Shown piece after piece: positions 1 through 64,000 of a stretch of DNA of 64,000 nt. The notes under the pieces are model-generated. The model was not told the origin of the DNA. It saw nothing but the letters and a program-made list of their open reading frames with translations, and did not search any database. The DNA is from a virus. A program made the translations under genes and the position numbers. The DNA lies in IMG/VR virus record IMGVR_UViG_3300035696_000001; one strand, 5' to 3'. Numbering within the stretch: the first letter of the stretch is position 1; every line of letters starts with the position of its first letter.

Positions 1-1044
1 GACGTTGACGTTCAGGACAGGCTCGGCTGGCGACCCTCCTGTGCCGACCGTGGAAGCGAGGGCGGCGAGGGAGGATTCTGCGGCTGCGTCTTTGACGATC
101 CAAGGCGTCGTGCCTTGGGTGACCTCGAACTCCGATGGGAAATTGCTTACGCTGACGGTGGGCGCGTTCTCGATGTTTACGCCGACGTTCCCGCTTCCGT
201 CTTGGTTCAGGTTGTTCGAGAAGACGCCGCCCGAGGCAATCTGCGTGATCCAAGGCGAGGTGGACTGAGTAACAGCCACGGTTCCGGTCACCATGACAGT
301 GTTCGTCACGTCCACCAGCAGGTTGTACAATGCGTCAAGGCGAAGGTTTTGTAATAGGTTGCTGGGGTCTTGGGCACCGACGAGCACGGGCTGTATTGGC
401 CCGCCCGAAAATCCTGTGAGAACACTTGTGCCGGGGACGGAGACGCCCTGAACGAACGGGTCTGCCCACACAGCACTCGCGTTGCCCGGCTGCGAGATGA
501 GAAGCTGACCAGGGTGTGCTGGGGCGCTGATGTTCGTGGCAACCGGGGTGCATGTGCTGGTCGCAAGCTCGGTCGCCTCGATGACGCCGGAGCCGGGGCA
601 GGCAACGGTGAGCGTCGTGCCATCGCCGACAACGAAGCTCTGCCCGGTGCTGGTGCCGGAAATGATCTCGCTGAATGGCACTGACACAATGCCGGAGGTT
701 GCGTAATAGGCGCTGATGTTGCCGCTTGGGTCGTACTGCCAGATGACATTCGTGTATCCGGCAGGCGCGGCGGGCGTCGTGCTGTTGAAGTCCGGGCTGT
801 CGGGGCCGAACGGAACCGCGTTGCCATTGACGTAGACTGGCAGGTTGGACGGCGGGCTAGGCGGCAGAAGGCATGGATCGATGGTGCCTCCAGCCCCGGT
901 CATTACGATGGAGCCAGGCGGCGCGGGGCAGCCGGACGCTATATTCGCCCGCCACTCTGTCCAAGCGATTTGGTCGGGCTTGTCTCTTCGGTTGATGATG
1001 ACCGATTTTTGAAGCGCATCGAGGATGGGGTTCTCAGTGGACAT
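1..1044 (-). CDS. Structural / tail-fibre-like protein, 3'-partial (C-terminus beyond window edge)
   Basis: ATG at 1044..1042 on the minus strand opens a frame of 348 codons with no stop to position 1 (all triplets checked by hand). Absent from the ORF track, presumably because there is no stop in the window. Protein is G/S/T/N/V-rich (MSTENPILDALQKS...GTSTGQSFVVGDGTTLTVACPGSG...). The overlapping +306..827/370..684 ORFs are R/P/A-rich wrong-frame artefacts. Confidence 0.5.
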   Translation of the reverse strand, partial: MSTENPILDALQKSVIINRRDKPDQIAWTEWRANIASGCPAPPGSIVMTGAGGTIDPCLLPPSPPSNLPVYVNGNAVPFGPDSPDFNSTTPAAPAGYTNVIWQYDPSGNISAYYATSGIVSVPFSEIISGTSTGQSFVVGDGTTLTVACPGSGVIEATELATSTCTPVATNISAPAHPGQLLISQPGNASAVWADPFVQGVSVPGTSVLTGFSGGPIQPVLVGAQDPSNLLQNLRLDALYNLLVDVTNTVMVTGTVAVTQSTSPWITQIASGGVFSNNLNQDGSGNVGVNIENAPTVSVSNFPSEFEVTQGTTPWIVKDAAAESSLAALASTVGTGGSPAEPVLNVNV

Positions 1045-1045
1045 G

Positions 1046-1558
1046 TCAGTAGAAAAGCTGCTCCATATCCCAGAGGAATTGGGCGGCGACTGGACCTTGG
1101 AGCTTGCGTGGCTGCTGGGTCGTAGCTAAGGTGGACTCGGCGTAGTAAAGGTCGCACATGCGGTGCGTCGTGTCGATGACCTGCGCCCCGGCAGGCTCGG
1201 CGGTCAAGCCGTAGTCAGCGTTCGTGAAGTTCGCAGCGAACGATGTCGGCGTTGTGCTCGTGATCGTCAACAATTGCCCGTTAAGGAACGTGGAGTTGGT
1301 CAATCCGCTGAGGATGACAATCTGACCGGGACGCATCTGCCCGGTCGTGGTGACCGTCGCTGTAACGACGTTGCTGGTTACCTGCGTGGCGCTGACGCTG
1401 GCTAGGACGACTGCTGCATTTGCTTCGATGTACTGGATACCGTTGACTTCAACAATCGTCTCTTTTGAAACAGGATCGACGGTGGGATCAGGCCGGAAAA
1501 TCCACCATGCAGAATGGATCGTACTGTTAGCTTGAAATCCTGATTGTGGGTTAGCCAT
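1046..1558 (-). CDS. Hypothetical virion-associated protein (T/S/V-rich)
   Basis: Start is at the internal Met MANPQSG, with AAGGAG 7 nt upstream. The first Met of the ORF-track entry would overlap the upstream HNH gene. Confidence 0.5.
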   Translation of the reverse strand: MANPQSGFQANSTIHSAWWIFRPDPTVDPVSKETIVEVNGIQYIEANAAVVLASVSATQVTSNVVTATVTTTGQMRPGQIVILSGLTNSTFLNGQLLTITSTTPTSFAANFTNADYGLTAEPAGAQVIDTTHRMCDLYYAESTLATTQQPRKLQGPVAAQFLWDMEQLFY

Positions 1559-2336
1559 TTTGCACTCCTTGGCATAAACCACAATCGGGATTGATGACGG
1601 TTCGATTCACATGCCAACGTGCGTGGTTCCCACTGCGTCCACCTTTAGCACGAGATTCGGGGGTGGTAACTTTACGGAGTTGACCACTTTCCACCGCCCT
1701 GCGCCCTAGCTCAGCAGCCCAGCCGGACTCTTTGTTTTTTTGTCCTGCTATGGCAGATGCGTGTTTAAGATGACCATTTTCAACGGCTTTTTTACCCGCC
1801 GCTTTCCCGCCTTTAACGCAAACGTCAATGGTACGTATCCTATCCAAGTGACCGCTTTGGGCGTTCTTCAGTCCTTGAATACGGTTAACCTCTGGGTCCG
1901 GTCTGACACGATCCAAATGTCCATTTTTTATGTTTATTCTGCCTTGCGTAACTCCGAGGGCTACAGCATGGACTTTCTGTACAGCTCTTCCTCTTTCATA
2001 GACCTCAGCGTAAGAAGACACTTCTTCCGGCGTCAGTAGTTTGGCGGCTTTGCGGGGGGCGCTCATCAAGAAGAATGTCCTTTGAAATGAAAGACATTCC
2101 GGGGCGCACAAGGCGAGCCAGTAGTGCGCCCGCAGATGGTCGCCAACGGACAGGTAGATCAAGTTGTCGGGGTTTTTAACGTGTCCGGGAAACTCTCTCT
2201 TAGGGAGTATATGGTGGCGTTCTGAGTCTTTTTGATCACGTACAGGTCGGGATTCGATGAAGGCGAAATAAGGGACAAAGTCTGCGCCCGGAATCCGGTC
2301 GGACAAATCCCTGCGCAAGGTGTCGTTGGTGACCAC
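1551..2336 (-). CDS. HNH homing endonuclease with NUMOD-like repeats
   Basis: N-terminal HNH motif HHILPK..NLIYLSVGDHLRAH. Three repeated NGHLDR/SGHLDR/NGHLKH NUMOD3-like DNA-binding repeats. Confidence 0.7.
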   Translation of the reverse strand: MVTNDTLRRDLSDRIPGADFVPYFAFIESRPVRDQKDSERHHILPKREFPGHVKNPDNLIYLSVGDHLRAHYWLALCAPECLSFQRTFFLMSAPRKAAKLLTPEEVSSYAEVYERGRAVQKVHAVALGVTQGRINIKNGHLDRVRPDPEVNRIQGLKNAQSGHLDRIRTIDVCVKGGKAAGKKAVENGHLKHASAIAGQKNKESGWAAELGRRAVESGQLRKVTTPESRAKGGRSGNHARWHVNRTVINPDCGLCQGVQNG

Positions 2337-2407
2337 TTCGTCTATTCCTATCGGTGCCGACCTTGAGATTGGGGTCAGCCCTAATAAAGCACAGGAAAGA
2401 CGGAAAT

Positions 2408-3160
2408 TTACAGCAGCAGTCCTGCTTCTTTCGCCCGCGTGCAGTCGAGGGAGATGAAGTCCACCTCGCCGTTGCGCTTCGGTCTGATTTCTGCTGGGAC
2501 GCCGCGCTTTTTGCTATATTCCTCGGCAAGCTCCCTGATGCCGGTCTCGATGCCCGAGCCGATGTTGTACGTCCCGTTTGGTGCGTCCAAGGCGCGGACG
2601 ATTGCCTTGCACACCGTGTCCACATGCACGAAGTCGCGGGTCTGATCGCCGCCGTAGATTGTTATGGGGCTGTCGTTCTCGAAGTGGTTATGGACGGCTG
2701 CTTCGCCGCGCATGCCGCAGTCGCCGCCGTAAACGTTCGCCAGCCGCAGGATCACGTAATTCGCATGGAGGTATTGGACGATCAATTCCGCCTGGAGTTT
2801 GCTGCGCGTGTAAGGCGACCGGCAGTTGGCGAAGTCTGCGTCCTGCTCCCCTGCCATTCGCCGGTTGCCGTACAAGCCCCCGGTTGAGATGAACACGAGC
2901 CTGCCGATCTTGTTGCCTTGGAGGAAGTCCCACAGACCGGCTGCGTTGTTCTGGTAGTACTCCTCCGGCTTTTCGAACGACCCCATGACGCTGACGAGCG
3001 CGGCAAGGTGAATGACGGAAGAGAAGCTTCTGCCTTTGATGTCGCGGTAGTCCTCCCCGCGCTTTAGGTCGCAGCCTTCCCAGCCGGGCAACAGCCTCTT
3101 CAGGTGGGTGCCGATGTACCCGGCGTCGCCGATGATGATGAGGCTTCCCGGCATATACAA
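2408..3160 (-). CDS. NAD-dependent epimerase/dehydratase (short SDR-type nucleotide-sugar enzyme)
   Basis: Rossmann motif GDAGYIGTHL and catalytic YTRSK. Paralog of 10849..11658. Confidence 0.65.
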   Translation of the reverse strand: MYMPGSLIIIGDAGYIGTHLKRLLPGWEGCDLKRGEDYRDIKGRSFSSVIHLAALVSVMGSFEKPEEYYQNNAAGLWDFLQGNKIGRLVFISTGGLYGNRRMAGEQDADFANCRSPYTRSKLQAELIVQYLHANYVILRLANVYGGDCGMRGEAAVHNHFENDSPITIYGGDQTRDFVHVDTVCKAIVRALDAPNGTYNIGSGIETGIRELAEEYSKKRGVPAEIRPKRNGEVDFISLDCTRAKEAGLLL

Positions 3161-3217
3161 TAATCGTTCGCATAGACGGGAAACCTAAGCGCGAAAACCG
3201 TGCATTTGTGGGAAACA

Positions 3218-3844
3218 TTACTGACACAGAACTTGTAATTCCTGAAGAGTCTTTGCCTTTCCGGTATTGGGGTGAAAGGCATCGCCCGTGCAATCACAAA
3301 CCGCGACTGCCGAGCGATAATCAGGCTCGCGCCATCCGGGTACCCGAAGAGTATAACGCCTGTCCCAGTAGGGCATGATGCCATGCGTGTGGAGCACGCC
3401 GCCGACCCAGCGGTCTTCTGCCCATTCATTGGGCGGAATGGGGGCTTCGGCAAGAATTCTCATGCAGCGCTCATCGACCCAGTAACAAAACCCTGAACAC
3501 CATGGCTTGGGCGGGGTTGCGTTGATGAAACCTGCGTACGGCTGCGGCGGGATGGCGGACATGATGCGGTTGGCTGCGATGAAGGTGTCGTCGTCAAGCT
3601 TCATAACTTTCTGGTAACCGTTCGCCAGCGCCCACTGAAACATCAGCTTGACCTTGAGGGGAAGCGAGTGGTAGTCGTCAGGGGCATCAAGAAAGACTTC
3701 GTCGGGCAGCGGCTCCCGATCCTGCTTGGCAAGGAAGAACTTCACGTCCGCGCCTTGGATGCGGGGCACCCACGACGCCCGCTGGGCGTCAGCGCGTTCC
3801 TTGAGCCTTTCGCAGGTCACGACGGCAATTAGGATTTTCGGCAT
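3218..3844 (-). CDS. Fringe-like (GT31-type) glycosyltransferase
   Basis: LIAVVTCERL..ASW N-terminal pattern and DDDTF DxD motif. Paralogous to 16950..18930 trio. Confidence 0.55.
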   Translation of the reverse strand: MPKILIAVVTCERLKERADAQRASWVPRIQGADVKFFLAKQDREPLPDEVFLDAPDDYHSLPLKVKLMFQWALANGYQKVMKLDDDTFIAANRIMSAIPPQPYAGFINATPPKPWCSGFCYWVDERCMRILAEAPIPPNEWAEDRWVGGVLHTHGIMPYWDRRYTLRVPGWREPDYRSAVAVCDCTGDAFHPNTGKAKTLQELQVLCQ

Positions 3845-4803
3845 ACCTGCTCAGCAATCCATCTGTAGGTCGGCACCAAGCCGTCTGCCAAGAGCGTTGC
3901 CGGTTCCCACCCGAGGATTTCACGCAGCCTGCTGTTGTCGCTGTTGCGACCGCGAACACCTTGGGGCTTGCTGAGGTCGTGTACCTTGGTCAGGGTTTTC
4001 CCCGCGATGCCGCTCACGATGTCTACCAGTCCGTCCACGGTCACGAGTTCTTCCGTGCCGAGGTTCAAAGGTTTAGTATATCCAGACGCCATCAGGCGGA
4101 TCAGACCCTCGACGCAGTCGTCGATCCACATGTAGCTGCGGGTCGCCTTCCCGTCGCCCCAGACCTCGATTTCTCCGCCGTCTTGAGCAAGCGCGACCTT
4201 GCGACAGATGGCCGCTGGCGATTTTTCTTTGCCGCCGTCGTAGGTTCCAAGCGGACCGTAAACGTTGTGGAAGCGCACTATGCGGATGTCCAAGCCGTAG
4301 TCCCTCTGGTAGTACTCGCACATCTGCTCGGCGAAGAGTTTCTCCCAGCCGTAACCTGGTTCCGGCAATGCTGGGTAAGCGTCCTCCTCCTTCAACGGCA
4401 CCACGTTGGTGTCGCGCTGTTTGTCTTGGTTGTACACGCATGCCGAGGACGTGTAGAGGTACCTCTTTACGCCCCAGTCTTTGGCGGCTTCCAGCATGTT
4501 GACATTGATGAGGATGTTGTTGCGGGCGATGTCGGCGAGGTATCGTGTGATGTAGCCGATGCCGCCCATGTCCGCCGCAAGGTTGTAGACCTCGTCAAAG
4601 TCCCGGACGCCGTAAGGCACGCAGTTGAAAACGGCGCTTGCGGCGTGGCGCAGGTCGTGGATCACGAACTCGTCTGCGGCGCTCCCTTCGTACTCGGGGT
4701 ACTTGATGTCGATGGCACGCACGAAATGACCGTCGCGCTTCAGCCGCTTGACGAGATGATGCCCGATGAACCCGCCTGCCCCAGTTACAAGGATTTTGCT
4801 CAT
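3829..4803 (-). CDS. Nucleotide-heptose epimerase, HldD/RfaD-like extended SDR
   Basis: VTGAGGFIGHHL. YGWEKLFAEQ matches HldD YGYSKFLFDE and VRFHNVYGP matches HldD FRYFNVYGP. Context is the heptose pathway genes. Confidence 0.6.
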   Translation of the reverse strand: MSKILVTGAGGFIGHHLVKRLKRDGHFVRAIDIKYPEYEGSAADEFVIHDLRHAASAVFNCVPYGVRDFDEVYNLAADMGGIGYITRYLADIARNNILINVNMLEAAKDWGVKRYLYTSSACVYNQDKQRDTNVVPLKEEDAYPALPEPGYGWEKLFAEQMCEYYQRDYGLDIRIVRFHNVYGPLGTYDGGKEKSPAAICRKVALAQDGGEIEVWGDGKATRSYMWIDDCVEGLIRLMASGYTKPLNLGTEELVTVDGLVDIVSGIAGKTLTKVHDLSKPQGVRGRNSDNSRLREILGWEPATLLADGLVPTYRWIAEQVCRKS

Positions 4804-4808
4804 TTCAT

Positions 4809-5489
4809 TTACCTCCTGCCTTTGAATACCCCAGAGTAGCAGCGGCCGATGGCGATGCCCTCATCGGAGCCTTCTACGCACCGCACTCCCCCATAAAACT
4901 CTTTGATTTCTTCTACTTTACCGACCCCCCCAAGCCACTTGTTTAAGAGTGCTTCTGTCTGAATGTGTGAGTGTCCGGGAGAAATCTCGGTGTCGATCCA
5001 GTCGAAGAAACGAACGAGCTTTCCCGATTCGAGTGCGTTGGCGACTATTTTCTCGGGGTTTTCCGTGTGTTCCAAGACATTGTAGACCCAAACTTCATCC
5101 ACATCGAATCCCGAGACATCCTCGCCCTTGAGACGGCGATATTCAATACCAGCGATTGCGTAGCGTTCGACGATCCAGTCGGGAAAGGGCAATGGGTCGG
5201 CTAGGGTACCGCGAACATTCCTGCACTTCAACAGCAGGGAAGTCCCGCCGCCGCCAATATCTAGCACAGACCTGCCGCCAAGGTTGAAGATCGGGTACGG
5301 CGTCCCGTTTTTGAATACGCCTTTTTTGCTTCCCCAAGTCGGCTTGTAATCTGCTTTGTCCGCGTCCCACTCAGCAAAAGAGAAGAGTCCCATGCGTTTT
5401 GCGTACACAAGCTGTTTCATCTCCTCGCCCTCGGTCTCGCCGTGCCCCCACCCGCCGAGTTCCTCAACCTGATCTTCTTCCCAACTCAT
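4809..5489 (-). CDS. Class I SAM-dependent methyltransferase
   Basis: Motif I VLDIGGGGTSLL; acidic post-II motif. Confidence 0.5.
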   Translation of the reverse strand: MSWEEDQVEELGGWGHGETEGEEMKQLVYAKRMGLFSFAEWDADKADYKPTWGSKKGVFKNGTPYPIFNLGGRSVLDIGGGGTSLLLKCRNVRGTLADPLPFPDWIVERYAIAGIEYRRLKGEDVSGFDVDEVWVYNVLEHTENPEKIVANALESGKLVRFFDWIDTEISPGHSHIQTEALLNKWLGGVGKVEEIKEFYGGVRCVEGSDEGIAIGRCYSGVFKGRR

Positions 5490-5492
5490 GGT

Positions 5493-6161
5493 CTATTTCT
5501 CCCTGGTCAAGGGGACTCGTCTTAGTAAACCGCCCTCTGGCTGTATTTCATCATTGCTCCAGTCGTCGTAGACGGCGCTTACCAAACGACCGCTTAAGTG
5601 TCTTGAGGCGTCCGAGGCGAGGAACTCTACCAGCTTCACCGCCGGCCCCGGAACACCGTCGGATTCCGGGTTCATCTTGCTCCTCACAGACCCCGGAGCG
5701 ACGGCGTTAATCTGTATGTTGAAGTCTTTGAATTCGTCAGCCACGCACTCTACAAACCGGACTAGACCGGCTTTGGAAGCTGCATAGGCGGAATACTGAG
5801 GCCTGCCGTATGCTGCCCCGCCGCCCGAAAAATGGATGATTTTTCCGTAATTCTTGCCGACCATGCCGGGGAGAACGGCTTTGGTGAGATGAAAAGCGCC
5901 CACCAGATTTACGTTGATCGCTTGCACCCAGTGATCGGCGGGGTTAGATGTGACCGTCCCCACGGGGCCGAGCACTCCCGTGCAGTTTATGAGAATGTCG
6001 GGCTGGAAACGCGAAGCCGCCTGTTCGACATCCCCCAAGCTGGTGACGTCCACCCGATCTTGGTAAACTGTTGCTCCGCCATCCAGCATCCTCTGGGCTA
6101 CAGCGCTGCCGATCACCCCGGATGCGCCCGCCACCCAAACTTTCTTGCCAGTGAATAGCAT
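5493..6161 (-). CDS. Short-chain dehydrogenase/reductase (SDR)
   Basis: VAGASGVIGSAVA N-terminus and YAASKAG catalytic YxxxK. Confidence 0.7.
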   Translation of the reverse strand: MLFTGKKVWVAGASGVIGSAVAQRMLDGGATVYQDRVDVTSLGDVEQAASRFQPDILINCTGVLGPVGTVTSNPADHWVQAINVNLVGAFHLTKAVLPGMVGKNYGKIIHFSGGGAAYGRPQYSAYAASKAGLVRFVECVADEFKDFNIQINAVAPGSVRSKMNPESDGVPGPAVKLVEFLASDASRHLSGRLVSAVYDDWSNDEIQPEGGLLRRVPLTREK

Positions 6162-6162
6162 G

Positions 6163-7143
6163 CTACACCTCTACCCACACTTTTGCCGCTGCGCTGGCGT
6201 ACGCCGCCTCTATCAGTCGCTGCGCTTGCAGCCCGTCATGGCTGTTGCTTTGCAAGACGTTTCCCATGATCTCGTTTTCGAAGGCGGCCCAGTCTATTTC
6301 CCAGTGAGCCAGACTGTTTTCAAATGTTTGCGTGACCTCTGTGGGTCGGCTGTGATCCGGCAGCCGGTGCCCCGCAGTTAGTTTTTGGGGGCCGTAGAAC
6401 CCGTCGCGCCCCTCCAGTCTCAGGTAACCGTCGGTCCCAAAGATTTCCAACTCAAAGATGCTCATCCATTGGGTCCAGCTAACGTGAATCTGCGCCATCC
6501 CCTGCTGGGTTTCTAAGAGAAGAAACGCGTTGTCTTCGGTGTTAGAGAATTTGTGGAAGCAGCAATCCGTCCTCGCTAGCACTTTTCGGGGTTCGCCGAA
6601 AAGGTATCGAACTAAGTCCAGCACATGAATGGCTTGTTCAATCAAGACGCCCCCGCCGCTGAACTCTTTTTGGGTACACCAATCCTTCTCGTAGCCGGGG
6701 TGCCCGCCGTGCCCGTAGCGGCACCTGACGAACATGGGGCGTCCTATGTCACCCCTGTCAAGGCGGGCTTTGGCTGCTCGAACATGCGACATGTGCCGGT
6801 AGTTGAATCCGACGTGTAGCATGCGACTATTCTCTTTGGCGCAGGCGCACATGTCTAGGGCCTCTGAAAGATTCAGACCAAGCGGCTTCTCGCACAGGAC
6901 ATGCTTGCCCTTTTTAAGGGCTTCCATGGCTAGCTCAGCGTGGTACTTCGTGGGCGTGGCGATCACGACGGCGTCGATGTCTTTTCGTGAGAGAATTGAT
7001 TCCTTGGTGTCCGCCAAGTCGGGAGATACCTTGCCGTGGGTGGGGTCATGCGCAGCGACAAGCACAGACCGCTCCGAGTTTTTGATCGCCTCGGCGCGGA
7101 ACTGTCCCGCTCGACCCATCCCGAATATAGCTACGTTGATCAT
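6163..7143 (-). CDS. Gfo/Idh/MocA-family NAD(P) oxidoreductase
   Basis: Start at the internal Met MINVAIFGMGRAGQ, giving an ATGA overlap with the upstream gene. EKPL motif. Typical sugar oxidoreductase. Confidence 0.7.
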   Translation of the reverse strand: MINVAIFGMGRAGQFRAEAIKNSERSVLVAAHDPTHGKVSPDLADTKESILSRKDIDAVVIATPTKYHAELAMEALKKGKHVLCEKPLGLNLSEALDMCACAKENSRMLHVGFNYRHMSHVRAAKARLDRGDIGRPMFVRCRYGHGGHPGYEKDWCTQKEFSGGGVLIEQAIHVLDLVRYLFGEPRKVLARTDCCFHKFSNTEDNAFLLLETQQGMAQIHVSWTQWMSIFELEIFGTDGYLRLEGRDGFYGPQKLTAGHRLPDHSRPTEVTQTFENSLAHWEIDWAAFENEIMGNVLQSNSHDGLQAQRLIEAAYASAAAKVWVEV

Positions 7144-8012
7144 TGGCTGGTTTCCCGGATTTTGTCTACGAGTTCCACAGCGTCCAAAAGAGGGGTCTTG
7201 CAGCCGTACCGACGCCCCAATTCCTGGAGGACGTGCAGGTCTCTTATCAAGTGCCCGCCCGAAAGCCCCCAACCGGGGTTCACGTACGACTTTCCCCCCA
7301 CTCTGCTATCCGCTTTGGTGGCCCGAGCTACGTCCATCTCGTCGGCACCCACCTTTTTACATAGGTTTGCTATCTCGTTGGCGAAGCTGATCTGCGTCGC
7401 CAGCATGGTGTTGTGGGCGTGCTTGGCCATCTCAGCGGATCGCAGGCCCATTTGCAGAACGGGACGACCCAACGGCCGGTACAGGCTGACGACGCGCTCC
7501 AAGACTGCGGGGTCGTCCGCCCCTATGATAATCCGGTCTGCGTACAGAAAATTGGACACCGATTGGCCGGGCCGCAAAAGCTCTGGAACGTAAGCCACCA
7601 TTCCGCTTGTCAAACTCTCTGTCGTGCCCACGGGCACCTGAGAAGTTACGCACAGGATGCTGCCTGCGGATCGCAGTTCTTCTATCTTGGAGGCTGTGAC
7701 TAATGTGGATTCCAGCAGCAGCCCCTTCTCGTTAAACGGTAGGTCAATCGAAAGAAACACAAAGTCAGCCTCAGAGACGGCCTCGTTGTCTGTGGTGAAT
7801 CGAAGGCGGCGGAGAAGCAAGTTGTTGCGAAGCAGGGTCTCCAACCCCGGCTCGGGGATAGCGCCGGAATAATGCCCCGAATTCAACGCAGCAACGCAAC
7901 CGGCATCTCCGTCAATGGCCACGACCTGATAGCCTATCTCAGAGAAGCAAGCCGCTTGAACCACGCCCTGATGCTGCAAGCCTACGATGCAAATTTTGGG
8001 GGCGTCGCTCAT
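7140..8012 (-). CDS. UDP-glucose/GDP-mannose dehydrogenase-family protein, C-terminally truncated
   Basis: N-terminal NAD domain and central domain (RSAEMAKHAHNTMLATQISFANEIANLCKKVGAD, GWGLSGGHL). Only 290 aa, so the C-terminal UDP-binding domain is absent. Confidence 0.55.
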   Translation of the reverse strand: MSDAPKICIVGLQHQGVVQAACFSEIGYQVVAIDGDAGCVAALNSGHYSGAIPEPGLETLLRNNLLLRRLRFTTDNEAVSEADFVFLSIDLPFNEKGLLLESTLVTASKIEELRSAGSILCVTSQVPVGTTESLTSGMVAYVPELLRPGQSVSNFLYADRIIIGADDPAVLERVVSLYRPLGRPVLQMGLRSAEMAKHAHNTMLATQISFANEIANLCKKVGADEMDVARATKADSRVGGKSYVNPGWGLSGGHLIRDLHVLQELGRRYGCKTPLLDAVELVDKIRETSQ

Positions 8013-8725
8013 AGTTTGTACCCAGACTCCTGTGCGTCGCGGTAAAACATCCGCACGGTCTCAAGGGAGTATTCGTCGAGGTCTTTGCCCACAAGCGGGA
8101 GCTTTTTCAGGATGTCGGTCGTCGCCGTGATGATGTGGCATCCGACCGCGTCGGCTTGGAATACGTTCAGGAGTTCTCGCGGGGACGCCCAAAGGAGTTC
8201 GGCGTTGGGCGCGACGGAGTTGATGCGTCGCACCGCCTCCGCCATCTCTGGCACGGGGTCGCGCCCGGTGTCTGCGATGCGCCCCGCGAAAACGGAGATG
8301 TAGGCTGGAGCGCCGCCCGTCAGTGCGTCGCAGCACTGATCGACCTGCTCCAAGGTCATGAGAGCGGTCACGTTGACCTTGATGCCGTCGTGGGACAACT
8401 TGTCTACCAAACCGTAGGATTCGACGCCACGAGTATCGGTAACGGGGATTTTGACATAGACATTGCCTCCCCATGAAGCGATCTTGAGCGCCTGTGCTTG
8501 CATCGAGGCGTAATCGTCCGCGAGTACTTCGAAAGAGACGGGACGATCCGGCACGGATTCCAGTAGGTCTTTCGCGAAGGCTTCGTAATCCTTGATGCCA
8601 GCCTTGCGCATCAAGGTAGGATTTGTCGTGAAACCTTTAATGACGGGGTTCTTGTAAAGCTCCAGAATCGTAGCCTTGTCGGCACCGTCGCCGAAGATTT
8701 TCACTTTCAAATCGGTTACGTTCAC
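8009..8725 (-). CDS. tal: Transaldolase / fructose-6-phosphate aldolase family
   Basis: GFTTNPTL signature and ISVFAGRI. Start assigned to the GTG at 8725, in a GTGA overlap with the upstream stop. The ORF-track 5' extension is Arg-rich junk. Confidence 0.75.
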   Translation of the reverse strand: MNVTDLKVKIFGDGADKATILELYKNPVIKGFTTNPTLMRKAGIKDYEAFAKDLLESVPDRPVSFEVLADDYASMQAQALKIASWGGNVYVKIPVTDTRGVESYGLVDKLSHDGIKVNVTALMTLEQVDQCCDALTGGAPAYISVFAGRIADTGRDPVPEMAEAVRRINSVAPNAELLWASPRELLNVFQADAVGCHIITATTDILKKLPLVGKDLDEYSLETVRMFYRDAQESGYKL

Positions 8726-9825
8726 GGCTTGTCTCCCCGCAGAATCCAGCCCACAGCCTCTCTGAGGGATAGTACCGTGGCATCCGGCGTCGTTTCTGGG
8801 GTTTCGTTGCTGGATTCGATGAACACCGTTTTGCAGCCCGCTGCTTTGCCAGCAATGACATCTCGCCAATAGTCGCCGACCATGTAGCTGGAACCAAGGT
8901 CGATATTGAACGCCTCGGCAGCGAGCGCAAGCATGCCCGGCTTCGGCTTCCGGCAGCCGCAACCATCCTCATCGGAATGGTAGCAAACGTAAATGCGGTC
9001 TATGGGGAGTTCGGCAAGTAGCCTCTCGTTCACAGCTTCGACGAGGCTCCTTTTCACGAGACCTCGACCCACGTCGGGTTGATTCGTGACAACGATAAGC
9101 CTGTAGCCTGCTTCCTTGAGGTTGGCGAGGAGGGCCGCTGCTCCGGGAACGATTCTCAACTCCTCGACGGACTTGGGCGGAAACCGGTCCTCGGTCAGGG
9201 TGCCGTCTCGGTCTAAGAATACCGCCCGCTGGGGAAGCATGGACTCCCACTTGGTTTGTGCTTGCTTCAGAAGGGGATGGGAAACGAGGAGATGCCAAAC
9301 CACGGCCTGGAACGCCTCCGAGTGGGGCGTCACGCGGTCCGGGTTCGCCGTGGGGATTACGACGCATGCGTCCGCGACCTTGGCTGTGTACCCGCCGTCC
9401 CGCCCCACGATGCCCACCACGCGGCTCCCGACGCTTCTGGCGTAGTCTATGGCGGACACCAAGTTGGGGCTGACGTTCCTTTCCGCATCGCCTCCGCCCA
9501 CGGATAGAATCAAAAGCGTGTCCGTGGCTTTCAGGCGGCTGCCCCTGAGCCAAGCCGCGAAGACAGTCGCCCACCCTTCGTCGTTGGTTCTGGCTGTCAG
9601 TTCCGCGACGTTGTCGGTGGGGGCGTAGGCTTCGATCCCGGCTATCTTGCGGAAGTCGTTGACAGCGTGGGAAGCGTTGGCGGCGCTGCCCCCCACGCCC
9701 AAAACAAAGAGCCGACCGTTTTTGCGTGTGTCGGCGAGAATCTCAGCGCTGCGCTCTATCGCATCGAGGTCCAGCGCGGCGGCAATCTGCTGCACTTCCT
9801 CAAGGAAGAGTCTCGAAAAACTCAT
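8722..9825 (-). CDS. gmhA-gmhB: Bifunctional sedoheptulose-7-P isomerase (GmhA, SIS) / D,D-heptose-1,7-bisphosphate phosphatase (GmhB, HAD) fusion
   Basis: N-terminal SIS domain LFVLGVGGSAANASH. C-terminal HAD domain with FLDRDGTLTED and VVTNQ. Confidence 0.75.
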   Translation of the reverse strand: MSFSRLFLEEVQQIAAALDLDAIERSAEILADTRKNGRLFVLGVGGSAANASHAVNDFRKIAGIEAYAPTDNVAELTARTNDEGWATVFAAWLRGSRLKATDTLLILSVGGGDAERNVSPNLVSAIDYARSVGSRVVGIVGRDGGYTAKVADACVVIPTANPDRVTPHSEAFQAVVWHLLVSHPLLKQAQTKWESMLPQRAVFLDRDGTLTEDRFPPKSVEELRIVPGAAALLANLKEAGYRLIVVTNQPDVGRGLVKRSLVEAVNERLLAELPIDRIYVCYHSDEDGCGCRKPKPGMLALAAEAFNIDLGSSYMVGDYWRDVIAGKAAGCKTVFIESSNETPETTPDATVLSLREAVGWILRGDKP

Positions 9826-10802
9826 GAATGCACCATGATTGACGTCCCTACGAAGTCGAAACGGATGCGGACTTCGCGCAAACCGGCTCCAGACAATGCT
9901 TTCCGAAGTCGAGCCTTGTCCTCGGCGTAGAGCATCAAGAATCCCCCGCCTCCTGCCCCGACAAGCTTGCCGCCGAGAGCGCCGTTGTCCAACGCTAGCT
10001 GGTAGAGTTTGTCAATATGGGGGTTCGACATGCCCTCGGAACGCGCCCTCTTATGCAACCAGTGCTCGTGCATGAGGGCGGCGAAAGCACGCAGGTCGCC
10101 TCCCACGAGCGCATCCCGGCTCTGGAGACCAAGCTGTTTGGTGTGGTGCATGTTGTCGAGCATGGCGGCGTCGCTTTGCTTCGATTTGATGTCTTGGTCT
10201 GCAAGGATGCTCGACGCCGAGCGTGCATAGCCCGTGAAGAAAAGAAGCAGATTGTCTTCCAGGTTCGCCAGCGCTTCGCTGTTAATCGGCAACGGGCAGA
10301 AGCTCACGCTTCCGTTCCGGTTGAAGTCAAAGCAGGTCACCCCGCCTATCGCCGCGATGTACTGGTCTTGCTTGCCGCAGTGCTGTCCCAAAATGTCGTG
10401 TTCGATGTGGAACGCCTCCTCCGCGAGGTCTTGGCGCGTGATGGTCTGGTTGTGAAAAAAGTGCAGGGCTTGGAGCAAGGCTGTGGTAAAGCTGCCCGAC
10501 GAGCCTAGCCCGGTGCTATGGGGGATGTCGGCTACGTTAGCTATGTCAATAGAGTTCTGGATGCCCGTGAGCCTAAGAGCCTCGCGGATAACCGGGTGTT
10601 CGATCTGATCTACTGTGTCAACTTCCTCTTGCTTTGAGTATTTTAGGATGATCTTGGACTTGAAGGACTCGTTGACCGTGACATACACGTACCTGTTGAT
10701 CGCTGCGGAGAGGACAAAACCGCCGTGGTCTTGGTAGTAGGACGGCAGGTCAGTACCGCCCCCGCCCAAAGTGACCCTCAATGGTGATCGGACAATAATC
10801 AC
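9822..10802 (-). CDS. hddA: GHMP-family sugar kinase, heptose-7-phosphate kinase (HddA)-like
   Basis: MIIVRSPLRVTLGGGGTDLP N-terminus and PHSTGLGSSGSFTTALLQAL GHMP motif. Confidence 0.7.
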   Translation of the reverse strand: MIIVRSPLRVTLGGGGTDLPSYYQDHGGFVLSAAINRYVYVTVNESFKSKIILKYSKQEEVDTVDQIEHPVIREALRLTGIQNSIDIANVADIPHSTGLGSSGSFTTALLQALHFFHNQTITRQDLAEEAFHIEHDILGQHCGKQDQYIAAIGGVTCFDFNRNGSVSFCPLPINSEALANLEDNLLLFFTGYARSASSILADQDIKSKQSDAAMLDNMHHTKQLGLQSRDALVGGDLRAFAALMHEHWLHKRARSEGMSNPHIDKLYQLALDNGALGGKLVGAGGGGFLMLYAEDKARLRKALSGAGLREVRIRFDFVGTSIMVHS

Positions 10803-10848
10803 TCAATTTAAGCCTCAAATTAGGGCTTGAAAGTCTGCAACATAGGAT

Positions 10849-11658
10849 TTAGCCTTCGTAATCGTTGTTTGGCCGCCCGGACGGAATCAGACCTGCGTCT
10901 ATTGCTTTGGATGGGTCAAGCAGGGTGCTTTTTACGTCTTCTTTTCTGGCGGGTTTGTAGACGACCTCGACTCCGCGAAGCTTTCCGAAATGTTCCGCCA
11001 GGTCGCCGAGGCGGGTGGAATGGCCGTGGGCCAAATTGAACGTCCCGGTGTACTCCTCCCCGCTCGCCCGGATAAGCGCTTTACAGATCAGGTCAACGTG
11101 GATGAAGTCTCGAACTTGGTCGCCGCCGAACACCACGATTGGGTTGTCGTTCTTGAAATGGGTGAGCGCCAGCGTCTCGGCTCTTTCTGGAACGTGGCCG
11201 CCGAAGACGTTTCCGAATCTGGCGATGAAGTTGTTGGGGCACAGACGGTTGATGATGCCCTCGGCTATAAATTTGGATTGGGCGTAGGGGTTCAAGCACT
11301 TGTTCCAATGGGCATCCTCTTCCTTGGCGGGCGTCTCTCGCTCCCCGTACACCGCGCCGGAGGAGGAGAAAATGAACTTCTTCACCGTGTTGTTCTGGAA
11401 AAAGGGAATTAGGTTGAGGGCGTTCACTTGCATCATTTTGTCGGCCAGTTCGACGGAGCCGCCGAGGATGGACAGCGCCCCCAAGTGGAACACCACATCG
11501 AATGTGTGGCCCTGGAGGGTGCTGTAGTCTTGTCCTTCTTTGGCGTCGCACACGGAGATTAAGTCGTATGGAAAAGTCCTTGCGACCGCCTTCAGGAGGT
11601 GCGACCCTATGTAACCCGACGTACCTGTCATCAAAATGTGCATTTGAATCTCCTTCAT
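10849..11658 (-). CDS. NAD-dependent epimerase/dehydratase
   Basis: MTGTSGYIGSHL and YAQSKFIAE. Paralog of 2408..3160. Confidence 0.65.
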   Translation of the reverse strand: MKEIQMHILMTGTSGYIGSHLLKAVARTFPYDLISVCDAKEGQDYSTLQGHTFDVVFHLGALSILGGSVELADKMMQVNALNLIPFFQNNTVKKFIFSSSGAVYGERETPAKEEDAHWNKCLNPYAQSKFIAEGIINRLCPNNFIARFGNVFGGHVPERAETLALTHFKNDNPIVVFGGDQVRDFIHVDLICKALIRASGEEYTGTFNLAHGHSTRLGDLAEHFGKLRGVEVVYKPARKEDVKSTLLDPSKAIDAGLIPSGRPNNDYEG

Positions 11659-12431
11659 TTAACCCCGTATTTTTTCTTCAACTGCTCGTACAGGCTGTCT
11701 TCGGGGTAGTTTTTATTGGGGTTTAGCCCTAGATTGCCGTGTTGCCAATACGAGCAGCGAAGATGGATTGCGCGGGACTTTTCCGGGAAAGACCACGACT
11801 GCCCGCCGCTGACGAACCTCACATACTGCTTCCCGTCGAGGCAGCCTATGGCGTCGAAAACAGCCGAATCGCGATAGTAGTCTTGCAGACCCGCCTTTGG
11901 AACCCATTTTCGGAACAGCCCCGGTCCGATGCCCGCGTTTATGTTGCCTATGATTCTAGTGAGGTCGCACCCTTTTTGCGGGTTCCGGCTTTCGATCTCG
12001 TTGACTATGTTCTGGAGAAAAGGCGCTTCGGCTGGGGCTTTGAAAAGACACCCAGTCAAGTAAGCCGGGTCAAGGAGCGACGAGACACCACCGTCCGGGG
12101 ACTCGCAAAGAAGGACATAGGGTTCCGGGAAGTCGAAGGGCTTCAGGCAGACGATGTCCACATCGACATACCAGCCCCCCTTTTTGCAGATTAGATGAGA
12201 CCGGAAATAGTCGGAAAAGTGGTTTGGGCCGGTGAACCACGTATGAGCATCCTCGGGGACTACCTCGCTTGTGGCATGCACCACCGTGCCCTCGGGGATG
12301 CCCCGGCAGTCCGGGTGCGTGGTGTACAAATGGAACTCGTGCCCGTTGCTCAGAAAGGATCGGATCGAGAGCTTTTCGAGGTTCGTCAGTTCGACCCCAC
12401 ACCATACGCCGTTGATGATCTTGTTGTCCAT
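11655..12431 (-). CDS. GT32-like glycosyltransferase (DXD sugar-binding region)
   Basis: WCGVELTNLEKLSIRSFL..GHEFHLY and DVDIVCLKP DxD. ATG at 12431 is preferred over the TTG at 12464. Confidence 0.5.
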   Translation of the reverse strand: MDNKIINGVWCGVELTNLEKLSIRSFLSNGHEFHLYTTHPDCRGIPEGTVVHATSEVVPEDAHTWFTGPNHFSDYFRSHLICKKGGWYVDVDIVCLKPFDFPEPYVLLCESPDGGVSSLLDPAYLTGCLFKAPAEAPFLQNIVNEIESRNPQKGCDLTRIIGNINAGIGPGLFRKWVPKAGLQDYYRDSAVFDAIGCLDGKQYVRFVSGGQSWSFPEKSRAIHLRCSYWQHGNLGLNPNKNYPEDSLYEQLKKKYGVK

Positions 12432-12439
12432 TGAAACGA

Positions 12440-13084
12440 CTATTTTGCGCCTTTCTGCACCCAAGCGGAGTGGTCTGACAGGTTGTTGTAGATTGGTTGT
12501 TTACCTTGTTTGTGGAAAAACTCTAAGGCCGCTTTCTGGCATCCGGGCCAGAGGTAGAAATCGTCAAAATAGATAAAGCCGCCCGGTACGATAGCGTCAT
12601 AAAATTTTTCCAAGCAAACCCTTTCGGATTCGTACCAATCCGAATCAAGGCTTAGCATTGCGATTTGCGGGACTGCAACAGTCGGAAGGGTATCCTTAAA
12701 CCAACCCGCATGGATGTTGACCTTAGCCATATCTGCTCCGACTTTTTGGAGCACCTCCTTGACCGCGTCAACGCTGCCCTTACAACTACCGACGCAGCTT
12801 TCGGCAGTTACGCCGTTGGGCTGCGGAAGGTCTTCTTTGGTGGGTGTAGGTAGGCCCTCAAAAGAGTCAAATAACCAAACCTTTCTGTTAAACTTGGAAT
12901 TAGCTGCGAAGTGGGCTAAGACAGCGCCCAAGCCGCCGTTCCATACACCGCATTCGACCATATCTCCGGGGATGCCTTCTTCCTCTATTCGGCGTGCTAA
13001 AGGTATGTACTGGCGTACTTGGTCGCCGCAAGCCATAGTATAGGGCTGAACTATCTTTTCAAGTTCTTCGTTTGTTAACATCAC
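12440..13084 (-). CDS. TylF/MycF-family sugar O-methyltransferase
   Basis: ECGVWNGG, DSFEGLP and LSLDSDWYE motifs typical of macrocin-O-MTase-like enzymes. Confidence 0.65.
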   Translation of the reverse strand: MMLTNEELEKIVQPYTMACGDQVRQYIPLARRIEEEGIPGDMVECGVWNGGLGAVLAHFAANSKFNRKVWLFDSFEGLPTPTKEDLPQPNGVTAESCVGSCKGSVDAVKEVLQKVGADMAKVNIHAGWFKDTLPTVAVPQIAMLSLDSDWYESERVCLEKFYDAIVPGGFIYFDDFYLWPGCQKAALEFFHKQGKQPIYNNLSDHSAWVQKGAK

Positions 13085-14121
13085 GCGTTTCCCTTTTCAT
13101 CCAGTTTTGTTCTGTCCGCCAACTGCTGTTCCAGCCTGGCGACTTCCTTGCGCAGGATGCCGATTTCTTCTTCTGATTTGTGGAGTCTTTCCTGATGGAG
13201 GGCGTTCTCAGCTTTTAGTTGCTGCTCCACCTCGGCGACTCTCTCACGCAGGCTGCCGTTATCAGCTTTCAATTTTTCGCACTCAGTAACCAGAAATTGC
13301 ATATATTTTTCCTCGCAGTATCGTGCCTGTATCGTGCACTGCCACCTTGACCATTGGTGAAAGATGAAGTACGGTACGATGTCCGTTGCTTCGTTGTCCT
13401 CTATTTCATTATTCATCATCAATCCGTTCGTCAGTTTTCCGTGCGCCTCTACGAACGGGGCAAACACGAACTTATCTTTATATCGGAAGATTTTTGTTCT
13501 GTCCTTGTACTTGTCCTGGCGGATCAGGACGTTCAACCCCTGTTGGTCGCCGAGGCAGTCATCGTGTGTTGGGTGAAACTTTTCCCTTCGCTTGTCCCTC
13601 AAGCACATCGTGTAAATGTCCCGGCACAGGTCGGCGGCAACGTCCGGCAAGCCTGCGATGACCCCAGCGTTGAGGATTTCCTGTCCCATGAGGGACTCGT
13701 GAACTTCGTGGCCAAAGGCGTCGCAAAGCACCTTGTCATTCTCCTCGTACCGTCCGCTGTAGAGGTGCTCTTCGGAGCCAATAGCCAGGCTGTAGCCGCC
13801 GAGGCTGCCCCGTATCCACTCCATTGGGTTGCGCTGGAACACGACATCCTTGGTGTCGATCAGCAAAACGTAGCGAAGAGCAGTAGCTTCCTTGGCTAAG
13901 ATTTCGGAGATGATGCGGAACCGCGCCATGGCGGCTTCCTCCCCTTTGGAATCGACATCGCAGGTCTCGATGTCGTACGCCTCCAGTTTTTTGTCCTTGC
14001 AGTCAGTGATGAGAATACAGCGCCCGTGGTACCCCGACCACCGCAAAGAAACGACAAAAAACTCCAGTTCCTTCCAACCGTAGCCCGCAGCCATGCCGAT
14101 AATGAGATCATTCTCATTCAT
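13081..14121 (-). CDS. Putative glycosyltransferase-like protein with C-terminal coiled coil
   Basis: N-terminal nucleotide-diphospho-sugar-transferase-like region (LLIDTKDVVF). Last ~80 aa are a heptad-rich coiled coil (LKADNGSLRERVAEVEQQLKAEN..). Function uncertain. Confidence 0.35.
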   Translation of the reverse strand: MNENDLIIGMAAGYGWKELEFFVVSLRWSGYHGRCILITDCKDKKLEAYDIETCDVDSKGEEAAMARFRIISEILAKEATALRYVLLIDTKDVVFQRNPMEWIRGSLGGYSLAIGSEEHLYSGRYEENDKVLCDAFGHEVHESLMGQEILNAGVIAGLPDVAADLCRDIYTMCLRDKRREKFHPTHDDCLGDQQGLNVLIRQDKYKDRTKIFRYKDKFVFAPFVEAHGKLTNGLMMNNEIEDNEATDIVPYFIFHQWSRWQCTIQARYCEEKYMQFLVTECEKLKADNGSLRERVAEVEQQLKAENALHQERLHKSEEEIGILRKEVARLEQQLADRTKLDEKGNA

Positions 14122-14831
14122 TGATGCGCCTTGGGGTTGTCCTTCTCGATATGTATGATTTTGGGGACAAAATCAGGCGTATGCCAGATATGGGGCGCTC
14201 TCCAATAGATACGGTTGGGCGGAAACGCATAGGCCGGTGAAAGAGCTATCGCCGGGGGGTTGTGTTCCAAGTAGCAGTTCCAGTGAGACTCATCTTGCCA
14301 TTTCGCCACGATGCCCCTGCCGTCGTCAATGTCGATGTTGCGGGCGAGAATCTTGCATACCGCCAAATACTCGGGGGCCGAGCCGCCTTGGAAGCAGCCT
14401 TGGTAGTAAAAACGGTGGCTTTGGAGAAACGCTGTCGATTCTCGTCTAGTTTCGACATTCGCCCCCTCGCCGCTGGGGATGTAGTTCCGCTCCACACCGG
14501 GGTGAAGCACCGCTGTAATGCCTTTAGCACAGAATTCTTCTTCGAGAATGGGGGCCACGACCCTCATGTCGATGTCGATGTGCATCAGGTAGTCATAACC
14601 GGCAAGCCAGTCCGCTTGGCTGGATATGGCATGGTAGCGCATCATGCCAGCACGCGGCCACCCCAAATGCGGGTACTCCACGACGCGGGCATCATACGGA
14701 GCTTTGCTGTCCGTGAACAGGACTGGGTCGCAGGGCGGGAAGAACTTCCGCAGCGACTCAATGAGGGGCGGAACGAAGCTCAGGAATTCTTGCTTTCCCG
14801 TCGCGATCAGGATTACGGCAATCTTGCTCAT
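14118..14831 (-). CDS. GT6-family glycosyltransferase (ABO blood-group alpha-1,3-Gal/GalNAc-transferase-like)
   Basis: Start at the internal Met MSKIAVIL, in an ATGA overlap. Aligns with the catalytic region of human GTA/GTB: YLMHIDIDM (DxD), RRESTAFLQSHRFYYQGCFQGG, KWQDESHWNCYLE and ALSPAYAFP. Confidence 0.8.
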   Translation of the reverse strand: MSKIAVILIATGKQEFLSFVPPLIESLRKFFPPCDPVLFTDSKAPYDARVVEYPHLGWPRAGMMRYHAISSQADWLAGYDYLMHIDIDMRVVAPILEEEFCAKGITAVLHPGVERNYIPSGEGANVETRRESTAFLQSHRFYYQGCFQGGSAPEYLAVCKILARNIDIDDGRGIVAKWQDESHWNCYLEHNPPAIALSPAYAFPPNRIYWRAPHIWHTPDFVPKIIHIEKDNPKAHQ

Positions 14832-15508
14832 AAATCGTAGCCGCCCCGGTGCAAAAGTAAGACACCGTGAAAAAACCTGTGCTGCCATCCGGGCACATCG
14901 AAAGGATAGCCCTGATCCACGAGATAGTGACTTACTTCGCACGGACAACCCAACTCGTGGCACGGGTACCCCCGGAACGAAGTCACAGAGCAGCGGTCAC
15001 AGTCAGTTGCCAGCCGCTTCACGTCGTCAACGACGACGAAAGAGTCTGGGGCAAATTTTGCGATGGCGGCAAGTTCAAGCGGAACCTGGAACTCGCATGT
15101 CGTATGGGCATTGTCTCCGAAACAATGAGCGTCGAGCCAGAATAGGACACGCTTGCCGCTCGGAGGCGATGCCCATACCAGTGTCGGCAGGAAGTTTGGC
15201 AGCCAAGCGCCGCTGGAGCCGTGAACGCAGTGAACATTGGGCGCATTTTTGAACCTCTCTGTTGCCTTCTGGTACAAATCGTCACTCAGTTCGATAGTCC
15301 AGATTTCATCAAAATGGTTTTGGCAGGCAGCGGGCATGTTTCCCTTGTACGTTCCCGTTTCGACGAGGACGTTCAGGTCAAAGTGCTCGCCCAGCGCGAT
15401 GAGCAAGTCTCTGCGCCAGTTGTCGGTGGGATGCACCATGTCCGTGCCGCCGTAGCTCTTCCAAAACAACAAATCATTCGTAGTTGCAGGATCGCGAAAG
15501 GTGAACAT
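14828..15508 (-). CDS. SAM-dependent O-methyltransferase (CmcI/Methyltransf_24-like)
   Basis: Start at the internal Met MFTFRD. VLVETGTYKGN and FWLDAHC motifs. Confidence 0.45.
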   Translation of the reverse strand: MFTFRDPATTNDLLFWKSYGGTDMVHPTDNWRRDLLIALGEHFDLNVLVETGTYKGNMPAACQNHFDEIWTIELSDDLYQKATERFKNAPNVHCVHGSSGAWLPNFLPTLVWASPPSGKRVLFWLDAHCFGDNAHTTCEFQVPLELAAIAKFAPDSFVVVDDVKRLATDCDRCSVTSFRGYPCHELGCPCEVSHYLVDQGYPFDVPGWQHRFFHGVLLLHRGGYDL

Positions 15509-16122
15509 TAAAGAACCCTCACGCTGACCGCCGCTTCCCCGCTGTCCCCGATTGTGTGCAGGGCAAGGTATTCGTAGGGGCGTCCTTGGATGAATTCCTG
15601 GAACGCCTTGAACTCGTGCTCCCGCCATCCGGGGTAATCCATGTACTCGTCGAACATGATGACCGTCCCCGGCACAATCTTGGGGCCGAAGTTGTCGAAC
15701 ACCGTTTTGGTGGACGAATAAATGTCGCAGTCGATGTGTATAAAAGAGATCGGACCGGGATGCGACCTTGCGAAATCGGGAAGCGTGTCCGCAAACAGGC
15801 CCTTTACGATCTCTACATTTTCTCGAACTTTGGGCACGTCGCATTTGTTGCGCCCCTTTGGGGCGTTGCCCGGCCAATCCTCTGGCAGCCCTTCAAAGGA
15901 GTCGAAGCCGTAAATCTTGGCGGGCGCTACCAAGTCCGCGAGGCAGTTCAAACTACCGCCTGTCGCCACGCCCAACTCCATGATCAGACCCTCTATGGAG
16001 CGGGCGTCAGTGGAATACCTGTAAAAGTAGTGGCGACCGCTGGGGCGGTAAGAAGAATCGTCTGTGGGAAAGAGAAAGCGTGCGACTGTTTTCCCAGAGA
16101 AATAAAGATTCGAGTCGCGCAT
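15508..16122 (-). CDS. TylF-family sugar O-methyltransferase
   Basis: ELGVATGGS, FDSFEGLPE and IHIDCDIYSST. Confidence 0.6.
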   Translation of the reverse strand: MRDSNLYFSGKTVARFLFPTDDSSYRPSGRHYFYRYSTDARSIEGLIMELGVATGGSLNCLADLVAPAKIYGFDSFEGLPEDWPGNAPKGRNKCDVPKVRENVEIVKGLFADTLPDFARSHPGPISFIHIDCDIYSSTKTVFDNFGPKIVPGTVIMFDEYMDYPGWREHEFKAFQEFIQGRPYEYLALHTIGDSGEAAVSVRVL

Positions 16123-16123
16123 T

Positions 16124-16960
16124 TTATAGTTTTATAGCCGGGACTGTACCCGGCTCCCCCATTTTCACCCACCGCTCGGGAACAACGTCGTCGTAGCGGA
16201 CGGGCGCGTTGCCGAACCATTTCTTGGGTGCGATCACGATTCGGTCGGCCTGTGTGTCACCGAGCCAAGCGCCCCACCAGCCAAACGAGCTATTAGGAAA
16301 GATGGCGTGGCGGCACAGGCTCATCAACCACAAGTCCTCGTGCTCGTGCCCCGGACTGTCGCCGAAGCCCATCTTGTTGTGGTCTACGATTGTGCAGTCG
16401 GCAAACCTCTCCCGGCACCCGTCTGGGTCGTCCGAAAAGACGAAGAATTTCGCATCGGCAATACGTTCGCGTACGTATTGCATCGCCTCTGCATAATAGT
16501 CCCACGTCATGTTGCCGTGGAACGCCGCCTGCCCCGCGCCGAGGTAGTCGGTTCGCCGCACATGGATGAACGCGCTCTGCGGCGCTGCCGCGATTGCGTC
16601 AGCAACCCGCTTGGTCTGCTCGCCGACCGGGTTTCTGAGCGTAAAATCCCTTCGGATCAGGTCGGGTTCTGGCTCAAAGTATTTTTCCGTCTGCCAGCAG
16701 CCCCGGAAATTTGTCCCGTTCGGTACTTTGTAAACTTGCGGATCGAAAATCAGGTGCGATTCGTCGAAAAAAGGCCCTCCGCCTCCCCCGAACCGTACGT
16801 CGCGGACATTGAAGACGTCAAGCCCGTAGGCGCGGTGGCATCCGGGCCCCAAACCTACCTTGTAGAACAAAACATCCTCCCTTCGCACCCGCGAAACGCA
16901 GCGACCGAAAGCGTACTGGAACATCTGGTTGCCCAGGCCTCCATTGAGCCTAACCAACAT
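16124..16960 (-). CDS. GT11 alpha-1,2-fucosyltransferase (FutC/WbsJ/FUT2-like)
   Basis: Canonical motif I GGLGNQMFQYAF. HVRRTDY, FVFSDD and SSFGWWGAWL motifs match H. pylori FutC and E. coli WbnK. Confidence 0.85.
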   Translation of the reverse strand: MLVRLNGGLGNQMFQYAFGRCVSRVRREDVLFYKVGLGPGCHRAYGLDVFNVRDVRFGGGGGPFFDESHLIFDPQVYKVPNGTNFRGCWQTEKYFEPEPDLIRRDFTLRNPVGEQTKRVADAIAAAPQSAFIHVRRTDYLGAGQAAFHGNMTWDYYAEAMQYVRERIADAKFFVFSDDPDGCRERFADCTIVDHNKMGFGDSPGHEHEDLWLMSLCRHAIFPNSSFGWWGAWLGDTQADRIVIAPKKWFGNAPVRYDDVVPERWVKMGEPGTVPAIKL

Positions 16961-17585
16961 TACCCATCTCCCTGTGCTTCTTGTACATCCACGACACGTT
17001 GAAAGTTCGTCCTACAGTAGCGGAACAAAAGTGCGATGTTATCTCGTCGTTGTCACCGTACCGGATGTCGTCTTTCGCGGTGAGCCGACCTTCTGCGACC
17101 GCCGCCCCCACTATTTGGCCGATCCATTTGTCCTCGGCCCACGTATCAGGTTCCAGGCGCACGACCACCTCCATGGCACGCCGCGACATCCAATAGCCTG
17201 CCCCGCCCGATGCCCACGCATACCCGCCCTCCCTGACCCCCGGCACGCCTATCGGCCCGTTGAACCTGCCGATTTGGTCATATCCCTGCGGGTCGTAGGC
17301 AGCTAGCTTGGACATTACTGCGTAGGTGTCCGTGTCCGCTAAAAAAGCGTGGTCGTAGTCGTGCGCCAGTACCCACCCGAATATGGCGCGGGTCTTGTGC
17401 GGCAAGTCCAGATAGGCGTCGCCGCAATCCAACGGCTCCTCGTCCGGCGCAAGTTCGCCCCCGCCCCGCCCAACAAAAAACCTGTAATCAACTGGGCAGT
17501 TCTTCAGCCACGTGTCACGTACGGCTTGGTTGAATCCGTTGCGGCAATCGCGATAGCAGCTTTTTACGGCAATCAGTCTTTTCAC
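16950..17585 (-). CDS. Fringe-like (GT31-type) glycosyltransferase, paralog 1
   Basis: LIAVKSCYRD..VRDTW and DTDTYA DxD. ATGA overlap with the upstream paralog. Confidence 0.55.
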   Translation of the reverse strand: MKRLIAVKSCYRDCRNGFNQAVRDTWLKNCPVDYRFFVGRGGGELAPDEEPLDCGDAYLDLPHKTRAIFGWVLAHDYDHAFLADTDTYAVMSKLAAYDPQGYDQIGRFNGPIGVPGVREGGYAWASGGAGYWMSRRAMEVVVRLEPDTWAEDKWIGQIVGAAVAEGRLTAKDDIRYGDNDEITSHFCSATVGRTFNVSWMYKKHREMGNVG

Positions 17586-18223
17586 AGTATGCCTTTCGCC
17601 TTTTCGTGCACGGCATACAGGTTTGCCCTGTCACGTAGGTTCGTCAAAGAATTCCGTTCGTGGTTGTGACAGGTGATGACGTCGTTGTCGGGCTGGGGGC
17701 CTACCATTGTTCCCCTGTCAGTGCCGATCCTGTACCGGGGATCATGGAACGGTAGGATTCCGGCTTGCCTGAGCACGTAGCGCACCCACCAATCCTCAGC
17801 GCCGGAGCAAGCCGCAATTTCCCCCCTCGCCAAGAGCGCCTCCATCGCCCTGCGGCTGAGCCAATATCCCGTTCCGCCAAAGACGCTGTCGTCCCCCTGT
17901 ACGAATCCCGAATAGTCGTGCCTCTCAAAGCCCGAGGCGAGAAGGCGCGGGACGTGGACGTAGGTGTCCGTATCGCACCGGAACAGGTTGTCGTAGCCGT
18001 TCGCGAGCGCCCACGAAATTGACCCGAGTATTTTCAGACGAAGCTCAGAGCCGCCGCCATCGGGCACGTCCAAGAAGGTCTCGTCTGCTTCCGCATCCGG
18101 CTCCTTGGGGACTCCCAAAAAGAACCTGGTGTCCGCAGCCGGGGCGCTCAGCCACGTGTCACGGATTTGCGCATGGCACCAGCGGTCGCGATGGCAACTC
18201 TCTATGGCGATGAGGGGTTTCAC
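17582..18223 (-). CDS. Fringe-like glycosyltransferase, paralog 2
   Basis: GTG start in a GTGA overlap. VKPLIAIESCHRD..IRDTW and CDTDTYV. Confidence 0.55.
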   Translation of the reverse strand: MKPLIAIESCHRDRWCHAQIRDTWLSAPAADTRFFLGVPKEPDAEADETFLDVPDGGGSELRLKILGSISWALANGYDNLFRCDTDTYVHVPRLLASGFERHDYSGFVQGDDSVFGGTGYWLSRRAMEALLARGEIAACSGAEDWWVRYVLRQAGILPFHDPRYRIGTDRGTMVGPQPDNDVITCHNHERNSLTNLRDRANLYAVHEKAKGIL

Positions 18224-18930
18224 AGCGCACCCGCCGAGAGTTGGTGCGCCCTGTACATCATGCTCGGGTTGTAGGCACCCGTGCCGCAGCCGAGGTGTAC
18301 GCTGATCCCGTCGTATCCGTAGAGTTGGAGACGGTCGCCCTTGAACAGGTAACGGGGGTCGTGGTAGCCGTGCATCCCCAAGGGAAGCAGGATATTTGGA
18401 ATCCAAAGGTCTTCGGCTGGGTTGCCCTTGTTGTCGAGCCGCCTCCAGTCTAAGGGTGCGGCAACGATGGCTTCCATTGCGCGTTTGCTAGTCCAATAGC
18501 CGCATCCCCCCGAACAATAGGGGTAGACCCCTCGGGGATCGCAGTACTCGCTCAGGGTTTGCCCGTCCGCTGGCAGATAGCCTTCCTGCGGATGCAGGGG
18601 AAAGTGGCCCACGTAGTCACTCCGGTCAAAGCCGGAGACGAGCAGACGTCTCGGCGACAGGTAGGTGTCGCGGTCAGCCTTGAACACCCATTCATATTCG
18701 TGCTCAAGCGCCCATTTCCGTATGGCTTGCGACTTTTCCGGCAGGTGGGGGTAGTCATCCGGCACGTCAAGACGCTCCTCGTCGGGGAGCAGCGTCCGGC
18801 TGCCTTGCCCCACGAATATCTTGTAGTCCAGCCCCGGCACCATGTGCTGCATCCACGTGCGCCGCATGGCGTCGTGGCAGCCGTTTGCCGCGTCGCGCTC
18901 GCAACTCATCACGCCTATGAGAATTTTCAC
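18220..18930 (-). CDS. Fringe-like glycosyltransferase, paralog 3
   Basis: GTG start in a GTGA overlap. VKILIGVMSCERD..MRRTW and ADRDTYL. Confidence 0.55.
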   Translation of the reverse strand: MKILIGVMSCERDAANGCHDAMRRTWMQHMVPGLDYKIFVGQGSRTLLPDEERLDVPDDYPHLPEKSQAIRKWALEHEYEWVFKADRDTYLSPRRLLVSGFDRSDYVGHFPLHPQEGYLPADGQTLSEYCDPRGVYPYCSGGCGYWTSKRAMEAIVAAPLDWRRLDNKGNPAEDLWIPNILLPLGMHGYHDPRYLFKGDRLQLYGYDGISVHLGCGTGAYNPSMMYRAHQLSAGAL

Positions 18931-19676
18931 GCCCCCACCCAATCCTTGATGCCCTCTTTCCTCAGCATAATCGTGTGCCCTGCTGCGAAAGCCCGCCTGC
19001 GGAACCGCCCGTAGCGGGGGTCCTGCACGTCCGCCCCGGTGCCCAGCTTGAACGTGTCCACGCTCCAGCCGGGCAGCCACACCGTGACCCTGCCCGCCTT
19101 CTTCATGTGCCAGAAGAACTGCCCGTGCTCCCCGCCTATGGGGCGGACCTCCTCGTCCCACGGCACCCCGCGCAGCGTCGATGCGCGTGCGAGGAACGCG
19201 TTCACCACGAGGTCGCACCGCTGGTAGGGCGACCCGTCCGGCACCAGGCGGATTTCGCGGATCACATTCTTTTCGGCGTCAAAAACAAGATTTGATTCGT
19301 ACGGGTTGCCGTCCACGCGCCCGCCCACCAAGTCGATTTCGGGGTGCGTGTCGAGGATGTCGGCGGCTTTGGTCAAGCTTTCTTTGAACCCTTTGGTCGC
19401 GAAGTCGAAGTCGTCAGCGCCGCAGTACCAGTAAGGCGTCTCGCACAGGAGCACGCCACGGTTGCGCTTCGCCGTCAAGCCCGAGTCGAACGGCAACCAA
19501 GCCCACTGGGTGTTGAGCATGGGCGCACGCGGAGTCAAGTCCATGCCGCTCCCGCTGTCGTCCACGACGATCACTTGGCATTCCGGCAAGCTCATGCGGA
19601 CGCTGTCGAGGCACGCCCGCAGATAGCCCGGACGTAAGAAGGAGGATATAAACACTGAAATTTCATTAAGTGGCAT
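18927..19676 (-). CDS. GT2-family glycosyltransferase
   Basis: ISVFISSF, VVDDSGSG and GLTAKRNRG GT-A motifs. Confidence 0.65.
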   Translation of the reverse strand: MPLNEISVFISSFLRPGYLRACLDSVRMSLPECQVIVVDDSGSGMDLTPRAPMLNTQWAWLPFDSGLTAKRNRGVLLCETPYWYCGADDFDFATKGFKESLTKAADILDTHPEIDLVGGRVDGNPYESNLVFDAEKNVIREIRLVPDGSPYQRCDLVVNAFLARASTLRGVPWDEEVRPIGGEHGQFFWHMKKAGRVTVWLPGWSVDTFKLGTGADVQDPRYGRFRRRAFAAGHTIMLRKEGIKDWVGA

Positions 19677-19809
19677 GTGCCCTCACTTTCTTTTCGCGGT
19701 AACGGCGTGCTTTCTCTGCTCCAGTCAACGGTCTCTCACCTATGCGACGATAAGTACGGTGTCCTCCTATCCTCGCGGAGCCACATGTACGTGTAGTAGA
19801 CCTTGTCCA

Positions 19810-20481
19810 TCACAAATCTCCCCCCACCAACTGCTGGATGGTCTCGAACGGAACCGGCTTGTATTCGTTGCTGGTAAAGTTTTTTCGGCAGGCGTTCGTG
19901 TCGTGTATGCTGGCAATGACGAGCTTGGGGTCGAACAAATCCAATTTCGCCTCGGCAGGCAGTTTCCTCTGCAAATTATAGTCGGCACCCGCAACGATAT
20001 GGTCGAACTTGTTCTGCTCCCAGACGGATTTCCGAAACGCAATAGCCCCCAGCCAGCCGATGGACTTCGGGCTGGTGTACTGCCATGCCTTCTGCATGTC
20101 CTTCCGGTAGTAGTACAACGTGGACGTGCCCGTCATCTGCACCTGCTGCCGGTCGATCATGGGCTGTATCTGGCGTGCAAGGCGGTCTGTTGAATAGACG
20201 TCGTCATCGTCCCAAACGAGGAGAAAAGCCCCAGACGCCAGTTCGATGCATTGGTTGAGTTTGATCCCATGGTTGTAAACGTTCGATTGCCATGTGTACT
20301 TGATCCTCGGGTCATCCGGCAGCAGGGGCTTGACCGGCTCGGTCGAATCGTCAAGTATCAAAAGCTCCACGACCCAGTCAGCGGGGTACTGCTGCGCCTG
20401 AAAGCAGCGGATCGCACGCGGGATGAACCCACAGCGGTTGCGCGTGGGCATTAACGCTGATACGATTAAGGGGCTAGGCAT
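19810..20481 (-). CDS. GT2-family glycosyltransferase
   Basis: VSALMPTRNR and LVWDDDDV. First gene of the island, 133-bp gap to the next gene. Confidence 0.65.
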   Translation of the reverse strand: MPSPLIVSALMPTRNRCGFIPRAIRCFQAQQYPADWVVELLILDDSTEPVKPLLPDDPRIKYTWQSNVYNHGIKLNQCIELASGAFLLVWDDDDVYSTDRLARQIQPMIDRQQVQMTGTSTLYYYRKDMQKAWQYTSPKSIGWLGAIAFRKSVWEQNKFDHIVAGADYNLQRKLPAEAKLDLFDPKLVIASIHDTNACRKNFTSNEYKPVPFETIQQLVGGDL

Positions 20482-20667
20482 GGCATAACTCGCAGTTTGG
20501 GTTGGCCACCAACCCCACGGGCTTGCCGTCCACGAAGACTTCGTATGTTCTGCCGGACACCTCGGGCATTCGAATTTCCCCCTACTTAAAATACGAAAAA
20601 CCAGTAGATTGCCGGGCGTCGGGCTGGTATGCTAGGGATATTATGGTAAGGATCAAGGAGCCTGCCA
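20482..20667. promoter_or_regulatory. Divergent intergenic control region with inverted repeat CTACT-N16-AGTAG (20582..20607)
   Basis: Strand-switch point between the minus-strand glycan island and the plus-strand block. Lower GC; TATTAT and TATGCT -10-like hexamers. Carries the SD and ATG of 20668. Confidence 0.3.
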
Positions 20668-21495
20668 ATGCGAAAGGGAAGTAAGCCAGCCCTGATCTAC
20701 GACGATGCCCGCAAAGGGGCGGACGGTAAGCCGCTGCTCTTGGGCGTCGATCTTTCCTCGGATTTCTGCGCCGAGCACGAATGGGGCATCGCGGGCATCA
20801 AGAGAGCGTTCGGCCTCCTCGACGATCTGAAGGTTTACGGCCTGTGGCGGCGCATCATCACCCGCGTGCCCAAAGGCTTTGCGTGGGTGAAGTTCACATC
20901 CAAGTATTACGTCTCCAGACTAGACGTCGAGCGGGGGCTTGCCAAAAAGGTCGGGGACGTCGAAATCCAAAACGAAGGCTTCGTGTACCATAGCTGGTAC
21001 TGCGAGGAGCCGGAAAAGCTCGCCTTGAACTCCGAACTGTACGGCACCAGCCTGCGCGGCGCATGGTCTGAGGACGACTTTGCCGCAGTGTCGAGCAAGC
21101 CGGAGGAGATCGCAGCCCTGCGGGAAATCTTCGCTGAATTTGAAAAGCAGAACATTGCTTTCTGCTTCTCGGGCACGCTGCCAGTCTTTGAGAACGCCGG
21201 TCTCGTCTTCGCCATCGCCGACCGCCTGCCGGAAGGCGTCACCGAGAACTGGGACAAGCACGACCGCGACCGGGAACAGATCGATAAGGAGTTCGAGGCG
21301 ACGGGGATCGAGAAGCTTTTGGCCGATTCCGGCAAGAGGTACTACGCCCTCTCGCCCAGCCGCCAGAAGGACGGCAGCCTGCACTATTGGCTCAACCCCA
21401 TGGAGCAGCAGCAGAACAACTACGGCTGGTTCACGCTCGAAGACCTGCAAGCGTGGGCACGCGGCGAGGGTCCGATCCCGATGAAACAAAAGTAG
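20668..21495 (+). CDS. Hypothetical protein
   Basis: 275-aa ORF with AGGAG upstream. No motif recognised. Confidence 0.5.
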   Translation: MRKGSKPALIYDDARKGADGKPLLLGVDLSSDFCAEHEWGIAGIKRAFGLLDDLKVYGLWRRIITRVPKGFAWVKFTSKYYVSRLDVERGLAKKVGDVEIQNEGFVYHSWYCEEPEKLALNSELYGTSLRGAWSEDDFAAVSSKPEEIAALREIFAEFEKQNIAFCFSGTLPVFENAGLVFAIADRLPEGVTENWDKHDRDREQIDKEFEATGIEKLLADSGKRYYALSPSRQKDGSLHYWLNPMEQQQNNYGWFTLEDLQAWARGEGPIPMKQK

Positions 21496-21512
21496 CTCAG
21501 TATTAAGTCGAT

Positions 21513-21899
21513 GTGAAGCCATCGACTATCGTTGAAGCGATCCGCGCTCAACTCGGACCGCACCTCGTAAAGCCTAACTACAGAAAGTCCATTCCGAGGA
21601 ATGCCGCGCCTTCTTGGGGTTGCTGCTACGTCGCACATGAAGCCCTTTACCACCTATGGGGCAAGGAGAACGGCTTCACGCCTGTTCGCGTTCCCTATAG
21701 GGTCAGCCGCACCATGACCGGGCAGCATTGGTTCCTTGAGCACCGCCCCTCGGGGCTTCAGGTGGACATCACGGCAGACCAGTTCACGAGCCGGATGCCG
21801 GACTACGAGAAAGCGGTGCCCTGCGGGTTCATGACCAAGAAGCCCTCCAAGCGTGCCCAGCGGATCATTGACGTCGTCCGCAAAAACCTCTCAATTTAG
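21513..21899 (+). CDS. Hypothetical protein
   Basis: 128-aa ORF with coding-like composition. Confidence 0.4.
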   Translation: MKPSTIVEAIRAQLGPHLVKPNYRKSIPRNAAPSWGCCYVAHEALYHLWGKENGFTPVRVPYRVSRTMTGQHWFLEHRPSGLQVDITADQFTSRMPDYEKAVPCGFMTKKPSKRAQRIIDVVRKNLSI

Positions 21900-22444
21900 G
21901 ATTTTCCGTGCTCTTTATTTTCGTGGCGTTTTACCCAGTTGCAGTTAGCGCACAATACTTGGTACATCTGGCTTCTTTCGGGATCGGCAACGGCTTTCTT
22001 GTAGTCGTTATAGGCACCTCCTGCTTCTCGCCGAGTTTTATGGCCTCCCCCATGCTTGTGGTCTACCTGTAAACAGCGGAGGTCAGTGCATCCTTTCGTG
22101 CCATCATCGTTGACCCAATGGCAATTCGGGTCGGAACACCGACCGCCTAAAAGTCTTATAAGTTCTGTGTGTAGGCGCTTATTCCCTGACCAAAATTTTT
22201 CCAGATTTATAGGCTTTTTGGGGCAGGTTTCAGTGAATATCCACGGCTGAAAAGCCCCGGTTTTCCATGCTTCATAGTAGCATTTCCGGCATAGTCCTCT
22301 GGCTATTTTTGGCTGGTGAGTGCAAACAAATCTCATTCCGCTAAATACTGAAATCGCTAGTTGACACGAATTCCCTAAATATGTAGTATCAATAACAGAG
22401 AGACTTTGACGGAGACGTTTTCCCTGCGTTTGCAGGGCGGACAT
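21896..22444 (-). CDS. HNH endonuclease (zinc-ribbon type), homing-endonuclease-like
   Basis: VDHKHGGGHK...LCANCNWVKRH with CxxC pairs. Lone minus-strand gene in a plus-strand block, in a lower-GC island. Confidence 0.65.
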   Translation of the reverse strand: MSALQTQGKRLRQSLSVIDTTYLGNSCQLAISVFSGMRFVCTHQPKIARGLCRKCYYEAWKTGAFQPWIFTETCPKKPINLEKFWSGNKRLHTELIRLLGGRCSDPNCHWVNDDGTKGCTDLRCLQVDHKHGGGHKTRREAGGAYNDYKKAVADPERSQMYQVLCANCNWVKRHENKEHGKS

Positions 22445-22479
22445 CCCCCTCTTAGCAAACAGTTTTGATTTGGTTGTCG

Positions 22480-22700
22480 TGCAGCGGTGTTTGGCTGACG
22501 GTTACTTCTTACCTAGAAAATGTCCTTGCCCGCAAGGGCAGGACATGGGGAAACCCTCTCCGTTGCCTCTTGTTCCCTGCCGACAGTTTTCCAGCGCGGC
22601 GGTTTTTGGTTGCGGTTACTTCTGCCTGTAAAGCAGACGAGCGGGGTCCGAATCCCCGGCGACCCGCGAGGGTCGAGGCTTGGGCCTAGTCAAAATACCG
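22480..22700 (+). ncRNA. Candidate Y RNA (YrlA-like) with tRNA-like module, upstream of rsr
   Basis: 300-bp ORF-poor gap before the Ro60 gene. Hairpin with GCAA tetraloop (22521..22546). GGGG-TCCGAAT-CCCC T-arm-like hairpin at 22642..22658 containing GGTCCGA (22645..22651), which is identical to the conserved Ro-binding 5' strand of Y RNAs. CUAGUC 3'-strand-like element at 22686. Boundaries and strand not determined. Confidence 0.35.
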
Positions 22701-22749
22701 AGGCCTATTGTTCCCCGCGCCTAAATTTCTAGCTCAAAAGAGGTGAACC

Positions 22750-24174
22750 ATGGCATCACTCAACGCTGCAACCCGTACCGCAAAGACCCCGCTCCGCACC
22801 GCCGAGGGCGGCAGGGCGGTCGGCATCGGCAAGGTCGCGCAGCTTCAGCGCCTGCTGAACGCCTGCCTCCTGTGGGAGGACAACTTCTACTCGGACGGCA
22901 AGAGCGTCGCCGACCTCATGCGCGAGCTTGTGCGCGAAGTCCCAGCCGAGAAGGTCGCGGAGCTTGCGATCAAGGCCCGCGAGGAGCAGAAGCTCCGCCA
23001 TGCCCCGCTGCTCATCGTCTACGAGATGACGCTCGCCTCGAAGGCTCACCGCGAGCTTGTCGGGGAGACGCTCACCCGCGTGATCCAGCGCCCGGACGAG
23101 ATCACCGAGTTCGTCGCCATCTACTACAAGCTCGGCGGCGGGAAGCGCCCGCTCTCGAAGCAGGTCAAGAAGGGCCTTGCCGCTGCCTTCAACAAGTTCA
23201 ACGAGTATGCGCTCGCAAAGTACAACCGCGACAAGGACGTCAAGCTCGCGGACGTGCTGGCGCTCGTCCACGCCAAGCCGAAGGACAGGGAGCAGGGCCT
23301 CCTCTTCGCGAAGCTTGCGAACAAGGACCGCCTGCCGAAGAAGACCAAGTTCGCGCAGTTCCCGGTGGCCGACACCTACCGCTCGCTCGCGAAGAACTTC
23401 AAGGGTCTGGAGACCCCGGACACTTGGGAGGTCGCGCTCTCTGGCGGCGCGGACAAGAAGGAGGCCTTCGAGCGCCTCATCCGCGAGGACAAGCTCGGCG
23501 GCCTCGCGATGATCCGCAACCTGCGCAACATGCAGGAGGCGGGCGTCTCCGACGCGGTCATCAAGCAGGGCCTTGCGCAGATGAACGCCGAGCGCGTGCT
23601 CCCGTTCCGCTTCATCGCGGCGGCGAAGTACGCCCCGAAGTTCGAGGCGCACCTTGAGGAGGCGATGTTCAAGTGCCTTGAGGGGCACCCGAAGCTGCCG
23701 GGCAAGACCGTGCTGCTCGTGGACGTTTCCGGCTCGATGGATCAGCATGTTTCCTCGAAGTCCGACCTGATGCGCGTGGACGCTGCCGTCGCCCTTGCGA
23801 TGCTCCTCCGCGAGGTCGGCGAGGACGTGGTCGTGTATTCGTTCTCGGAACGGGAAGTCCTCGTCCCGACCCGGCGCGGGTTCGCCCTCGCCGAGGCGAT
23901 CAAGGGGTCGCAGCCCCATTCGGGCACGTACCTCGGCCGCTCCGTGACCGCCGTTGCCCGCGCCGAGGGCGACGCCGACCGCGTCATCGCGATCTCGGAC
24001 GAGCAGGCGCACGACAACGTCTCGAACCCATTCCGCAAGACCGAGTCGAAGGCGTACATGATAAACGTGGCAAGCGAAGCTCACGGAGTCGGATACCGTA
24101 ATGGTTGGAATCACATCGATGGATGGTCTGAGGCTGTGGTAGACTACGTAGTTGCTGAAGAGGCAACAAAATAG
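22750..24174 (+). CDS. rsr: Ro60/Rsr ortholog (TROVE domain + vWA/MIDAS)
   Basis: N-terminal TROVE-like region (LLWEDNFYSDGKSVAD..HAPLLIVYEM). C-terminal vWA domain with the MIDAS motif VLLVDVSGSMD. The overlapping ORFs 22743..23657 and 22756..24114(-) are frame artefacts. Confidence 0.8.
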   Translation: MASLNAATRTAKTPLRTAEGGRAVGIGKVAQLQRLLNACLLWEDNFYSDGKSVADLMRELVREVPAEKVAELAIKAREEQKLRHAPLLIVYEMTLASKAHRELVGETLTRVIQRPDEITEFVAIYYKLGGGKRPLSKQVKKGLAAAFNKFNEYALAKYNRDKDVKLADVLALVHAKPKDREQGLLFAKLANKDRLPKKTKFAQFPVADTYRSLAKNFKGLETPDTWEVALSGGADKKEAFERLIREDKLGGLAMIRNLRNMQEAGVSDAVIKQGLAQMNAERVLPFRFIAAAKYAPKFEAHLEEAMFKCLEGHPKLPGKTVLLVDVSGSMDQHVSSKSDLMRVDAAVALAMLLREVGEDVVVYSFSEREVLVPTRRGFALAEAIKGSQPHSGTYLGRSVTAVARAEGDADRVIAISDEQAHDNVSNPFRKTESKAYMINVASEAHGVGYRNGWNHIDGWSEAVVDYVVAEEATK

Positions 24175-24239
24175 TTGATCTGTTTTATTCCGATAATCAA
24201 CCAGAAAAGCTAATTCAGCCCTCGTATTAGAGGGTTGAA

Positions 24240-24785
24240 ATGCTTGGTCAAAGGTTTGGACGTTACACGGTTATTGAGAAAGCGGGCTACCACACATCGC
24301 CCTGTGGGCAGAAGCAAGCGATGTGGAAATGTCGTTGTGACTGCGGTACGGTGAAGACTGTCATTGGTGCAGCGTTACGAAGGGGCAATACTAAGAGTTG
24401 CGGATGCTTAAAGCTTGAGTTACTTCCTTTGTATCGTTTCAAACTCCCAGAAGGGCACTCCATACGGAACAAAGTGCTAGGAACCTATAAACATAGCGCT
24501 AAAGTACGAAAACTGATATGGCAACTTACGGATGTACAATTTGACATTTTGACGCAACAAAATTGCCATTATTGCGGAACGGCTCCGACAACTGTGCGTC
24601 AGATCAAAAACCTGAACGGACCGTTCGTATACAACGGTATCGACCGGAAGAATAATTCAAAGGGGCACACCCCGGACAATGTGGTATCATGCTGCGAAGT
24701 TTGTAATAAGATGAAGCTGACGATGTCAATCGAAAAATTTTTGGCACATGTACAGCGAATCGTTGCTCATATTCCTAGCATCTAA
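24240..24785 (+). CDS. HNH homing endonuclease
   Basis: N-terminal FGRYTV..W.CRCDCG zinc-ribbon module. HYCGT...NGIDRKNNSKGHTPDNVVSCCEVCNKMK HNH motif. Paralogous to the N-terminus of 58246..59388. Lower-GC island. Confidence 0.65.
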   Translation: MLGQRFGRYTVIEKAGYHTSPCGQKQAMWKCRCDCGTVKTVIGAALRRGNTKSCGCLKLELLPLYRFKLPEGHSIRNKVLGTYKHSAKVRKLIWQLTDVQFDILTQQNCHYCGTAPTTVRQIKNLNGPFVYNGIDRKNNSKGHTPDNVVSCCEVCNKMKLTMSIEKFLAHVQRIVAHIPSI

Positions 24786-25268
24786 GCTGTGAGGAGACCG
24801 AAGTGGTGCATAAGCGCGTGTTCAAGGCGGTAAACCGGAAGATCGACGGCAAGACCACCGTTTCCTACAAGGAAGGCGCTGACGGCACGGGGGTCACCTT
24901 GCCGTCCACCTGCGGGTTCTGCAAGGATCGCCACGGCAACGTGACGTTCGCGTGCCGCTCGCGCAGGGAGCGGAACCGCCACGCGAACGAATGCTCGGAT
25001 CGCGGGTAAAATGGCACAGAATTGCCAACGCTGCGGAAGCTACAAGCATACGACGGACGACCACGACCGCCGCAAGTTCGGAAGGCGGCGGGTTCTGCGG
25101 ACGAAGCCGGTTAAAAAAATGAAGAAGTGAAGATTCAGCGGGCGGTGCCGGACGACCTGCACCCGTCAAAGTGCTCTCTAATCGTCCATGTTCCCCCGCT
25201 TGTCAGCATCAACGAGGCGTTCCCCTCGGCGCTTTTCTGGGGTACAATTGCGGATTGAGGATACCCTG

Positions 25269-25634
25269 ATGAAGCTGTCGGCATTATTAGCCTTGATTTT
25301 TCTAGCCTTGCCATTGTTGATGGCATCCCCAAAGCCCAAAAAGGGGCAGACACAGCCTGACCCGAAACGCATCGCCGAGATTCAGCAAGCTCTCGCCGAC
25401 CATGGCTACCCTTCAGGCAAAAATTGGAACGAGACAAGGGAAATCTGCCGCAAAATCGCCGACGACCATGGCTGGCAGAACATGTGGGCACCCGACGCCC
25501 GCGTGCTTTTCCTGTTGGGCCTAGCACCGAACCTCAGCTTGAACGCCGACGACCTGAAGCCCGGCAATACCGACGCGTACGAGCGCAAGTGGGTCGAAGA
25601 CCACGGCGGCGAGGCGGCGCGAGCAACACAATGA
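25269..25634 (+). CDS. Small secreted protein (signal peptide)
   Basis: Starts MKLSALLALIFLALPLLMASPKPKKG, consistent with a signal peptide. Confidence 0.4.
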   Translation: MKLSALLALIFLALPLLMASPKPKKGQTQPDPKRIAEIQQALADHGYPSGKNWNETREICRKIADDHGWQNMWAPDARVLFLLGLAPNLSLNADDLKPGNTDAYERKWVEDHGGEAARATQ

Positions 25635-26113
25635 GCGGTAAGAGAGTCGGATTCACGGGAACCCACAAGGGCGTAAGCGCCTTTCAGCTTGCGGCTTTGA
25701 CGAAGAAGCTGGAATCCTTGAAGGAAGAAGGCTTCAACGAATTCCATCACGGTCAGTGCGTCGGGGCCGACGAGCAAGCCGCGAGGATCGCGAAGAGTCT
25801 CGGCTACCGCGTGGTGGCGCATCCCGGTCTGGCGAAAGACCCGGCGAACCTGCTGTACCGCTCCGAGTGGGGCGGGAACGACGAGGTGCGGGAACCCAAG
25901 CCGTTCATCGAGCGCGACCGCGACATCGTGGACAAGACCGAGACGATGCTTGCGACGCCGCTGACTTACGAAGAGACGACCCGATCCGGGACTTGGAGCA
26001 CGGTGCGCTACGCGAGAAAGCAGGGGCGCGTGGAGGGGCAGACTCTTTACGTGATTCGTCCGCCGTGGATGCCGCCGAGGTGGACAGATGGGATGCTCAA
26101 GGAGCCACAATGA
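25631..26113 (+). CDS. Hypothetical protein (Rossmann-like GFTGTHKG...HHGQCVGADE)
   Basis: ATGA-coupled to the upstream gene. Function unknown. Confidence 0.4.
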   Translation: MSGKRVGFTGTHKGVSAFQLAALTKKLESLKEEGFNEFHHGQCVGADEQAARIAKSLGYRVVAHPGLAKDPANLLYRSEWGGNDEVREPKPFIERDRDIVDKTETMLATPLTYEETTRSGTWSTVRYARKQGRVEGQTLYVIRPPWMPPRWTDGMLKEPQ

Positions 26114-26451
26114 GCGCAGACAACGGAATTTACATTGCGGTATTTGCTGACGGTAAGCGGCGTGTGGCGCACTGCCAAGCAATCGACAACTGCTACTATC
26201 CTGACCAAGAAAACGCCGAGTCGATAGTTGACTACTTCGGCGACGCGCCGGAGTTTTCAACGGAGCAGGAAGCATGCGGGCATGCCATGCGCATGCTGCA
26301 CGAAATCATGGACAGCGATTTTCCCGTACTGGAATACGGAATTTCTGAACTGAGGTTCGCAAAAGCGTTCGCTGACTACCTTCACGAATGCGAACAAAAC
26401 TACACGGACAAGGCGATGAAGGTCGTTGATTCGAAAAAGCGTACGAGTTGA
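26110..26451 (+). CDS. Hypothetical protein
   Basis: ATGA-coupled, 113 aa. Confidence 0.4.
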   Translation: MSADNGIYIAVFADGKRRVAHCQAIDNCYYPDQENAESIVDYFGDAPEFSTEQEACGHAMRMLHEIMDSDFPVLEYGISELRFAKAFADYLHECEQNYTDKAMKVVDSKKRTS

Positions 26452-26458
26452 GGGGCTG

Positions 26459-26809
26459 ATGGGGCACATCAAGCAAAACCGATTCAGGGGCAGCATGGCT
26501 GAGTACGGCGCGATAACGGCGCTGTTCGAGGACATCCCGGCGTCCGAGGTCAGCGTCACATCCGGGGCGCAACTTGCGTTCGACGCAGCCCGCGCCTTCA
26601 TCAAAGAGATGATCGCCAACCAATGCAGACTCGCCGGGTGCAAGCTGACAGGGCATCCCCATGGCGAGGGCGATGAGCATACGAACAAGTGCTGGTTCGG
26701 CATGAGGCAAGCTTACTACGCGGACAGGAACGCCAAAAAGCTGCTTCGAGAAGCCGAAGACCGGATGAAAATGCACGTCAAAGGCTTCGGAGGATTTGAG
26801 TTTGAATGA
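26459..26809 (+). CDS. Hypothetical protein
   Basis: GAGGGG SD before the ATG at 26459. Confidence 0.35.
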   Translation: MGHIKQNRFRGSMAEYGAITALFEDIPASEVSVTSGAQLAFDAARAFIKEMIANQCRLAGCKLTGHPHGEGDEHTNKCWFGMRQAYYADRNAKKLLREAEDRMKMHVKGFGGFEFE

Positions 26810-27216
26810 GCGAAGCATACTGGAAGGCGCGGTACCACGCAGCGGAGAGGGCGTTCCAGAAGCTCAAGGTTATCACCAAGCAAGTCCCTGCGGGCACGTG
26901 GACTGCCGACTACCGTAAACTGGCGGAGGCGGTGCATACCCTTGGGCGCGACGTATTCTGGGTGCCCCTTTGCGGCGGCTGCGGCAAATGCGAGGAGTGC
27001 CTGAAGGTCGAGCCTTCAAGTCGGGGGGAGGAAAAACCTATGGGTGACACAGTCAAGGCTACGAGCGGCATGGTCAAGTTTTGCGAGAAACACCAGCGGG
27101 AGTACGAGGTGATAAATTACGGAGACCGCTTCGGGATGGAATGCCCGGCATGCCGGGAGGAAGCCGAGTCCGAGCACACTGTGGCGTTCCTTGACCGGGT
27201 GGAATTTCCCAAGTAA
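26806..27216 (+). CDS. Hypothetical Cys-rich (zinc-binding?) protein
   Basis: CGGCGKCEEC and CPACREE pairs. Confidence 0.4.
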   Translation: MSEAYWKARYHAAERAFQKLKVITKQVPAGTWTADYRKLAEAVHTLGRDVFWVPLCGGCGKCEECLKVEPSSRGEEKPMGDTVKATSGMVKFCEKHQREYEVINYGDRFGMECPACREEAESEHTVAFLDRVEFPK

Positions 27217-27261
27217 CCAAAACCTCCGTCCTGGCTGTACACTATGGGCAGGAGGGTCACC

Positions 27262-27606
27262 ATGTATACAGGGAAGATCGTCAATGAGGGCGAGATCAAG
27301 GACGTTGACCGTATCGTCACGAATGGCGAGGGCAAGGTGCTTGACCTTGAAGCCAGCCTTAGGGTCGTGAACCATTCCCCAACAGGGTTCTGCTGGGGCT
27401 ACAACGGCTCCGGCCCGGCGCAGCTTGCGCTCGCCATCCTGCTCGACCACCTCAACGGCGACCGCGCTTACGCGCTGTCGATCTACCAAGACTTCAAGGA
27501 CAAGGTCATCGCCCGGCTTCCGATAGACGAGGACTTCGTGCTGACCGACCAGCAGGTCGAGTCCGCCATCACCGAGATCAACATTGAAAGAATGCGGAGA
27601 GCGTGA
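27262..27606 (+). CDS. Hypothetical protein (SPTGFCWGYNGSGPAQLALAIL motif)
   Basis: AGGAGGG SD before the second ATG. Confidence 0.4.
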   Translation: MYTGKIVNEGEIKDVDRIVTNGEGKVLDLEASLRVVNHSPTGFCWGYNGSGPAQLALAILLDHLNGDRAYALSIYQDFKDKVIARLPIDEDFVLTDQQVESAITEINIERMRRA

Positions 27607-28049
27607 GCGAATGGTTAAACCTAAGAAGAGACCGAAGCCCTGCTCCATGAAGATAGTTAGAATTCCTTTGTACATCGAACGTGCTGTTCAGCGGTTGGCA
27701 GATGACGAAGACCTATGCCGTGCTTTGCAAAGCGCAATGCCTTACTGCGTGCATGTTGTTGGAACGAGTTTCCATAACGCTACAGTGGAAGCAGGACACC
27801 GAGAAGACGAAGAATTACGGAAGCAAGACCTTTGCAAGCGGAAAGGTGGCGTAGCATGAAAATGGGAACCGAAGCCCTGCAATCCACACGCGAAGCCGAG
27901 TCGCTCATCGGCTCGCCGGTCACCCAGATGTTCATGGACAGTTTTCCCGAGCATCGTTTGGCGTGGCTCAGAGAAGCGCGGAAAATTCTCCGTGCGAACG
28001 GCGTCAAGCCAGAGAATCTCGACGGGCCGTGGCACACGGAGTAGTCGCC

Positions 28050-28355
28050 ATGAGAAAACTAACTTTTGCGCAATATCAGGTTCTTCAAGCATTGCTGGAC
28101 GGTAAGCCGTTCTGCGAGTTTTTAACCTTCGATAACCGCCGTTTGGTTTTTCGCACGTTGGGTAACTCTGTTCCTGCGCGTTTGAACTATGTGCTGGACG
28201 GCAAGCGGGTAGCGTACCGAACCTTTCGATCCCTGTTCAAGGCGAACATGATCAAACCGGGCAAGTACAAAGGTGACAACGATCCCGGAGACGGCATTAC
28301 GCAATTTTACCTCACTGAATTAGGGTATAAAACGTTGGTTGGAAACAAATGCTGA
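28050..28355 (+). CDS. Hypothetical protein
   Basis: Start at the internal Met, with GGAG SD. Confidence 0.4.
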   Translation: MRKLTFAQYQVLQALLDGKPFCEFLTFDNRRLVFRTLGNSVPARLNYVLDGKRVAYRTFRSLFKANMIKPGKYKGDNDPGDGITQFYLTELGYKTLVGNKC

Positions 28356-28554
28356 GTGGGCAACCTAATGCCAAAAGTCACGCGCAAGCAAAAAGCCGTT
28401 GAACTTCGTTGCCGCTTAGAGAATGGCCCGGCATTTGGGTTTCCCGGTCAAGAATTCACGCCAGAAATAGCGGCGCGGGATTTTCGCATCTGGTGCAATT
28501 CGTGGATTTTGCCTGTGGTTGACGAACTTGTTCCAGAATTGAGAAAGAAGAAGA

Positions 28555-29088
28555 ATGTCTGAATGTATCAGAGTACTGCCCCTGCGCTATTGGGACGACC
28601 CGGCGCTGTCCAAGGTCTGCGACAAGGTCGGCGACGGCGAGTTCGGGCCACAGCTTGAGGAGTTTGCCCGCCAGCTTGCGGCCACGATGGACGCCAACAA
28701 CGGCATCGGGCTGGCAGCCCCGCAAGTCGGCGTGCTCAGGCGAATGTTCGTGATGCGGTTTCCCGACCACCGGAATGCCGCGCCCATAACCGTGTGCAAC
28801 CCGGTGATGGTTTTCAGCGGGGCGAATTTGGCTGAGAGCGAGGGCTGCCTGAGCGTGCCGGGAGTGCATGTCCCGGTGTTTCGGGCATCGCATGCCAACA
28901 TGACGTACCGCACGCCGTCTGGCGAACACGTGGAATTGCTGCTAGACTTGTGGGACGCTCGCGTGGCGGCCCATGAGAGAGATCATTTAGACGGGATTAT
29001 GATGTTCGACCGGCTCAGGGTGTCGAGGCAGGTCAGCCGGGCGGCGTTGCGCGAGTGGGAGAAGGAAAAGAGGAAGCGGGGACTTTGA
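28555..29088 (+). CDS. def: Peptide deformylase
   Basis: All three PDF motifs present: GIGLAAPQVG, EGCLSVPG and HERDHLDG. Confidence 0.85.
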   Translation: MSECIRVLPLRYWDDPALSKVCDKVGDGEFGPQLEEFARQLAATMDANNGIGLAAPQVGVLRRMFVMRFPDHRNAAPITVCNPVMVFSGANLAESEGCLSVPGVHVPVFRASHANMTYRTPSGEHVELLLDLWDARVAAHERDHLDGIMMFDRLRVSRQVSRAALREWEKEKRKRGL

Positions 29089-29354
29089 GCGACCGTGCAC
29101 AACATTACAAGTTGGCAGGATGTCGCTCTCTCTCCTTGATCTGGTTACCGGGTCTTGTAGTCTCATTGACCGCCTTGGCGAACAAAAAGACTCAGTACCC
29201 ACGATCATCCTCTATCTGGTACGCCTGCATCTGCGGCGCTGAGGCTATTATATGCTCAACTTTGCATTTGTATATAGTTACAGGCATTTCCACTGCTTTC
29301 TTTTTGGTCAACATAGCCTTCGCCGTTTGGCGACCTATTAAGAAGGAGATTTAA

Positions 29355-29585
29355 TTGGCGACGACAGACCTTGACGGCGCGAATCTGCTGCTCCTGCGTG
29401 AGGGCATGCTGGTGACCCTCACCCTCGGCGACAAGAGCTACACCGGCGTCCTTAGGATGCGCAGGGAAGGCGTCCGAGAGTCCTGGTTCATAGCGCTGAT
29501 CTATCGGGCTGGGGACGACGTCCACGAAATCAAGATTCACAGGCGCGAAGGCGCGGTGGAGATCACTGATAAGAAGGAGGTTTGA
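29355..29585 (+). CDS. Hypothetical protein
   Basis: 76-aa ORF after a 270-bp lower-GC non-coding stretch (29089..29354). Confidence 0.35.
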   Translation: MATTDLDGANLLLLREGMLVTLTLGDKSYTGVLRMRREGVRESWFIALIYRAGDDVHEIKIHRREGAVEITDKKEV

Positions 29586-29816
29586 ATGACCCCCTGCGGG
29601 TGCCCGCCAGAGACGTTCTGGACGCTGCTCCATGACGCGGCGCATTGGGAATTCGAGCTTTTCCTGATGCTGGTCTTTGACGGCATCATCGGCGCGATTG
29701 CGTGGCCGTTCATAAAGAAGCACTGGCAGCACCACGTTGAGAGGGACACGGCGGAGGGGCGATGAAGAAGGGGGAAAGTCGAGTCATTATCAAGAGCGAC
29801 GGTCTGGAGGAAAGCA

Positions 29817-30902
29817 GTGGGCGAGTTTACCGAGCAACGGTTTGATTATTCTGCGGGACGCGAAGATGCCCCTGAATTGACTATTATGGTGGGGATCAGC
29901 GGCTCGGGGAAATCTACGCTCGTTAAGCAATGGATAAACCGTGGGCGTGGCGACATCGTGCGCCTGAACCGGGACAGCTTGCGTGCCATGCTGTATATAG
30001 ATGTGCCTTGGAGTAATAATTTGGAGAACTTAACGCGTGACGTGCAAAAGCACGCTGCGATTTTAGCGCTCCAACGGGGTAAGGATGTGATTATTGATGA
30101 TTGTAATCATCTTCGTCAAGTTCGTCAAAAATGGGAAGAGTTTGCCAAGGAAAACCGGGCGAAGTTTCGTATCGTAACAATGACTACAGACCTCGACGTT
30201 TGCATCAAGCGGGATTCCAAGCGCGAGGGTAAGGAAAAAGTTGGCGAGGGTGTGATTCGCCGCCAGTACAAGGATTTGCATGCTTTGGACAGGACTTCTA
30301 GGAAGGAAACGGCTCCGGCGAAGCTGACCCGCCCGTACTTCGAGCGCACCGAGTACCTCAAGAACGGTGGGTGGGTCACCCGCCTGCCCAACGCCAAGTG
30401 GGTGCTGGTGGACGTTGACGGCACGCTGGCGAACCATGTCGGCGTGCGCGGCCCCTACGACGAGTCCCGAGTGCTTGAGGATTCGGTGTGGGAGCCTGTC
30501 GCCGAGATGGTGCGCTCGCTGTACCCTAGCCACAACGTCTGCGTGGTGTCCGGCCGCCACGACTTTTGCGGCGACGACACGTGCGACTGGCTGGAGATGA
30601 ACGCCGTCCCGTTCGACCACATACTGATGCGGTACAGCGGGGACAACCGCTCTGACATTGTCATCAAGCAGGAGCTTCTCGACGAGCTTTCGGCGGTGAT
30701 CGGCAAGGAGAGCATAGCGTTCGTGATCGACGACCGCCCTCGGGTCTGCGAGATGTGGAGGAGCAACGGCCTCGCGGTGAAGCAGGTTTTCGCCGGGGAG
30801 GTCTTGGAAAACCCGACTCTTAAACATGCGGACGGATGCGCCTATGAGAAGCAAACGGGCTACCGGCGCTGCCCGGACTGCGGGGCTTTAGAGTATTTTT
30901 AG
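29817..30902 (+). CDS. pnkp: Polynucleotide kinase-phosphatase (T4 Pnk/PseT-like)
   Basis: N-terminal P-loop kinase GISGSGKST. C-terminal HAD 3'-phosphatase LVDVDGTLA..VVSGR. Same domain order as T4 Pnk. GTG start with GGAGG SD. Confidence 0.8.
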   Translation: MGEFTEQRFDYSAGREDAPELTIMVGISGSGKSTLVKQWINRGRGDIVRLNRDSLRAMLYIDVPWSNNLENLTRDVQKHAAILALQRGKDVIIDDCNHLRQVRQKWEEFAKENRAKFRIVTMTTDLDVCIKRDSKREGKEKVGEGVIRRQYKDLHALDRTSRKETAPAKLTRPYFERTEYLKNGGWVTRLPNAKWVLVDVDGTLANHVGVRGPYDESRVLEDSVWEPVAEMVRSLYPSHNVCVVSGRHDFCGDDTCDWLEMNAVPFDHILMRYSGDNRSDIVIKQELLDELSAVIGKESIAFVIDDRPRVCEMWRSNGLAVKQVFAGEVLENPTLKHADGCAYEKQTGYRRCPDCGALEYF

Positions 30903-30946
30903 TCTGGAAAATCCGGCTTCCGCAGTATTAAACAGCAGAGGCTTGG

Positions 30947-31738
30947 ATGTTCGTTTACCTGATCGTCAACGACGTGAATCTGAAGATTTACGTCGGCAAG
31001 ACCATCAGCAAAAATCTACAACTTTACTTTCAAAAGAAGCTTTGGGACGCAGAGCACCCCGAGTCCTCCCGAGGAAATTCCCATCTTTTTGCTTCTGTTC
31101 GTAAATACGGACGCGAACACTTCCACATCTTTCCGCTGTTCGAGGGTCAAACTAACGAAGAAATCTGCGTCCATGAGAAGCTACTCATAAAGGTTCTCGC
31201 TGTGCAGAATTCTGAGATTGGTTACAACATCTGCCGTGGTGGTGAAGGGCGCATGGGGTCGCACACCGCCGAGACCATCGTCAAAATTAGTAAGTCTAAT
31301 AAAATTACAAAGTCTGACCAGAAATATCGTGCTAAAGCCAGTGAAACCATGAAACAAACATGGAGAATCAATCCGCAAAATCGGATTAGGCTTAGTGAAT
31401 CTACTAAAAATAAATGGTCTACTCCTGAGTTTCGTGCAAAAGCCAGCGGAGGTATAAAGCAACGGTATATAACCGATCCGAATTATCGCTCCCAAATTTC
31501 CGAGGCGGGTAAAAAGCAGTGGATTGAAGCCGATCCTATAGAGCAAGTTAAAAGGGTAGAACGGTTAGTCAAAGCTACGAAAAGAAGGTGGGTAAAGTAC
31601 AGGGAAGAAACCAAAGAACTGACCGCACAAATTGTCAATTTACATCAAAAGGGATGGACTCAAAGGGCCATAGCGCATGAACTGAGCATAGGGAAAAGTA
31701 CAGTTCATAGCCGCTTAAAACAGACAAGAGATTACTAG
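30947..31738 (+). CDS. GIY-YIG homing endonuclease with NUMOD3 repeats and C-terminal HTH
   Basis: VYLIVNDVNLKIYVGKT (GIY) and YNICRGG (YIG). Repeated SHTAETIVKISKSN, ASETMKQTW and LSESTKNKWS NUMOD3 motifs. Markedly AT-richer than its flanks. Confidence 0.75.
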   Translation: MFVYLIVNDVNLKIYVGKTISKNLQLYFQKKLWDAEHPESSRGNSHLFASVRKYGREHFHIFPLFEGQTNEEICVHEKLLIKVLAVQNSEIGYNICRGGEGRMGSHTAETIVKISKSNKITKSDQKYRAKASETMKQTWRINPQNRIRLSESTKNKWSTPEFRAKASGGIKQRYITDPNYRSQISEAGKKQWIEADPIEQVKRVERLVKATKRRWVKYREETKELTAQIVNLHQKGWTQRAIAHELSIGKSTVHSRLKQTRDY

Positions 31739-31779
31739 ACGGCTAGCTTTCCGCCTCTTTTTGTAGGATAATCACTGAC

Positions 31780-32271
31780 ATGGCCTCGAAGAAAAATGAC
31801 ATCGAAAAGGCGCTGGGGAAGATCGGTGAAAACGCTCGTGCGGTCGGCAAGGCGGCGGAGAGCCTGAGCAAAGAGTGGCGTCAGACCCTCGACGACGTCA
31901 ACGAGGCGGACAAGGCATTCGGCGACGAGGTGTTTCAGAATAAGGAAAATTTTGTGGATTTCCTGAGAAGCAAAATCAGAAACGGCAAAACTGAAATCCG
32001 CGTGATGCAGGTTGGGCCGGATGGTCTCCTTACCGACGTCTCGGACAAGGTCAATGCAAAAGACCTCAAACCCGAGGACATCAGCGGCATCCAGACCGAA
32101 AACGGCAGGACAATACCAATCGGTCAGAGCAGGGAAGCCGCCTATCGGCTCTTGCAAGAACTGCTGACCTCAGCATCGGCAGCAAGCCAATTCGGCACAT
32201 CGGAATCGATCAGAAGAATGGAGCTTGTTTTGGCTGAGAGCGACAAAATTTTGGAGCATTGGAAGAAGTGA
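31780..32271 (+). CDS. Hypothetical protein
   Basis: 163-aa ORF, followed by a GC-rich stem-loop. Confidence 0.45.
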   Translation: MASKKNDIEKALGKIGENARAVGKAAESLSKEWRQTLDDVNEADKAFGDEVFQNKENFVDFLRSKIRNGKTEIRVMQVGPDGLLTDVSDKVNAKDLKPEDISGIQTENGRTIPIGQSREAAYRLLQELLTSASAASQFGTSESIRRMELVLAESDKILEHWKK

Positions 32272-32315
32272 CCCCCCTTCGGTATTAGACCCCGAAGAGG
32301 GGTCTGGTACCGAAA

Positions 32316-33434
32316 ATGAAGCTTTTACTCAAGAATATCCTGCCCTTCGACCTGTTCAGGCGCATGCTTGACGAGGGATACGTCCGCTCGCAGGTGCATC
32401 CCCTTTATCCTGAGTTGGTTGTCTTCAACTACACCGAGGCGGCCCAATTTGACCGTGCGTGGAATGAGGCGACCAACGTGTGCCGCGGCCTGGTCGTGCG
32501 GCTCGCAAACGGCGTGCTGGACGACGACGCCGAGGTGTTGGCGCGGCCTTTCAACAAGTTCCATAACCTGAACACTGCCTACGTGCCGGAGACTATGGAG
32601 GCGAGCCTGCCGGACGAGGCACCGCTTGTGACCACGAAGCTTGACGGCTCGATGGGCATCGTGTATTCGTACGACGGTCAATGGTGGGTCGCGACTCGCG
32701 GGTCGTTCGACTCGGATCAGGCACGCCGGGCGACAGCGTGGTACCGCCAGCACATAGCCGTGGGGTTTCCCCAGAACTGGCCCGACGGCGTTACGCCCGT
32801 GTGCGAGATCATCTACCCGGAGAACCGGATCGTCGTGGACTACGACTTCGAAGGATTGGTGTTGCTCTCGATGATCGAGAACGCAACCGGGCGCGAGCTT
32901 GCCCGCGACGAGGTGGAGGCATGGGCGAGAGTCAACGTGCTCCAGATCGTTGATAAGTTTGACAAGACGCTAGCGGAGTGCGCGGCTGAGAACGCGCTGA
33001 ACGAGGAGGGGTACGTTTTGACTTACTCGAACGGCGTGAAGGTGAAGGTGAAGTTCGCGGAGTACGTGCGGCTCCACCGCATCCTTACTGGGTTGAACCC
33101 GAAGGCGATCTGGGAGATGCTTGCCCAGAATTTCGGGGCGGGGGTGGATGCGATCCTTGCAGACCCGAAGATGCCCGTCACCTTCATCGAATGGTTCAAG
33201 GGGTGGGTGGATCAGCTTCGCAGGAAGTACGCGGAGATCGAGCGGGAGGCGCAGGCTGTGTTCGCCGCGCGTCCGCAGTCGCCCGTCCGCAAGGATCAGG
33301 CGCTCTACTTCATGCAGACGCCGCAGCACAAGTCTGTCCTGTTCGCAATGCTCGACGGCAAGGACTACGCCGGGATCATTTGGGACCGCATTGCGCCGAA
33401 GGGCAACCAGACGTTCAAGAAGGACGGAGAATAA
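32316..33434 (+). CDS. rnl: RNA ligase (T4 Rnl-like, ATP-dependent)
   Basis: Motif I TTKLDGSMG (KxDG), motif IV EEGYVL and motif V VKVKVKF. Partner of Pnkp. Confidence 0.7.
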   Translation: MKLLLKNILPFDLFRRMLDEGYVRSQVHPLYPELVVFNYTEAAQFDRAWNEATNVCRGLVVRLANGVLDDDAEVLARPFNKFHNLNTAYVPETMEASLPDEAPLVTTKLDGSMGIVYSYDGQWWVATRGSFDSDQARRATAWYRQHIAVGFPQNWPDGVTPVCEIIYPENRIVVDYDFEGLVLLSMIENATGRELARDEVEAWARVNVLQIVDKFDKTLAECAAENALNEEGYVLTYSNGVKVKVKFAEYVRLHRILTGLNPKAIWEMLAQNFGAGVDAILADPKMPVTFIEWFKGWVDQLRRKYAEIEREAQAVFAARPQSPVRKDQALYFMQTPQHKSVLFAMLDGKDYAGIIWDRIAPKGNQTFKKDGE

Positions 33435-33580
33435 AAGTTCCCGTGCGGTAACATTTCGTTGGTTTTGCCCCAAAACCGACAGAATGCTCCCGTGCGGGAA
33501 CATTGTATTCCAAAGGAACGTTATACTCCAAGTAACTGATCCTGCTGGGGTTATTCCCTTTTCCCTTTCTGGCCTTTTCA

Positions 33581-33600
33581 GGGGACTCCGCTGTATACTA
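33581..33600 (+). promoter_or_regulatory. Repeated promoter-like motif copy 1 (GGGGACTCCGCTGTATACTA)
   Basis: Extended -10-like TGTATACT. 30 nt shared with copy 2. Lies 19 nt before the ATG at 33619. Confidence 0.35.
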
Positions 33601-33618
33601 TAGGCGGAGAAACGATAA

Positions 33619-34995
33619 ATGAAGAAATCTACGGTCTTTTGGATGGTCGTGGCCGCCCTCGCTGTCCGCATCGCTTTCATGGTGGCGTTTGATACGTATC
33701 ACTTCGTTGGCGTAGACGACATGACCAAGGTCGGTGAAACGACGAACATCGCGGCGTCCATCGCCAGGGGGCACGGATTCAGTTCACCGTTCGGCGGCGA
33801 ATACACGGGGCCGACAGCTTGGATTGCCCCCGTCTATCCGTACTTCATTGCCCTTGTGTTCCACTTCTTTGGGATATTCTCGAACGCCTCAGCGGCAGTC
33901 GTTTTCACGATTCAAGCACTGTTTTCCGCCTTGACTGTCATTCCGATTTTGGGCATCGCCAATAAAACTGTCGGGAAGCGTTCCGGTTTGGTAGCCGCTT
34001 GGACATGGACTCTTTTCCCTTGGTTTAGCAAATGGGCATTAACTTGGGAGTGGGAAGTCAGCTTGAGTGCGTTGCTCCTCTCCTTAATCGTTTGGTACAT
34101 GCTCAGTCTGGAAAAGGCAGCCGCCGTTAAGTCGTGGGCTGGGTTTGGAATCCTAGAGGGATTCGCTCAGCTAGTCAATCCGGCACTGAGCGCCGTTCTC
34201 CCGGTTGCATTTGCGTGGCAGGTCTACAAACTGCGATTCAACCGCAAAGAGTGACTCAAGCCGGTCGTGGCGCTGCTGGCGTGCGTCGCCACAATAACAC
34301 CTTGGGTAGTGCGAAATCGCGTTGTGTTCGGACAATGGGTGTTCCTGCGCGGCAACTTCGGTTACGAGTTCGCCCTTGGCAACTACCATAACAGCTTCGG
34401 GCGCGGGTGGGGAGGGTTTCACCCTTCGGGTAACTTGCGCGAATACGACGACTACAAGCGCATGGGCGAGGCGGCTTACATCGAATCCCATAAAGAAAAA
34501 GGCCTCCAGTTTGTGCGCCAGTACCCGGTTGAATTCGTTACGCTAACAGCGAAACGGGTTTCCTACTTTTGGGATGGGAGCGCCGTCGGTTACCGGGCAC
34601 CCGTCGCCAAGCATTGGATTCCGTCCAGCTTCGGCGTGATCTCATTATTGCTGCTTCCAGCCCTGCTGATTACGTACAGGAATCGGGTACCGGCATGGCA
34701 AGCGTTCTTCGGTGTGTTTCTGCTGTACCCGGCACCCTATTATCTTACGTTCAGTCAATTGCGTTACCGGCACGCCGTTGAGCCTCTCATGGTAATTCTA
34801 ATCTCTTACGCCGTGGTCAACGCCATAACTGCGATCTATCAAAGTTTTTTAGGTTTGCGTCTTCCTAGCCTTTTCGGGGGACTCCGCTGTATACTACCGA
34901 CGAAAGCAGCGACGTCTGCGGCACCCGCTGCCCGAAGTCGGAGAAATCCGAAGGGCAAACGTCCTGCAAATTTTATGCTCAAGGACTCGTTATGA
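33619..34995 (+). pseudogene. GT-C fold membrane glycosyltransferase (ArnT/PMT-like) interrupted by a single in-frame TGA at 34252
   Basis: ORFs 33619..34254 and 34267..34995 are in the same frame, separated only by TGA 34252..34254 (NRKE*LKPVVALLA). Together ~455 aa with multiple TM helices and a first-loop VGVDD..GE acidic motif, typical of ArnT/PMT_2. May be a readthrough/recoded gene, a pseudogene or a sequencing error. Confidence 0.45.
34876..34896 (+). promoter_or_regulatory. Repeated promoter-like motif copy 2 (GGGGGACTCCGCTGTATACTA)
   Basis: Same 30-nt element as 33571..33600. Lies ~95 nt upstream of the CCA-enzyme gene start. Confidence 0.3.
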
Positions 34996-36317
34996 GTTGG
35001 AAGCGAGAAAATTTCATCTCGTCATTCCAGATTGCCGCGCACGCCAAGGTGATGTACAAGCTTGAAAACAAGGGCTTCGAAGCTTTCCTTGTCGGCGGCT
35101 GCGTGCGCGACCGGCTTCTCCAACGGCAATCCAGGGACTTCGATGTGACGACCGACGCCACGCCCGACCAGATTCGTGCCATCTTCCCTCACACCATCCC
35201 GGTCGGCGCGAAGTTCGGCGTCGTGGTCGTGCTGATGGACGGCGTGCAGGTCGAAGTTGCAACGTTTCGAAGCGACGGGACTTACACTGACGGTCGGCGA
35301 CCGGACGAAGTCACGTACAGCAGGAACGCAAAGGATGACGTCGTCCGCCGCGATTTCACCATGAACGGCTTGCTCATGGACTCCCTCGGCGACATTATCG
35401 ACCACGTTGACGGTCAGGAAGACATCAAGCACGGAATCATCCGCGCCATCGGCGACCCAAACGTGCGCTTCGCGGAGGATGCGCTCCGCATGATGCGGGC
35501 TGTCCGCTTCGCGGCGCAGCTTGGCTTCAAGATCGAGGAAAAGACCCTTGAAGCGATCAAGAGCAACGCCCGGCTCCTGTCCGCCATCAGCCGGGAGCGC
35601 ATCGCGATGGAGCTTTTCAAGATGCTTTCCGCGCCGTTTCCGCTCAAGGGGATCGTGCCTTTCATTGCGACGGGGCTGTTCCGCTATGCCTTGCCGGAGC
35701 AGTTCCCCGACCATGTGAACATGGCGCGAACCATACAGCGGTTCGGCACGTTCGAGGCGAAGGACGCCATGCTCGGCATGGCTATGCTATTCGCCGACAT
35801 CAACGACTTCTACTGTGGGGGGCTTGCGGATTACCTCAAGCTGTCCAACGAGCAAAAAGACGAGCTTATTTGCATGAAGAGCCACGTTCATAATTTCCAG
35901 CACCACTTAACCGGGGCGTACCGCATGACTGAGGCGCGGATCAAACGCAACCTGCGGTATCCGGGCGTCAGGCTGGCGCTGGAGATCATGACGCAGGACG
36001 AGGTCATGGGCAAGACCGGCTTCGGCATCGAGGCGCTGATGGCGTTCGTGCTCAAGGTCAAGGCGTACAAACCCGAGGAGATCAAGCCGAAGCCGCTGGT
36101 GACGGGCAAGGACTTGATTGACGCTGGCATCCCACCGGGGCCGATCTATACGAGCATCCTGTTCGACATTGAGAGCCACCAGCTTAACGGCGTGTTCACG
36201 ACGAAGGAGCAGGGCATGGAGTTCGTCCGCGAGCGCGTACGCCAAGGAGCGGGTCTGCATGGGCTTGAGTGGGTTTATACGGGCTTGTCCGCAACGGAAG
36301 CGCGGGAGCTAGAATGA
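34992..36317 (+). CDS. cca: tRNA nucleotidyltransferase (CCA-adding enzyme), class II
   Basis: Head-domain motifs LVGGCVRDRLL, RDFDVTTDA, VATFRSDG and DVVRRDFTMNGL (RRD). Confidence 0.8.
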   Translation: MSWKRENFISSFQIAAHAKVMYKLENKGFEAFLVGGCVRDRLLQRQSRDFDVTTDATPDQIRAIFPHTIPVGAKFGVVVVLMDGVQVEVATFRSDGTYTDGRRPDEVTYSRNAKDDVVRRDFTMNGLLMDSLGDIIDHVDGQEDIKHGIIRAIGDPNVRFAEDALRMMRAVRFAAQLGFKIEEKTLEAIKSNARLLSAISRERIAMELFKMLSAPFPLKGIVPFIATGLFRYALPEQFPDHVNMARTIQRFGTFEAKDAMLGMAMLFADINDFYCGGLADYLKLSNEQKDELICMKSHVHNFQHHLTGAYRMTEARIKRNLRYPGVRLALEIMTQDEVMGKTGFGIEALMAFVLKVKAYKPEEIKPKPLVTGKDLIDAGIPPGPIYTSILFDIESHQLNGVFTTKEQGMEFVRERVRQGAGLHGLEWVYTGLSATEARELE

Positions 36318-36868
36318 TCACCCCGCGTTTCAACCAGATCACCCTCCTGCACGGAAGGAACGAGCTTCCGAACGGAAAATTTCCCGGCGTCACCGAGCAC
36401 TTGGAAGCCATCCTGCATGCGGCGTATCCGGCTGTGCTTTTCGCCTGCCCGTTCGTGCCGTCCGACCTTGGTGCCAAGGATGCGTTCTTTTTCGTGCGGA
36501 AGAATTATGTCAGCCGGATGCAGGCCGACTCGCTGCTCGTCGGTCTGGAGCGCGGCGGTCTGATCGCGTGCGCCGTGCAAGATGCCTTTCCTGCGTTGCG
36601 CCTTTCGGTGTTCGCCGCCAACTCGCCCACTGAGGATGACAAGCTCGTCGTGGAGCCGTGCGATTCCCATACCCGCCTTGCCCTGTATTCCAGCGCTTAT
36701 CCCCCAATCAAGGGGCGCTGCGACTGGAAGGCGCTCACGTCAACGGCGTACGACGTTCCGTGGCTGGCGTCCGGCTGCAAGAACCTGTACCCGCTCGCCT
36801 ACCTGATCTCCGCGTACAGCCACGGGGTTGACATGGACAAGCAGGTTGCCATGATGTTCCCCTCCTAG
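36314..36868 (+). CDS. Hypothetical protein
   Basis: Start at the internal Met MITPRF, ATGA-coupled to cca, with GGGAG SD. Confidence 0.4.
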   Translation: MITPRFNQITLLHGRNELPNGKFPGVTEHLEAILHAAYPAVLFACPFVPSDLGAKDAFFFVRKNYVSRMQADSLLVGLERGGLIACAVQDAFPALRLSVFAANSPTEDDKLVVEPCDSHTRLALYSSAYPPIKGRCDWKALTSTAYDVPWLASGCKNLYPLAYLISAYSHGVDMDKQVAMMFPS

Positions 36869-36880
36869 TACAATCGAGGC

Positions 36881-37615
36881 ATGGACAAATGGCCTTCGCT
36901 CCTCATGCTCACACGGCATGGATACTCCGTCGCCAACGAGCGCAAGAACAAGGCTAAGCAGGCGGGTGCAGACTCGTGGGCCGGTATCGCCCGCGACCAG
37001 GACGCGGAACTGACCGCGCTGGGGCACCAGCAATCATTCGAGCTTGGCGTGATGATCGGAAAGTCCGTCAGCATCAATTTCAAGTCCGACCTTCCAGAAG
37101 TTATCATCACGTCGCCGCACCGCCGCGCCAAACAAACCACCGCAGGCATCGTACGGGGCGTTCAAAGCACCCACCCGGACTACAACCCGACCGTCGTCGT
37201 CGAGGAGCGCATCCGAGAGATCGAGTTCGGGATCATGGACGGCATCGACCGCGCCACGTTCCGCAAGCTCTTTTCATCCGAGGCGGATCGCCGGGAGCGC
37301 GACGGGAAGTACTATTACCGCCCGCCCGGAGGCGAGAATCGCCCCGACGTGCGCCTGCGGGTGCATTCCGTCCTCGACACACTGAACCGCGACTATGTCG
37401 GTAAGAAGGTTCTGATCGTCTGCCACAGCGTCGTCGTGCTTGCGTTCAGGAGCCTGATAGAGCGCTGGGAAGAGGACGAATACCTTCAAGTGGACAAGGA
37501 AGACGACGTCAAGAACTGTGGTCTTACGATCTACGACCGCATCGACTACCGGAAGCTCAAACTCCGGGAATACAACAAGGTCGCTCCTGCATCTAACCCG
37601 GTAGAGGCTCCATGA
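36881..37615 (+). CDS. Histidine phosphatase superfamily protein (PGAM-like)
   Basis: LTRHGYS (RHG catalytic motif) and a second His in CHSVVVLAF. Possible RNA 2'/3'-end phosphatase role in the RNA-repair context. Confidence 0.6.
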   Translation: MDKWPSLLMLTRHGYSVANERKNKAKQAGADSWAGIARDQDAELTALGHQQSFELGVMIGKSVSINFKSDLPEVIITSPHRRAKQTTAGIVRGVQSTHPDYNPTVVVEERIREIEFGIMDGIDRATFRKLFSSEADRRERDGKYYYRPPGGENRPDVRLRVHSVLDTLNRDYVGKKVLIVCHSVVVLAFRSLIERWEEDEYLQVDKEDDVKNCGLTIYDRIDYRKLKLREYNKVAPASNPVEAP

Positions 37616-37787
37616 GTAAAGCTGTTGAGCAACGAAACCAAGTAGCAGAGCGTATTTGCTTCGGCTGGAACTCCCTGCACGGACTCACCATGCTGCACAC
37701 CCTTAAGAACGCCATCGTGTACTGGAAATGCAAGTGCGGGGACGACGGCAAGACCGCCCAAGAGTGGAAGGAGCATCTGCACCAGAT

Positions 37788-38048
37788 ATGACACTTCACA
37801 CCAAGTTGAGCTATGCCAAAAGCGGCGTCCGCATTGTCGGCTGCGTTTGCCTGGTCGTCATCGGCGTCGCGCGAGGTTTGCTGGGCTTGTGGCTTGGCGG
37901 TGGGTTGCTCCTTCTTGCGGAGCTTATCGGCATCGCCGAAGAAGCGTGGCCCGGCGCGTACAAGGGCACCGAAACAGACACTTCGGGCATACGGGATGGG
38001 ACGGATGGTTGTAAGTATCATTCATCGTCTGACGTGAGCGTCAAATGA
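37788..38048 (+). CDS. Small membrane protein (2 TM)
   Basis: Start at the internal Met MTLHTK. IVGCVCLVVIGVARGLLGLWLGGGLLLLAELIGIA. Confidence 0.4.
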   Translation: MTLHTKLSYAKSGVRIVGCVCLVVIGVARGLLGLWLGGGLLLLAELIGIAEEAWPGAYKGTETDTSGIRDGTDGCKYHSSSDVSVK

Positions 38049-38293
38049 GCGAACCCCTCATGATAAAGTGCCGCTACCGCGCAGAAGGCATTCAGTGCAG
38101 TTCCGGTCTGCTGTACGACTCCGTCACGCTGGCACCCATCTTGCTTGACGGCACGGGCGTCTACTGCCCGGCATGCGAGGGCAGGGGCATGCTCCCGACC
38201 CCCAAGGGGCGCGAGTTCCTTGCGTTCCTGGAAAAATTCGGCAGGTCCCAACTCCGCGACATAGTGGACGAACTCTTCGGGGAACGCGGCTAG
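38045..38293 (+). CDS. Hypothetical Cys-containing protein
   Basis: 82-aa ORF with CPACEGRG. Confidence 0.4.
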   Translation: MSEPLMIKCRYRAEGIQCSSGLLYDSVTLAPILLDGTGVYCPACEGRGMLPTPKGREFLAFLEKFGRSQLRDIVDELFGERG

Positions 38294-38304
38294 ACGAAAT
38301 TCCT

Positions 38305-38322
38305 CTCCCCGCTGTATACTAC
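38305..38322 (+). promoter_or_regulatory. Repeated promoter-like motif copy 3 (CTCCCCGCTGTATACTAC)
   Basis: The -10-like TATACT ends 6 nt before the ATG at 38327, which implies a leaderless transcript. Confidence 0.35.
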
Positions 38323-38326
38323 TGAC

Positions 38327-38590
38327 ATGATCGAGCCTGCTGCATGGAACCCGCGCTACCTTGCTTACTGCCGGGCGCATAAAATGACCCCGGAGCAGAT
38401 GATGGAGCATGATCGCGAGAAATGGGAGGGCGGCTGCATGTGCGGCTTTATCCTCTGGCACACCGCCAAGCTGAGCGAGGCGCGGCGCATACACCGAGAA
38501 TTCTTCCACATCGAGATCAGCGGTACTGCCGGGGGCTTGCTTGACCACAAGGGCTACGATGAGTGGCTCAACGAGAGTGTGGCTAACTGA
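38327..38590 (+). CDS. Hypothetical protein
   Basis: 87-aa ORF immediately after the promoter-like motif. Confidence 0.4.
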   Translation: MIEPAAWNPRYLAYCRAHKMTPEQMMEHDREKWEGGCMCGFILWHTAKLSEARRIHREFFHIEISGTAGGLLDHKGYDEWLNESVAN

Positions 38591-38605
38591 GCCAAGGCGA
38601 CGGTC

Positions 38606-38818
38606 ATGAAGATCGAGAAACTGCAACCCGGTCAGATCAGCGTGGAGCGCCAAGGCATGGGCAACATCGTGTTTCGAGTCCACATAGTGGCAATCGACCC
38701 GAAGAAGCGGTGGGTGTTGGCTTCGTGGAACGGCAATATCCCGCGCAGATTCTCCAACCGCTCGGTCAGCAAATGGCGCGAGAAGAAACCCAATGAAAAC
38801 CCCACAGCCACAGCCTGA
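38606..38818 (+). CDS. Small protein, paralog A (MKIEKLQPGQ...WVLASWNGN)
   Basis: Paralogous to 39504..39788, ~55% identity by eye. Confidence 0.45.
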   Translation: MKIEKLQPGQISVERQGMGNIVFRVHIVAIDPKKRWVLASWNGNIPRRFSNRSVSKWREKKPNENPTATA

Positions 38819-39131
38819 TTGGCTTTACAACATCACCTACGGCTTGTCCGAGGGGCGAAAGACCCGCGTGCTGATCGACGGCACCCGGTTCGCGGTCGTG
38901 CAGACCCCCGGTGGCAAATGGTACGACAACTCGGGGGAGCACCTTGGATACGTGTGCTACTATCTCGTTGACAAGCAAACAAACCTTCGCAAGGCTCACG
39001 GACTCTTGGATTGCCGCGAGTTGCAGCGCGGCGGTCGTGCTAAGACCGCGAAGTGGAAGAAGCTCGTCGGGGGGCTAGACCGCAATCCGTGGCGCGTGTC
39101 CGAGTCGTTCGACGACCTTGAGGCTTGGTGA
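38793..39131 (+). CDS. Hypothetical protein
   Basis: 112-aa ORF. Confidence 0.4.
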   Translation: MKTPQPQPDWLYNITYGLSEGRKTRVLIDGTRFAVVQTPGGKWYDNSGEHLGYVCYYLVDKQTNLRKAHGLLDCRELQRGGRAKTAKWKKLVGGLDRNPWRVSESFDDLEAW

Positions 39132-39144
39132 GGGGGAAACTGCC

Positions 39145-39507
39145 ATGCGAGTTAACCACAAAGAATTTGTCACCATGCCTGCGATAGCGGAAGTCGTTGA
39201 CCTGTACGATGCAGGCTTGCTTGTCGAACAGGCGCAACCCACGGAGCACAGCCCAACCTGCCCGACCCAGCAGTTAACGCTCACCACCCTGTCGGCATTC
39301 TTGGAAGAGGATGAATGCACCTGCCCGCCAGAGACCCTTTACGCTATCGGCAGCCACGGAGAAGAGGCGGCGGGCATTTTGCCGTATTCTGTGACCCCGT
39401 CCTTTCGTAGCGTTGCGGAACTGGAAGCGTTTTGCAAGCTCAACCTCGACGAATTTCGGCGTTGCGCCGAGACCGACGAAGAGCCGAATTTGATCACACC
39501 CAAATGA
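39145..39507 (+). CDS. Hypothetical acidic protein
   Basis: Start at the internal Met with GAGGGGGAAA SD. Confidence 0.4.
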   Translation: MRVNHKEFVTMPAIAEVVDLYDAGLLVEQAQPTEHSPTCPTQQLTLTTLSAFLEEDECTCPPETLYAIGSHGEEAAGILPYSVTPSFRSVAELEAFCKLNLDEFRRCAETDEEPNLITPK

Positions 39508-39788
39508 AGATTGAAAAACTGCAACCCGGTCAAATGGTGTACAGCGTGGAGCGCCAGAAAATGGGCAACACAACGCTAACAACCATGTCCGTGTTCAGTG
39601 TCCGTATCGTGGAGATCGACCCGGAGAAGCAGTGGGTACTGGCTTCGTGGAACGGCAACACTCCGCGCAAGTTCTACAAGCACGCGGTCAGCAAGTGGCG
39701 GGGGAAGAAGCCAGCGATGATCTCTGGCATTTTTGGCAGCCAACGGCTGGCAACCCGCGAAGAGATCAAGGCAATGGGGCAAAAATAG
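39504..39788 (+). CDS. Small protein, paralog B (MKIEKLQPGQ...WVLASWNGN)
   Basis: ATGA-coupled. Duplicate of 38606..38818. Confidence 0.45.
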   Translation: MKIEKLQPGQMVYSVERQKMGNTTLTTMSVFSVRIVEIDPEKQWVLASWNGNTPRKFYKHAVSKWRGKKPAMISGIFGSQRLATREEIKAMGQK

Positions 39789-40300
39789 TGTTCGACTACG
39801 CACAACACGGCACCGTGGACACGCACCGCTACCGGAGCCATTACGACGCGCAACCCGGCTCGACGACCCAATGCGCCTATTGCGGTCGCGTCATACGCTA
39901 CTGCTACGTCATGCACGACCAGCACGGCAAGACCTTCGTGATCGGAACCTGCGACTTCGCCCGGTACAGGGGCACCAAGGAGCATGCCTACCTTAAAGCG
40001 GCGCAGCGGCTACAGGAATCCTTGCAAAGCAACATCCGGCATGATCTCAAGCTCTACGGCGGCGAAGCCGAGGTTCGGGAGCGCCGGAAGGCTTGGGCAC
40101 GCGCCCGGCGCGACGGCAAAAAGCTGGTGCGCATGTGGGTCATGGTCAAGGGCGCGTGGCTGCCGAGGGGCCTTTACGACCTGCGCCAAGCCGCTGGGGA
40201 AAAGCCCCGCCAGTACAAGCGGCCATCCGCCGCCCTCCGCTGGTACCAACGGCAAACCGAAAAAATCATTTCCCTGACGAAAAACATCGCCAGTATTTAA
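39788..40300 (+). CDS. Hypothetical basic protein with CxxC...C zinc-binding-like motif
   Basis: GTG start in a TAGTG overlap. CAYCGRV..GTCDF. Confidence 0.35.
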   Translation: MFDYAQHGTVDTHRYRSHYDAQPGSTTQCAYCGRVIRYCYVMHDQHGKTFVIGTCDFARYRGTKEHAYLKAAQRLQESLQSNIRHDLKLYGGEAEVRERRKAWARARRDGKKLVRMWVMVKGAWLPRGLYDLRQAAGEKPRQYKRPSAALRWYQRQTEKIISLTKNIASI

Positions 40301-40546
40301 CCCTCTACGAACCCCCCAAGTAGGGAGGGGTTATCACCGATGTCAAAATTTTTGGAAGACGAGGACTTCGACCGCGACGAGGGGGGTGCCGAGGTCGAGG
40401 AGGAAGAAGGCTACCTCGAAGAGGAAGAAACCCTCGAAGAGCTTGACGTGGACGACCGTGGGCATGTCCGCCCCCGACGCCGCCAGCGCGATGGGGACAT
40501 CGACCCCGAAGAGTACTGAATCCTTTGGAAGTGGTATTATACGGTC

Positions 40547-40834
40547 ATGAGCAACAAAGCAGTCCGCGAATTGGCTAAAGACGACCCTGATTTCCACGAC
40601 ATCCGGGCAAAAATCCTGCTTGAAGCAGCGCAACATATGGAGCGGTATGCAAAAGAGGCCCCATACGGCGCGGTTTCCGAGCGCCTTTTCGCGGCAGGGC
40701 TGCAAGAAGCGGCCGCCGAGCTTCGCCGCATGGCGTCCAACGCACGCCGGGCGCATAAGAAGCTCCAAGACGAGCGCCGGACTGTGGCGCAAGCCGGTAA
40801 CGCAAAAGTAAAAACGTTCGTATACAGAGACTAA
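40547..40834 (+). CDS. Hypothetical protein
   Basis: 95-aa ORF. Preceded by an unlisted 59-aa highly acidic ORF at 40341..40520. Confidence 0.35.
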   Translation: MSNKAVRELAKDDPDFHDIRAKILLEAAQHMERYAKEAPYGAVSERLFAAGLQEAAAELRRMASNARRAHKKLQDERRTVAQAGNAKVKTFVYRD

Positions 40835-40963
40835 TTCCCGCCAACAGTTGTGGGCTTTCCGCTCCTCGAAATAGAAAAATTTCACCGCTACCGCGTACTG
40901 TAGTGTGGGCAGCTTTATTGCCCTAGTGCAGTCAAATCCTGAGTAAGGTACAGTGAGGTTCAC

Positions 40964-42037
40964 ATGTCTCAGCAAGATGAAGCACGTCAATCCCCCATTT
41001 TCTCCGATTTTGGTGGTCAACTCCTCAATAAGCCGACGTTTGCCGCTCTGTCCGAAGCTATGGTTGACGCTGCCAACAGCATCAGTGCCGAGCCGTCTAG
41101 GGACGGAGGGCCGCTTCCGGGCGCGGCTTTCAACAAGCTTCGCGATCAGCTTTTCCTCTCGCCCCGGTTGTCCCAATGGCAAGTCGGAACCGATGAAAAG
41201 AGTAATCGCGGATACTGGCTGAAAAGCCAAGACCAGACCATAACCGTAACCGTCAGGGAGGACAAAGTCATTTTGTCTGCTTCAAAGTGCGAGGTGCCGT
41301 GGTACCCGTTCTACGATGTTGTCACGGACGGCTTAGCAGCAGCCACTCTCTTCAAATCCATACAGGACGCACAAGCCATAGTCCAACCGAAAAACCCGTC
41401 AGGAATGGCGACCGACGACGAAGACGGAGAGTTTTTCGGCGATAATGATCCGAAATACCTTTGGGGTGCCAACATGGACCCCGCCCTCGAAGAGACCCAC
41501 CCCAAGCCGTTGGTCGAGGATGACGCGGAGCTTATCGAAGAGGTCTGCGCTGAGGAGGAAATCTCAGGGAAAATAGCAGCGGACGAGGAGACCCCAGCCC
41601 TCGGTGATACCCACGTCTGGCAAAAAAACGAGCATGGCGAGCAGTGCCTAGTCGAAAAACAGGACAGTTACACGACGGCTGCAAACCAGAAAAACGCCGT
41701 TACTGACGGCTTTATCTGCCCCTACTGCGGCAACCTTAACCAGTCCGCGTACAAAGGCACCTGTCCGAAATGCCCCAAGACGATATTTGACACTGAAGTT
41801 GAACGAGCAAAAGTTCATGAGTCTTTGACCGCTACCCAGAAAGCACAATGGATGCCGCCGCAATCCAGTAAGGGTCTTGTCCTCAACACAGCTTTCATAT
41901 CCAACTTGAAATCGCTCCAAGGCCGAGTTTTGACCATTGTGGACGGATCGTTCTCCGACAAAACCCAGCGCGAGGCGGTCAAGCAGATGATCAACAAGGA
42001 ATTCCGCCGCGAAATCGGTAAGGTCACTGGAGAATAA
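40964..42037 (+). CDS. Hypothetical protein with C-terminal zinc ribbon
   Basis: 357 aa. CPYCGN...CPKCPK. GAGG SD. Confidence 0.5.
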   Translation: MSQQDEARQSPIFSDFGGQLLNKPTFAALSEAMVDAANSISAEPSRDGGPLPGAAFNKLRDQLFLSPRLSQWQVGTDEKSNRGYWLKSQDQTITVTVREDKVILSASKCEVPWYPFYDVVTDGLAAATLFKSIQDAQAIVQPKNPSGMATDDEDGEFFGDNDPKYLWGANMDPALEETHPKPLVEDDAELIEEVCAEEEISGKIAADEETPALGDTHVWQKNEHGEQCLVEKQDSYTTAANQKNAVTDGFICPYCGNLNQSAYKGTCPKCPKTIFDTEVERAKVHESLTATQKAQWMPPQSSKGLVLNTAFISNLKSLQGRVLTIVDGSFSDKTQREAVKQMINKEFRREIGKVTGE

Positions 42038-42039
42038 CC

Positions 42040-42234
42040 ATGCGTCCCAAAGAGACCGAGATCGCCAAGGTCGTCCGAAACTGCGACGGCTCCATGGACG
42101 TCACGTTCCGCGACGACTCCAACGCCCGGTACGCGGTGTTCACCATGCAGGACGGCGGCAAGATCAAGTTCAAGGACCCCAAGGGCTGCTTCCAGGCGAG
42201 CAGGCGCGTGGTCGAGGTCTCCATTCGCGGCTAA
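42040..42234 (+). CDS. Hypothetical small protein
   Basis: 64 aa, adjacent to the upstream gene. Confidence 0.35.
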   Translation: MRPKETEIAKVVRNCDGSMDVTFRDDSNARYAVFTMQDGGKIKFKDPKGCFQASRRVVEVSIRG

Positions 42235-42250
42235 TGGCGTATTAGACTAG

Positions 42251-44230
42251 GTGCCTGACCAAGAAGACTTCTCTGGCTGCCCCCTGTGGACGGCCTACGC
42301 GACGGACGAAAGCCTGAAGACCGACGTCCGTCCGTTCGCCGCCCTCGACAAAGACACGCTGGAACGGCTTTACATCATCCGCAGGTGGCCTATCGACGCC
42401 GTGAGCAACCCCATCCCGCTCAGGGTCCCAGACACCATCCGGCAGTTCCATTACGACGTAACCGCACGCAGCCTCACCGACACCCCGCTGGTCATCAAGG
42501 AATTCCAGAAGCAGGCGATTCAGCACCTCATCAGGATGCCTCGATTCATACTCGGCGACGCCGTGGGACTGGGCAAGACCCTTGACGCGCTGGCGGCCTT
42601 CGCGTGGCTCAAGGCGAAGAACCCGCAGGCGAAGATGGTCGTGATCACCACCAAATCCACCACGTACCAGTGGGCGGACGAATGCGAGAAGTACACCGCG
42701 CTGCGCCCAAGGGTGATGACTGATACTTATCGCGGGCTGAAGTCTTCCAATGCCCGCTACGCGCAGATGCGGGACTTCCTCCAGAACGATGACCACGACA
42801 TACTGGTCTGCAAGTACGACTCGCTGAAGGGCACGCGCAAATGGGTCGTCGAAGACGGCGTGAAGGAACGCCAGTGCGAATCCGAGGAGACCACATTCTA
42901 CAAGGGGATGTTCAAGGAGCACCGCAGCAAGCTGGTGCTAACGCTGGACGAATGCCACCGCTTTCGCGCCACGAGCACCCAGACGCGGCACTTCATCTCC
43001 CGCGTCTGCCGCTTCCCGGAGCGCGTGTGGGCGCTGACCGCCACGGCGATCAAGAACGGCCTGGACGAGTTCTACTCCATCGCGCACGCCATCGGCGTTC
43101 GGCCGCTTGGCCCGATGGCTCAGTTCTGGGAGGAGTATTGCCTGTGGCGCGAGCAGCCCATCGGGCAGGGTCGCACGATCAGGCTCATCCGGGGCTACCA
43201 GAACGTCGCCCATTTCAAGGAGCAGCTACGCCCGTTCTTCCTCGGGCGCTCGCAGAAGCAGGTCAAGGAGAAGCTCCCCGCTTTGTCCACCATCTACCAC
43301 CCCATCGACCTCGACGAGAAGCAGGCGAAGCTCCTCGTGGAAATCCCGATGGGCTTAGTCGAGCTTCCGCTGATCCTGTTCAAGGTCGCCGGGGAGGTGT
43401 TCGTCAAGGAGCGCGACGCCTCGAACGAGATGACCCAGCTTTCCTGCCAGCAGCTTGTGGCGAACCACTGGGCGCTGCTCGACCGCAACAACCTGGAGAC
43501 GTTCCTCACGCCGACGCTGTCGCCGAAGGAGGACGCGCTGCTCGACATGCTGGACGGCGAGTACCGGGGCGAGAAGGTCGTGGTTTACACAAAGTACCGA
43601 AGTTGGATAGATCGCCTCGAATGGCTCACCAAGAACGGGAAGTTCACCGAACGCAAGTTCCTGCGCATCACGGGTGCGGAGAGCGAGAGCCAGCGCAATG
43701 AGAACAAGCGCAAGTTCCAAGACCCTGACTCCGGCTATGACCTGATCGTAGTCAACGCTGCCGGGATGGAGGGCATCAACCTCCAGCAGGCAGCCCACAT
43801 GATCATGCTGGATGTGCCGTGGTCGTGGGGCGACTTGATACAGCTTGTCGGCCGCATGGTGCGCATGGCCTCGCCTCACTCCGCCTGCACGCTCCATATC
43901 ATGGTTGCCAAGGGAACCATCGACGAGTACGCCATCGAGACGCTGCGCGGGAAGAAAGGGGTCTTCGAGGCCATCTTGGGGAACAGCCATTCGGCTGGTA
44001 TCCTAGATAGCGGGGACAGTTTAGATTTGCAGGCGGGCATGGAAGTCGCCGGGAGCGACGCGGAGTTCAAGGCGCTGCTCAGGGCTTACGCCAAGAGAAT
44101 AAGGATGAGGGCATACCTCACGGGCGAACAGGTCGAGGCGGCGCAGGAGTTGGAGTACCTCATGCCTTTTGAGCGCGAACCCAAGAAGAAACGCAAGAGA
44201 GGGGGGCAGGACGACTCATGGGCGTTTTAG
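42251..44230 (+). CDS. SNF2/DEAD-like superfamily-2 helicase
   Basis: Motif I LGDAVGLGKTL, motif II LTLDECHRF and motif VI IQLVGRMVRMAS (QxxGRxxR). Confidence 0.8.
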   Translation: MPDQEDFSGCPLWTAYATDESLKTDVRPFAALDKDTLERLYIIRRWPIDAVSNPIPLRVPDTIRQFHYDVTARSLTDTPLVIKEFQKQAIQHLIRMPRFILGDAVGLGKTLDALAAFAWLKAKNPQAKMVVITTKSTTYQWADECEKYTALRPRVMTDTYRGLKSSNARYAQMRDFLQNDDHDILVCKYDSLKGTRKWVVEDGVKERQCESEETTFYKGMFKEHRSKLVLTLDECHRFRATSTQTRHFISRVCRFPERVWALTATAIKNGLDEFYSIAHAIGVRPLGPMAQFWEEYCLWREQPIGQGRTIRLIRGYQNVAHFKEQLRPFFLGRSQKQVKEKLPALSTIYHPIDLDEKQAKLLVEIPMGLVELPLILFKVAGEVFVKERDASNEMTQLSCQQLVANHWALLDRNNLETFLTPTLSPKEDALLDMLDGEYRGEKVVVYTKYRSWIDRLEWLTKNGKFTERKFLRITGAESESQRNENKRKFQDPDSGYDLIVVNAAGMEGINLQQAAHMIMLDVPWSWGDLIQLVGRMVRMASPHSACTLHIMVAKGTIDEYAIETLRGKKGVFEAILGNSHSAGILDSGDSLDLQAGMEVAGSDAEFKALLRAYAKRIRMRAYLTGEQVEAAQELEYLMPFEREPKKKRKRGGQDDSWAF

Positions 44231-44529
44231 CATTTGTATTGATCGTGCTGCTTTTGCTGGGCATCAAGGTCACATGGATGTCCGGTTACGTCGCTGGCAC
44301 CATGCATGAAGTGAAATTTTGGCTTGACGCGATAGACAAGCTCATGGTACCGAACTGGCAGTCCCTGCCTGTCACAGGGGACGATGAGAGCCTAACGCCA
44401 GAGCAGTCCAAGTCTGTAAATCAAGTTTATGTGTCGGCCTACGCTTTGGCTCTCTATACCATCAAGACGGAAATAGCCGAGGCAAGGCGCGAGGCTATCG
44501 AAAAAATAAAGGCCAAAAAGCTGCTATAA
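44218..44529 (+). CDS. Small membrane protein
   Basis: N-terminal TM helix VLAFVLIVLLLLGI. Confidence 0.4.
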   Translation: MGVLAFVLIVLLLLGIKVTWMSGYVAGTMHEVKFWLDAIDKLMVPNWQSLPVTGDDESLTPEQSKSVNQVYVSAYALALYTIKTEIAEARREAIEKIKAKKLL

Positions 44530-44542
44530 CGGAGGTTTCAGA

Positions 44543-44854
44543 ATGAACAATCCGATCAAAGGCGAGTTCCCCACTTTCGCGGACTTCTGCTACCGTCCCG
44601 ATCCCGAGTACCCGAGGGGGAGGAACGGAAAGTTCCAGTGCCCGTGCTGCTGCAACTTCACGCTGGACGCGGTTGCGGTGTACAACATCTGCCCGGTATG
44701 CTTCTGGGAGGACGACGGCACCACAAACGAGCATTGCTTTTCCCCGAACGGCATCAACTTGGACGAAGGACGCATGAATTACCGGAAATACGGCTCAAGC
44801 AAGGAACACGACATCCCATATGTGAGGCCCCCGAAGCCCGATGAGCTTCCATAA
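44543..44854 (+). CDS. Cysteine-rich CPCC-family protein
   Basis: KFQCPCCCNFTLD...ICPVCFWEDDG matches the CPCC cysteine-rich domain. Confidence 0.5.
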   Translation: MNNPIKGEFPTFADFCYRPDPEYPRGRNGKFQCPCCCNFTLDAVAVYNICPVCFWEDDGTTNEHCFSPNGINLDEGRMNYRKYGSSKEHDIPYVRPPKPDELP

Positions 44855-45036
44855 CCACAGGAGTGCATTCCCGAAGCGCAACGTTGACCGCTTCACGATA
44901 AGCTGCCCCGCTTGCGGGACGGGCAAGAATTCCGAGGATTTCGGCGGAAACGACCGTTGCTTCCACTGCGACACATGCGGGCTGGTCGAATGCGAAATAA
45001 CCAGCCCGGCTGTCAAAAACGAGAGTATTAACGGGT

Positions 45037-45396
45037 ATGGCCAAAGTCAATAAGCTCGCTCTGGTGCGCCTCGCGCTGCGCACGACCCTCCTCCAACTGG
45101 ACGACAGGGAACTGCTGTGCGTCCTGACTGACATGTACACGGGCGGCGCTGTCGCTGATCAGCCCCGCTGGTGCGGCAACGGCGGCGGCACAAGCGGTCT
45201 TGAACAGGGCATTTACAACTATATGACGACGTTCCGCCGCGTCGCGAACTTGTGGATGAAGATCATAGCCCTACACGACAGCGATAAGGACAAGATCAAG
45301 CAAGAAACCATGCGCGTGCGCGACATGATCGTAAAGCGGCTCACCGAAAAAGGGGTGGAACTGACGGAAATCGAAGTAGAGGAGCCGAATGAGTAA
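45037..45396 (+). CDS. Hypothetical protein
   Basis: 119-aa ORF. Confidence 0.4.
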   Translation: MAKVNKLALVRLALRTTLLQLDDRELLCVLTDMYTGGAVADQPRWCGNGGGTSGLEQGIYNYMTTFRRVANLWMKIIALHDSDKDKIKQETMRVRDMIVKRLTEKGVELTEIEVEEPNE

Positions 45397-46276
45397 CGCA
45401 GTCTCCGGCGTGATGAACGCCCTGAAGGCCGAGGAGCTTCTGAAAGGCTCGCAGCTTTTCGACCAAATCGAGAAGCTGCGCGGCAACGTTTCGTACAGCA
45501 CGGCGGACGGGAAGCTCGCCTTCGACGATTACTTCAAGACGCTCGCGGAAGCTATCGACGCGATCCCGAAGCTCCAGCTTGAGGACGACGTCGCCCCCGG
45601 AACCGAGACCACCTACACCATCCAGCTTACCCAGGAGGTCGAGCGGATCGTTGACGAGTGCGACCGCATCTTCCGCAGGCTCAACCAGTTCGAGGGGAAG
45701 CTCCGCGAGGCGGAGCGCCAAATCCTCAACCAGAAAGCGGAATTCGTGGCGTGGTACATGCTTGCGGCGGCGACCCTCCTGAAGGACTTGGAGGACATCA
45801 AGCTCCCGCAGGCGGAGATACGCAAGCTCGGGGAGGCTGAGTTCTCCCGGCTCATGGGCGGGCTGGACGTCGTGCTCGCGTCATTGCTGGACGCCGTCAA
45901 GATCGAGACCAACCGTGCCGCGCAGCACAAGGCTTCGCAGAAGGAGAAATACAATCTCGGCAGGGATCAGGCGAACGCAAGCTGGACTAGCTCGCTCCCG
46001 GCGTTCGGCAATGCCTTCGCCGAGGAGCGCGGCGAAGTGTCCGGCGTCCAAGAAATGGACGAGGATGTGCCCGCACAGGTCAAGGCAAAGCCGCAGATTT
46101 CCATCGGCGACACGCTGCGCGTCATCAAGCCTGAGGATGCTACGATCAAGGGAACGTTCGCTAAGACGGGTGACCCGGTGCCAGCTAGGGTGATCGGCGA
46201 AGTTGAAATCCCAAATGAAGAAAAGCCGAAGTCCCCGCGCAGAAAGCTGATCGAGGAAGAGGACGAGGCGGTCTGA
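45389..46276 (+). CDS. Hypothetical coiled-coil protein
   Basis: 295 aa, helical and acidic C-terminus. Confidence 0.45.
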   Translation: MSNAVSGVMNALKAEELLKGSQLFDQIEKLRGNVSYSTADGKLAFDDYFKTLAEAIDAIPKLQLEDDVAPGTETTYTIQLTQEVERIVDECDRIFRRLNQFEGKLREAERQILNQKAEFVAWYMLAAATLLKDLEDIKLPQAEIRKLGEAEFSRLMGGLDVVLASLLDAVKIETNRAAQHKASQKEKYNLGRDQANASWTSSLPAFGNAFAEERGEVSGVQEMDEDVPAQVKAKPQISIGDTLRVIKPEDATIKGTFAKTGDPVPARVIGEVEIPNEEKPKSPRRKLIEEEDEAV

Positions 46277-46475
46277 TGCCGCCGTTCGTCGAAACCGTCA
46301 GGCTCACAGAGCAAGAACGAAAAGTCCTCAGCTTAACAGGCGAGGTATGGAACGAGTACTGCAAGCTGGACCGGGTGCATCCCGACGAGTTCGAAGAGTT
46401 GCGGCAATTCGTCCACCAGATTCAATATCTTTTGGCGAGACGAGTCGCACGGCGCGTGGAACCGGAGGTTTGGCG

Positions 46476-47078
46476 ATGAGCTTGTACGGCATGATCAACC
46501 CCGAGATTCGTCTTGCCGCTCTTGAGGCGGAGCAGGGGCATTACCTCAGCTTTGTCGCGCTCCTCGCGTTAATCCCGAAGCCCAACTACACTAAATTTTG
46601 GGAGATTATCCACGACCACAAGGAAAAAATCGTCAAGGGCCTAGGTTCCAGCCATAACCACCAGAATTGGCCTGGGGGCTACCTCGACCACATCGTGGAG
46701 ACGATGAACATAGCCTGCCAGCTTTACCGCACATTGAACGGGCTGCGCAAGCTGCCGTTCAGCCTCCACGAGGCGCTGGAGGTCATGTTCCTGCACGACA
46801 TCGAGAAACCGTTCTCCGAAGAGTTGAAGGCGGAGGGCAAATACGCCAAGGCGGACCGGAGGCGGTTCCGGGCGGACATCATCCAGAAATACGAAATCAG
46901 CCTGACGCCCGAGCAGGAGAATGCCCTGCGCTACGTGGAGGGCATACCGGACAGCGAGTACACGCCCGACGAGCGCGTCATGGGCGAGCTTGCGGCGCTT
47001 TGCCACAGCGTCGATATTTTGTCTTCGCGCCTGTGGCACGACAGGGGCAGCAAAGTCCCCGCGCCGGATTGGGAGTGA
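46476..47078 (+). CDS. HD-domain phosphohydrolase
   Basis: Start at the internal Met MSLYG. SSHNHQ..GGYLDH and FLHDIEK (H, HD, D). Confidence 0.5.
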   Translation: MSLYGMINPEIRLAALEAEQGHYLSFVALLALIPKPNYTKFWEIIHDHKEKIVKGLGSSHNHQNWPGGYLDHIVETMNIACQLYRTLNGLRKLPFSLHEALEVMFLHDIEKPFSEELKAEGKYAKADRRRFRADIIQKYEISLTPEQENALRYVEGIPDSEYTPDERVMGELAALCHSVDILSSRLWHDRGSKVPAPDWE

Positions 47079-47483
47079 GCTATGAAAAAATTCAATAAAC
47101 GAGAAAAAGCCTTCTTGCGCGACATCAAAAAGGCAAAACAGTTGGTAGACAAGAATTTCAACGGAGGCGATTCCGATGCGCTATGCGATGCGAATCTTGC
47201 TGCGTCGCGTGCATTGGACAATATTTTGAAAGGATTAGAGCCTTCATGCCGAGCCTGCTGAACGCTGCGCGGCACCTGTTCGACGAGTCCGGCATGGAGT
47301 TTATCTGGCTTGACGATCCGATGTTCCCAGACCCGATCATCGCCGTCAAGGACGCCGAGACCCTCAAAGCCATCCACACCCTGATGTGCGCCGCGACGGG
47401 GGCAGACCCGGCGTACGTCAACGTACGGCGCGTCGCCGACTGGCTGACCGAGGGGCACGCCGCCCGGAAAGCCAAGGCGGCGC

Positions 47484-47960
47484 ATGCCTCTTGATGCCGA
47501 GGTCGTCGTCAATAAGGATTTCGAGGGCCCCTCGATTCTTGAACTGACGGACATCATCCCCGGAGTCGAGGACGCCGTCAGGGTGGACTGGTCCAATTCC
47601 CGCGACGAGATAGCCACGATCCTGCGCTTCCCCGGCAAGAAGCTCATCCTCTACGTCCGCGACTTTGCCGCGCGGGACCGCACGGTGTCCTCTCTGGGGC
47701 TTCCCCTGAGGATCGAGGAGCCGGTGGTCGCAAGGGCGTGGAGCGCCCTCGCTTACCCCAAGGAGTACGACTGGCGCAACTTTTGCAAGCAGAACGAGCA
47801 CGGACCGTCCACGCGCAACATCCTGCTCAAGCTGGCGGCGGACTCGCTGCGCAAGGGCAACCGCCCATTTATAGCCGACCTCATCGAGCCGCTTTTCCTC
47901 GACGGTGTTAATATTGTGGATGTGGACGTGCTTTTGCGTTTGAAAGGCAGACAAAGGTAA
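47484..47960 (+). CDS. Hypothetical protein
   Basis: 158-aa ORF. Confidence 0.4.
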   Translation: MPLDAEVVVNKDFEGPSILELTDIIPGVEDAVRVDWSNSRDEIATILRFPGKKLILYVRDFAARDRTVSSLGLPLRIEEPVVARAWSALAYPKEYDWRNFCKQNEHGPSTRNILLKLAADSLRKGNRPFIADLIEPLFLDGVNIVDVDVLLRLKGRQR

Positions 47961-48218
47961 GCATGTGGAGGGGGCTGTGAGCATGAAGGCATTTGACAGC
48001 GGGAAAGTGACGTTCGACATTCCAAGAACATTCGATGGGGACAAGTGCCCTACGTGCGGCACGGTATTCATCAAGGACATGCACCCGTTCGCCGTGAAGT
48101 TCCGCAAGGAGCAGGAGCGCAAGCGCCGCTCCCGCGCCGCCAAGAAAGGCTGGCAGAGGCGCAAGTGCGAGGAAAACGACCCCGACCGCGACGGGGCGAG
48201 GCACTACTAGGGCATAAT

Positions 48219-48470
48219 ATGTCAGAAGCCTGTAACCACGAACGCTACAACCCAACGTGCAAGCATGCGAAGCCGACTAAGTTCGAGCTTAAGGTCGCCA
48301 AGGTGCTTTGCGACGCGCAGGGCGAGTACGACTGGAAGGGTCTCAAGGATGTAAAGAATAACCCCTCCACGGCGTATGCCTATTACGACTACATCGAGAT
48401 GGCTCAGAAAGTCATCAAGAAGTTGGGGCTGAAAGACGATGCCGAAGGGTCAAAGGGGATGTCGCGATAG
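48219..48470 (+). CDS. Hypothetical protein
   Basis: Start at the internal Met MSEACNHERY. Confidence 0.35.
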   Translation: MSEACNHERYNPTCKHAKPTKFELKVAKVLCDAQGEYDWKGLKDVKNNPSTAYAYYDYIEMAQKVIKKLGLKDDAEGSKGMSR

Positions 48471-48514
48471 CCCGGACATACGAGCCACGAGGCGTTTCCT
48501 ATTCGTCGAGGCTG

Positions 48515-48904
48515 TCAGTCTTTTCTCTCACCGCGATCCACGAGCTTAATGATCCCGTCCCTGATTTCCCGCGAAAGCAAAATCTGTTCCTCGTGGTACT
48601 TTTTCTCGTCGATGAGAGCGTCCTCAATATGCCGAAGGTGGTTAGTTTCAATGGCGTCCACCCCAAGCTTGGTCTCTGCAACCATCTTAGCAGACTCGAC
48701 CAATGTTACTTTCATTTCTTCGATACTCATGATGTTGCGAAACGCCTCGGAACTTTTCTCGTACATAACGCCTATCCACCGGATCATCCCGTAGCACACG
48801 CCGACAGCGCCCCCCACGCTCACGATGATGCCGCAAACCCAAAGTAGTTTTGTCAGGGATACGAGTGCGAGGAAGGTCGTTACGATCTCGGCTTTTGGTG
48901 TCAT
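48515..48904 (-). CDS. Hypothetical membrane protein (opposite strand, lower-GC islet)
   Basis: Start at the internal Met MTPKAEIVTTFLALVSLTKLLWVCGIIVSVGGAVGV. The upstream part of the ORF-track entry is junk. No good SD. Confidence 0.35.
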   Translation of the reverse strand: MTPKAEIVTTFLALVSLTKLLWVCGIIVSVGGAVGVCYGMIRWIGVMYEKSSEAFRNIMSIEEMKVTLVESAKMVAETKLGVDAIETNHLRHIEDALIDEKKYHEEQILLSREIRDGIIKLVDRGERKD

Positions 48905-48973
48905 ACTACTTAAAGGACAGGAAGTTAAGGAATATCGCCGGATTGCGGTATTACTTTGAAGAGGTAAGGAAAT

Positions 48974-49276
48974 TTGCCAATAAATGAAGCAAATATGGTG
49001 GCGACCGCTGACAGTGAGGTAGTGACGTTCGACAGGACATCGAATACCTGCTATGGAGAAACGATGGCGATAGACTGGAAAAAGGAGCTTAGCCTTCTCG
49101 GGCGCGGTTATTGGTGGTATATGAAGGCGGGCCTCATCTCCGTGCCCTTCGGCATTGCCTACGGGTGCATCAACCTGTACCTCGGGCACGAAAGCAAGGC
49201 AGCCTTCGTCGTCATCATCGCCGCGGCCTTGATTACTACCTTCAAAATTCAGGGGATGATGCCGCCGAGAGAGTAA
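48974..49276 (+). CDS. Hypothetical membrane protein
   Basis: TM segments ISVPFGIAYGCINLYL and AAFVVIIAAALITTF. Confidence 0.35.
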   Translation: MPINEANMVATADSEVVTFDRTSNTCYGETMAIDWKKELSLLGRGYWWYMKAGLISVPFGIAYGCINLYLGHESKAAFVVIIAAALITTFKIQGMMPPRE

Positions 49277-49296
49277 TAGACTCGTGGAGGTCCGCC

Positions 49297-49611
49297 ATGA
49301 GTAAAAACAATTCGTACATCACCCTTGTCCAAGCACCCGGAATCCCCGCGTCAGAACGCAAAGCCCTTGAGGCGCATTGGCGCAAAGCTGAGCTAGACCC
49401 TAATTACGCCGTCGTATTAAACTACGAGTGCAGGGTCGATGTGATCACAATTTTACCCGGTTCTAAGCTGCTTGTGCAGGCTCCCGAGATTCCGGTGTCG
49501 GAGCTTCGCAAGCTTGGCGAGCAGGTCACGAAGGCAAGAAAAGCCAAGCGACAAGAAGATCGTCTAGTTGTGGTCAACTACGGATGCCGGATCGACGCTG
49601 TCGCCGCCTGA
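49297..49611 (+). CDS. Hypothetical protein with internal duplication
   Basis: VQAPGIPASERKALE and VQAPEIPVSELRKLGE half-repeats. GGAGG SD. Confidence 0.4.
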   Translation: MSKNNSYITLVQAPGIPASERKALEAHWRKAELDPNYAVVLNYECRVDVITILPGSKLLVQAPEIPVSELRKLGEQVTKARKAKRQEDRLVVVNYGCRIDAVAA

Positions 49612-49944
49612 AGTGGTGTGGTAGACTTGCGGGGGAGGCTTGATGGCGACGAAATCAACCATTACCGACCTGCAAGCGGTCTTGGATCGCCTTCGCTCCC
49701 ATCGTGAATGCGAATGTTGCGGGGAGACCGTGGTTTGCCTCGGTCCCGACCCCAACAACAGACCCTACGGATTGTGGGTTCACGAAGCCACACAGGACAA
49801 ATTGTGCCAATACGATGATGCCGAGGCGCACGAAGCGAGGAGACGATGACGGATCGCTTGGGAACCCACAAAGTCGGTCATCCTCCGGGGCACCGTGCGG
49901 CAGACCTGAAAATCGGGAATAGCCTCCTTTAGTAGGAGCTTTCG

Positions 49945-50625
49945 GTGAACAATTGGTATGACATCCTAAAAATGACCCAAGTCGGTCACAGGCTTTTCGT
50001 GGGCGGATACGCCCAAGCGACGGACTTGGCCAAGGACAATCCCCACAAGATCACTGCGGTTTTGTGCGTCCATCAGGTGATGGACTACCCCAAAGACCCC
50101 GGCATTGTCTACATGCACATCCCGTTCGCTGACGGCGAGGGCATTCCGCCCAAGGTGTTTGTGAGATGCCTCGGCTGGCTGAAGTACATGTACGAGAACG
50201 GGCATACGATCTACATCCACTGCGCCGCTGGCATTTCCCGGTCGGTGGCGATAATGGCAGCCTTCATGCACTACGAGGGCATTGCGGAATTCAACGAGGC
50301 GCTCGACCAAATTCGCCTGTGCCGCCCGAACGCCAGCCCCGCGCCGAACGTGCTCAATTCCGCGAGGCAGATGCTGGGCGTGTACCCCTACGACGGGTCA
50401 TATGACGCCGAGCCGGAACACCAGAAAGCTGTTCACAGCGATCTGATCGAAGCAGCGCAAAACCGCCGTGCCGCCGAGCAGCACCCGGACGAGAATTGTC
50501 CGATGCGGCAGTTTCTCCTGTCGGGAACGGAAAGCAACGTGCCGCGCCACGAGATTCCTTGTTCCTGCGAGTCGCTCCAAACGCCGCTGGACATCGCAAG
50601 GCAGAAGGACGAAGCACCCCAATGA
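49945..50625 (+). CDS. Dual-specificity protein phosphatase (DUSP, CX5R)
   Basis: Active-site P-loop IHCAAGISRSVAIMAAFM. Confidence 0.8.
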   Translation: MNNWYDILKMTQVGHRLFVGGYAQATDLAKDNPHKITAVLCVHQVMDYPKDPGIVYMHIPFADGEGIPPKVFVRCLGWLKYMYENGHTIYIHCAAGISRSVAIMAAFMHYEGIAEFNEALDQIRLCRPNASPAPNVLNSARQMLGVYPYDGSYDAEPEHQKAVHSDLIEAAQNRRAAEQHPDENCPMRQFLLSGTESNVPRHEIPCSCESLQTPLDIARQKDEAPQ

Positions 50626-50799
50626 GCATTGGGCTATGCCCTACGGGCGAGCATTACGACGACTGGTGCTGCAAGGTGCACGACCACGGCATCGAGGACG
50701 CTCTTTGCGTTTGCGATGAGCTTCGGGAAAATGCTGAGGATTTTGCCAGGGCGCTAAAGACCGCCTTCTCTCCCCGTCGCATCAAACCCAGTGGGAGCA

Positions 50800-51440
50800 A
50801 TGGTGACACCTGAACAAATCCTCGACGAAGCCTTCGACAACGAAGGCGTTGCCCAGAACCATCGCGACGACATCAAAGCCTACCTTCATGCCCTGAAGAA
50901 CCGCGACCCGAAGACCTATGAGCACAGCATCCGCGTCGGCGTGCTGGCCAGCAGGGTTGCTCTTTATGCCGCCAAGCCGGGAATCAGCGCGAGGATGCTC
51001 CTCTGGGCTGGGTTGCTGCACGACATAGGCAAGACTCTCGTCCGCCCGGAAGTCCTCACCAAGACGTCGAACTTCACGCAAGAGGACTACGCCGCCATAG
51101 AGCCGCATGTCCAGTACGGCTGGGACATGCTGAATCGCGTCCACGACTGGACGGCGTACATCATCGTTAGGCACCACCAGTTCAGGGCTAAACCCTATCC
51201 CGCCGAGCTTCCCCCGCTGCCGGAGTACCTGCGCGACAAAGCCGAGATAATCCAAGTTGCCGCCCGCCTGTGTTGGCGCTTGCAGATTTTTTTGACGCCC
51301 TCACCCACAGGGATAACGACAGGAACGGCAACAAGCCCTTTACAGCTAGGGAAAAACGCGAAATCTACATGCGGGATAACGCCGACCAGAGAGAACTCAT
51401 TGAGCTTCTTGAATCAGTTGGCGTGCTGAAGTTCTCATGA
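50800..51440 (+). CDS. HD-GYP/HDIG-type HD-domain phosphohydrolase with apparent frameshift near 51270-51285
   Basis: YEHSIRVG..LLHDIGK..HHQ in frame A up to ~51280. The canonical C-terminal IADFFDALTHRDNDRNGNKPF..REIYM continues in the -1 frame, which ends at TGA 51438..51440. No single intact frame covers both parts. Confidence 0.5.
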
Positions 51441-51683
51441 CGCAAGACGAATGGCGGGAAATCATAGAGATTCTTTTTGACCATTGGAACCCGTTCCCGA
51501 GCCGGTCTTATTGTGAAAAAGTGGGCTGGGAGGCGAATCCAGACGGCACCGTCGAAACACCGTTCGGATGCATCCCCACCAGCGACCTTTGCGAAATCCG
51601 GGAGCTTGAAGCGTTATACCGAAAATGACCCTAGCCAAGCGAATAAGACTGTTTTTCAGGCGCTTAGGTAGGGGAAAACCTGC

Positions 51684-52154
51684 ATGGCAGTAGAAATCAA
51701 AGCGCCCGGAAAGTACGATACCTCAGCACGCTACACGATCTTCCTTGCAGGAGCCATAGACCAAGGGAAGGCGGAGAACTGGCAGGAAAAGGTCGTCCGA
51801 GCGCTGGATGAGTTTGACGTCACCGTTCTGAACCCACGTCGGGACGACTGGGACGACTCTTGGGAACAGACTGCCGATAATCCTCAGTTTCGGGAGCAAG
51901 TAGAATGGGAGCTTGATGCGCAAGAAGCGGCTGATATGATCGTTTTCGTTTTTACCGCCGACTCGAAGGCCCCGATCACCTTCCTTGAATTCGGGCTGTT
52001 CGCCCCGAAGAAGGACGCGGTGGTCTGCGCCGAGGAGGGCTTCTACAGGCAGGGGAACCTCGACATCGTGGCCGAGCGCCACAAGGTGTCGATGTACCAC
52101 AACCTCGACGAGATGATAGCCGATCTGCAAACAGTTTTGAGGGAGAAGGCTTGA
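51684..52154 (+). CDS. Nucleoside 2-deoxyribosyltransferase-like protein
   Basis: YTIFLAGAIDQG N-terminus and FLEFGLFAPKKDAVVC with a candidate catalytic Glu. Weak family assignment. Confidence 0.4.
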   Translation: MAVEIKAPGKYDTSARYTIFLAGAIDQGKAENWQEKVVRALDEFDVTVLNPRRDDWDDSWEQTADNPQFREQVEWELDAQEAADMIVFVFTADSKAPITFLEFGLFAPKKDAVVCAEEGFYRQGNLDIVAERHKVSMYHNLDEMIADLQTVLREKA

Positions 52155-52984
52155 TGGGCCAGATGGTGTATGTCTTGACGACTTTCGAGGGCACCGGCAA
52201 GCACAAGGAATGGAGACCCGTGGCCGTGGTCTCCAACCCTGACCTCGCGAGCCAGTGGTACGAGTACGGCACGAACGTTGACTGGATTCCGTTTGAGCTT
52301 GACGACGTCAAGAACATCTCGCCGGAAAACATGCCGACCTTCCACCCCCGCGAAACCACGCCCGGCGAGGCGAGAGCCATCGAACTTAGCAAAAAGATGG
52401 AGGCGACGATCCAGCGGATGCAGAAGATCATCGACGACCAGGAAGCGCTCATCAAGAAGCTGACGCGGGGGAAGAAAGCCGGGCACGAGTCGATGCTAAA
52501 AGGCGTCAATGTACTGAACATCTCAGACCCGGAGAACCCAGCCCCCAACCCTTTCGTCCACAACTCGGGGACTGCCGAGGAGGATACAATCCCGCCAAAG
52601 CCGATGGAAGGCGGTTCGCGACCATTTCCCCCGACGTTGGACGCGCAAGGGATCGCCGATTACATCGAGACCTACGCGGTGTACCCGGTGGACAACGAGT
52701 TCGTGTACGAGAAGTTCCGGGGCAGCCACGCAGTTCTCAAGCTGGTGCCGATAGCCAGCCTCCGCGAGGGCGGTCGCGAGCAGAATCTCCGAAGCAAGAA
52801 GATCGAGGACAAGTACCTGAAGCAGAGTCTCAAGACGCAGCCCCCCGCCGTGGTCGAGGACGGGGAGGTCTTGGACGGCAACCACAGGCTCCGAGCCAAC
52901 AAGCGGAGGGGTTTGACGCACATGTGGTGCTATGTTGTTATGGGGGATGAGAATGGTGACACTGACGCCAACGGCAGTAATTAA
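52151..52984 (+). CDS. ParB-like nuclease domain protein
   Basis: C-terminal VVEDGEVLDGNHRLRANKRRG (DGxHR ParB N-terminal-domain motif). Confidence 0.5.
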   Translation: MMGQMVYVLTTFEGTGKHKEWRPVAVVSNPDLASQWYEYGTNVDWIPFELDDVKNISPENMPTFHPRETTPGEARAIELSKKMEATIQRMQKIIDDQEALIKKLTRGKKAGHESMLKGVNVLNISDPENPAPNPFVHNSGTAEEDTIPPKPMEGGSRPFPPTLDAQGIADYIETYAVYPVDNEFVYEKFRGSHAVLKLVPIASLREGGREQNLRSKKIEDKYLKQSLKTQPPAVVEDGEVLDGNHRLRANKRRGLTHMWCYVVMGDENGDTDANGSN

Positions 52985-53282
52985 GATCAAGCAGATCGCG
53001 GAGCAGCAAGACCCGAAGCCTCCTGCGGTGCGCATCGGCGTGCGCGGCGGGGGATGCAGTGGTTTTAGCTACGCCATGGCGTTCGACCCTGAGCCTGCTG
53101 CGGGCGAAAATGACAACGAGTTCGACCTCGACGGCTTGAAGGTGCGGGTGGACAACATGTCGGCCATGTACCTTGAAGGCTGCGAGATCGACTACGTGGA
53201 GGCGCTGGACGGCGCGGGCTTCAAGTTCAACAACCCGAACGTGAAGAGCACGTGCGGCTGCGGAAGCTCGTTCAGCGTATAA
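52953..53282 (+). CDS. iscA: IscA/ErpA-type Fe-S cluster insertion protein
   Basis: RIGVRGGGCSGFSY...NPNVKSTCGCGSSFSV carries the three conserved Cys. Start at the internal Met MVTLTP with GGGGGATGAGA SD. Confidence 0.8.
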   Translation: MVTLTPTAVIKIKQIAEQQDPKPPAVRIGVRGGGCSGFSYAMAFDPEPAAGENDNEFDLDGLKVRVDNMSAMYLEGCEIDYVEALDGAGFKFNNPNVKSTCGCGSSFSV

Positions 53283-53291
53283 TGGGGAAGC

Positions 53292-53954
53292 GTGAATTTC
53301 CCGTACAACAAAGTCCTTGAGATCAGGGCGCAGTACCAAGCCGGGAAGCTCGACCGCGAGGCGGCGAAGGAACGGCTTGCGTACCTGCTTGACTTGAAGG
53401 ACGACAGCGACTTCTGCGAGGATGCCGTCAAGGCTCAGGTCGATAGCGGCGGCTGGGGGGAGCTTTGGTCAAAAAACTATCGGAGCTACGGCCCGCTCCT
53501 GCGGCTGTCCGATGTGTGCAACGTCCTGAGGCTGTGGGCTAGGGTGTATGCCGCGCCGCTTCCCGGCGACGACGAACACAAAAGGCAGGACCGCGAGAAG
53601 CTGCAAGAGACGGCGAGCTACGTGGACATGCAAATCTCGAAAAGCTGCCTGCTCGACCGCCTCTTCCTCCAAGAGGAAGGGCTGCGCACTGTCCCTTGCC
53701 CCGAGCACAAAGGGTACTGGAGCGGCTGCAACTGGGACGCCCTTGGCTGTGCGTGCCGCAATGGGGCGAACGTGACGGGCTGGCTCCCTGCCGGGGAATC
53801 CACCGGGTACTCCGACGACCCCGAAGCCCCGCCGTGCGATTTCTGCGGCAAGCCGCCGCTCAGGCAGGGGCTGTGGAGCCGCCGGATAGACGGCAAGCAT
53901 GGGCACCCCGAGTGCCTGGACAAAAATCCCATGGCCCCGAAGGACGCAGCATGA
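53292..53954 (+). CDS. Hypothetical Cys-rich protein (possible metal/Fe-S client)
   Basis: 220 aa with CPEHKGYWSGCNWDALGCACRNG and CDFCGKPP...HPECLDKNP. Confidence 0.45.
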   Translation: MNFPYNKVLEIRAQYQAGKLDREAAKERLAYLLDLKDDSDFCEDAVKAQVDSGGWGELWSKNYRSYGPLLRLSDVCNVLRLWARVYAAPLPGDDEHKRQDREKLQETASYVDMQISKSCLLDRLFLQEEGLRTVPCPEHKGYWSGCNWDALGCACRNGANVTGWLPAGESTGYSDDPEAPPCDFCGKPPLRQGLWSRRIDGKHGHPECLDKNPMAPKDAA

Positions 53955-54286
53955 TCGGCGCGGGCACACACATCCCAACTCCGAAGGACGCCCCCACGGG
54001 GGGCTGGGACACGGGGGGCTGGGACACGGGGGGCTGGGACAACATGTACTGCTACAGCGTGCCCGCGACGCCTGAGCGCCCAGACCCACGCAAAAACCCC
54101 AAGAATTGGGCGCTGTGGTTCCGGGAATTCCTGGCGCTGGTCTGCCTCCGTTGTGAACAGCCCACAATTCGAGCTACGAGGATCGTTTATGATTGGCTCG
54201 CCGGGCAAGTGCGCTGCCGATCCGGCACCCTGCCGACCCGTGAATGGAAAATGAAGGATTGGGTTCAAGCGCTGAGAGCTTCCTGA
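53951..54286 (+). CDS. Hypothetical protein with GGWDT x3 repeat
   Basis: ATGA-coupled. Encodes TGGWDTGGWDTGGWDN from a 15-bp tandem repeat. Confidence 0.4.
   Translation: MIGAGTHIPTPKDAPTGGWDTGGWDTGGWDNMYCYSVPATPERPDPRKNPKNWALWFREFLALVCLRCEQPTIRATRIVYDWLAGQVRCRSGTLPTREWKMKDWVQALRAS
53996..54045. repeat. 15-bp tandem repeat x3 (GGGGGGCTGGGACAC)
   Basis: Direct perfect repeats visible in the sequence, lying in-frame within the CDS 53951..54286. Confidence 0.8.
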
Positions 54287-54666
54287 TGGCGTACAGCGAA
54301 AAAGTTCTGGATCATTACAACAACCCCCGCAATGTGGGTTCGCTGGACAAGTCCAGCCCGGATGTGGGCACGGGCTTGGTCGGAGCGCCGGAGTGCGGGG
54401 ACGTGATGAAGCTTCAGATCAGGGTAAACGGAGCCGGGGTCATCGAGGACGCCAAGTTCAAGACCTTCGGCTGCGGCTCGGCAATTGCCTCGTCCTCGCT
54501 TGCGACCGAGTGGGTCAAGGGCAAGACCGTGGACGAGGCGCTCCAGATCAGGAACACCGAGATCGTCAGGGAGCTTTCCCTTCCCCCGGTCAAGATTCAC
54601 TGCTCAGTGCTTGCCGAAGACGCGATCAAGGCCGCCATTGCGGATTGGAAGAATAAAAAACAGTAG
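54286..54666 (+). CDS. iscU: IscU Fe-S cluster scaffold protein
   Basis: MAYSEKVLDHYNNPRNVGS...GAPECGDVMKLQI...FGCGSAIASSSL...PPVKIHCSVLAEDAIKAAIADWK. Near-collinear with E. coli IscU (~75-80% identity by eye), including the three Cys and LPPVK. Confidence 0.9.
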   Translation: MAYSEKVLDHYNNPRNVGSLDKSSPDVGTGLVGAPECGDVMKLQIRVNGAGVIEDAKFKTFGCGSAIASSSLATEWVKGKTVDEALQIRNTEIVRELSLPPVKIHCSVLAEDAIKAAIADWKNKKQ

Positions 54667-54754
54667 CTTACGCTGCGCCACAAAATAGCCAACTTTTCCC
54701 CATTTTTCGGGTATTGAATCCCTAGTAGGCGGCTAAACCGCCAGAAAGGGAAAC

Positions 54755-55099
54755 ATGTACAAATACCCGAAGTACCCACGCCGCCCCCACCCTGGATGCC
54801 CGGCGAATCAGGAGCCTTGGATCGACCCGTGGTGGGAGTCTCAATGCATCCTTAACAAGCCCCTTATGATAGTGATACCACCGGAAGGCATCCATCTTCC
54901 CTGCCCGGTGCACCCGGAAGGTCACCACATCTACGGCTCCGGCATCGTGTGGTGCGAAAACAACCTGCCCGACCCGGCCAACAAGCCGTGGTGCGAGTAC
55001 GAGCACGACCCCTCCAAGGACTTAACTTACGACTCAACGAGGCCTTGCGGGACGGCAACAGGCTTTACCGGAAAAGACACCTTCAAATTTTCGATGTAA
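54755..55099 (+). CDS. Hypothetical Pro/Trp/Cys-rich protein
   Basis: 114-aa ORF. Confidence 0.4.
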   Translation: MYKYPKYPRRPHPGCPANQEPWIDPWWESQCILNKPLMIVIPPEGIHLPCPVHPEGHHIYGSGIVWCENNLPDPANKPWCEYEHDPSKDLTYDSTRPCGTATGFTGKDTFKFSM

Positions 55100-55118
55100 A
55101 CTGCCCAATTAGTTTAAC

Positions 55119-55556
55119 TTAGACGGGTCTATTTCGTTTCAACCATCCACGCTGCTTCCGGGAAGCTATTCGCTTTGCAACATGAGCGGCTGTCTGCTTA
55201 CGGCCAAGATTCAGTGGATTGCCCTTTAAGGAAATGCTATTTTTTGCGTTAATCTGCCTTCGAATTTCTGGTGTGATGGCTTTAGCTCCTTCTTTACCTC
55301 CTGCCCTGCTGTTGCAAATAAAGTGGGAAAACGCGATATTGGTGAGGTCCCAAAAGAGCGCTGGGTCAACATCAAGCCAACGTTGTTTATGTTCGATACT
55401 AAAGTCTTTCACTTGTTCAATCTGTTTACCGCAGCGGTAGCATGTGTCTAACCCTAGACGTTGAACCAACGAAAAGAGAATGATACGTTCAAGTCGTTTG
55501 CTTGCTCTCCCGTGATCCATCCCAAGTTGCATTTGATATTTGACTTTGAGTTCCAT
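55119..55556 (-). CDS. HNH endonuclease, homing-endonuclease-like
   Basis: CYRCGKQI..SIEHKQRWLD..NIAFSHFICN. Opposite strand in an AT-rich islet. Confidence 0.6.
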   Translation of the reverse strand: MELKVKYQMQLGMDHGRASKRLERIILFSLVQRLGLDTCYRCGKQIEQVKDFSIEHKQRWLDVDPALFWDLTNIAFSHFICNSRAGGKEGAKAITPEIRRQINAKNSISLKGNPLNLGRKQTAAHVAKRIASRKQRGWLKRNRPV

Positions 55557-55647
55557 TTTTAGTATTACTATATAAGCGGGAGAAATCCCGTATCCAATGG
55601 ACTTAAAAATGGGCGTTTAGTCCATGCGCCGTTAAAGGAGACCCACC

Positions 55648-56463
55648 ATGGTCTACAGTCCGAACAAGGTAGTAGCTTGCGTCAAAGTGGACGGGAAGAT
55701 TCTGCGCGAGGACAAAAACGTCGTCACGCTGCCTTTCGGTTCCGAGTATTCCGTTTTCATCAAGAACCTCAATGCGGTCCGCATCAAAATCAAGGTGTCC
55801 GTGGACGGCACCAACGCCACAGAAGGCGTTTGGCTTGTCGTAGAGCCGAACTCTGATTTGGAATTGGACCGCTTCATCCGCGCCGCCAACGTAGAGAGAG
55901 GCAACCGCTTCAAGTTCATCGAGTCTACCAGCGACATCGAGGAGCACCGGGGCATCAAGGCGGAGGACGGCCTGATCCGCGTCGAGTACCAAGTCGAAAA
56001 GCCGAAGCCCATCGTCCGGGAAGTCATTGAGGAGCATCACCACCGTCACCATGACGATTGGCCTTGGTACCCGCCATACTACCCGCGTCCGTACCCCCGC
56101 CCATGGAGGTACTACGAATGCTCTATTGGCGGAGCCTTGAAGTCTTCCAACAGCGGGCCGCTCCGTGCCAGCATGAGACCTAGCGCAAGCATGGCGAAGA
56201 AGGTCGTTCGCCCCATGTCGTTTAACGACCACGGCATCACCGTGCCGGGCAGCGAGTCCAACCAGAAGTTTCGCTGGACTGAATGGTTCGAGACGGGGCC
56301 AAGCGAAGTCATCGTGCTCCAGCTTCGCGGCGAGGTGGCAGGCAAAAAGGTGACCAAAGCGGTCACCGTGGCAACCAAGCTCTGCTGCCCGACCTGCGGC
56401 AAGACGCAGAAGAGCACGGAGAAATTCTGCGGGAAGTGCGGCACCGCCCTGGAGATCATCTAG
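55648..56463 (+). CDS. Hypothetical protein with His-rich and Pro/Tyr-rich segment and C-terminal zinc ribbon
   Basis: EEHHHRHHDDWPWYPPYYPRPYPRPWRYYE and CCPTCGKT..CGKCGT. AT-rich promoter-like region and inverted repeat ATGGACT-N15-AGTCCAT upstream. Confidence 0.5.
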   Translation: MVYSPNKVVACVKVDGKILREDKNVVTLPFGSEYSVFIKNLNAVRIKIKVSVDGTNATEGVWLVVEPNSDLELDRFIRAANVERGNRFKFIESTSDIEEHRGIKAEDGLIRVEYQVEKPKPIVREVIEEHHHRHHDDWPWYPPYYPRPYPRPWRYYECSIGGALKSSNSGPLRASMRPSASMAKKVVRPMSFNDHGITVPGSESNQKFRWTEWFETGPSEVIVLQLRGEVAGKKVTKAVTVATKLCCPTCGKTQKSTEKFCGKCGTALEII

Positions 56464-56488
56464 CCAAATCTGGGTATTAGAGGTAGGT

Positions 56489-56986
56489 ATGGTGGACGAC
56501 CGTACCTACCTCGATACCTGCTATGAGTACGCCAAACAGACCACGTGCGTAAAGGCGCGGGTTGGCGCTTTGGTGGTATCTGCCGGTCAAGTTGTTGGCG
56601 CAGGTTACAATCACCCGCCTAATGTTGCGTTCCTCGACTGCGCCAAACTGTGCGCCGGAGGCATCAGGCAGGGCGTCAAGTCCGGCACCCGACTGGAATT
56701 GTGTTACGCCGTCCACGCTGAGCAGTGGGCTATCCATGAGGCGGGCCCGCTTGCCAAGGGCGCGACGCTGTACGTCGCCTCGTTCGATGACAGGTGGAAC
56801 AAGCGCCTGAAGGATTCTTCCCTCCCGCTGGGGCACCCCATGCATTCTTTCTATTGTTCGATGTGTGCCCGCGCCTGCTGGATGGCGGGCATCGACCGCA
56901 TCGTCACTGACGGCGTCAGCGGCATCGTGGAGTTCACCCCCGAGGAAATCTGGAAAACGTCATACGGCGTTGCCGGGAGTATTTGA
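56489..56986 (+). CDS. Cytidine/deoxycytidylate deaminase family protein
   Basis: HAEQWAI (HxE zinc-ligand motif) and SFYCSMCARA (CxxC). Confidence 0.6.
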   Translation: MVDDRTYLDTCYEYAKQTTCVKARVGALVVSAGQVVGAGYNHPPNVAFLDCAKLCAGGIRQGVKSGTRLELCYAVHAEQWAIHEAGPLAKGATLYVASFDDRWNKRLKDSSLPLGHPMHSFYCSMCARACWMAGIDRIVTDGVSGIVEFTPEEIWKTSYGVAGSI

Positions 56987-56990
56987 GATT

Positions 56991-57470
56991 ATGGAACAAA
57001 AACAAATGTACGTGGTCGGATTTTTGTTAGACCCCACGTTGTCTAAAGTCGTCCTCATCCGCAAGACGAAGCCCGAATGGCAAGTTGATCTTCTCAATGG
57101 CGTCGGCGGCAAGATAGAGCCGGATGAGGGTGCGCTAACCGCCATGCACCGAGAGTTTCTGGAGGAGACCGGGGTGGGGGGCTTGGAGTGGAAGCCGTAC
57201 CTCACGCTTCATACCCCGCACTCCGAGATTCACTTTTTCCGCGCCGTGGGGAACGTCCACTATTGCGCGTCTGTCACGGACGAGGCGGTGGGCGTGTTCG
57301 ACATCAGCAACGTGATGGATCGTTGCGACACTATGCCCAACATCCGTTGGTGCATCCAGATGGCTCGCACTTTCCACTTCGGCGAAAACGCACAGGCATT
57401 CGAAGTAAAGGAAGTTATGGCCCCAGAATGGTCTGGAGACGGCTACCGATTGGGAAAGAGCGCGACGTGA
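56991..57470 (+). CDS. Nudix hydrolase
   Basis: Nudix box GGKIEPDEGALTAMHREFLEETGV. Confidence 0.8.
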   Translation: MEQKQMYVVGFLLDPTLSKVVLIRKTKPEWQVDLLNGVGGKIEPDEGALTAMHREFLEETGVGGLEWKPYLTLHTPHSEIHFFRAVGNVHYCASVTDEAVGVFDISNVMDRCDTMPNIRWCIQMARTFHFGENAQAFEVKEVMAPEWSGDGYRLGKSAT

Positions 57471-58246
57471 AAACAAAGCGTCCGGTAAACCAAGGAGCGG
57501 AGGAATTTCTTTACGTTGAGATTCCTGTCTTAGACAAGGGGTATATAAAGCTTGTGGATTACATGGGCAACGACGACTCGGTTGTGGGTGCCGCACGGGT
57601 CAGCTATGCGAAAACCGCCAACCCCGAGGAGGCGGAGAAGAACGCCAAGCTCATTAGCTACCTGATGCGGCATAAGCACACGTCGCCGTTCGAGCAATGC
57701 ATCCTGACCTTCGAGTGCAAAATGCCCATTTTCGTGGCCCGGGAGTGGGTCAGGCACCGCACCGCGAGGCTGAACGAGATGTCGGGGCGCTATACCCAGC
57801 TTCCCCAAGAAGTCTATACCCCCAGCCGCGAACGCATAATGGGGCAGGACAAGGCGAACAAGCAGGGAAGCGCAGGCGAAGTATCTGAAGACATTAAAGA
57901 CAGCTTTTTGGCGACGCACGGCTCCGCCACTCAAGAAGTCTTTCAACATTATCAAGCCTACATCGACGGCGGCATCGCCAAGGAGGTCGCCCGGATCGAC
58001 CTCCCGCTGAGCACCTACACGAAATGGATATGGCAGATGGACTTGCACAACCTGTTCCACTTTCTCCAGCTTCGGATGGCCCCGAACGCACAGTGGGAAA
58101 TCAGGCAGTACGCGAACGCAATCGCCCAAGTCGTGGAGAAAAGCTTCCCCGCCGCCTGGGACGCCTTCCAAGAGCACGTTTTGAATGCCGTGACTATACC
58201 GATTGCCGAGTACCGACAATTGACAGAGCGCAGAGGAGACAAATAG
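57467..58246 (+). CDS. thyX: Flavin-dependent thymidylate synthase ThyX
   Basis: ThyX motif RHRTARLNEMSGRY. GTG start in a GTGA overlap with the Nudix gene. The ORF-track 5' extension is junk. Confidence 0.85.
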   Translation: MKTKRPVNQGAEEFLYVEIPVLDKGYIKLVDYMGNDDSVVGAARVSYAKTANPEEAEKNAKLISYLMRHKHTSPFEQCILTFECKMPIFVAREWVRHRTARLNEMSGRYTQLPQEVYTPSRERIMGQDKANKQGSAGEVSEDIKDSFLATHGSATQEVFQHYQAYIDGGIAKEVARIDLPLSTYTKWIWQMDLHNLFHFLQLRMAPNAQWEIRQYANAIAQVVEKSFPAAWDAFQEHVLNAVTIPIAEYRQLTERRGDK

Positions 58247-59388
58247 TGCCTGCGAAGATTAAAAGTCTTGTGGGGCAAACTTTTGGCGAACTTACTGTGG
58301 TTCGCATGGGCGAGCGTACCGGCAAAAGAAATCGAGTGACTTGGGTGTGTCGTTGTTCGTGCGGAAATGAGGTACAAGTAACCGCTTCTAACCTCATAAG
58401 AGCGGGGAAATTCAGCCATACGTGTAAGAATCATGCTGGATATGGGCTTGTGGGAAAACGTTTTGATCGTTTATTTGTGCTTCGTCGCTCGACAAAACGC
58501 ACGCGATATGGCGGGGCGTACTGGGAGTGTCGCTGCGATTGCGGGAATACCGCTGTTGTCTTAAAACAAGCTCTTATTAACGGTTCTATACGATCCTGTG
58601 GCTGTCTGAAAAAGGAGAAAGAGACTAGGTTTGAGGGCATAAGCGGTAATTATTGGGGTTCCCTAAAGGCAAGCGCTCTAAAACGCAGACTAGAGTTTTC
58701 TATCAGCATTAAGCAAGCATGGGACTTATACAACAGCCAGAAGGCCCGTTGCGCCTTGTCTGGGGTACCGATTTTGTTTGGGCATAATCAAACAGCATCA
58801 CTGGATAGGGTTGATAGCAACCTTGGCTATGTGTTGGGGAACGTGCAATGGCTTCACAAGGATGTGAACAGAATTAAAAGCGATTTTTCGGAGTTCGATC
58901 TTACCCAATGGTGCGCCAGAATTTATTTGACTTCTTTGAAGAACTTGAACGGAGACGACAAGTGGGATATGAGGTTTTTGCAGCTAGCCAGATTTATGGC
59001 CTCATTCTCCAAAGACCCGTCCACGCAAACGGGGGCGGCTATAATTCGCCCCGACCGAACTGTAGTGTCTGTGGGCTATAATGGGCTTGCTCGCGGGGTA
59101 CAGGACAGCCCTGAACGTCTCAATAACCGTGAGATCAAATACAAAGTTATCTGCCATTGCGAACGCAATGCCATTGTGTTTGCTCGGCAAGACGTAGGCG
59201 GATGTACTCTATATACGTGGCCCTTCATGTCGTGTGCGGCTTGTGCTGCTATAGTCATCCAAGCCGGGATCAAGCGCTGCGTAGCCCCGCGCAACGACAA
59301 TCCCCGCTGGCAGGAAGACTTCAAGCTGGCGCAGCAGCAGTTCGCCGAAGCCGGAGTGACGATGGACTTTACCGACTCTATGGAGTAG
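58246..59388 (+). CDS. HNH endonuclease fused in-frame to dCMP deaminase
   Basis: GTG start in a TAGTG overlap. N-terminal ~230 aa carry two FGxLTV..W.CRC.CG modules and an HNH motif (paralog of 24240..24785), in lower-GC DNA. C-terminal ~150 aa are a dCMP-deaminase domain (AAIIRPDRTVVSVGYNG, HCERNAI, SCAACAAIVIQAGIKR) in high-GC DNA. Confidence 0.6.
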   Translation: MPAKIKSLVGQTFGELTVVRMGERTGKRNRVTWVCRCSCGNEVQVTASNLIRAGKFSHTCKNHAGYGLVGKRFDRLFVLRRSTKRTRYGGAYWECRCDCGNTAVVLKQALINGSIRSCGCLKKEKETRFEGISGNYWGSLKASALKRRLEFSISIKQAWDLYNSQKARCALSGVPILFGHNQTASLDRVDSNLGYVLGNVQWLHKDVNRIKSDFSEFDLTQWCARIYLTSLKNLNGDDKWDMRFLQLARFMASFSKDPSTQTGAAIIRPDRTVVSVGYNGLARGVQDSPERLNNREIKYKVICHCERNAIVFARQDVGGCTLYTWPFMSCAACAAIVIQAGIKRCVAPRNDNPRWQEDFKLAQQQFAEAGVTMDFTDSME

Positions 59389-59398
59389 AATTATTACC

Positions 59399-60346
59399 GT
59401 GCCTAAAAAAGCCAAAGCTAAACTGCCCAAGCTGCGACCCTATCGCGTGGACTATTTCGACATCGAGGAGATGAAGGACAACGACTTGGCTCTCGTCCGG
59501 TCGGTCGTCGTTCGCGCCGTAACCGCTGGCGATGCGATCTACGAGATCACGGCAAGACCCGAGTTGAACACGACCAACTATCCTTCTTTGGTCGTCATCC
59601 GCGCTTATCGCTACTACAAGAACCTCGTCCACAAGAAGGACGTATACAAGGCGGTTGAAGACCTTTTCACCGCGAACAAAGCGGTCGAGGTCATGGAGAC
59701 AGTCGAAGCCTACCGCAGGAAAAAATCCGGCGGGCACGTCACCAGACTCTCCGATTCAAGCTTGTACGATGAGGTCTGCACGAACTGCGGAGCGACGGAC
59801 GCCAGTGGAAAACTTAATCAGCCTTGTCCCGCGACTGCTCCCGCGCCTGAGCCGACTCCCGCCGCCGCCCCCGCGACCGGACCGGACAGTCCCGCGACCA
59901 AAGCCGTGGTCGCCGACCTGCAAGGCATGCTTTCGCACGACGCGCACGAGCAGGCGATGGACACGTTTATTCCCCAAGTCACGCCCGGCATTACCACTCC
60001 ACAACTTCAAGCTGCCGTAGGGACAAAGGAGCCGTTCACTGTCCGTACAAGCAACGGAAAGCTCGGAGTGCTCGACCCAACTGCCACTAATGAGGCAGCG
60101 AAAACCCCAACGTCAAAAGTGACTTATAAGTCAATCGGGATGCCGTGGCTTCACCACGACACAGAACCTCCCATCGAGCCAGATCAGGCAGTAGGCCCTA
60201 CTGGACGCCCCAAGTACTTCAACGATTCGCCGCCTCCACCTCCACCGAATGTCTTTGGCAATTTCCCGCTATGGGCAAAGATTTTTCTCTTCCTCGGCGT
60301 GCTGGCGATCACAATCCTGACGGTTCTTGCCCTCCTGCACCACTGA
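59399..60346 (+). CDS. Hypothetical membrane-anchored protein (Pro/Ala/Thr-rich linker, C-terminal TM)
   Basis: C-terminal hydrophobic anchor LWAKIFLFLGVLAITILTVLALL. Confidence 0.45.
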   Translation: MPKKAKAKLPKLRPYRVDYFDIEEMKDNDLALVRSVVVRAVTAGDAIYEITARPELNTTNYPSLVVIRAYRYYKNLVHKKDVYKAVEDLFTANKAVEVMETVEAYRRKKSGGHVTRLSDSSLYDEVCTNCGATDASGKLNQPCPATAPAPEPTPAAAPATGPDSPATKAVVADLQGMLSHDAHEQAMDTFIPQVTPGITTPQLQAAVGTKEPFTVRTSNGKLGVLDPTATNEAAKTPTSKVTYKSIGMPWLHHDTEPPIEPDQAVGPTGRPKYFNDSPPPPPPNVFGNFPLWAKIFLFLGVLAITILTVLALLHH

Positions 60347-60390
60347 CTTGTGGAGCAGGTGTATAATGGTATAGTGGTCTTGGGGCTTGT

Positions 60391-60900
60391 ATGGAACTAC
60401 AAAAAGAGTTGCTACAGATACGGCAGGCTGGGATGAAGAAGGCTGCGGCGATTTGGGAAACCCTAGAAAGCCTCCCGGTTCCGATAGCGCCAGCCAACAT
60501 TTACAAAGCCGCAGTGTCCGTGAAATGCGCGGAATTCACCAACCGCGTACGCACCCACAGGTTCGCCCCCGCGCTTCTAAAGCTTGTGGTCCAGTTTCTG
60601 GACGACACCCTCGATGTGGTCGGCGTCAATGCAGGCGACATATCCGGGGGCGTACGCGCCCTCGCATTTTTTGCGGAAGCTATGCCGCTGACCAATGAGA
60701 TTTTCAATGATCCGGCAGCCTACGCAATGCGCCAGCACGTGTACGATGATTTGCTCCTGCTGGCTGCCTTGCGGCTTGGCAAAGAAGCCGAGACCAAAAA
60801 GTGCATCAATGACATGCAGTATGGCGTGATGAGGTTGCTGGTCACAGGCTATTTCGAAGGAAGTAGCCTACGATTCGACCCGGACAAGCCGCAAGCATGA
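60391..60900 (+). CDS. Hypothetical protein
   Basis: 169-aa ORF. Confidence 0.4.
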   Translation: MELQKELLQIRQAGMKKAAAIWETLESLPVPIAPANIYKAAVSVKCAEFTNRVRTHRFAPALLKLVVQFLDDTLDVVGVNAGDISGGVRALAFFAEAMPLTNEIFNDPAAYAMRQHVYDDLLLLAALRLGKEAETKKCINDMQYGVMRLLVTGYFEGSSLRFDPDKPQA

Positions 60901-61199
60901 TCATCGAGCAAATTTTCGACGATGAGCGGGAGCGGAAAGTCCTGCGCGAGACCATGGAGAAGCTGGGCATCTCCGCCGAGGCAACCGTCCGCTACCTTTG
61001 CCGGATAGGGCAGCTTGTCGATCACCAAACCCGGCAGGGATACAAGCTCGCATGGGTCAAGGATGGCGAGGTCGTCGATCCTCTTGACTTGGGTCCCAAG
61101 AGGGCACCCACGGGGGGCGGTCACGTCGATTGCCCGTGCTGGATCACCGGAAGCTTCAAGCGGACGGAAGGCTGCCGCTTTCACCCCTACGACCTGTGA
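60897..61199 (+). CDS. Hypothetical protein
   Basis: ATGA-coupled, 100 aa. Confidence 0.4.
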   Translation: MIIEQIFDDERERKVLRETMEKLGISAEATVRYLCRIGQLVDHQTRQGYKLAWVKDGEVVDPLDLGPKRAPTGGGHVDCPCWITGSFKRTEGCRFHPYDL

Positions 61200-61425
61200 A
61201 AGCCCGAGTCACATTGACGCCCGCTCTCCTGAAGCTGCTGCTGGACGGGAAGCCCCTCCGGTTCAAGTTCCCAAAGGCGGCGACAGAGGTTGAAATTACC
61301 ATTGAAGAAGACATTTTTGCCAAGTTTGACCGCATTTTTTCCAAGCTTTGGCACAAGGCGCTGGACAAGCTCGACAAGCTGACCTAAAAACCCAATTGGC
61401 GATCCCTTAGTAGGACAGGACGCCT

Positions 61426-62016
61426 ATGCCGCGCTACATCCAAGTCAGTTCCGAACGCTTCTCCGAAATGCATGAAACGCTTGCGCTTATCGAGGCTGTT
61501 GACAGGGACGGCTTTTACAATCTCGACCTGTACATCTACGGTCTGACCACCAACCCCCAGATTTTGGACGCCGCCAAGGAAGCCATCGCTGAGGAAGCAG
61601 AGATCGCCGAACAGGACGTCCAGCTTGCCGAGGTCGCTGTCGCCATTCCCTTGAGTTCCGACATCATCTACTACTTTGCCGGAAGCGGGCTGACCCTTCG
61701 GCGCGAGGACTTCGCTTACATGGGCGGGGGCGGCGAAGGCGTCCGCACCATGAGCTTTGCCTTTGCCCACTACCGCCCCAAGGCAACCTTCAGCTATTTC
61801 AGCAAGCTGGCGCTGGCGAATTCCAGCGCTTGGCTGGACGACTTCCTCCGCAAGGAAGGCTCCGGCAAGCCCGCCACGGTCACCCAGAACGTCCGCCGCA
61901 CCGAGGAAGCCACCCAACCCGGCGTTCCGCCCGCGCCGCAACCAGCAGCCCCGCAGGGGCGGATGCCGAAGCAGACTTCTCTCGACCAGAAATTTTTCGA
62001 CGAGTTTTTGGACTAG
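61426..62016 (+). CDS. Hypothetical protein
   Basis: 196-aa ORF. The overlapping 550-aa minus ORF 61384..63036 is rejected. Confidence 0.45.
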   Translation: MPRYIQVSSERFSEMHETLALIEAVDRDGFYNLDLYIYGLTTNPQILDAAKEAIAEEAEIAEQDVQLAEVAVAIPLSSDIIYYFAGSGLTLRREDFAYMGGGGEGVRTMSFAFAHYRPKATFSYFSKLALANSSAWLDDFLRKEGSGKPATVTQNVRRTEEATQPGVPPAPQPAAPQGRMPKQTSLDQKFFDEFLD

Positions 62017-62070
62017 ACACCCCCAACTTATTTTTGTATCATCCTTGCCGAGTCTGGCATCATAGAGACT

Positions 62071-62979
62071 ATGGCGACCAATTTCCGCAAAGATGCCTTT
62101 GGCGACCGCATGAAGCGGTACGAAGAGGCGACGCGTTTCGTTCTTCCCAGACGCACTTACACCATCCTTCGGGTTGACGGTCGGGCGTTCCACTCGTGGA
62201 CGCGGGGCCTCGCCAAGCCCTACGACCCCAACTTCATGGAGTGCATCGACAGCGCGGCGGTGGTCTTGTGCGAGCAGATTTCCGGCGCACAGTTCGCCTA
62301 CGTGCAGTCCGATGAGATCAGCGTGCTCGCCGTGGATTTCCTCGCAGTCGATACCCAAGCGTGGTTCGACGGCAATGTGCAGAAGTGGGCGAGCATCGGA
62401 GCGGGCATTGCTACGATGGCATTTAATAATATGGTTGTGAGCATGCACCACCGGGCGCTCGACGCACTCGAAGAGCACACGAGCAAGACGCTCCCTGAGG
62501 AGCGCAGCAAGGACTGGGTGAACCCCTACAGTGAGATTTCCAGGAAGGCACCCAACGCAGTTTTTGACGCCCGCGTGTTCACCGTCCCGGACCCAATCGA
62601 GGTGGAAAATTATTTCGTCTGGCGGCAGCAGGACGCGGAGCGCAACTCCGTCATGATGCTCGCTCGCGCTCATGCCAGCCACAAGCAGCTTGCGGGCAAG
62701 AAGCGGGCCGACCAGCACGAGATCATCCACAAGGCGGGCGATAACTGGGCGAAGCATCCTGTGCGGTTCAAGCACGGGGCTGTCGTCCGCAGGTCCGGTG
62801 TGAAGGACTGGGGCAAGGATGTGGGTCGGCAGCCCTTCTCGGAGAACTATTTCGTCGGCAACTGGTTCGTGGACAACGACACCCCGATGTTCACCAAGGA
62901 TCGGAAGTACCTCCGCAGTCTCGTCCCCATCGTCTGGAACGACGACCTGTTGGTCAGGAAGGCAGCGGCGGGTGGCTAA
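62071..62979 (+). CDS. Thg1-like protein (tRNA-His guanylyltransferase family 3'-5' nucleotidyltransferase)
   Basis: ILRVDGRAFHSW..KPYDPNFMECIDSAA...AYVQSDEISVL matches the Thg1/TLP catalytic core (RxDGxxF, SDE). Confidence 0.75.
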   Translation: MATNFRKDAFGDRMKRYEEATRFVLPRRTYTILRVDGRAFHSWTRGLAKPYDPNFMECIDSAAVVLCEQISGAQFAYVQSDEISVLAVDFLAVDTQAWFDGNVQKWASIGAGIATMAFNNMVVSMHHRALDALEEHTSKTLPEERSKDWVNPYSEISRKAPNAVFDARVFTVPDPIEVENYFVWRQQDAERNSVMMLARAHASHKQLAGKKRADQHEIIHKAGDNWAKHPVRFKHGAVVRRSGVKDWGKDVGRQPFSENYFVGNWFVDNDTPMFTKDRKYLRSLVPIVWNDDLLVRKAAAGG

Positions 62980-63125
62980 GAGACTGAAAAAAGCAACGAA
63001 GCGCCGGACATCCGTGGCAGATCGCATTATCGCCATTGCGGAGCGGGAGCGAGAACCGATAGGTTACGGCGAAGACGGTGTGACCCGCGAGGGGTATCAA
63101 AAGATTTTGAGGATTTTAAGGGACA

Positions 63126-63413
63126 ATGGCCTCTAAGAAGAGACCGAAGAAACCGGAATGCTACCTGTTGGTGGTGATTGGCCCGCTTGGTTTCGACTAT
63201 CCCGCCGACGTGCGCTGGCTGTCAAAGCCCCCGGAAAGCCTTTACCAGTACACGCGGGGCGAGGGGCAGGCGCTCCTGTTCAAGCTGGAAAATTATGATG
63301 CGTCCACAGAGTTCCATGAAGCGCTTCTTTCGGGAGAGGCGCAGGAAGCCTACGGCAAGATAGCCTTTGCTCTGGCAATGAGCGGGAGAAAGCCGAATGG
63401 AAAACAGCAATGA
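63126..63413 (+). CDS. Hypothetical protein
   Basis: 95-aa ORF. Confidence 0.4.
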   Translation: MASKKRPKKPECYLLVVIGPLGFDYPADVRWLSKPPESLYQYTRGEGQALLFKLENYDASTEFHEALLSGEAQEAYGKIAFALAMSGRKPNGKQQ

Positions 63414-63750
63414 CGGCAAGCTGGGGTACCGGGTCATCAATCTCCTCGGCGCAACATTCCGCTTCCGCATCAAGCGGCTGGAGACGGAGTTCCTGTTTGC
63501 CGATGGCTCCGTCCATGTGTTCTCGAACTGGGACGTCAAGGGGTGCCGCGAGCGGTTCTACATGGAGGAGTTCGTCAACGTGCCCATAGACGAGTACCTG
63601 CGGATGGCCGCCGAGTCCGGCGAGATCGTGGAATACGGGATCAAGACTTCCGATGTCAGGAGGTTCGTTGAGCAGAAAGCGGAATTCTTCGAGGACTTGC
63701 TGCTCGCTGCGGCAGGCGACATGCCCCTCGACTCAAAAGAAAATTTATAA
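63397..63750 (+). CDS. Hypothetical protein
   Basis: 117-aa ORF. Confidence 0.4.
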   Translation: MENSNDGKLGYRVINLLGATFRFRIKRLETEFLFADGSVHVFSNWDVKGCRERFYMEEFVNVPIDEYLRMAAESGEIVEYGIKTSDVRRFVEQKAEFFEDLLLAAAGDMPLDSKENL

Positions 63751-63760
63751 GGCGATTGGT

Positions 63761-64000
63761 ATGAAAGACATCAAGGTCGAACTGGCACGGCTGCGGCAAG
63801 GGGTCAAGACTCTGAGCCAAATGGCAGACCTGCTGGTGATGGACAAGCAGGTGCGCATCCTGTCTGACTACAACGGTCAGCCATACGGCAGGTCTCGGTG
63901 CTCGCTGCGCGGGCAGATCATGACGGTTGAACGGGCGCACATTGACCCGCACTGGGGTGTCTTTTTGTTCCTTCGAGGGGAGAGGGTCTTGATCAGAGAA
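63761..64000 (+). CDS. Hypothetical protein, 5'-partial in window (continues past 64000)
   Basis: MKDIKVELARLRQG... runs open to the window end. Confidence 0.35.
   Translation, partial: MKDIKVELARLRQGVKTLSQMADLLVMDKQVRILSDYNGQPYGRSRCSLRGQIMTVERAHIDPHWGVFLFLRGERVLIRE

Follow-up and report, generated by a model that had tools for sequence, protein, structure and literature searches.

The window analysed here was a stretch of 64,000 nucleotides (64 kb) from an uncultivated huge phage, in which a phosphohydrolase gene of the HD-GYP type appeared to be divided between two reading frames. Three explanations were offered in the initial annotation of this locus, namely, a sequencing indel, a real pseudogene and programmed frameshifting. 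Which of the three accounts for the divided gene, and what the division means for its product, was the question addressed.

The features of the locus are summarized in Table 1. The ORF of the HD gene (50800..51429, + strand) was opened by the ATG at 50800, with GTG alternatives at 50791 and 50803, and the Shine-Dalgarno-like GGGAG was located at 50793-50797 before the ATG. In the original frame (frame A), the translation was ...TYEHSIRVG...LLHDIGK...RHHQFRAKPYP...IIQVAARL, followed by 51 unrelated codons, and the frame-A product has a length of 208 aa. The residues H42, H74-D75, H103 and H125-H126, together with the PYP loop, were all encoded in the 5' part, which shared 83% identity with the intact relatives. 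The conserved C-terminal block (LALADFFDALTHRD...GVLKFS) was located in the -1 frame and stopped at 51440. In these respects the layout agreed with the initial annotation, which had described the HD motifs in one frame, approximately 50 junk codons behind them and the downstream block in the -1 frame ending at 51440; its spelling of the block as IADFFDAL differed trivially from the LADFFDAL of the sequence. The -1-frame ORF (51270..51440) reads (V)LALADFFDALTHRDNDRNGNKPFTAREKREIYMRDNADQRELIELLESVGVLKFS, and the GTG at 51270 opened this ORF right at the junction. The invariant D162, D165, A166 and R170 and the two C-terminal helices were encoded by 51273..51440. The initial reading had been made to depend on the significance of the second-frame similarity, and this similarity was far above chance, as the 56-aa piece of the -1 frame alone shared 78% identity with the C-terminus of the homolog P0069 (E=9e-33). 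Moreover, both frames were joined at 51270-51273 by tblastn with the intact relatives (E ~3e-98). The frame-A tail had no similarity to the family according to hhalign (probability 0.1%).

Table 1. Features of the HD gene and its immediate surroundings in the window.
Feature	Position	Strand	Description
Dual-specificity phosphatase (DSPc) gene, intact	49945..50625	+	Pfam DSPc; 79-84% identity to relatives
Lineage-specific 63-aa ORF, Cys-rich (CPTGEHYDDWCCKVHDHGIEDALCVCDEL)	50622-50813	+	No family match
HD gene, 5' part	50800..51270	+	Original frame (frame A), codons 1-157, MVTPEQ...IIQVAARL
Lesion	51271..51272	+	Two extra bases, TG tandem duplication, CTG[TG]TTG
Out-of-frame tail of the translated ORF	51271..51429	+	51 codons, CWRLQ...NQLAC (CWRLQIFLTPSP...NQLAC), TGA 51427-51429
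HD gene, 3' part, now out of frame	51273..51440	+	LALADFFDALTHRDNDRNGNKPF...GVLKFS, TGA 51438-51440
T TTT TTG heptamer	51288..51294	+	In frame-A phase; 16 nt downstream of the lesion
Lineage-specific 63-aa ORF	51437..51628	+	No family match; absent from L007 and L011
Nucleoside 2-deoxyribosyltransferase-like gene (PF15891), intact	51684..52154	+	85% identity to relatives

The nature of the lesion was determined from a codon alignment with four intact relatives (L007, L011, L010 and L013), in which the window carried exactly two extra bases. The relatives read GCC GCC CGC CTG|TTG/CTx GCx xTx GCx GAT, which corresponds to AARL-LA(L/M)AD, and the window reads GCC GCC CGC CTG TG TTG GCG CTT GCA GAT. 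The context of the lesion, CTGTGTTG, was that of a TG tandem duplication and not of a homopolymer slip. As a consequence of the 2-nt insertion, all downstream codons lie in the -1 frame, and removal of the TG yielded a 212-aa protein collinear with the family. The break, which had been placed near 51270-51285, was thus located at 51271-51272. The earlier description of an internal -1 frameshift remains valid for the downstream block, which does lie in the -1 frame, and requires refinement for the lesion, which was a +2 TG duplication and not the loss of 1 nt.

The repaired protein had 126 homologs, most of which were approximately 211 aa in length with 100% coverage and identities of up to 81%, and more than 100 relatives of this length were read through in a single frame. 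In the alignment of 45 sequences (A2), the residues H42, R45, H74, D75, G77, K78, H103, H125, H126, Y133, P134, D162, D165, A166 and R170 were invariant. The frame-A product matched Pfam HD (PF01966) with 45 bits at a cutoff of 22 (E=1.5e-11), which identified it as a member of the HD superfamily; the final Asp of the superfamily, D162, was encoded in the -1 frame only. For the HD-GYP model HD_5 (PF13487), with which an alignment had been recommended, the repaired protein scored 33.4 bits and the frame-A product 27.2 bits, that is, exactly the gathering cutoff of 27.2. All 45 family members matched both Pfam HD and HD_5, with a best HD_5 E value of 9.9e-13. According to hmmsearch of the family profile against the PDB, the matches were 4mcw (PmGH, 1.8e-18), 5z7c (V-cGAP3, 9.2e-13), 4r8z (PA4781, 5.5e-08) and 9rbz (4.7e-06), and the profile alignment to PmGH and V-cGAP3 continued through aDyyDAl/sDvFDAL. 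An AlphaFold model of the closest intact homolog had a pLDDT of 94, and the best Foldseek matches of this model were 4mcw, 4r8z and 9rbz, followed by the PgpH HD domain. Hence, the placement of the gene in the HD-GYP branch of the HD superfamily was supported by Pfam HD_5, by the PDB profile and by the fold, and the HD-GYP-type identity proposed at the outset held with one refinement. The signature HHExxDGxGYP was degenerate, being HHQFGxxPYP in the family and HHQFRAKPYP in the window, with only HH and YP retained. The gene was therefore classified as HD-GYP-related rather than as canonical HD-GYP.

Frameshifts in metagenome assemblies are often artefacts, and an intact allele of the same strain was not at hand for comparison; both points would fit an error of sequencing or assembly, with a single-frame gene in the true genome. 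The exact frameshifted protein (P0027/P0121/P0122) was, against this reading, also found in the ENA assemblies ERZ27256985, ERZ27256913 and ERZ27256877 (196-kb contig), in Logan SRR9711195 and SRR9711196 and in JGI 3300034091. The broken allele was thus present in at least six assemblies besides the window, whose read sets and assembly pipelines differed (ENA k141 contigs, Logan, JGI), and the DNA of the gene was 100% identical to that of the window in all copies (L001-L006). An in-frame 15-bp indel at 53995-54009 (CACGGGGGGCTGGGA), which falls within a small gene of unknown function, set the three ENA assemblies apart from the copies in the window, Logan and JGI. The ENA contigs differ by this indel yet carry the TG insertion, indicating that the lesion exists on two haplotypes. 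The site itself is not a homopolymer, and no other frameshifted gene was observed in the 36 kb of comparable sequence. Because the same allele recurred in at least six assemblies, on two haplotypes and with different pipelines, a sequencing or assembly artefact is very unlikely; we give such an error hardly any chance, and the sequencing indel suggested initially is contradicted by these copies.

The ERZ and SRR numbers of the six assemblies are consecutive, and some of the assemblies may be re-assemblies of the same runs. For this reason they may come from one site or project, so that they prove the reproducibility of the lesion and not its geographic spread. A literature search on the sample accessions of the six assemblies returned nothing. 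The evidence consists of assembled contigs, and a minority intact allele may occur beside the broken one. The junction with 0-3 inserted bases had no match in the JGI metagenome_contigs and IMG/VR collections, which evidently do not hold this genome. In the split-gene audit, for which approximately 36 kb of the window was comparable with relatives, the HD gene was the only true two-frame case. The other two-frame candidates of the audit were rejected as antisense shadow ORFs of L011 or as a fused ORF in L034. The latter was a single 419-aa frame at ~10579-11835 of L034, corresponding to 8030-9243 (-) of the window and spanning two window genes (the C-terminal half of 8722-9825 plus 8030-8731). 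The window gene 8722-9825 was of full length against 80 relatives, and it is in L034, not in the window, that two genes have fused or a frameshift has occurred.

Programmed frameshifting was the next explanation to be weighed. Rescue of the full-length protein, either by a programmed -1 ribosomal frameshift or by +1 transcriptional slippage at the T7 run, would have to take place at the T TTT TTG heptamer, which was the only conceivable -1 slip site. This heptamer is in phase with frame A and precedes any frame-A stop, and its T7 run is specific to the lineage of the window, because the relatives have TAT TAT or TAT TTT; the run resulted from Y164F (TAT->TTT). Furthermore, the -1 frame was fully retained, as expected were it still translated, although a young lesion explains the retained frame equally well. 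Several observations spoke against rescue. A conserved two-frame layout was absent, as none of the more than 100 relatives, which are single ORFs of ~211 aa, used two frames. No slippery X XXY YYZ sequence was present at the frame junction (GCC CGC CTG TGT TGG), and the search for a slippery heptamer suggested by the initial annotation gave only the in-phase T TTT TTG downstream. The RNA of 51255-51380 folded with -33.9 kcal/mol (z=-0.5), and 62 of 200 shuffles folded at least as well; an internal Shine-Dalgarno-like stimulator was likewise not present. A -1 slip at the heptamer would produce AARL-CWRLQIFL-DALTHRD, in which LALADFF is replaced by CWRLQIF(L/F). The slipped product would have one extra residue and would still lack D162, and the enzyme would therefore not be restored.

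Given the single-frame relatives, the lack of a slippery site at the lesion and the lack of significant structure, programmed FRAMESHIFTING was not supported, and recoding is regarded as very improbable; the corresponding alternative of the initial annotation is contradicted by the same three observations. An equally far-fetched variant holds that the TG insertion is tolerated through T7 slippage and that the result would be a full-length, catalytically dead HD-GYP fold, with the metal-binding LALAD segment changed to CWRLQI, which might bind cyclic-nucleotide immune signals or serve as a "sponge" for them instead of hydrolysing them. Among the three explanations offered at the outset, a real mutation that produced a pseudogene was the sole survivor.

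Both conserved neighbours, the phosphatase and the deoxyribosyltransferase-like gene, were intact. The order of phosphatase, HD gene and deoxyribosyltransferase-like gene was conserved in L007, L011, L014 and L113. A longer order was found on contigs of 447-465 kb, with SNF2 helicase ... phosphatase, HD gene, deoxyribosyltransferase-like gene, Fe-S genes, ThyX and dCMP deaminase. The HD gene was located in a nucleotide-metabolism block that includes the deoxyribosyltransferase-like gene, dCMP deaminase, ThyX and NUDIX. The ancestral stop of the HD gene overlaps the ATG of the small ORF that follows (ATGA, 51437-51440), and the frame-A stop lies 8 nt before this ATG, so little polar effect is expected. 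The small ORF upstream of the HD gene stands where the phosphatase of the relatives has its C-terminal tail. As the phosphatase is shorter here (226 aa vs 249 aa in relatives), a further frameshift was suspected in it and ruled out, because the protein aligns to PRHEIPCSC and then ends earlier, with the unrelated 63-aa ORF following. No homology was detected between this small ORF, which lies between the phosphatase and HD genes, and its counterpart in L113. The promoter and terminator scan around the HD gene gave nothing above shuffle expectation.

The closest relative was an IMG/VR viral genome of 170 kb. More distant homologs were present on seven contigs of 447-465 kb (P0014, P0057, P0064, P0068, P0086, P0090 and P0105), which are presumably near-complete huge-phage genomes. 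The cluster record of P0121 lists a contig of 894,233 bp for the frameshifted protein, and the longest contig returned by the locus look-up was 196,020 bp; the former might represent a concatemer, a scaffold of a bin or a genome of very large size. Apart from the window gene, the family had a single broken copy, P0117 (L014 3730-3745, ENA ERZ25039509 contig_132017; 55% identity), in which both the lesion and its site differ from those of the window. This copy shares the synteny of phosphatase, HD gene and deoxyribosyltransferase-like gene and carries a 1-nt insertion, tacCggg, after HHQY. The name of the L014 contig suggests a different, possibly long-read, assembly, for which reason the frameshift may be an error of long-read assembly; alternatively, the gene could have been lost independently a second time. 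The most distant member was P0119 (38% identity; L114/L115 6001-6663, GCA_964599615.1 CAZRGF010000006.1), whose contig is cellular and carries genes for ribosomal proteins of archaeal type (S19e, L31e); on this contig, it directly follows a CYTH-domain gene. This setting points tentatively to cells as the source of the phage family and to a context of nucleotide signals.

The effect of the insertion on the product was evaluated with the model of the intact homolog. The long helix 142-169 spans the lesion, and the break at residue 157/158 falls in the middle of it. The translated product lacks D162, D165, A166 and R170 and the last two helices. In PmGH, the counterpart of D162, which lies in the ADxxDA helix, is the first Asp of SDVFDAL, and by a residue count this Asp is assigned as the metal ligand D305; D162 is thus a predicted metal ligand. 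In the AlphaFold model of the frame-A product, residues 171-197 had pLDDT values below 50 and the tail was predicted to be disordered, and the core was still modelled confidently. With D162, D165, R170 and the last two helices lost, the broken enzyme is most likely inactive, judging from the invariant residues that are missing from the sequence.

Even so, a truncated or split product might still be useful in one of two ways. The 157-aa HD core with its new tail might serve as a non-catalytic nucleotide binder, or the C-terminal 56 aa might be re-initiated at the GTG at 51270 and complement the core in trans. The five conserved His/Asp ligands that remain in frame A, the confident modelling of the core, the GTG that starts the -1 ORF exactly at the junction and the fixation of the allele in all sampled genomes of the strain would all be compatible with such a use. 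However, no Shine-Dalgarno-like sequence precedes the GTG at 51270 (GTTGCCGCCCGCCT), whereas the neighbouring starts at 50800 and 51684 have one. The break also falls within a core helix, the new tail is predicted to be disordered, and fixation, in perhaps a single population, is equally expected from neutral or hitch-hiking loss. A useful product is hence considered improbable, though less so than recoding.

The age of the lesion was examined by comparison with the relatives. The dN/dS of the C-terminal part was 0.07-0.19, equal to that of intact pairs (0.065-0.175), in a comparison of 54 codons with low power. The ratio of C-terminal to N-terminal divergence was 1.00, compared with 0.95±0.09 in the family, indicating no excess divergence. 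Departures from conserved columns were found at 3 of 63 positions (M100I, G129R and Y165F), which is inside the family range, and every invariant residue was retained in the -1 frame. A -1 frame with all invariant residues and a normal dN/dS argues for a young lesion. The data are consistent with a lesion that would be young when set against how far the nearest sampled relatives have diverged (dS ~1), as far as a test of 54 codons with little power allows.

According to these results, the HD-GYP-related phosphohydrolase gene of this huge-phage lineage is with good probability a young pseudogene, created by a real, fixed and recent inactivating 2-bp insertion. The frame is disrupted in comparison with intact syntenic orthologs, and the disruption was reproduced in six further assemblies and on two haplotypes. 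In the proposed course of events, the TG tandem duplication (51271-51272) disrupted the gene of a standalone, 211-aa, HD-GYP-related, presumably metal-dependent phosphohydrolase, which a clade of uncultivated huge phages (447-465 kb contigs) otherwise conserves. Translation from the ATG at 50800 would then give the HD core up to residue 157/158 and 51 unrelated residues. Such a product would be without D162, D165, R170 and the last two helices and would most likely be enzymatically inactive, and the broken allele would have become fixed in the phage lineage at an evolutionarily young age.

The event is an ordinary one in evolution, and the gene is a new, disrupted member of the HD-GYP-related family. 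It illustrates cleanly how an accessory gene of a huge phage can be lost, recently and with fixation in the population, and matters little in itself. In the annotation of this genome, the HD gene should be marked as disrupted and not be given as two genes. The useful by-product is the intact family, which comprises standalone proteins of 211 aa with HHQFGxxPYP, encoded in ~450-kb phages beside a dual-specificity phosphatase and a deoxyribosyltransferase-like gene, and which may merit biochemical study. The initial annotation had connected the gene with the degradation of c-di-GMP or cyclic oligonucleotide signals. Homology suggests cyclic di- or oligonucleotides as the substrate of the intact enzyme. 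As the GYP signature is degenerate, c-di-GMP or anti-CBASS activity may be attributed only tentatively, by analogy, even to the intact relatives, and the nucleotide-metabolism neighbourhood leaves room for other substrates too. If it is true that the intact family degrades cyclic-nucleotide immune signals, then the loss in one lineage would mean that this function is dispensable in some hosts.

Several other features of the window were recorded. PHROG matches in the window comprised an RtcB-like protein, polynucleotide kinase, RNA ligase, CCA-adding enzyme and dCMP deaminase. An RNA-repair set on the + strand (22750-24174, 29817-30902, 32316-33434 and 34992-36317) consisted of an RtcB-like protein, a polynucleotide kinase/phosphatase, an RNA ligase and a CCA-adding tRNA nucleotidyltransferase. 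No tRNA genes were found in the 64 kb. Fe-S assembly genes (IscA-like PF01521 and NifU_N PF01592) were located at 52953-53282 and 54286-54666 (+), just 3' of the HD gene, and are conserved in the relatives with ~450-kb contigs. The dCMP-deaminase ORF at 58024-59388 (+) contains an HNH-endonuclease segment (aa 134-303, PHROG) ahead of the deaminase (aa 312-447). The ORF at this place in L007 and L011 is a plain deaminase of 171 aa, and the window ORF has the appearance of a deaminase into which a homing endonuclease was inserted or with which one was fused. The window has another deaminase, a plain one, at 56489-56986.

The disrupted gene was finally compared with known systems. Genes with a programmed -1 frameshift, such as dnaX, IS3-family transposases and the phage tail chaperone G/GT, resemble the locus in that one conserved protein is encoded in two overlapping frames with a U-rich heptamer nearby. 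The window gene differs from them because its two-frame layout is kept in no relative and because the shift results from a 2-nt insertion that has neither a slippery sequence nor a stimulatory structure.

HD-GYP enzymes of jumbo phages have been predicted to counter cyclic di- and oligonucleotide immune signals (Iyer et al., 2021, Viruses 13:63, PMC7824862). The window family likewise represents a phage-encoded enzyme of the HD-GYP type in a very large genome; in contrast to that set, it has no close GenBank phage relative (<34% identity), and the window copy is broken. No match of 50300-52200 was obtained by blastn against GenBank phages, and the only tblastn matches of the homolog P0003 lay in faecal contigs that carry no annotation, at <34% identity. 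Among viral proteins, the nearest fold match was gp79 of Bacillus phage G, at only E=1.5e-3, and no second HD-GYP-like copy was found within the window.

Bd1817, the HD-G"Y"P protein of Bdellovibrio (PDB 3TM8), provides a precedent for an HD-GYP fold with a degenerate GYP motif. Its fold match to the window family was weak (E ~0.06), and it is far more distant than PmGH or PA4781. Unlike the window protein, Bd1817 is cellular and has an extra N-terminal domain.

The closest likeness was to the HD-GYP phosphodiesterases PmGH (4MCW), PA4781 (4R8Z), V-cGAP3 (5Z7C), a 3'3'-cGAMP phosphodiesterase, and DvhD (9RBZ). The all-helical HD fold and the ligand pattern H...HD...H...HH...D are shared by these enzymes and the window family. 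Unlike the known HD-GYP (PF13487) enzymes, the window family is a standalone 211-aa domain without a receiver or sensor domain. In its signature, compared with HHExxDGxGYP, Glu is replaced by Gln, DG is gone, the loop is one residue shorter and GYP has become PYP. The residue that we take, from our reading of the alignment, to be the third-metal Glu of PmGH aligns with a variable position in the window family.

Follow-up and report, generated by a model that had tools for sequence, protein, structure and literature searches.

A host-type IscU and an ErpA-like carrier as a putative auxiliary Fe-S biogenesis module in a likely huge phage of Acidobacteriota

The 64-kb window, by which we mean the whole stretch of 64,000 nucleotides analyzed, most likely comes from a huge (>400 kb) tailed phage whose host belongs to the Acidobacteriota, class Terriglobia. 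Encoded on it are an IscU scaffold of host type and an ErpA-like A-type carrier (ATC), and together these probably make up an auxiliary Fe-S biogenesis module. Both genes are derived from Acidobacteriota, from different host loci, one being the isc operon and the other a stand-alone carrier gene, and the module has long been resident in the viral lineage, where selection maintains it. The less expected part of the locus is the conserved cassette around the pair, whose Cys/His-rich members lack known homologues and could be dedicated clients. The features referred to are as follows.

2408-3160, minus strand: epimerase, a gene of the window
52151..52984, plus strand: ORF for a 277-aa protein, directly upstream of the carrier
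52953..53282, plus strand: ErpA-like A-type Fe-S cluster carrier, 109 aa, from Pfam and NCBIfam profiles and Cys motifs
53292..53954, plus strand: ORF for Cys220, a Cys-rich protein of 220 aa
53951..54286, plus strand: GGWDT-family protein, 111 aa, from the ORF, the family alignment and TRF
54286..54666, plus strand: IscU Fe-S cluster assembly scaffold, 126 aa, from TIGR01999, its ligands and LPPVK
54755..55099, plus strand: ORF for p114, a Cys/His-rich protein of 114 aa that accompanies Cys220 in related phages
55119..55556, minus strand: candidate HNH endonuclease gene, Pfam HNH E = 0.0012, below cut-off

The four ORFs from the carrier to iscU that a preliminary description had claimed are all present at these positions on the plus strand. 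They are tightly packed, with a 9-nt gap between the carrier and Cys220, an ATGA overlap into the GGWDT gene, and a TGATG in which the iscU start codon overlaps the preceding stop. Upstream, the 277-aa ORF overlaps the carrier start by 32 nt, and it is kept upstream of the carrier in relatives L001, L003, L005, L167, and L169. Its product has no Pfam match, but its C-terminus has a DGNHR-type motif with a weak ParB-like match to phrog_620 (E = 0.0024, residues 211-264). Downstream, the HNH gene is probably a mobile insertion outside the Fe-S cassette; in L167, the gap from p114 to p271 is only 95 nt. A promoter and terminator scan gave sites no more numerous than in shuffled sequence and none inside the cassette, and there are no tRNA genes in the 64-kb window.

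The preliminary description called 54286-54666 a near-canonical IscU, and every measure applied agrees. Pfam NifU_N matches with E = 1.6e-53, and the NCBIfam iscU model TIGR01999 scores 223.5 bits against an equivalog cut-off of 192.4, covering model positions 1-123 of 124. The alignment to E. coli IscU (PDB ID: 2L4X) runs over residues 1-125 at about 75% identity with no gaps, and the one to human ISCU is likewise gap-free with all ligands and LPPVK kept. The motifs GAPxCGD (as GAPECGD), GCGSAIASSS, LPPVK, and IHCS are intact, the 3 ligand Cys together with the Asp and His match E. coli C37, D39, C63, H105, and C106, and LPPVK, the HscA recognition motif, occupies residues 99-103.

The other half of the pair had been described as an IscA/ErpA A-type carrier, and the profile scores bear this out while leaning toward ErpA. 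Pfam Fe-S_biosyn (PF01521) matches 52953-53282 with E = 3.2e-21, and the TIGR00049 model is passed with 120.6 bits against a cut-off of 58.8. The IscA model TIGR02011 fails, at 89.2 against 150.6. The ErpA equivalog NF010147 gives 108.1, below its cut-off of 117, and the phage relatives (112.8-116) and the stand-alone host ATCs (110.8-114.9) also score just under that value. The 3 ligand Cys lie in CSGF ... CGCGSSF and align with those of the Aquifex, H. influenzae, and E. coli structures. Among PDB structures, Aquifex AQ_1857 and H. influenzae HI1723, an ErpA/YadR orthologue, match best, above E. coli IscA and SufA. ErpA is the best-scoring equivalog model, though below its cut-off, and ErpA-like is the best term for this carrier.

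The 2 genes point to the same host phylum by different routes. IscU is 83-89% identical in amino acids to Acidobacteriota IscU, and its 80 best cellular matches are nearly all from that phylum; wherever the flanks of those 80 loci are readable, an iscS-iscU-iscA-hscBA operon is found. The carrier is only 40-48% identical to the IscA of Acidobacteriota isc operons; its closest named cellular relatives are stand-alone ATCs of Terriglobales, at 67-69%. At the DNA level, no host iscU in the set of species scanned exceeds 81.5% identity, with dS about 1. Between phage relatives, dN/dS is 0.03-0.22 at dS of about 0.8-2.8, which indicates purifying selection on both genes; for IscU alone, the range is 0.03-0.09. 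IscU departs from the host consensus only at positions already variable among hosts, the GC3 of iscU (0.80) is similar to that of adjoining phage genes, and the position of the locus is conserved across relatives. Genes from 2 host loci were combined and have since been retained by selection, which favors a real selective benefit over the accidental capture of an operon fragment.

The preliminary description had proposed a phylogeny to decide between a host-derived IscU and an old viral lineage. In a neighbor-joining tree of 163 IscU sequences, the window falls among those of Acidobacteriota, with no clean viral clade resolved. Because only 126 highly conserved residues are available, the tree does not decide between one and several acquisitions.

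What can be said of cluster assembly, its partners, the timing of expression, and the clients we infer from sequence. During infection, the phage IscU would dock on the host cysteine desulfurase IscS, since the phage locus has none of its own. A [2Fe-2S] or [4Fe-4S] cluster would be built on the 3 IscU Cys with electrons from host ferredoxin, the host HscA/HscB chaperones would recognize the retained LPPVK and release the cluster, and the phage carrier would hand it on to apo-proteins. With the catalytic parts borrowed from the host, the phage would supply only the stoichiometric, cluster-holding parts, and Fe-S delivery would thereby be raised or maintained at times of declining host isc expression or growing demand. 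We consider it likely that the IscU/carrier module is functional in this sense, a judgment that covers the explanation as a whole. The readable DNA consists of the window plus about 10 kb to its right and about 6 kb to its left; no recognizable Fe-S client (radical SAM, class III RNR activase, QueE, and so on) is encoded in the 64-kb window and the right flank of about 10 kb. Counterpoints to this supply model are that IscU is dispensable within the clade, as L169 and L188 illustrate, and that the cultured relative Tunturi_5 has neither IscU nor carrier.

Between the pair, the preliminary description had placed 2 further proteins, one Cys-rich and 220 aa long, the other small and bearing a GGWDT x3 repeat. 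Both are there, and TRF confirms the tandem repeat encoding GGWDT, perfect, with a 15-nt unit and 3.1 copies, at 53995-54041. A 99.92% identical contig differs by a single gap and has 2 copies in place of 3, giving a 106-aa product. The GGWDT-family protein belongs to a small phage-only family with 24 cluster representatives among 1.84 billion proteins; its conserved motifs are NPKxWAxWFREFL and RCRSGTLPxREWKMKNWxQAL, and the repeat lies in a variable N-terminus. Cys220, with 10 Cys as counted in the translation, is helical in its N-terminal half and has an invariant core of 4 Cys and one His, C136-x2-H139-x6-C146-x6-C153-x-C155, followed by VTGW, and most members add a C-terminal CxxC...HxHxxC element. 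It has no Pfam, NCBIfam, or PHROGs match even at E <= 5, its family profile matches no PDB sequence, and tblastn against the phage collection finds nothing. For p114, which has the motifs CPHPxCP ... CPVHPEGHH, the Pfam and PHROGs searches gave no family match. A homology of Cys220 and p114 through their CP[EV]H cores was considered but is not supported, the hhalign probability being 0.8%.

The order carrier, Cys220, GGWDT-family protein, (IscU), p114 is kept in the window, L167/L168, and L188, the same genes lie within about 2.5 kb in L001 and L169, and homologues of p114 adjoin Cys220 or IscU in L001, L167, L169, and L188. The arrangement had been described as a pair flanking Cys-rich proteins, which is accurate for this genome but is not a fixed rule, as in relatives the carrier and IscU may be adjacent or IscU may be missing. 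L169 and L188 keep the carrier and Cys220 and lack IscU.

Such linkage raises the question of whether the carrier, with or without IscU, serves mainly to load a metal cluster onto the co-located Cys220 and p114 as new Fe-S proteins. Besides the conserved order, this idea draws on the invariant Cys and His of Cys220 and its dN/dS of 0.15, on the translational coupling implied by the gene overlaps, and on a proxy count, made by comparing the lengths of the longest contigs, in which about 15 of 44 Cys220 homologues apparently share a contig with a carrier or IscU match. Against it, neither protein resembles a known Fe-S family or is detectably homologous to the other, the Cys/His motifs would suit zinc sites equally well, and the AlphaFold model is of low confidence exactly at the Cys core of Cys220. 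Nor is the association strict, since L005 and L004 have the carrier and IscU without Cys220 in the DNA read, and neither a carrier nor IscU lies near P0163, a distant homologue of Cys220. We regard it as possible but unlikely. It overlaps with the explanation by general Fe-S supply and is not exclusive of it, and the proteins may act in the surrounding nucleotide/DNA-modification set. That the cassette is a self-contained phage metalloprotein unit, with Cys220 and perhaps p114 as new Fe-S proteins matured by the phage ErpA-like carrier, seems doubtful to us; in such a unit, the 2 proteins might have a role in the adjacent set of NDT-like, HD, ThyX, dCMP deaminase, and Nudix proteins. If true, this would be a virus bringing a new Fe-S client together with its delivery system.

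A further caution for the auxiliary module that we prefer is that in E. coli, competition for IscS by the ISC pathway slows phage lambda (PMC3296357); a phage need not benefit from additional IscU. The same work found that competition between IscU and TusA for IscS changes lambda infection dynamics, which suggests another use for the extra scaffold, namely to sequester host IscS from acceptors such as TusA and ThiI and so, instead of raising Fe-S supply, alter tRNA thiolation, with effects on frameshifting and translation, or other sulfur pathways. The essentially host-like IscU surface would permit this, and the phage devotes many genes to tRNA repair and processing (Ro, PNK, Rnl1, CCA-adding enzyme, Thg1). 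Such a role is nonetheless quite improbable, as it leaves unexplained both the co-encoded carrier, which acts downstream of IscU, and the relatives that have a carrier without IscU, and as a pure IscS decoy needs none of the cluster ligands, all of which are under strong purifying selection.

The viral setting also bears on whether the auxiliary module belongs to a phage at all. The left edge of the window lies inside a 1794-aa gene matching a PHROG virion structural protein (E = 1.7e-11), phage-type genes stand on both sides of the locus and continue for at least 10 kb past it, and the content is typical of jumbo phages, adding ThyX, dCMP deaminases, HNH endonucleases, and a Ro/TROVE protein to the RNA enzymes named above. 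The cellular-type metabolic genes thus sit between viral genes, in synteny with Tunturi_5 and IMG/VR relatives, which is the setting of an auxiliary metabolic gene. A contig of about 436 kb has the identical IscU. Tunturi_5 (PP885688) is a jumbo myovirus of the Acidobacteriota genus Tunturiibacter, cultured from tundra soil and imaged (PMC11924767). Its G+C is similar to that of the window, and it holds 11 detectable homologues of window genes, among them an SNF2 helicase 53% identical to that of the window and 2 more genes in the same order, a syntenic block of 3. It is a distant relative, with no homologue of IscU, the carrier, Cys220, the GGWDT family, or p114. A Megablast search of INPHARED with 19 kb of the window gave no match, and no viral contig with a Tunturi_5-like terminase was found by a method that detects close relatives only.

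The preliminary description had named a chimera with host isc DNA as what would refute it, pointing to the absent iscS, hscB, hscA, and fdx. None of these, nor IscR, is found at the window locus. IscS and HscBA are likewise missing at 79 of the 80 best IMG/VR IscU loci (the best 80 of at least 596 contigs), among them those of the closest relatives, whose contigs measure 102-463 kb. The chimera proposal fails because at least 4 independent assemblies, from JGI, ENA, and Logan, reproduce the locus at 99.9-100% identity with phage genes on both sides. Joins at iscU do occur, by assembly or recombination, as in the short contig L172, which matches the window exactly through nt 119 of iscU and from there continues into a longer, different IscU with a 122-aa IscA behind it, the order of the host operon; the window has no capsid, portal, or terminase gene; and another "jumbo phage" with Fe-S genes has met with comparable doubts (PMC13623518). 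Still, with the reversed gene order, a carrier that is not the operon IscA, the distance from host DNA, the phage-like GC3, and the synteny with an imaged myovirus next to a virion-structural-like gene, an assembly artefact or a cellular or plasmid-like contig is very improbable.

Phage-borne Fe-S genes had been called uncommon. This is so for isolate genomes, as 17 of 50,697 INPHARED records match, several of them apparently host DNA or unannotated fragments, but not for IMG/VR, where at least 596 contigs have an IscU relative. The implied novelty was overstated, since such genes are already known from marine viromes, PHROGs, and other jumbo phages, including one of Nitrosospira that encodes a NifU-like protein (bioRxiv 10.64898/2026.05.02.722434). 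The window widens the range of such genes beyond marine phages to include huge phages of Acidobacteriota, a soil phylum that is dominant but little studied and whose first phage isolates were not reported until 2025. The near-host IscU offers an independent host-prediction marker for these phages, and the linked Cys-rich orphan proteins are a concrete lead to the phage's need for Fe-S clusters.

Compared with the Acidobacteriota isc operon (iscR-iscS-iscU-iscA-hscB-hscA-fdx), whose IscU has the same length, ligands, and LPPVK, the phage has the scaffold only, its carrier is not the operon IscA, and the host order of iscU then iscA is reversed to carrier then IscU with 2 phage-only genes interposed. 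The carrier is instead of the stand-alone type, with 3 conserved Cys, like the ErpA/ATC-I carriers (Vinella et al. 2009, PMC2682760), and for the stand-alone Terriglobales homologues too, ErpA is the best-scoring equivalog. In PHROGs, the window IscU and carrier match phrog_8429 (annotated as an auxiliary metabolic gene) and phrog_17776, with E = 5.6e-41 for IscU and E = 2.8e-32 for the carrier; these families are silent on pairing, host lineage, and associated Cys-rich genes. Marine viromes and complete environmental viral genomes have already yielded iscU and A-type carrier genes of phages (Nishimura et al. 2017, PMC5332604; HMO-2011-type phages, PMC9038755), and with Kyanoviridae phage C48C1 (OQ984149) these show, as here, an orphan IscU and/or ATC without IscS, HscBA, or Fdx, host-derived and read as support of Fe-S supply. 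The marine phage IscU is 74-80% identical to the window IscU but groups with gammaproteobacterial homologues, in phages of 30-180 kb, whereas here both genes are of Acidobacteriota type and are embedded, in a phage of >400 kb, in a cassette with clade-specific Cys-rich proteins. What is new is the host lineage, soil Acidobacteriota, and the linkage to conserved Cys-rich proteins.

The preliminary description proposed an IscU and an A-type iron-sulfur (Fe-S) carrier, with a Cys-rich protein and a protein having a threefold GGWDT repeat encoded between them. All four open reading frames are found in that arrangement on the plus strand, and with the orphan that follows they form a cassette, as listed here.

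52953-53282, +, carrier: ErpA-like A-type Fe-S carrier, 109 aa
53292-53954, +, Cys220: 220 aa, ten cysteines
53951-54286, +, GGWDT protein: 111 aa
54286-54666, +, IscU: scaffold, 126 aa
54755-55099, +, p114: Cys/His-rich orphan, 114 aa

IscU matches Pfam NifU_N with E = 1.6 × 10−53 and scores 223.5 bits on the NCBIfam IscU equivalog, exceeding the cut-off of 192.4. Residues 1-125 align without gaps to E. coli IscU (2L4X, 75% identity) and human ISCU, keeping GAPxCGD, GCGSAIASSS, LPPVK, and IHCS. The carrier is upheld as A-type, by Pfam Fe-S_biosyn (E = 3 × 10−21), by TIGR00049 at 120.6 bits against a cut-off of 58.8, and by the presence of the three ligand cysteines. The ErpA model gives the top score for phage carriers and for stand-alone host carriers, slightly below its own cut-off, and the IscA and ErpA models score equally on operon IscA.

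The carrier start overlaps the gene upstream, 9 nt separate the carrier from Cys220, and the next two junctions are an ATGA overlap (Cys220 to GGWDT protein) and a TGATG overlap (GGWDT protein to IscU). The genes from carrier to IscU are thus packed as one unit, inside which a promoter and terminator scan finds no promoter- or terminator-like site. Among related contigs, L167/L168 have the window's order of carrier, Cys220, GGWDT-family protein, IscU, and p114; L188 has that order without IscU; L169 has carrier, p114, and Cys220, also without IscU; L001 has carrier, IscU, p114, and Cys220; and in L004 and L005 IscU directly follows the carrier. The carrier-Cys220 link is the most constant one, and IscU is optional. 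The 277-aa protein encoded upstream of the carrier (52151-52984, +) has a C-terminal VLDGNHRLRA motif and weakly matches the ParB-like phrog_620 (E = 0.0024); in L169 its C-terminal part is a separate open reading frame after the carrier. An HNH endonuclease gene (55119-55556, −) lies between p114 and a 271-aa gene, on the opposite strand, and is probably a mobile insertion, since in L167 the gap there is only 95 nt.

The 44 homologs of Cys220 are all unnamed, metagenomic, and without Pfam domains. Their invariant residues are C136-x2-H139-x6-C146-x6-C153-x-C155, then VTGW. The predicted structure has only moderate confidence, with the Cys core disordered, and gives no usable match in a fold search. 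The GGWDT protein is one member of a small family, about 100 aa in length and with 2 conserved motifs, and the repeat sits in its variable N-terminus, encoded by a perfect 15-nt tandem repeat of 3.1 copies (53995-54041). The 99.92% identical genome L084 has 2 copies instead of 3, as a single gap, and a product of 106 rather than 111 aa, so phages that are otherwise almost identical differ in repeat number. In the representative library, the 2027-aa protein P0168 has 13 matched stretches of the family's conserved domain.

The window has a uniform G+C of about 57% and no DNA-level match among deposited phages. Its genes include a 20-kb nucleotide-sugar and glycosyltransferase cluster, Ro/TROVE, peptide deformylase, polynucleotide kinase (PNK), T4-type RNA ligase, CCA-adding enzyme, Thg1, SNF2 helicase, ThyX, 2 dCMP deaminases, Nudix, an NDT-like protein, and HNH endonucleases, a set typical of very large phages. 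The SNF2 helicase shares 53% identity with its counterpart in Tunturiibacter phage Tunturi_5, and the next 2 genes are in shared order. Tunturi_5 has been cultured from tundra soil and is a jumbo myovirus of 309 kb that infects Acidobacteriota (PMC11924767). In total, 11 window genes have Tunturi_5 homologs, so the relationship is distant. A 1794-aa gene spanning the left edge matches a PHROG virion structural protein (E = 1.7 × 10−11). The IMG/VR contigs with the closest IscU are 102-463 kb, and database metadata assign the exact window IscU to a 436-kb contig. We conclude that the window is part of a huge phage, with the caveat that its 64 kb include no gene for capsid, portal, or terminase.

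Metadata list the exact IscU and carrier proteins (P0003, P0004, P0189) on contigs whose lengths reach 436,173 bp and 894,233 bp. To our knowledge the largest reported phage genomes are about 735 kb, which the 894,233-bp contig would exceed; concatenation, misassembly, or another cause may explain its length. An approximately 18-kb cluster (2408-20481, −) encodes nucleotide-sugar epimerases and dehydratases, GHMP kinase, a SIS/HAD protein, TylF-type methyltransferases, and several glycosyltransferases, adjoins the 1794-aa virion-structural-like gene (L184, 13760-19144), and may serve glycan synthesis for the virion or host-surface modification. The RNA repair and tRNA maturation set is full (22750-24174, 29817-30902, 32316-33434, 34992-36317, 62071-62979), comprising Ro/TROVE with a weak VWA match, PNK with phosphatase, T4 Rnl1-type ligase, CCA-adding enzyme, and Thg1; despite this the 64 kb holds no tRNA gene, whereas Tunturi_5 has 43. 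The longer dCMP deaminase paralog (58024-59388, +; the other is 56489-56986, +) has an HNH/endonuclease VII-like N-terminal region, fused or inserted ahead of the deaminase domain. A 550-aa open reading frame (61384-63036, −), the longest there, has no family match and is dismissed as a shadow of the genes called in related contigs.

61426-62016, +, 196-aa protein
62071-62979, +, Thg1-like tRNA-His guanylyltransferase (Pfam Thg1, E = 1 × 10−23)

When 185,579 species genomes are searched, almost all of the best 80 IscU matches come from Acidobacteriota, chiefly Terriglobia, with identities of 83-89%, and a neighbor-joining tree places the window IscU among Acidobacteriota sequences. It departs from the host consensus at about 14 positions, only ones that are variable among hosts too. 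The carrier shares only 40-48% identity with IscA from those Acidobacteriota isc operons and 67-69% with proteins of 122-127 aa named from Terriglobales, one of whose genes stands alone on a 2.8-Mb contig, apart from all isc genes. Because the carrier is unlike operon IscA and nearer the stand-alone carriers, the pair was drawn from 2 host loci and does not represent a captured operon fragment. The phage order, carrier then IscU, is the reverse of host iscU-iscA. Between phage relatives, at dS of at least 0.8, dN/dS is 0.03-0.09 for IscU, 0.14-0.22 for the carrier, and 0.15 for Cys220; this marks them as maintained, functioning genes rather than recent passengers.

The best-supported reading of IscU and the carrier is an auxiliary Fe-S module. 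The phage would provide the 2 cluster-holding components and rely on host IscS, ferredoxin, and HscAB, a division of labor that the host-like IscU surface and retained LPPVK fit. In E. coli, apo-targets receive clusters from ErpA-type carriers (PMC2682760). No recognizable Fe-S enzyme is found in the 64 kb or in roughly 10 kb of right flank. The distant relative Tunturi_5 encodes a protein annotated as "Fe-S-cluster redox domain-containing protein." Cys220 and p114 may themselves be the clients, an alternative that is compatible with this reading. A minor one is that IscU competes for IscS; competition of this kind influences infection by lambda (PMC3296357).

A chimera with host isc DNA, the objection that the preliminary description itself raised, was looked for and not found. 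The locus and its neighbors recur at 100% identity in one JGI and one Logan contig. ENA data contain them twice more: a 196-kb contig matches over 19.7 kb at 99.92%, and a second sample has the locus too. Phage-type genes run on for at least 10 kb past the window end. More distant relatives (IscU 82-88% identical) have IscU and/or the carrier at the equivalent position, behind DSP phosphatase, HD, and NDT-like genes. The best 80 cellular IscU loci are arranged iscS-iscU-iscA-hscB-hscA, except one or two short contigs without flank, with iscR in most and fdx in many; among the best 80 IMG/VR loci, only 1 has this arrangement. The window iscU DNA is at most 81.5% identical to those host genes, and its GC3 of 0.80 is similar to that of adjoining phage genes. 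We reject the chimera on the recurrence across assemblies, the continuing phage genes, and the host DNA identity.

One ENA contig, L172 (ERZ27256913 k141_1267182, 5050 bp), is essentially identical to the window (50096-54656 compared) until iscU nt 119, past which come a different 141-aa IscU and a 122-aa IscA in host operon order. Its right part has only about 80-83% identity to any host locus compared. Either the assembly is chimeric at iscU, or phage and host DNA have truly recombined.

Several phage-labeled INPHARED records (H1, H2, H4, H21-H25) carry IscU/IscA at host-like identity, such as Acinetobacter phage MD-2021a contigs, short Salmonella and E. coli "phage" records, and a Salmonella Infantis contig; these look like host DNA inside a phage collection. 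Phage iscU and A-type carrier genes are already described: complete marine viral genomes include 6 with IscU and 14 with an A-type carrier (PMC5332604), HMO-2011-type phages carry iscU and erpA (PMC9038755), and a Nitrosospira jumbo phage is another case (bioRxiv 10.64898/2026.05.02.722434). A gene of this type is also found in a Kyanoviridae genome, PHROGs families include such genes, and at least 596 IMG/VR contigs have an IscU relative, and of the best 80 loci, 79 are orphans, about 24 of which by our count also have a carrier nearby. What is new here is the Acidobacteriota huge-phage host lineage, the descent of the pair from two loci, and the Cys-rich orphans linked to it.
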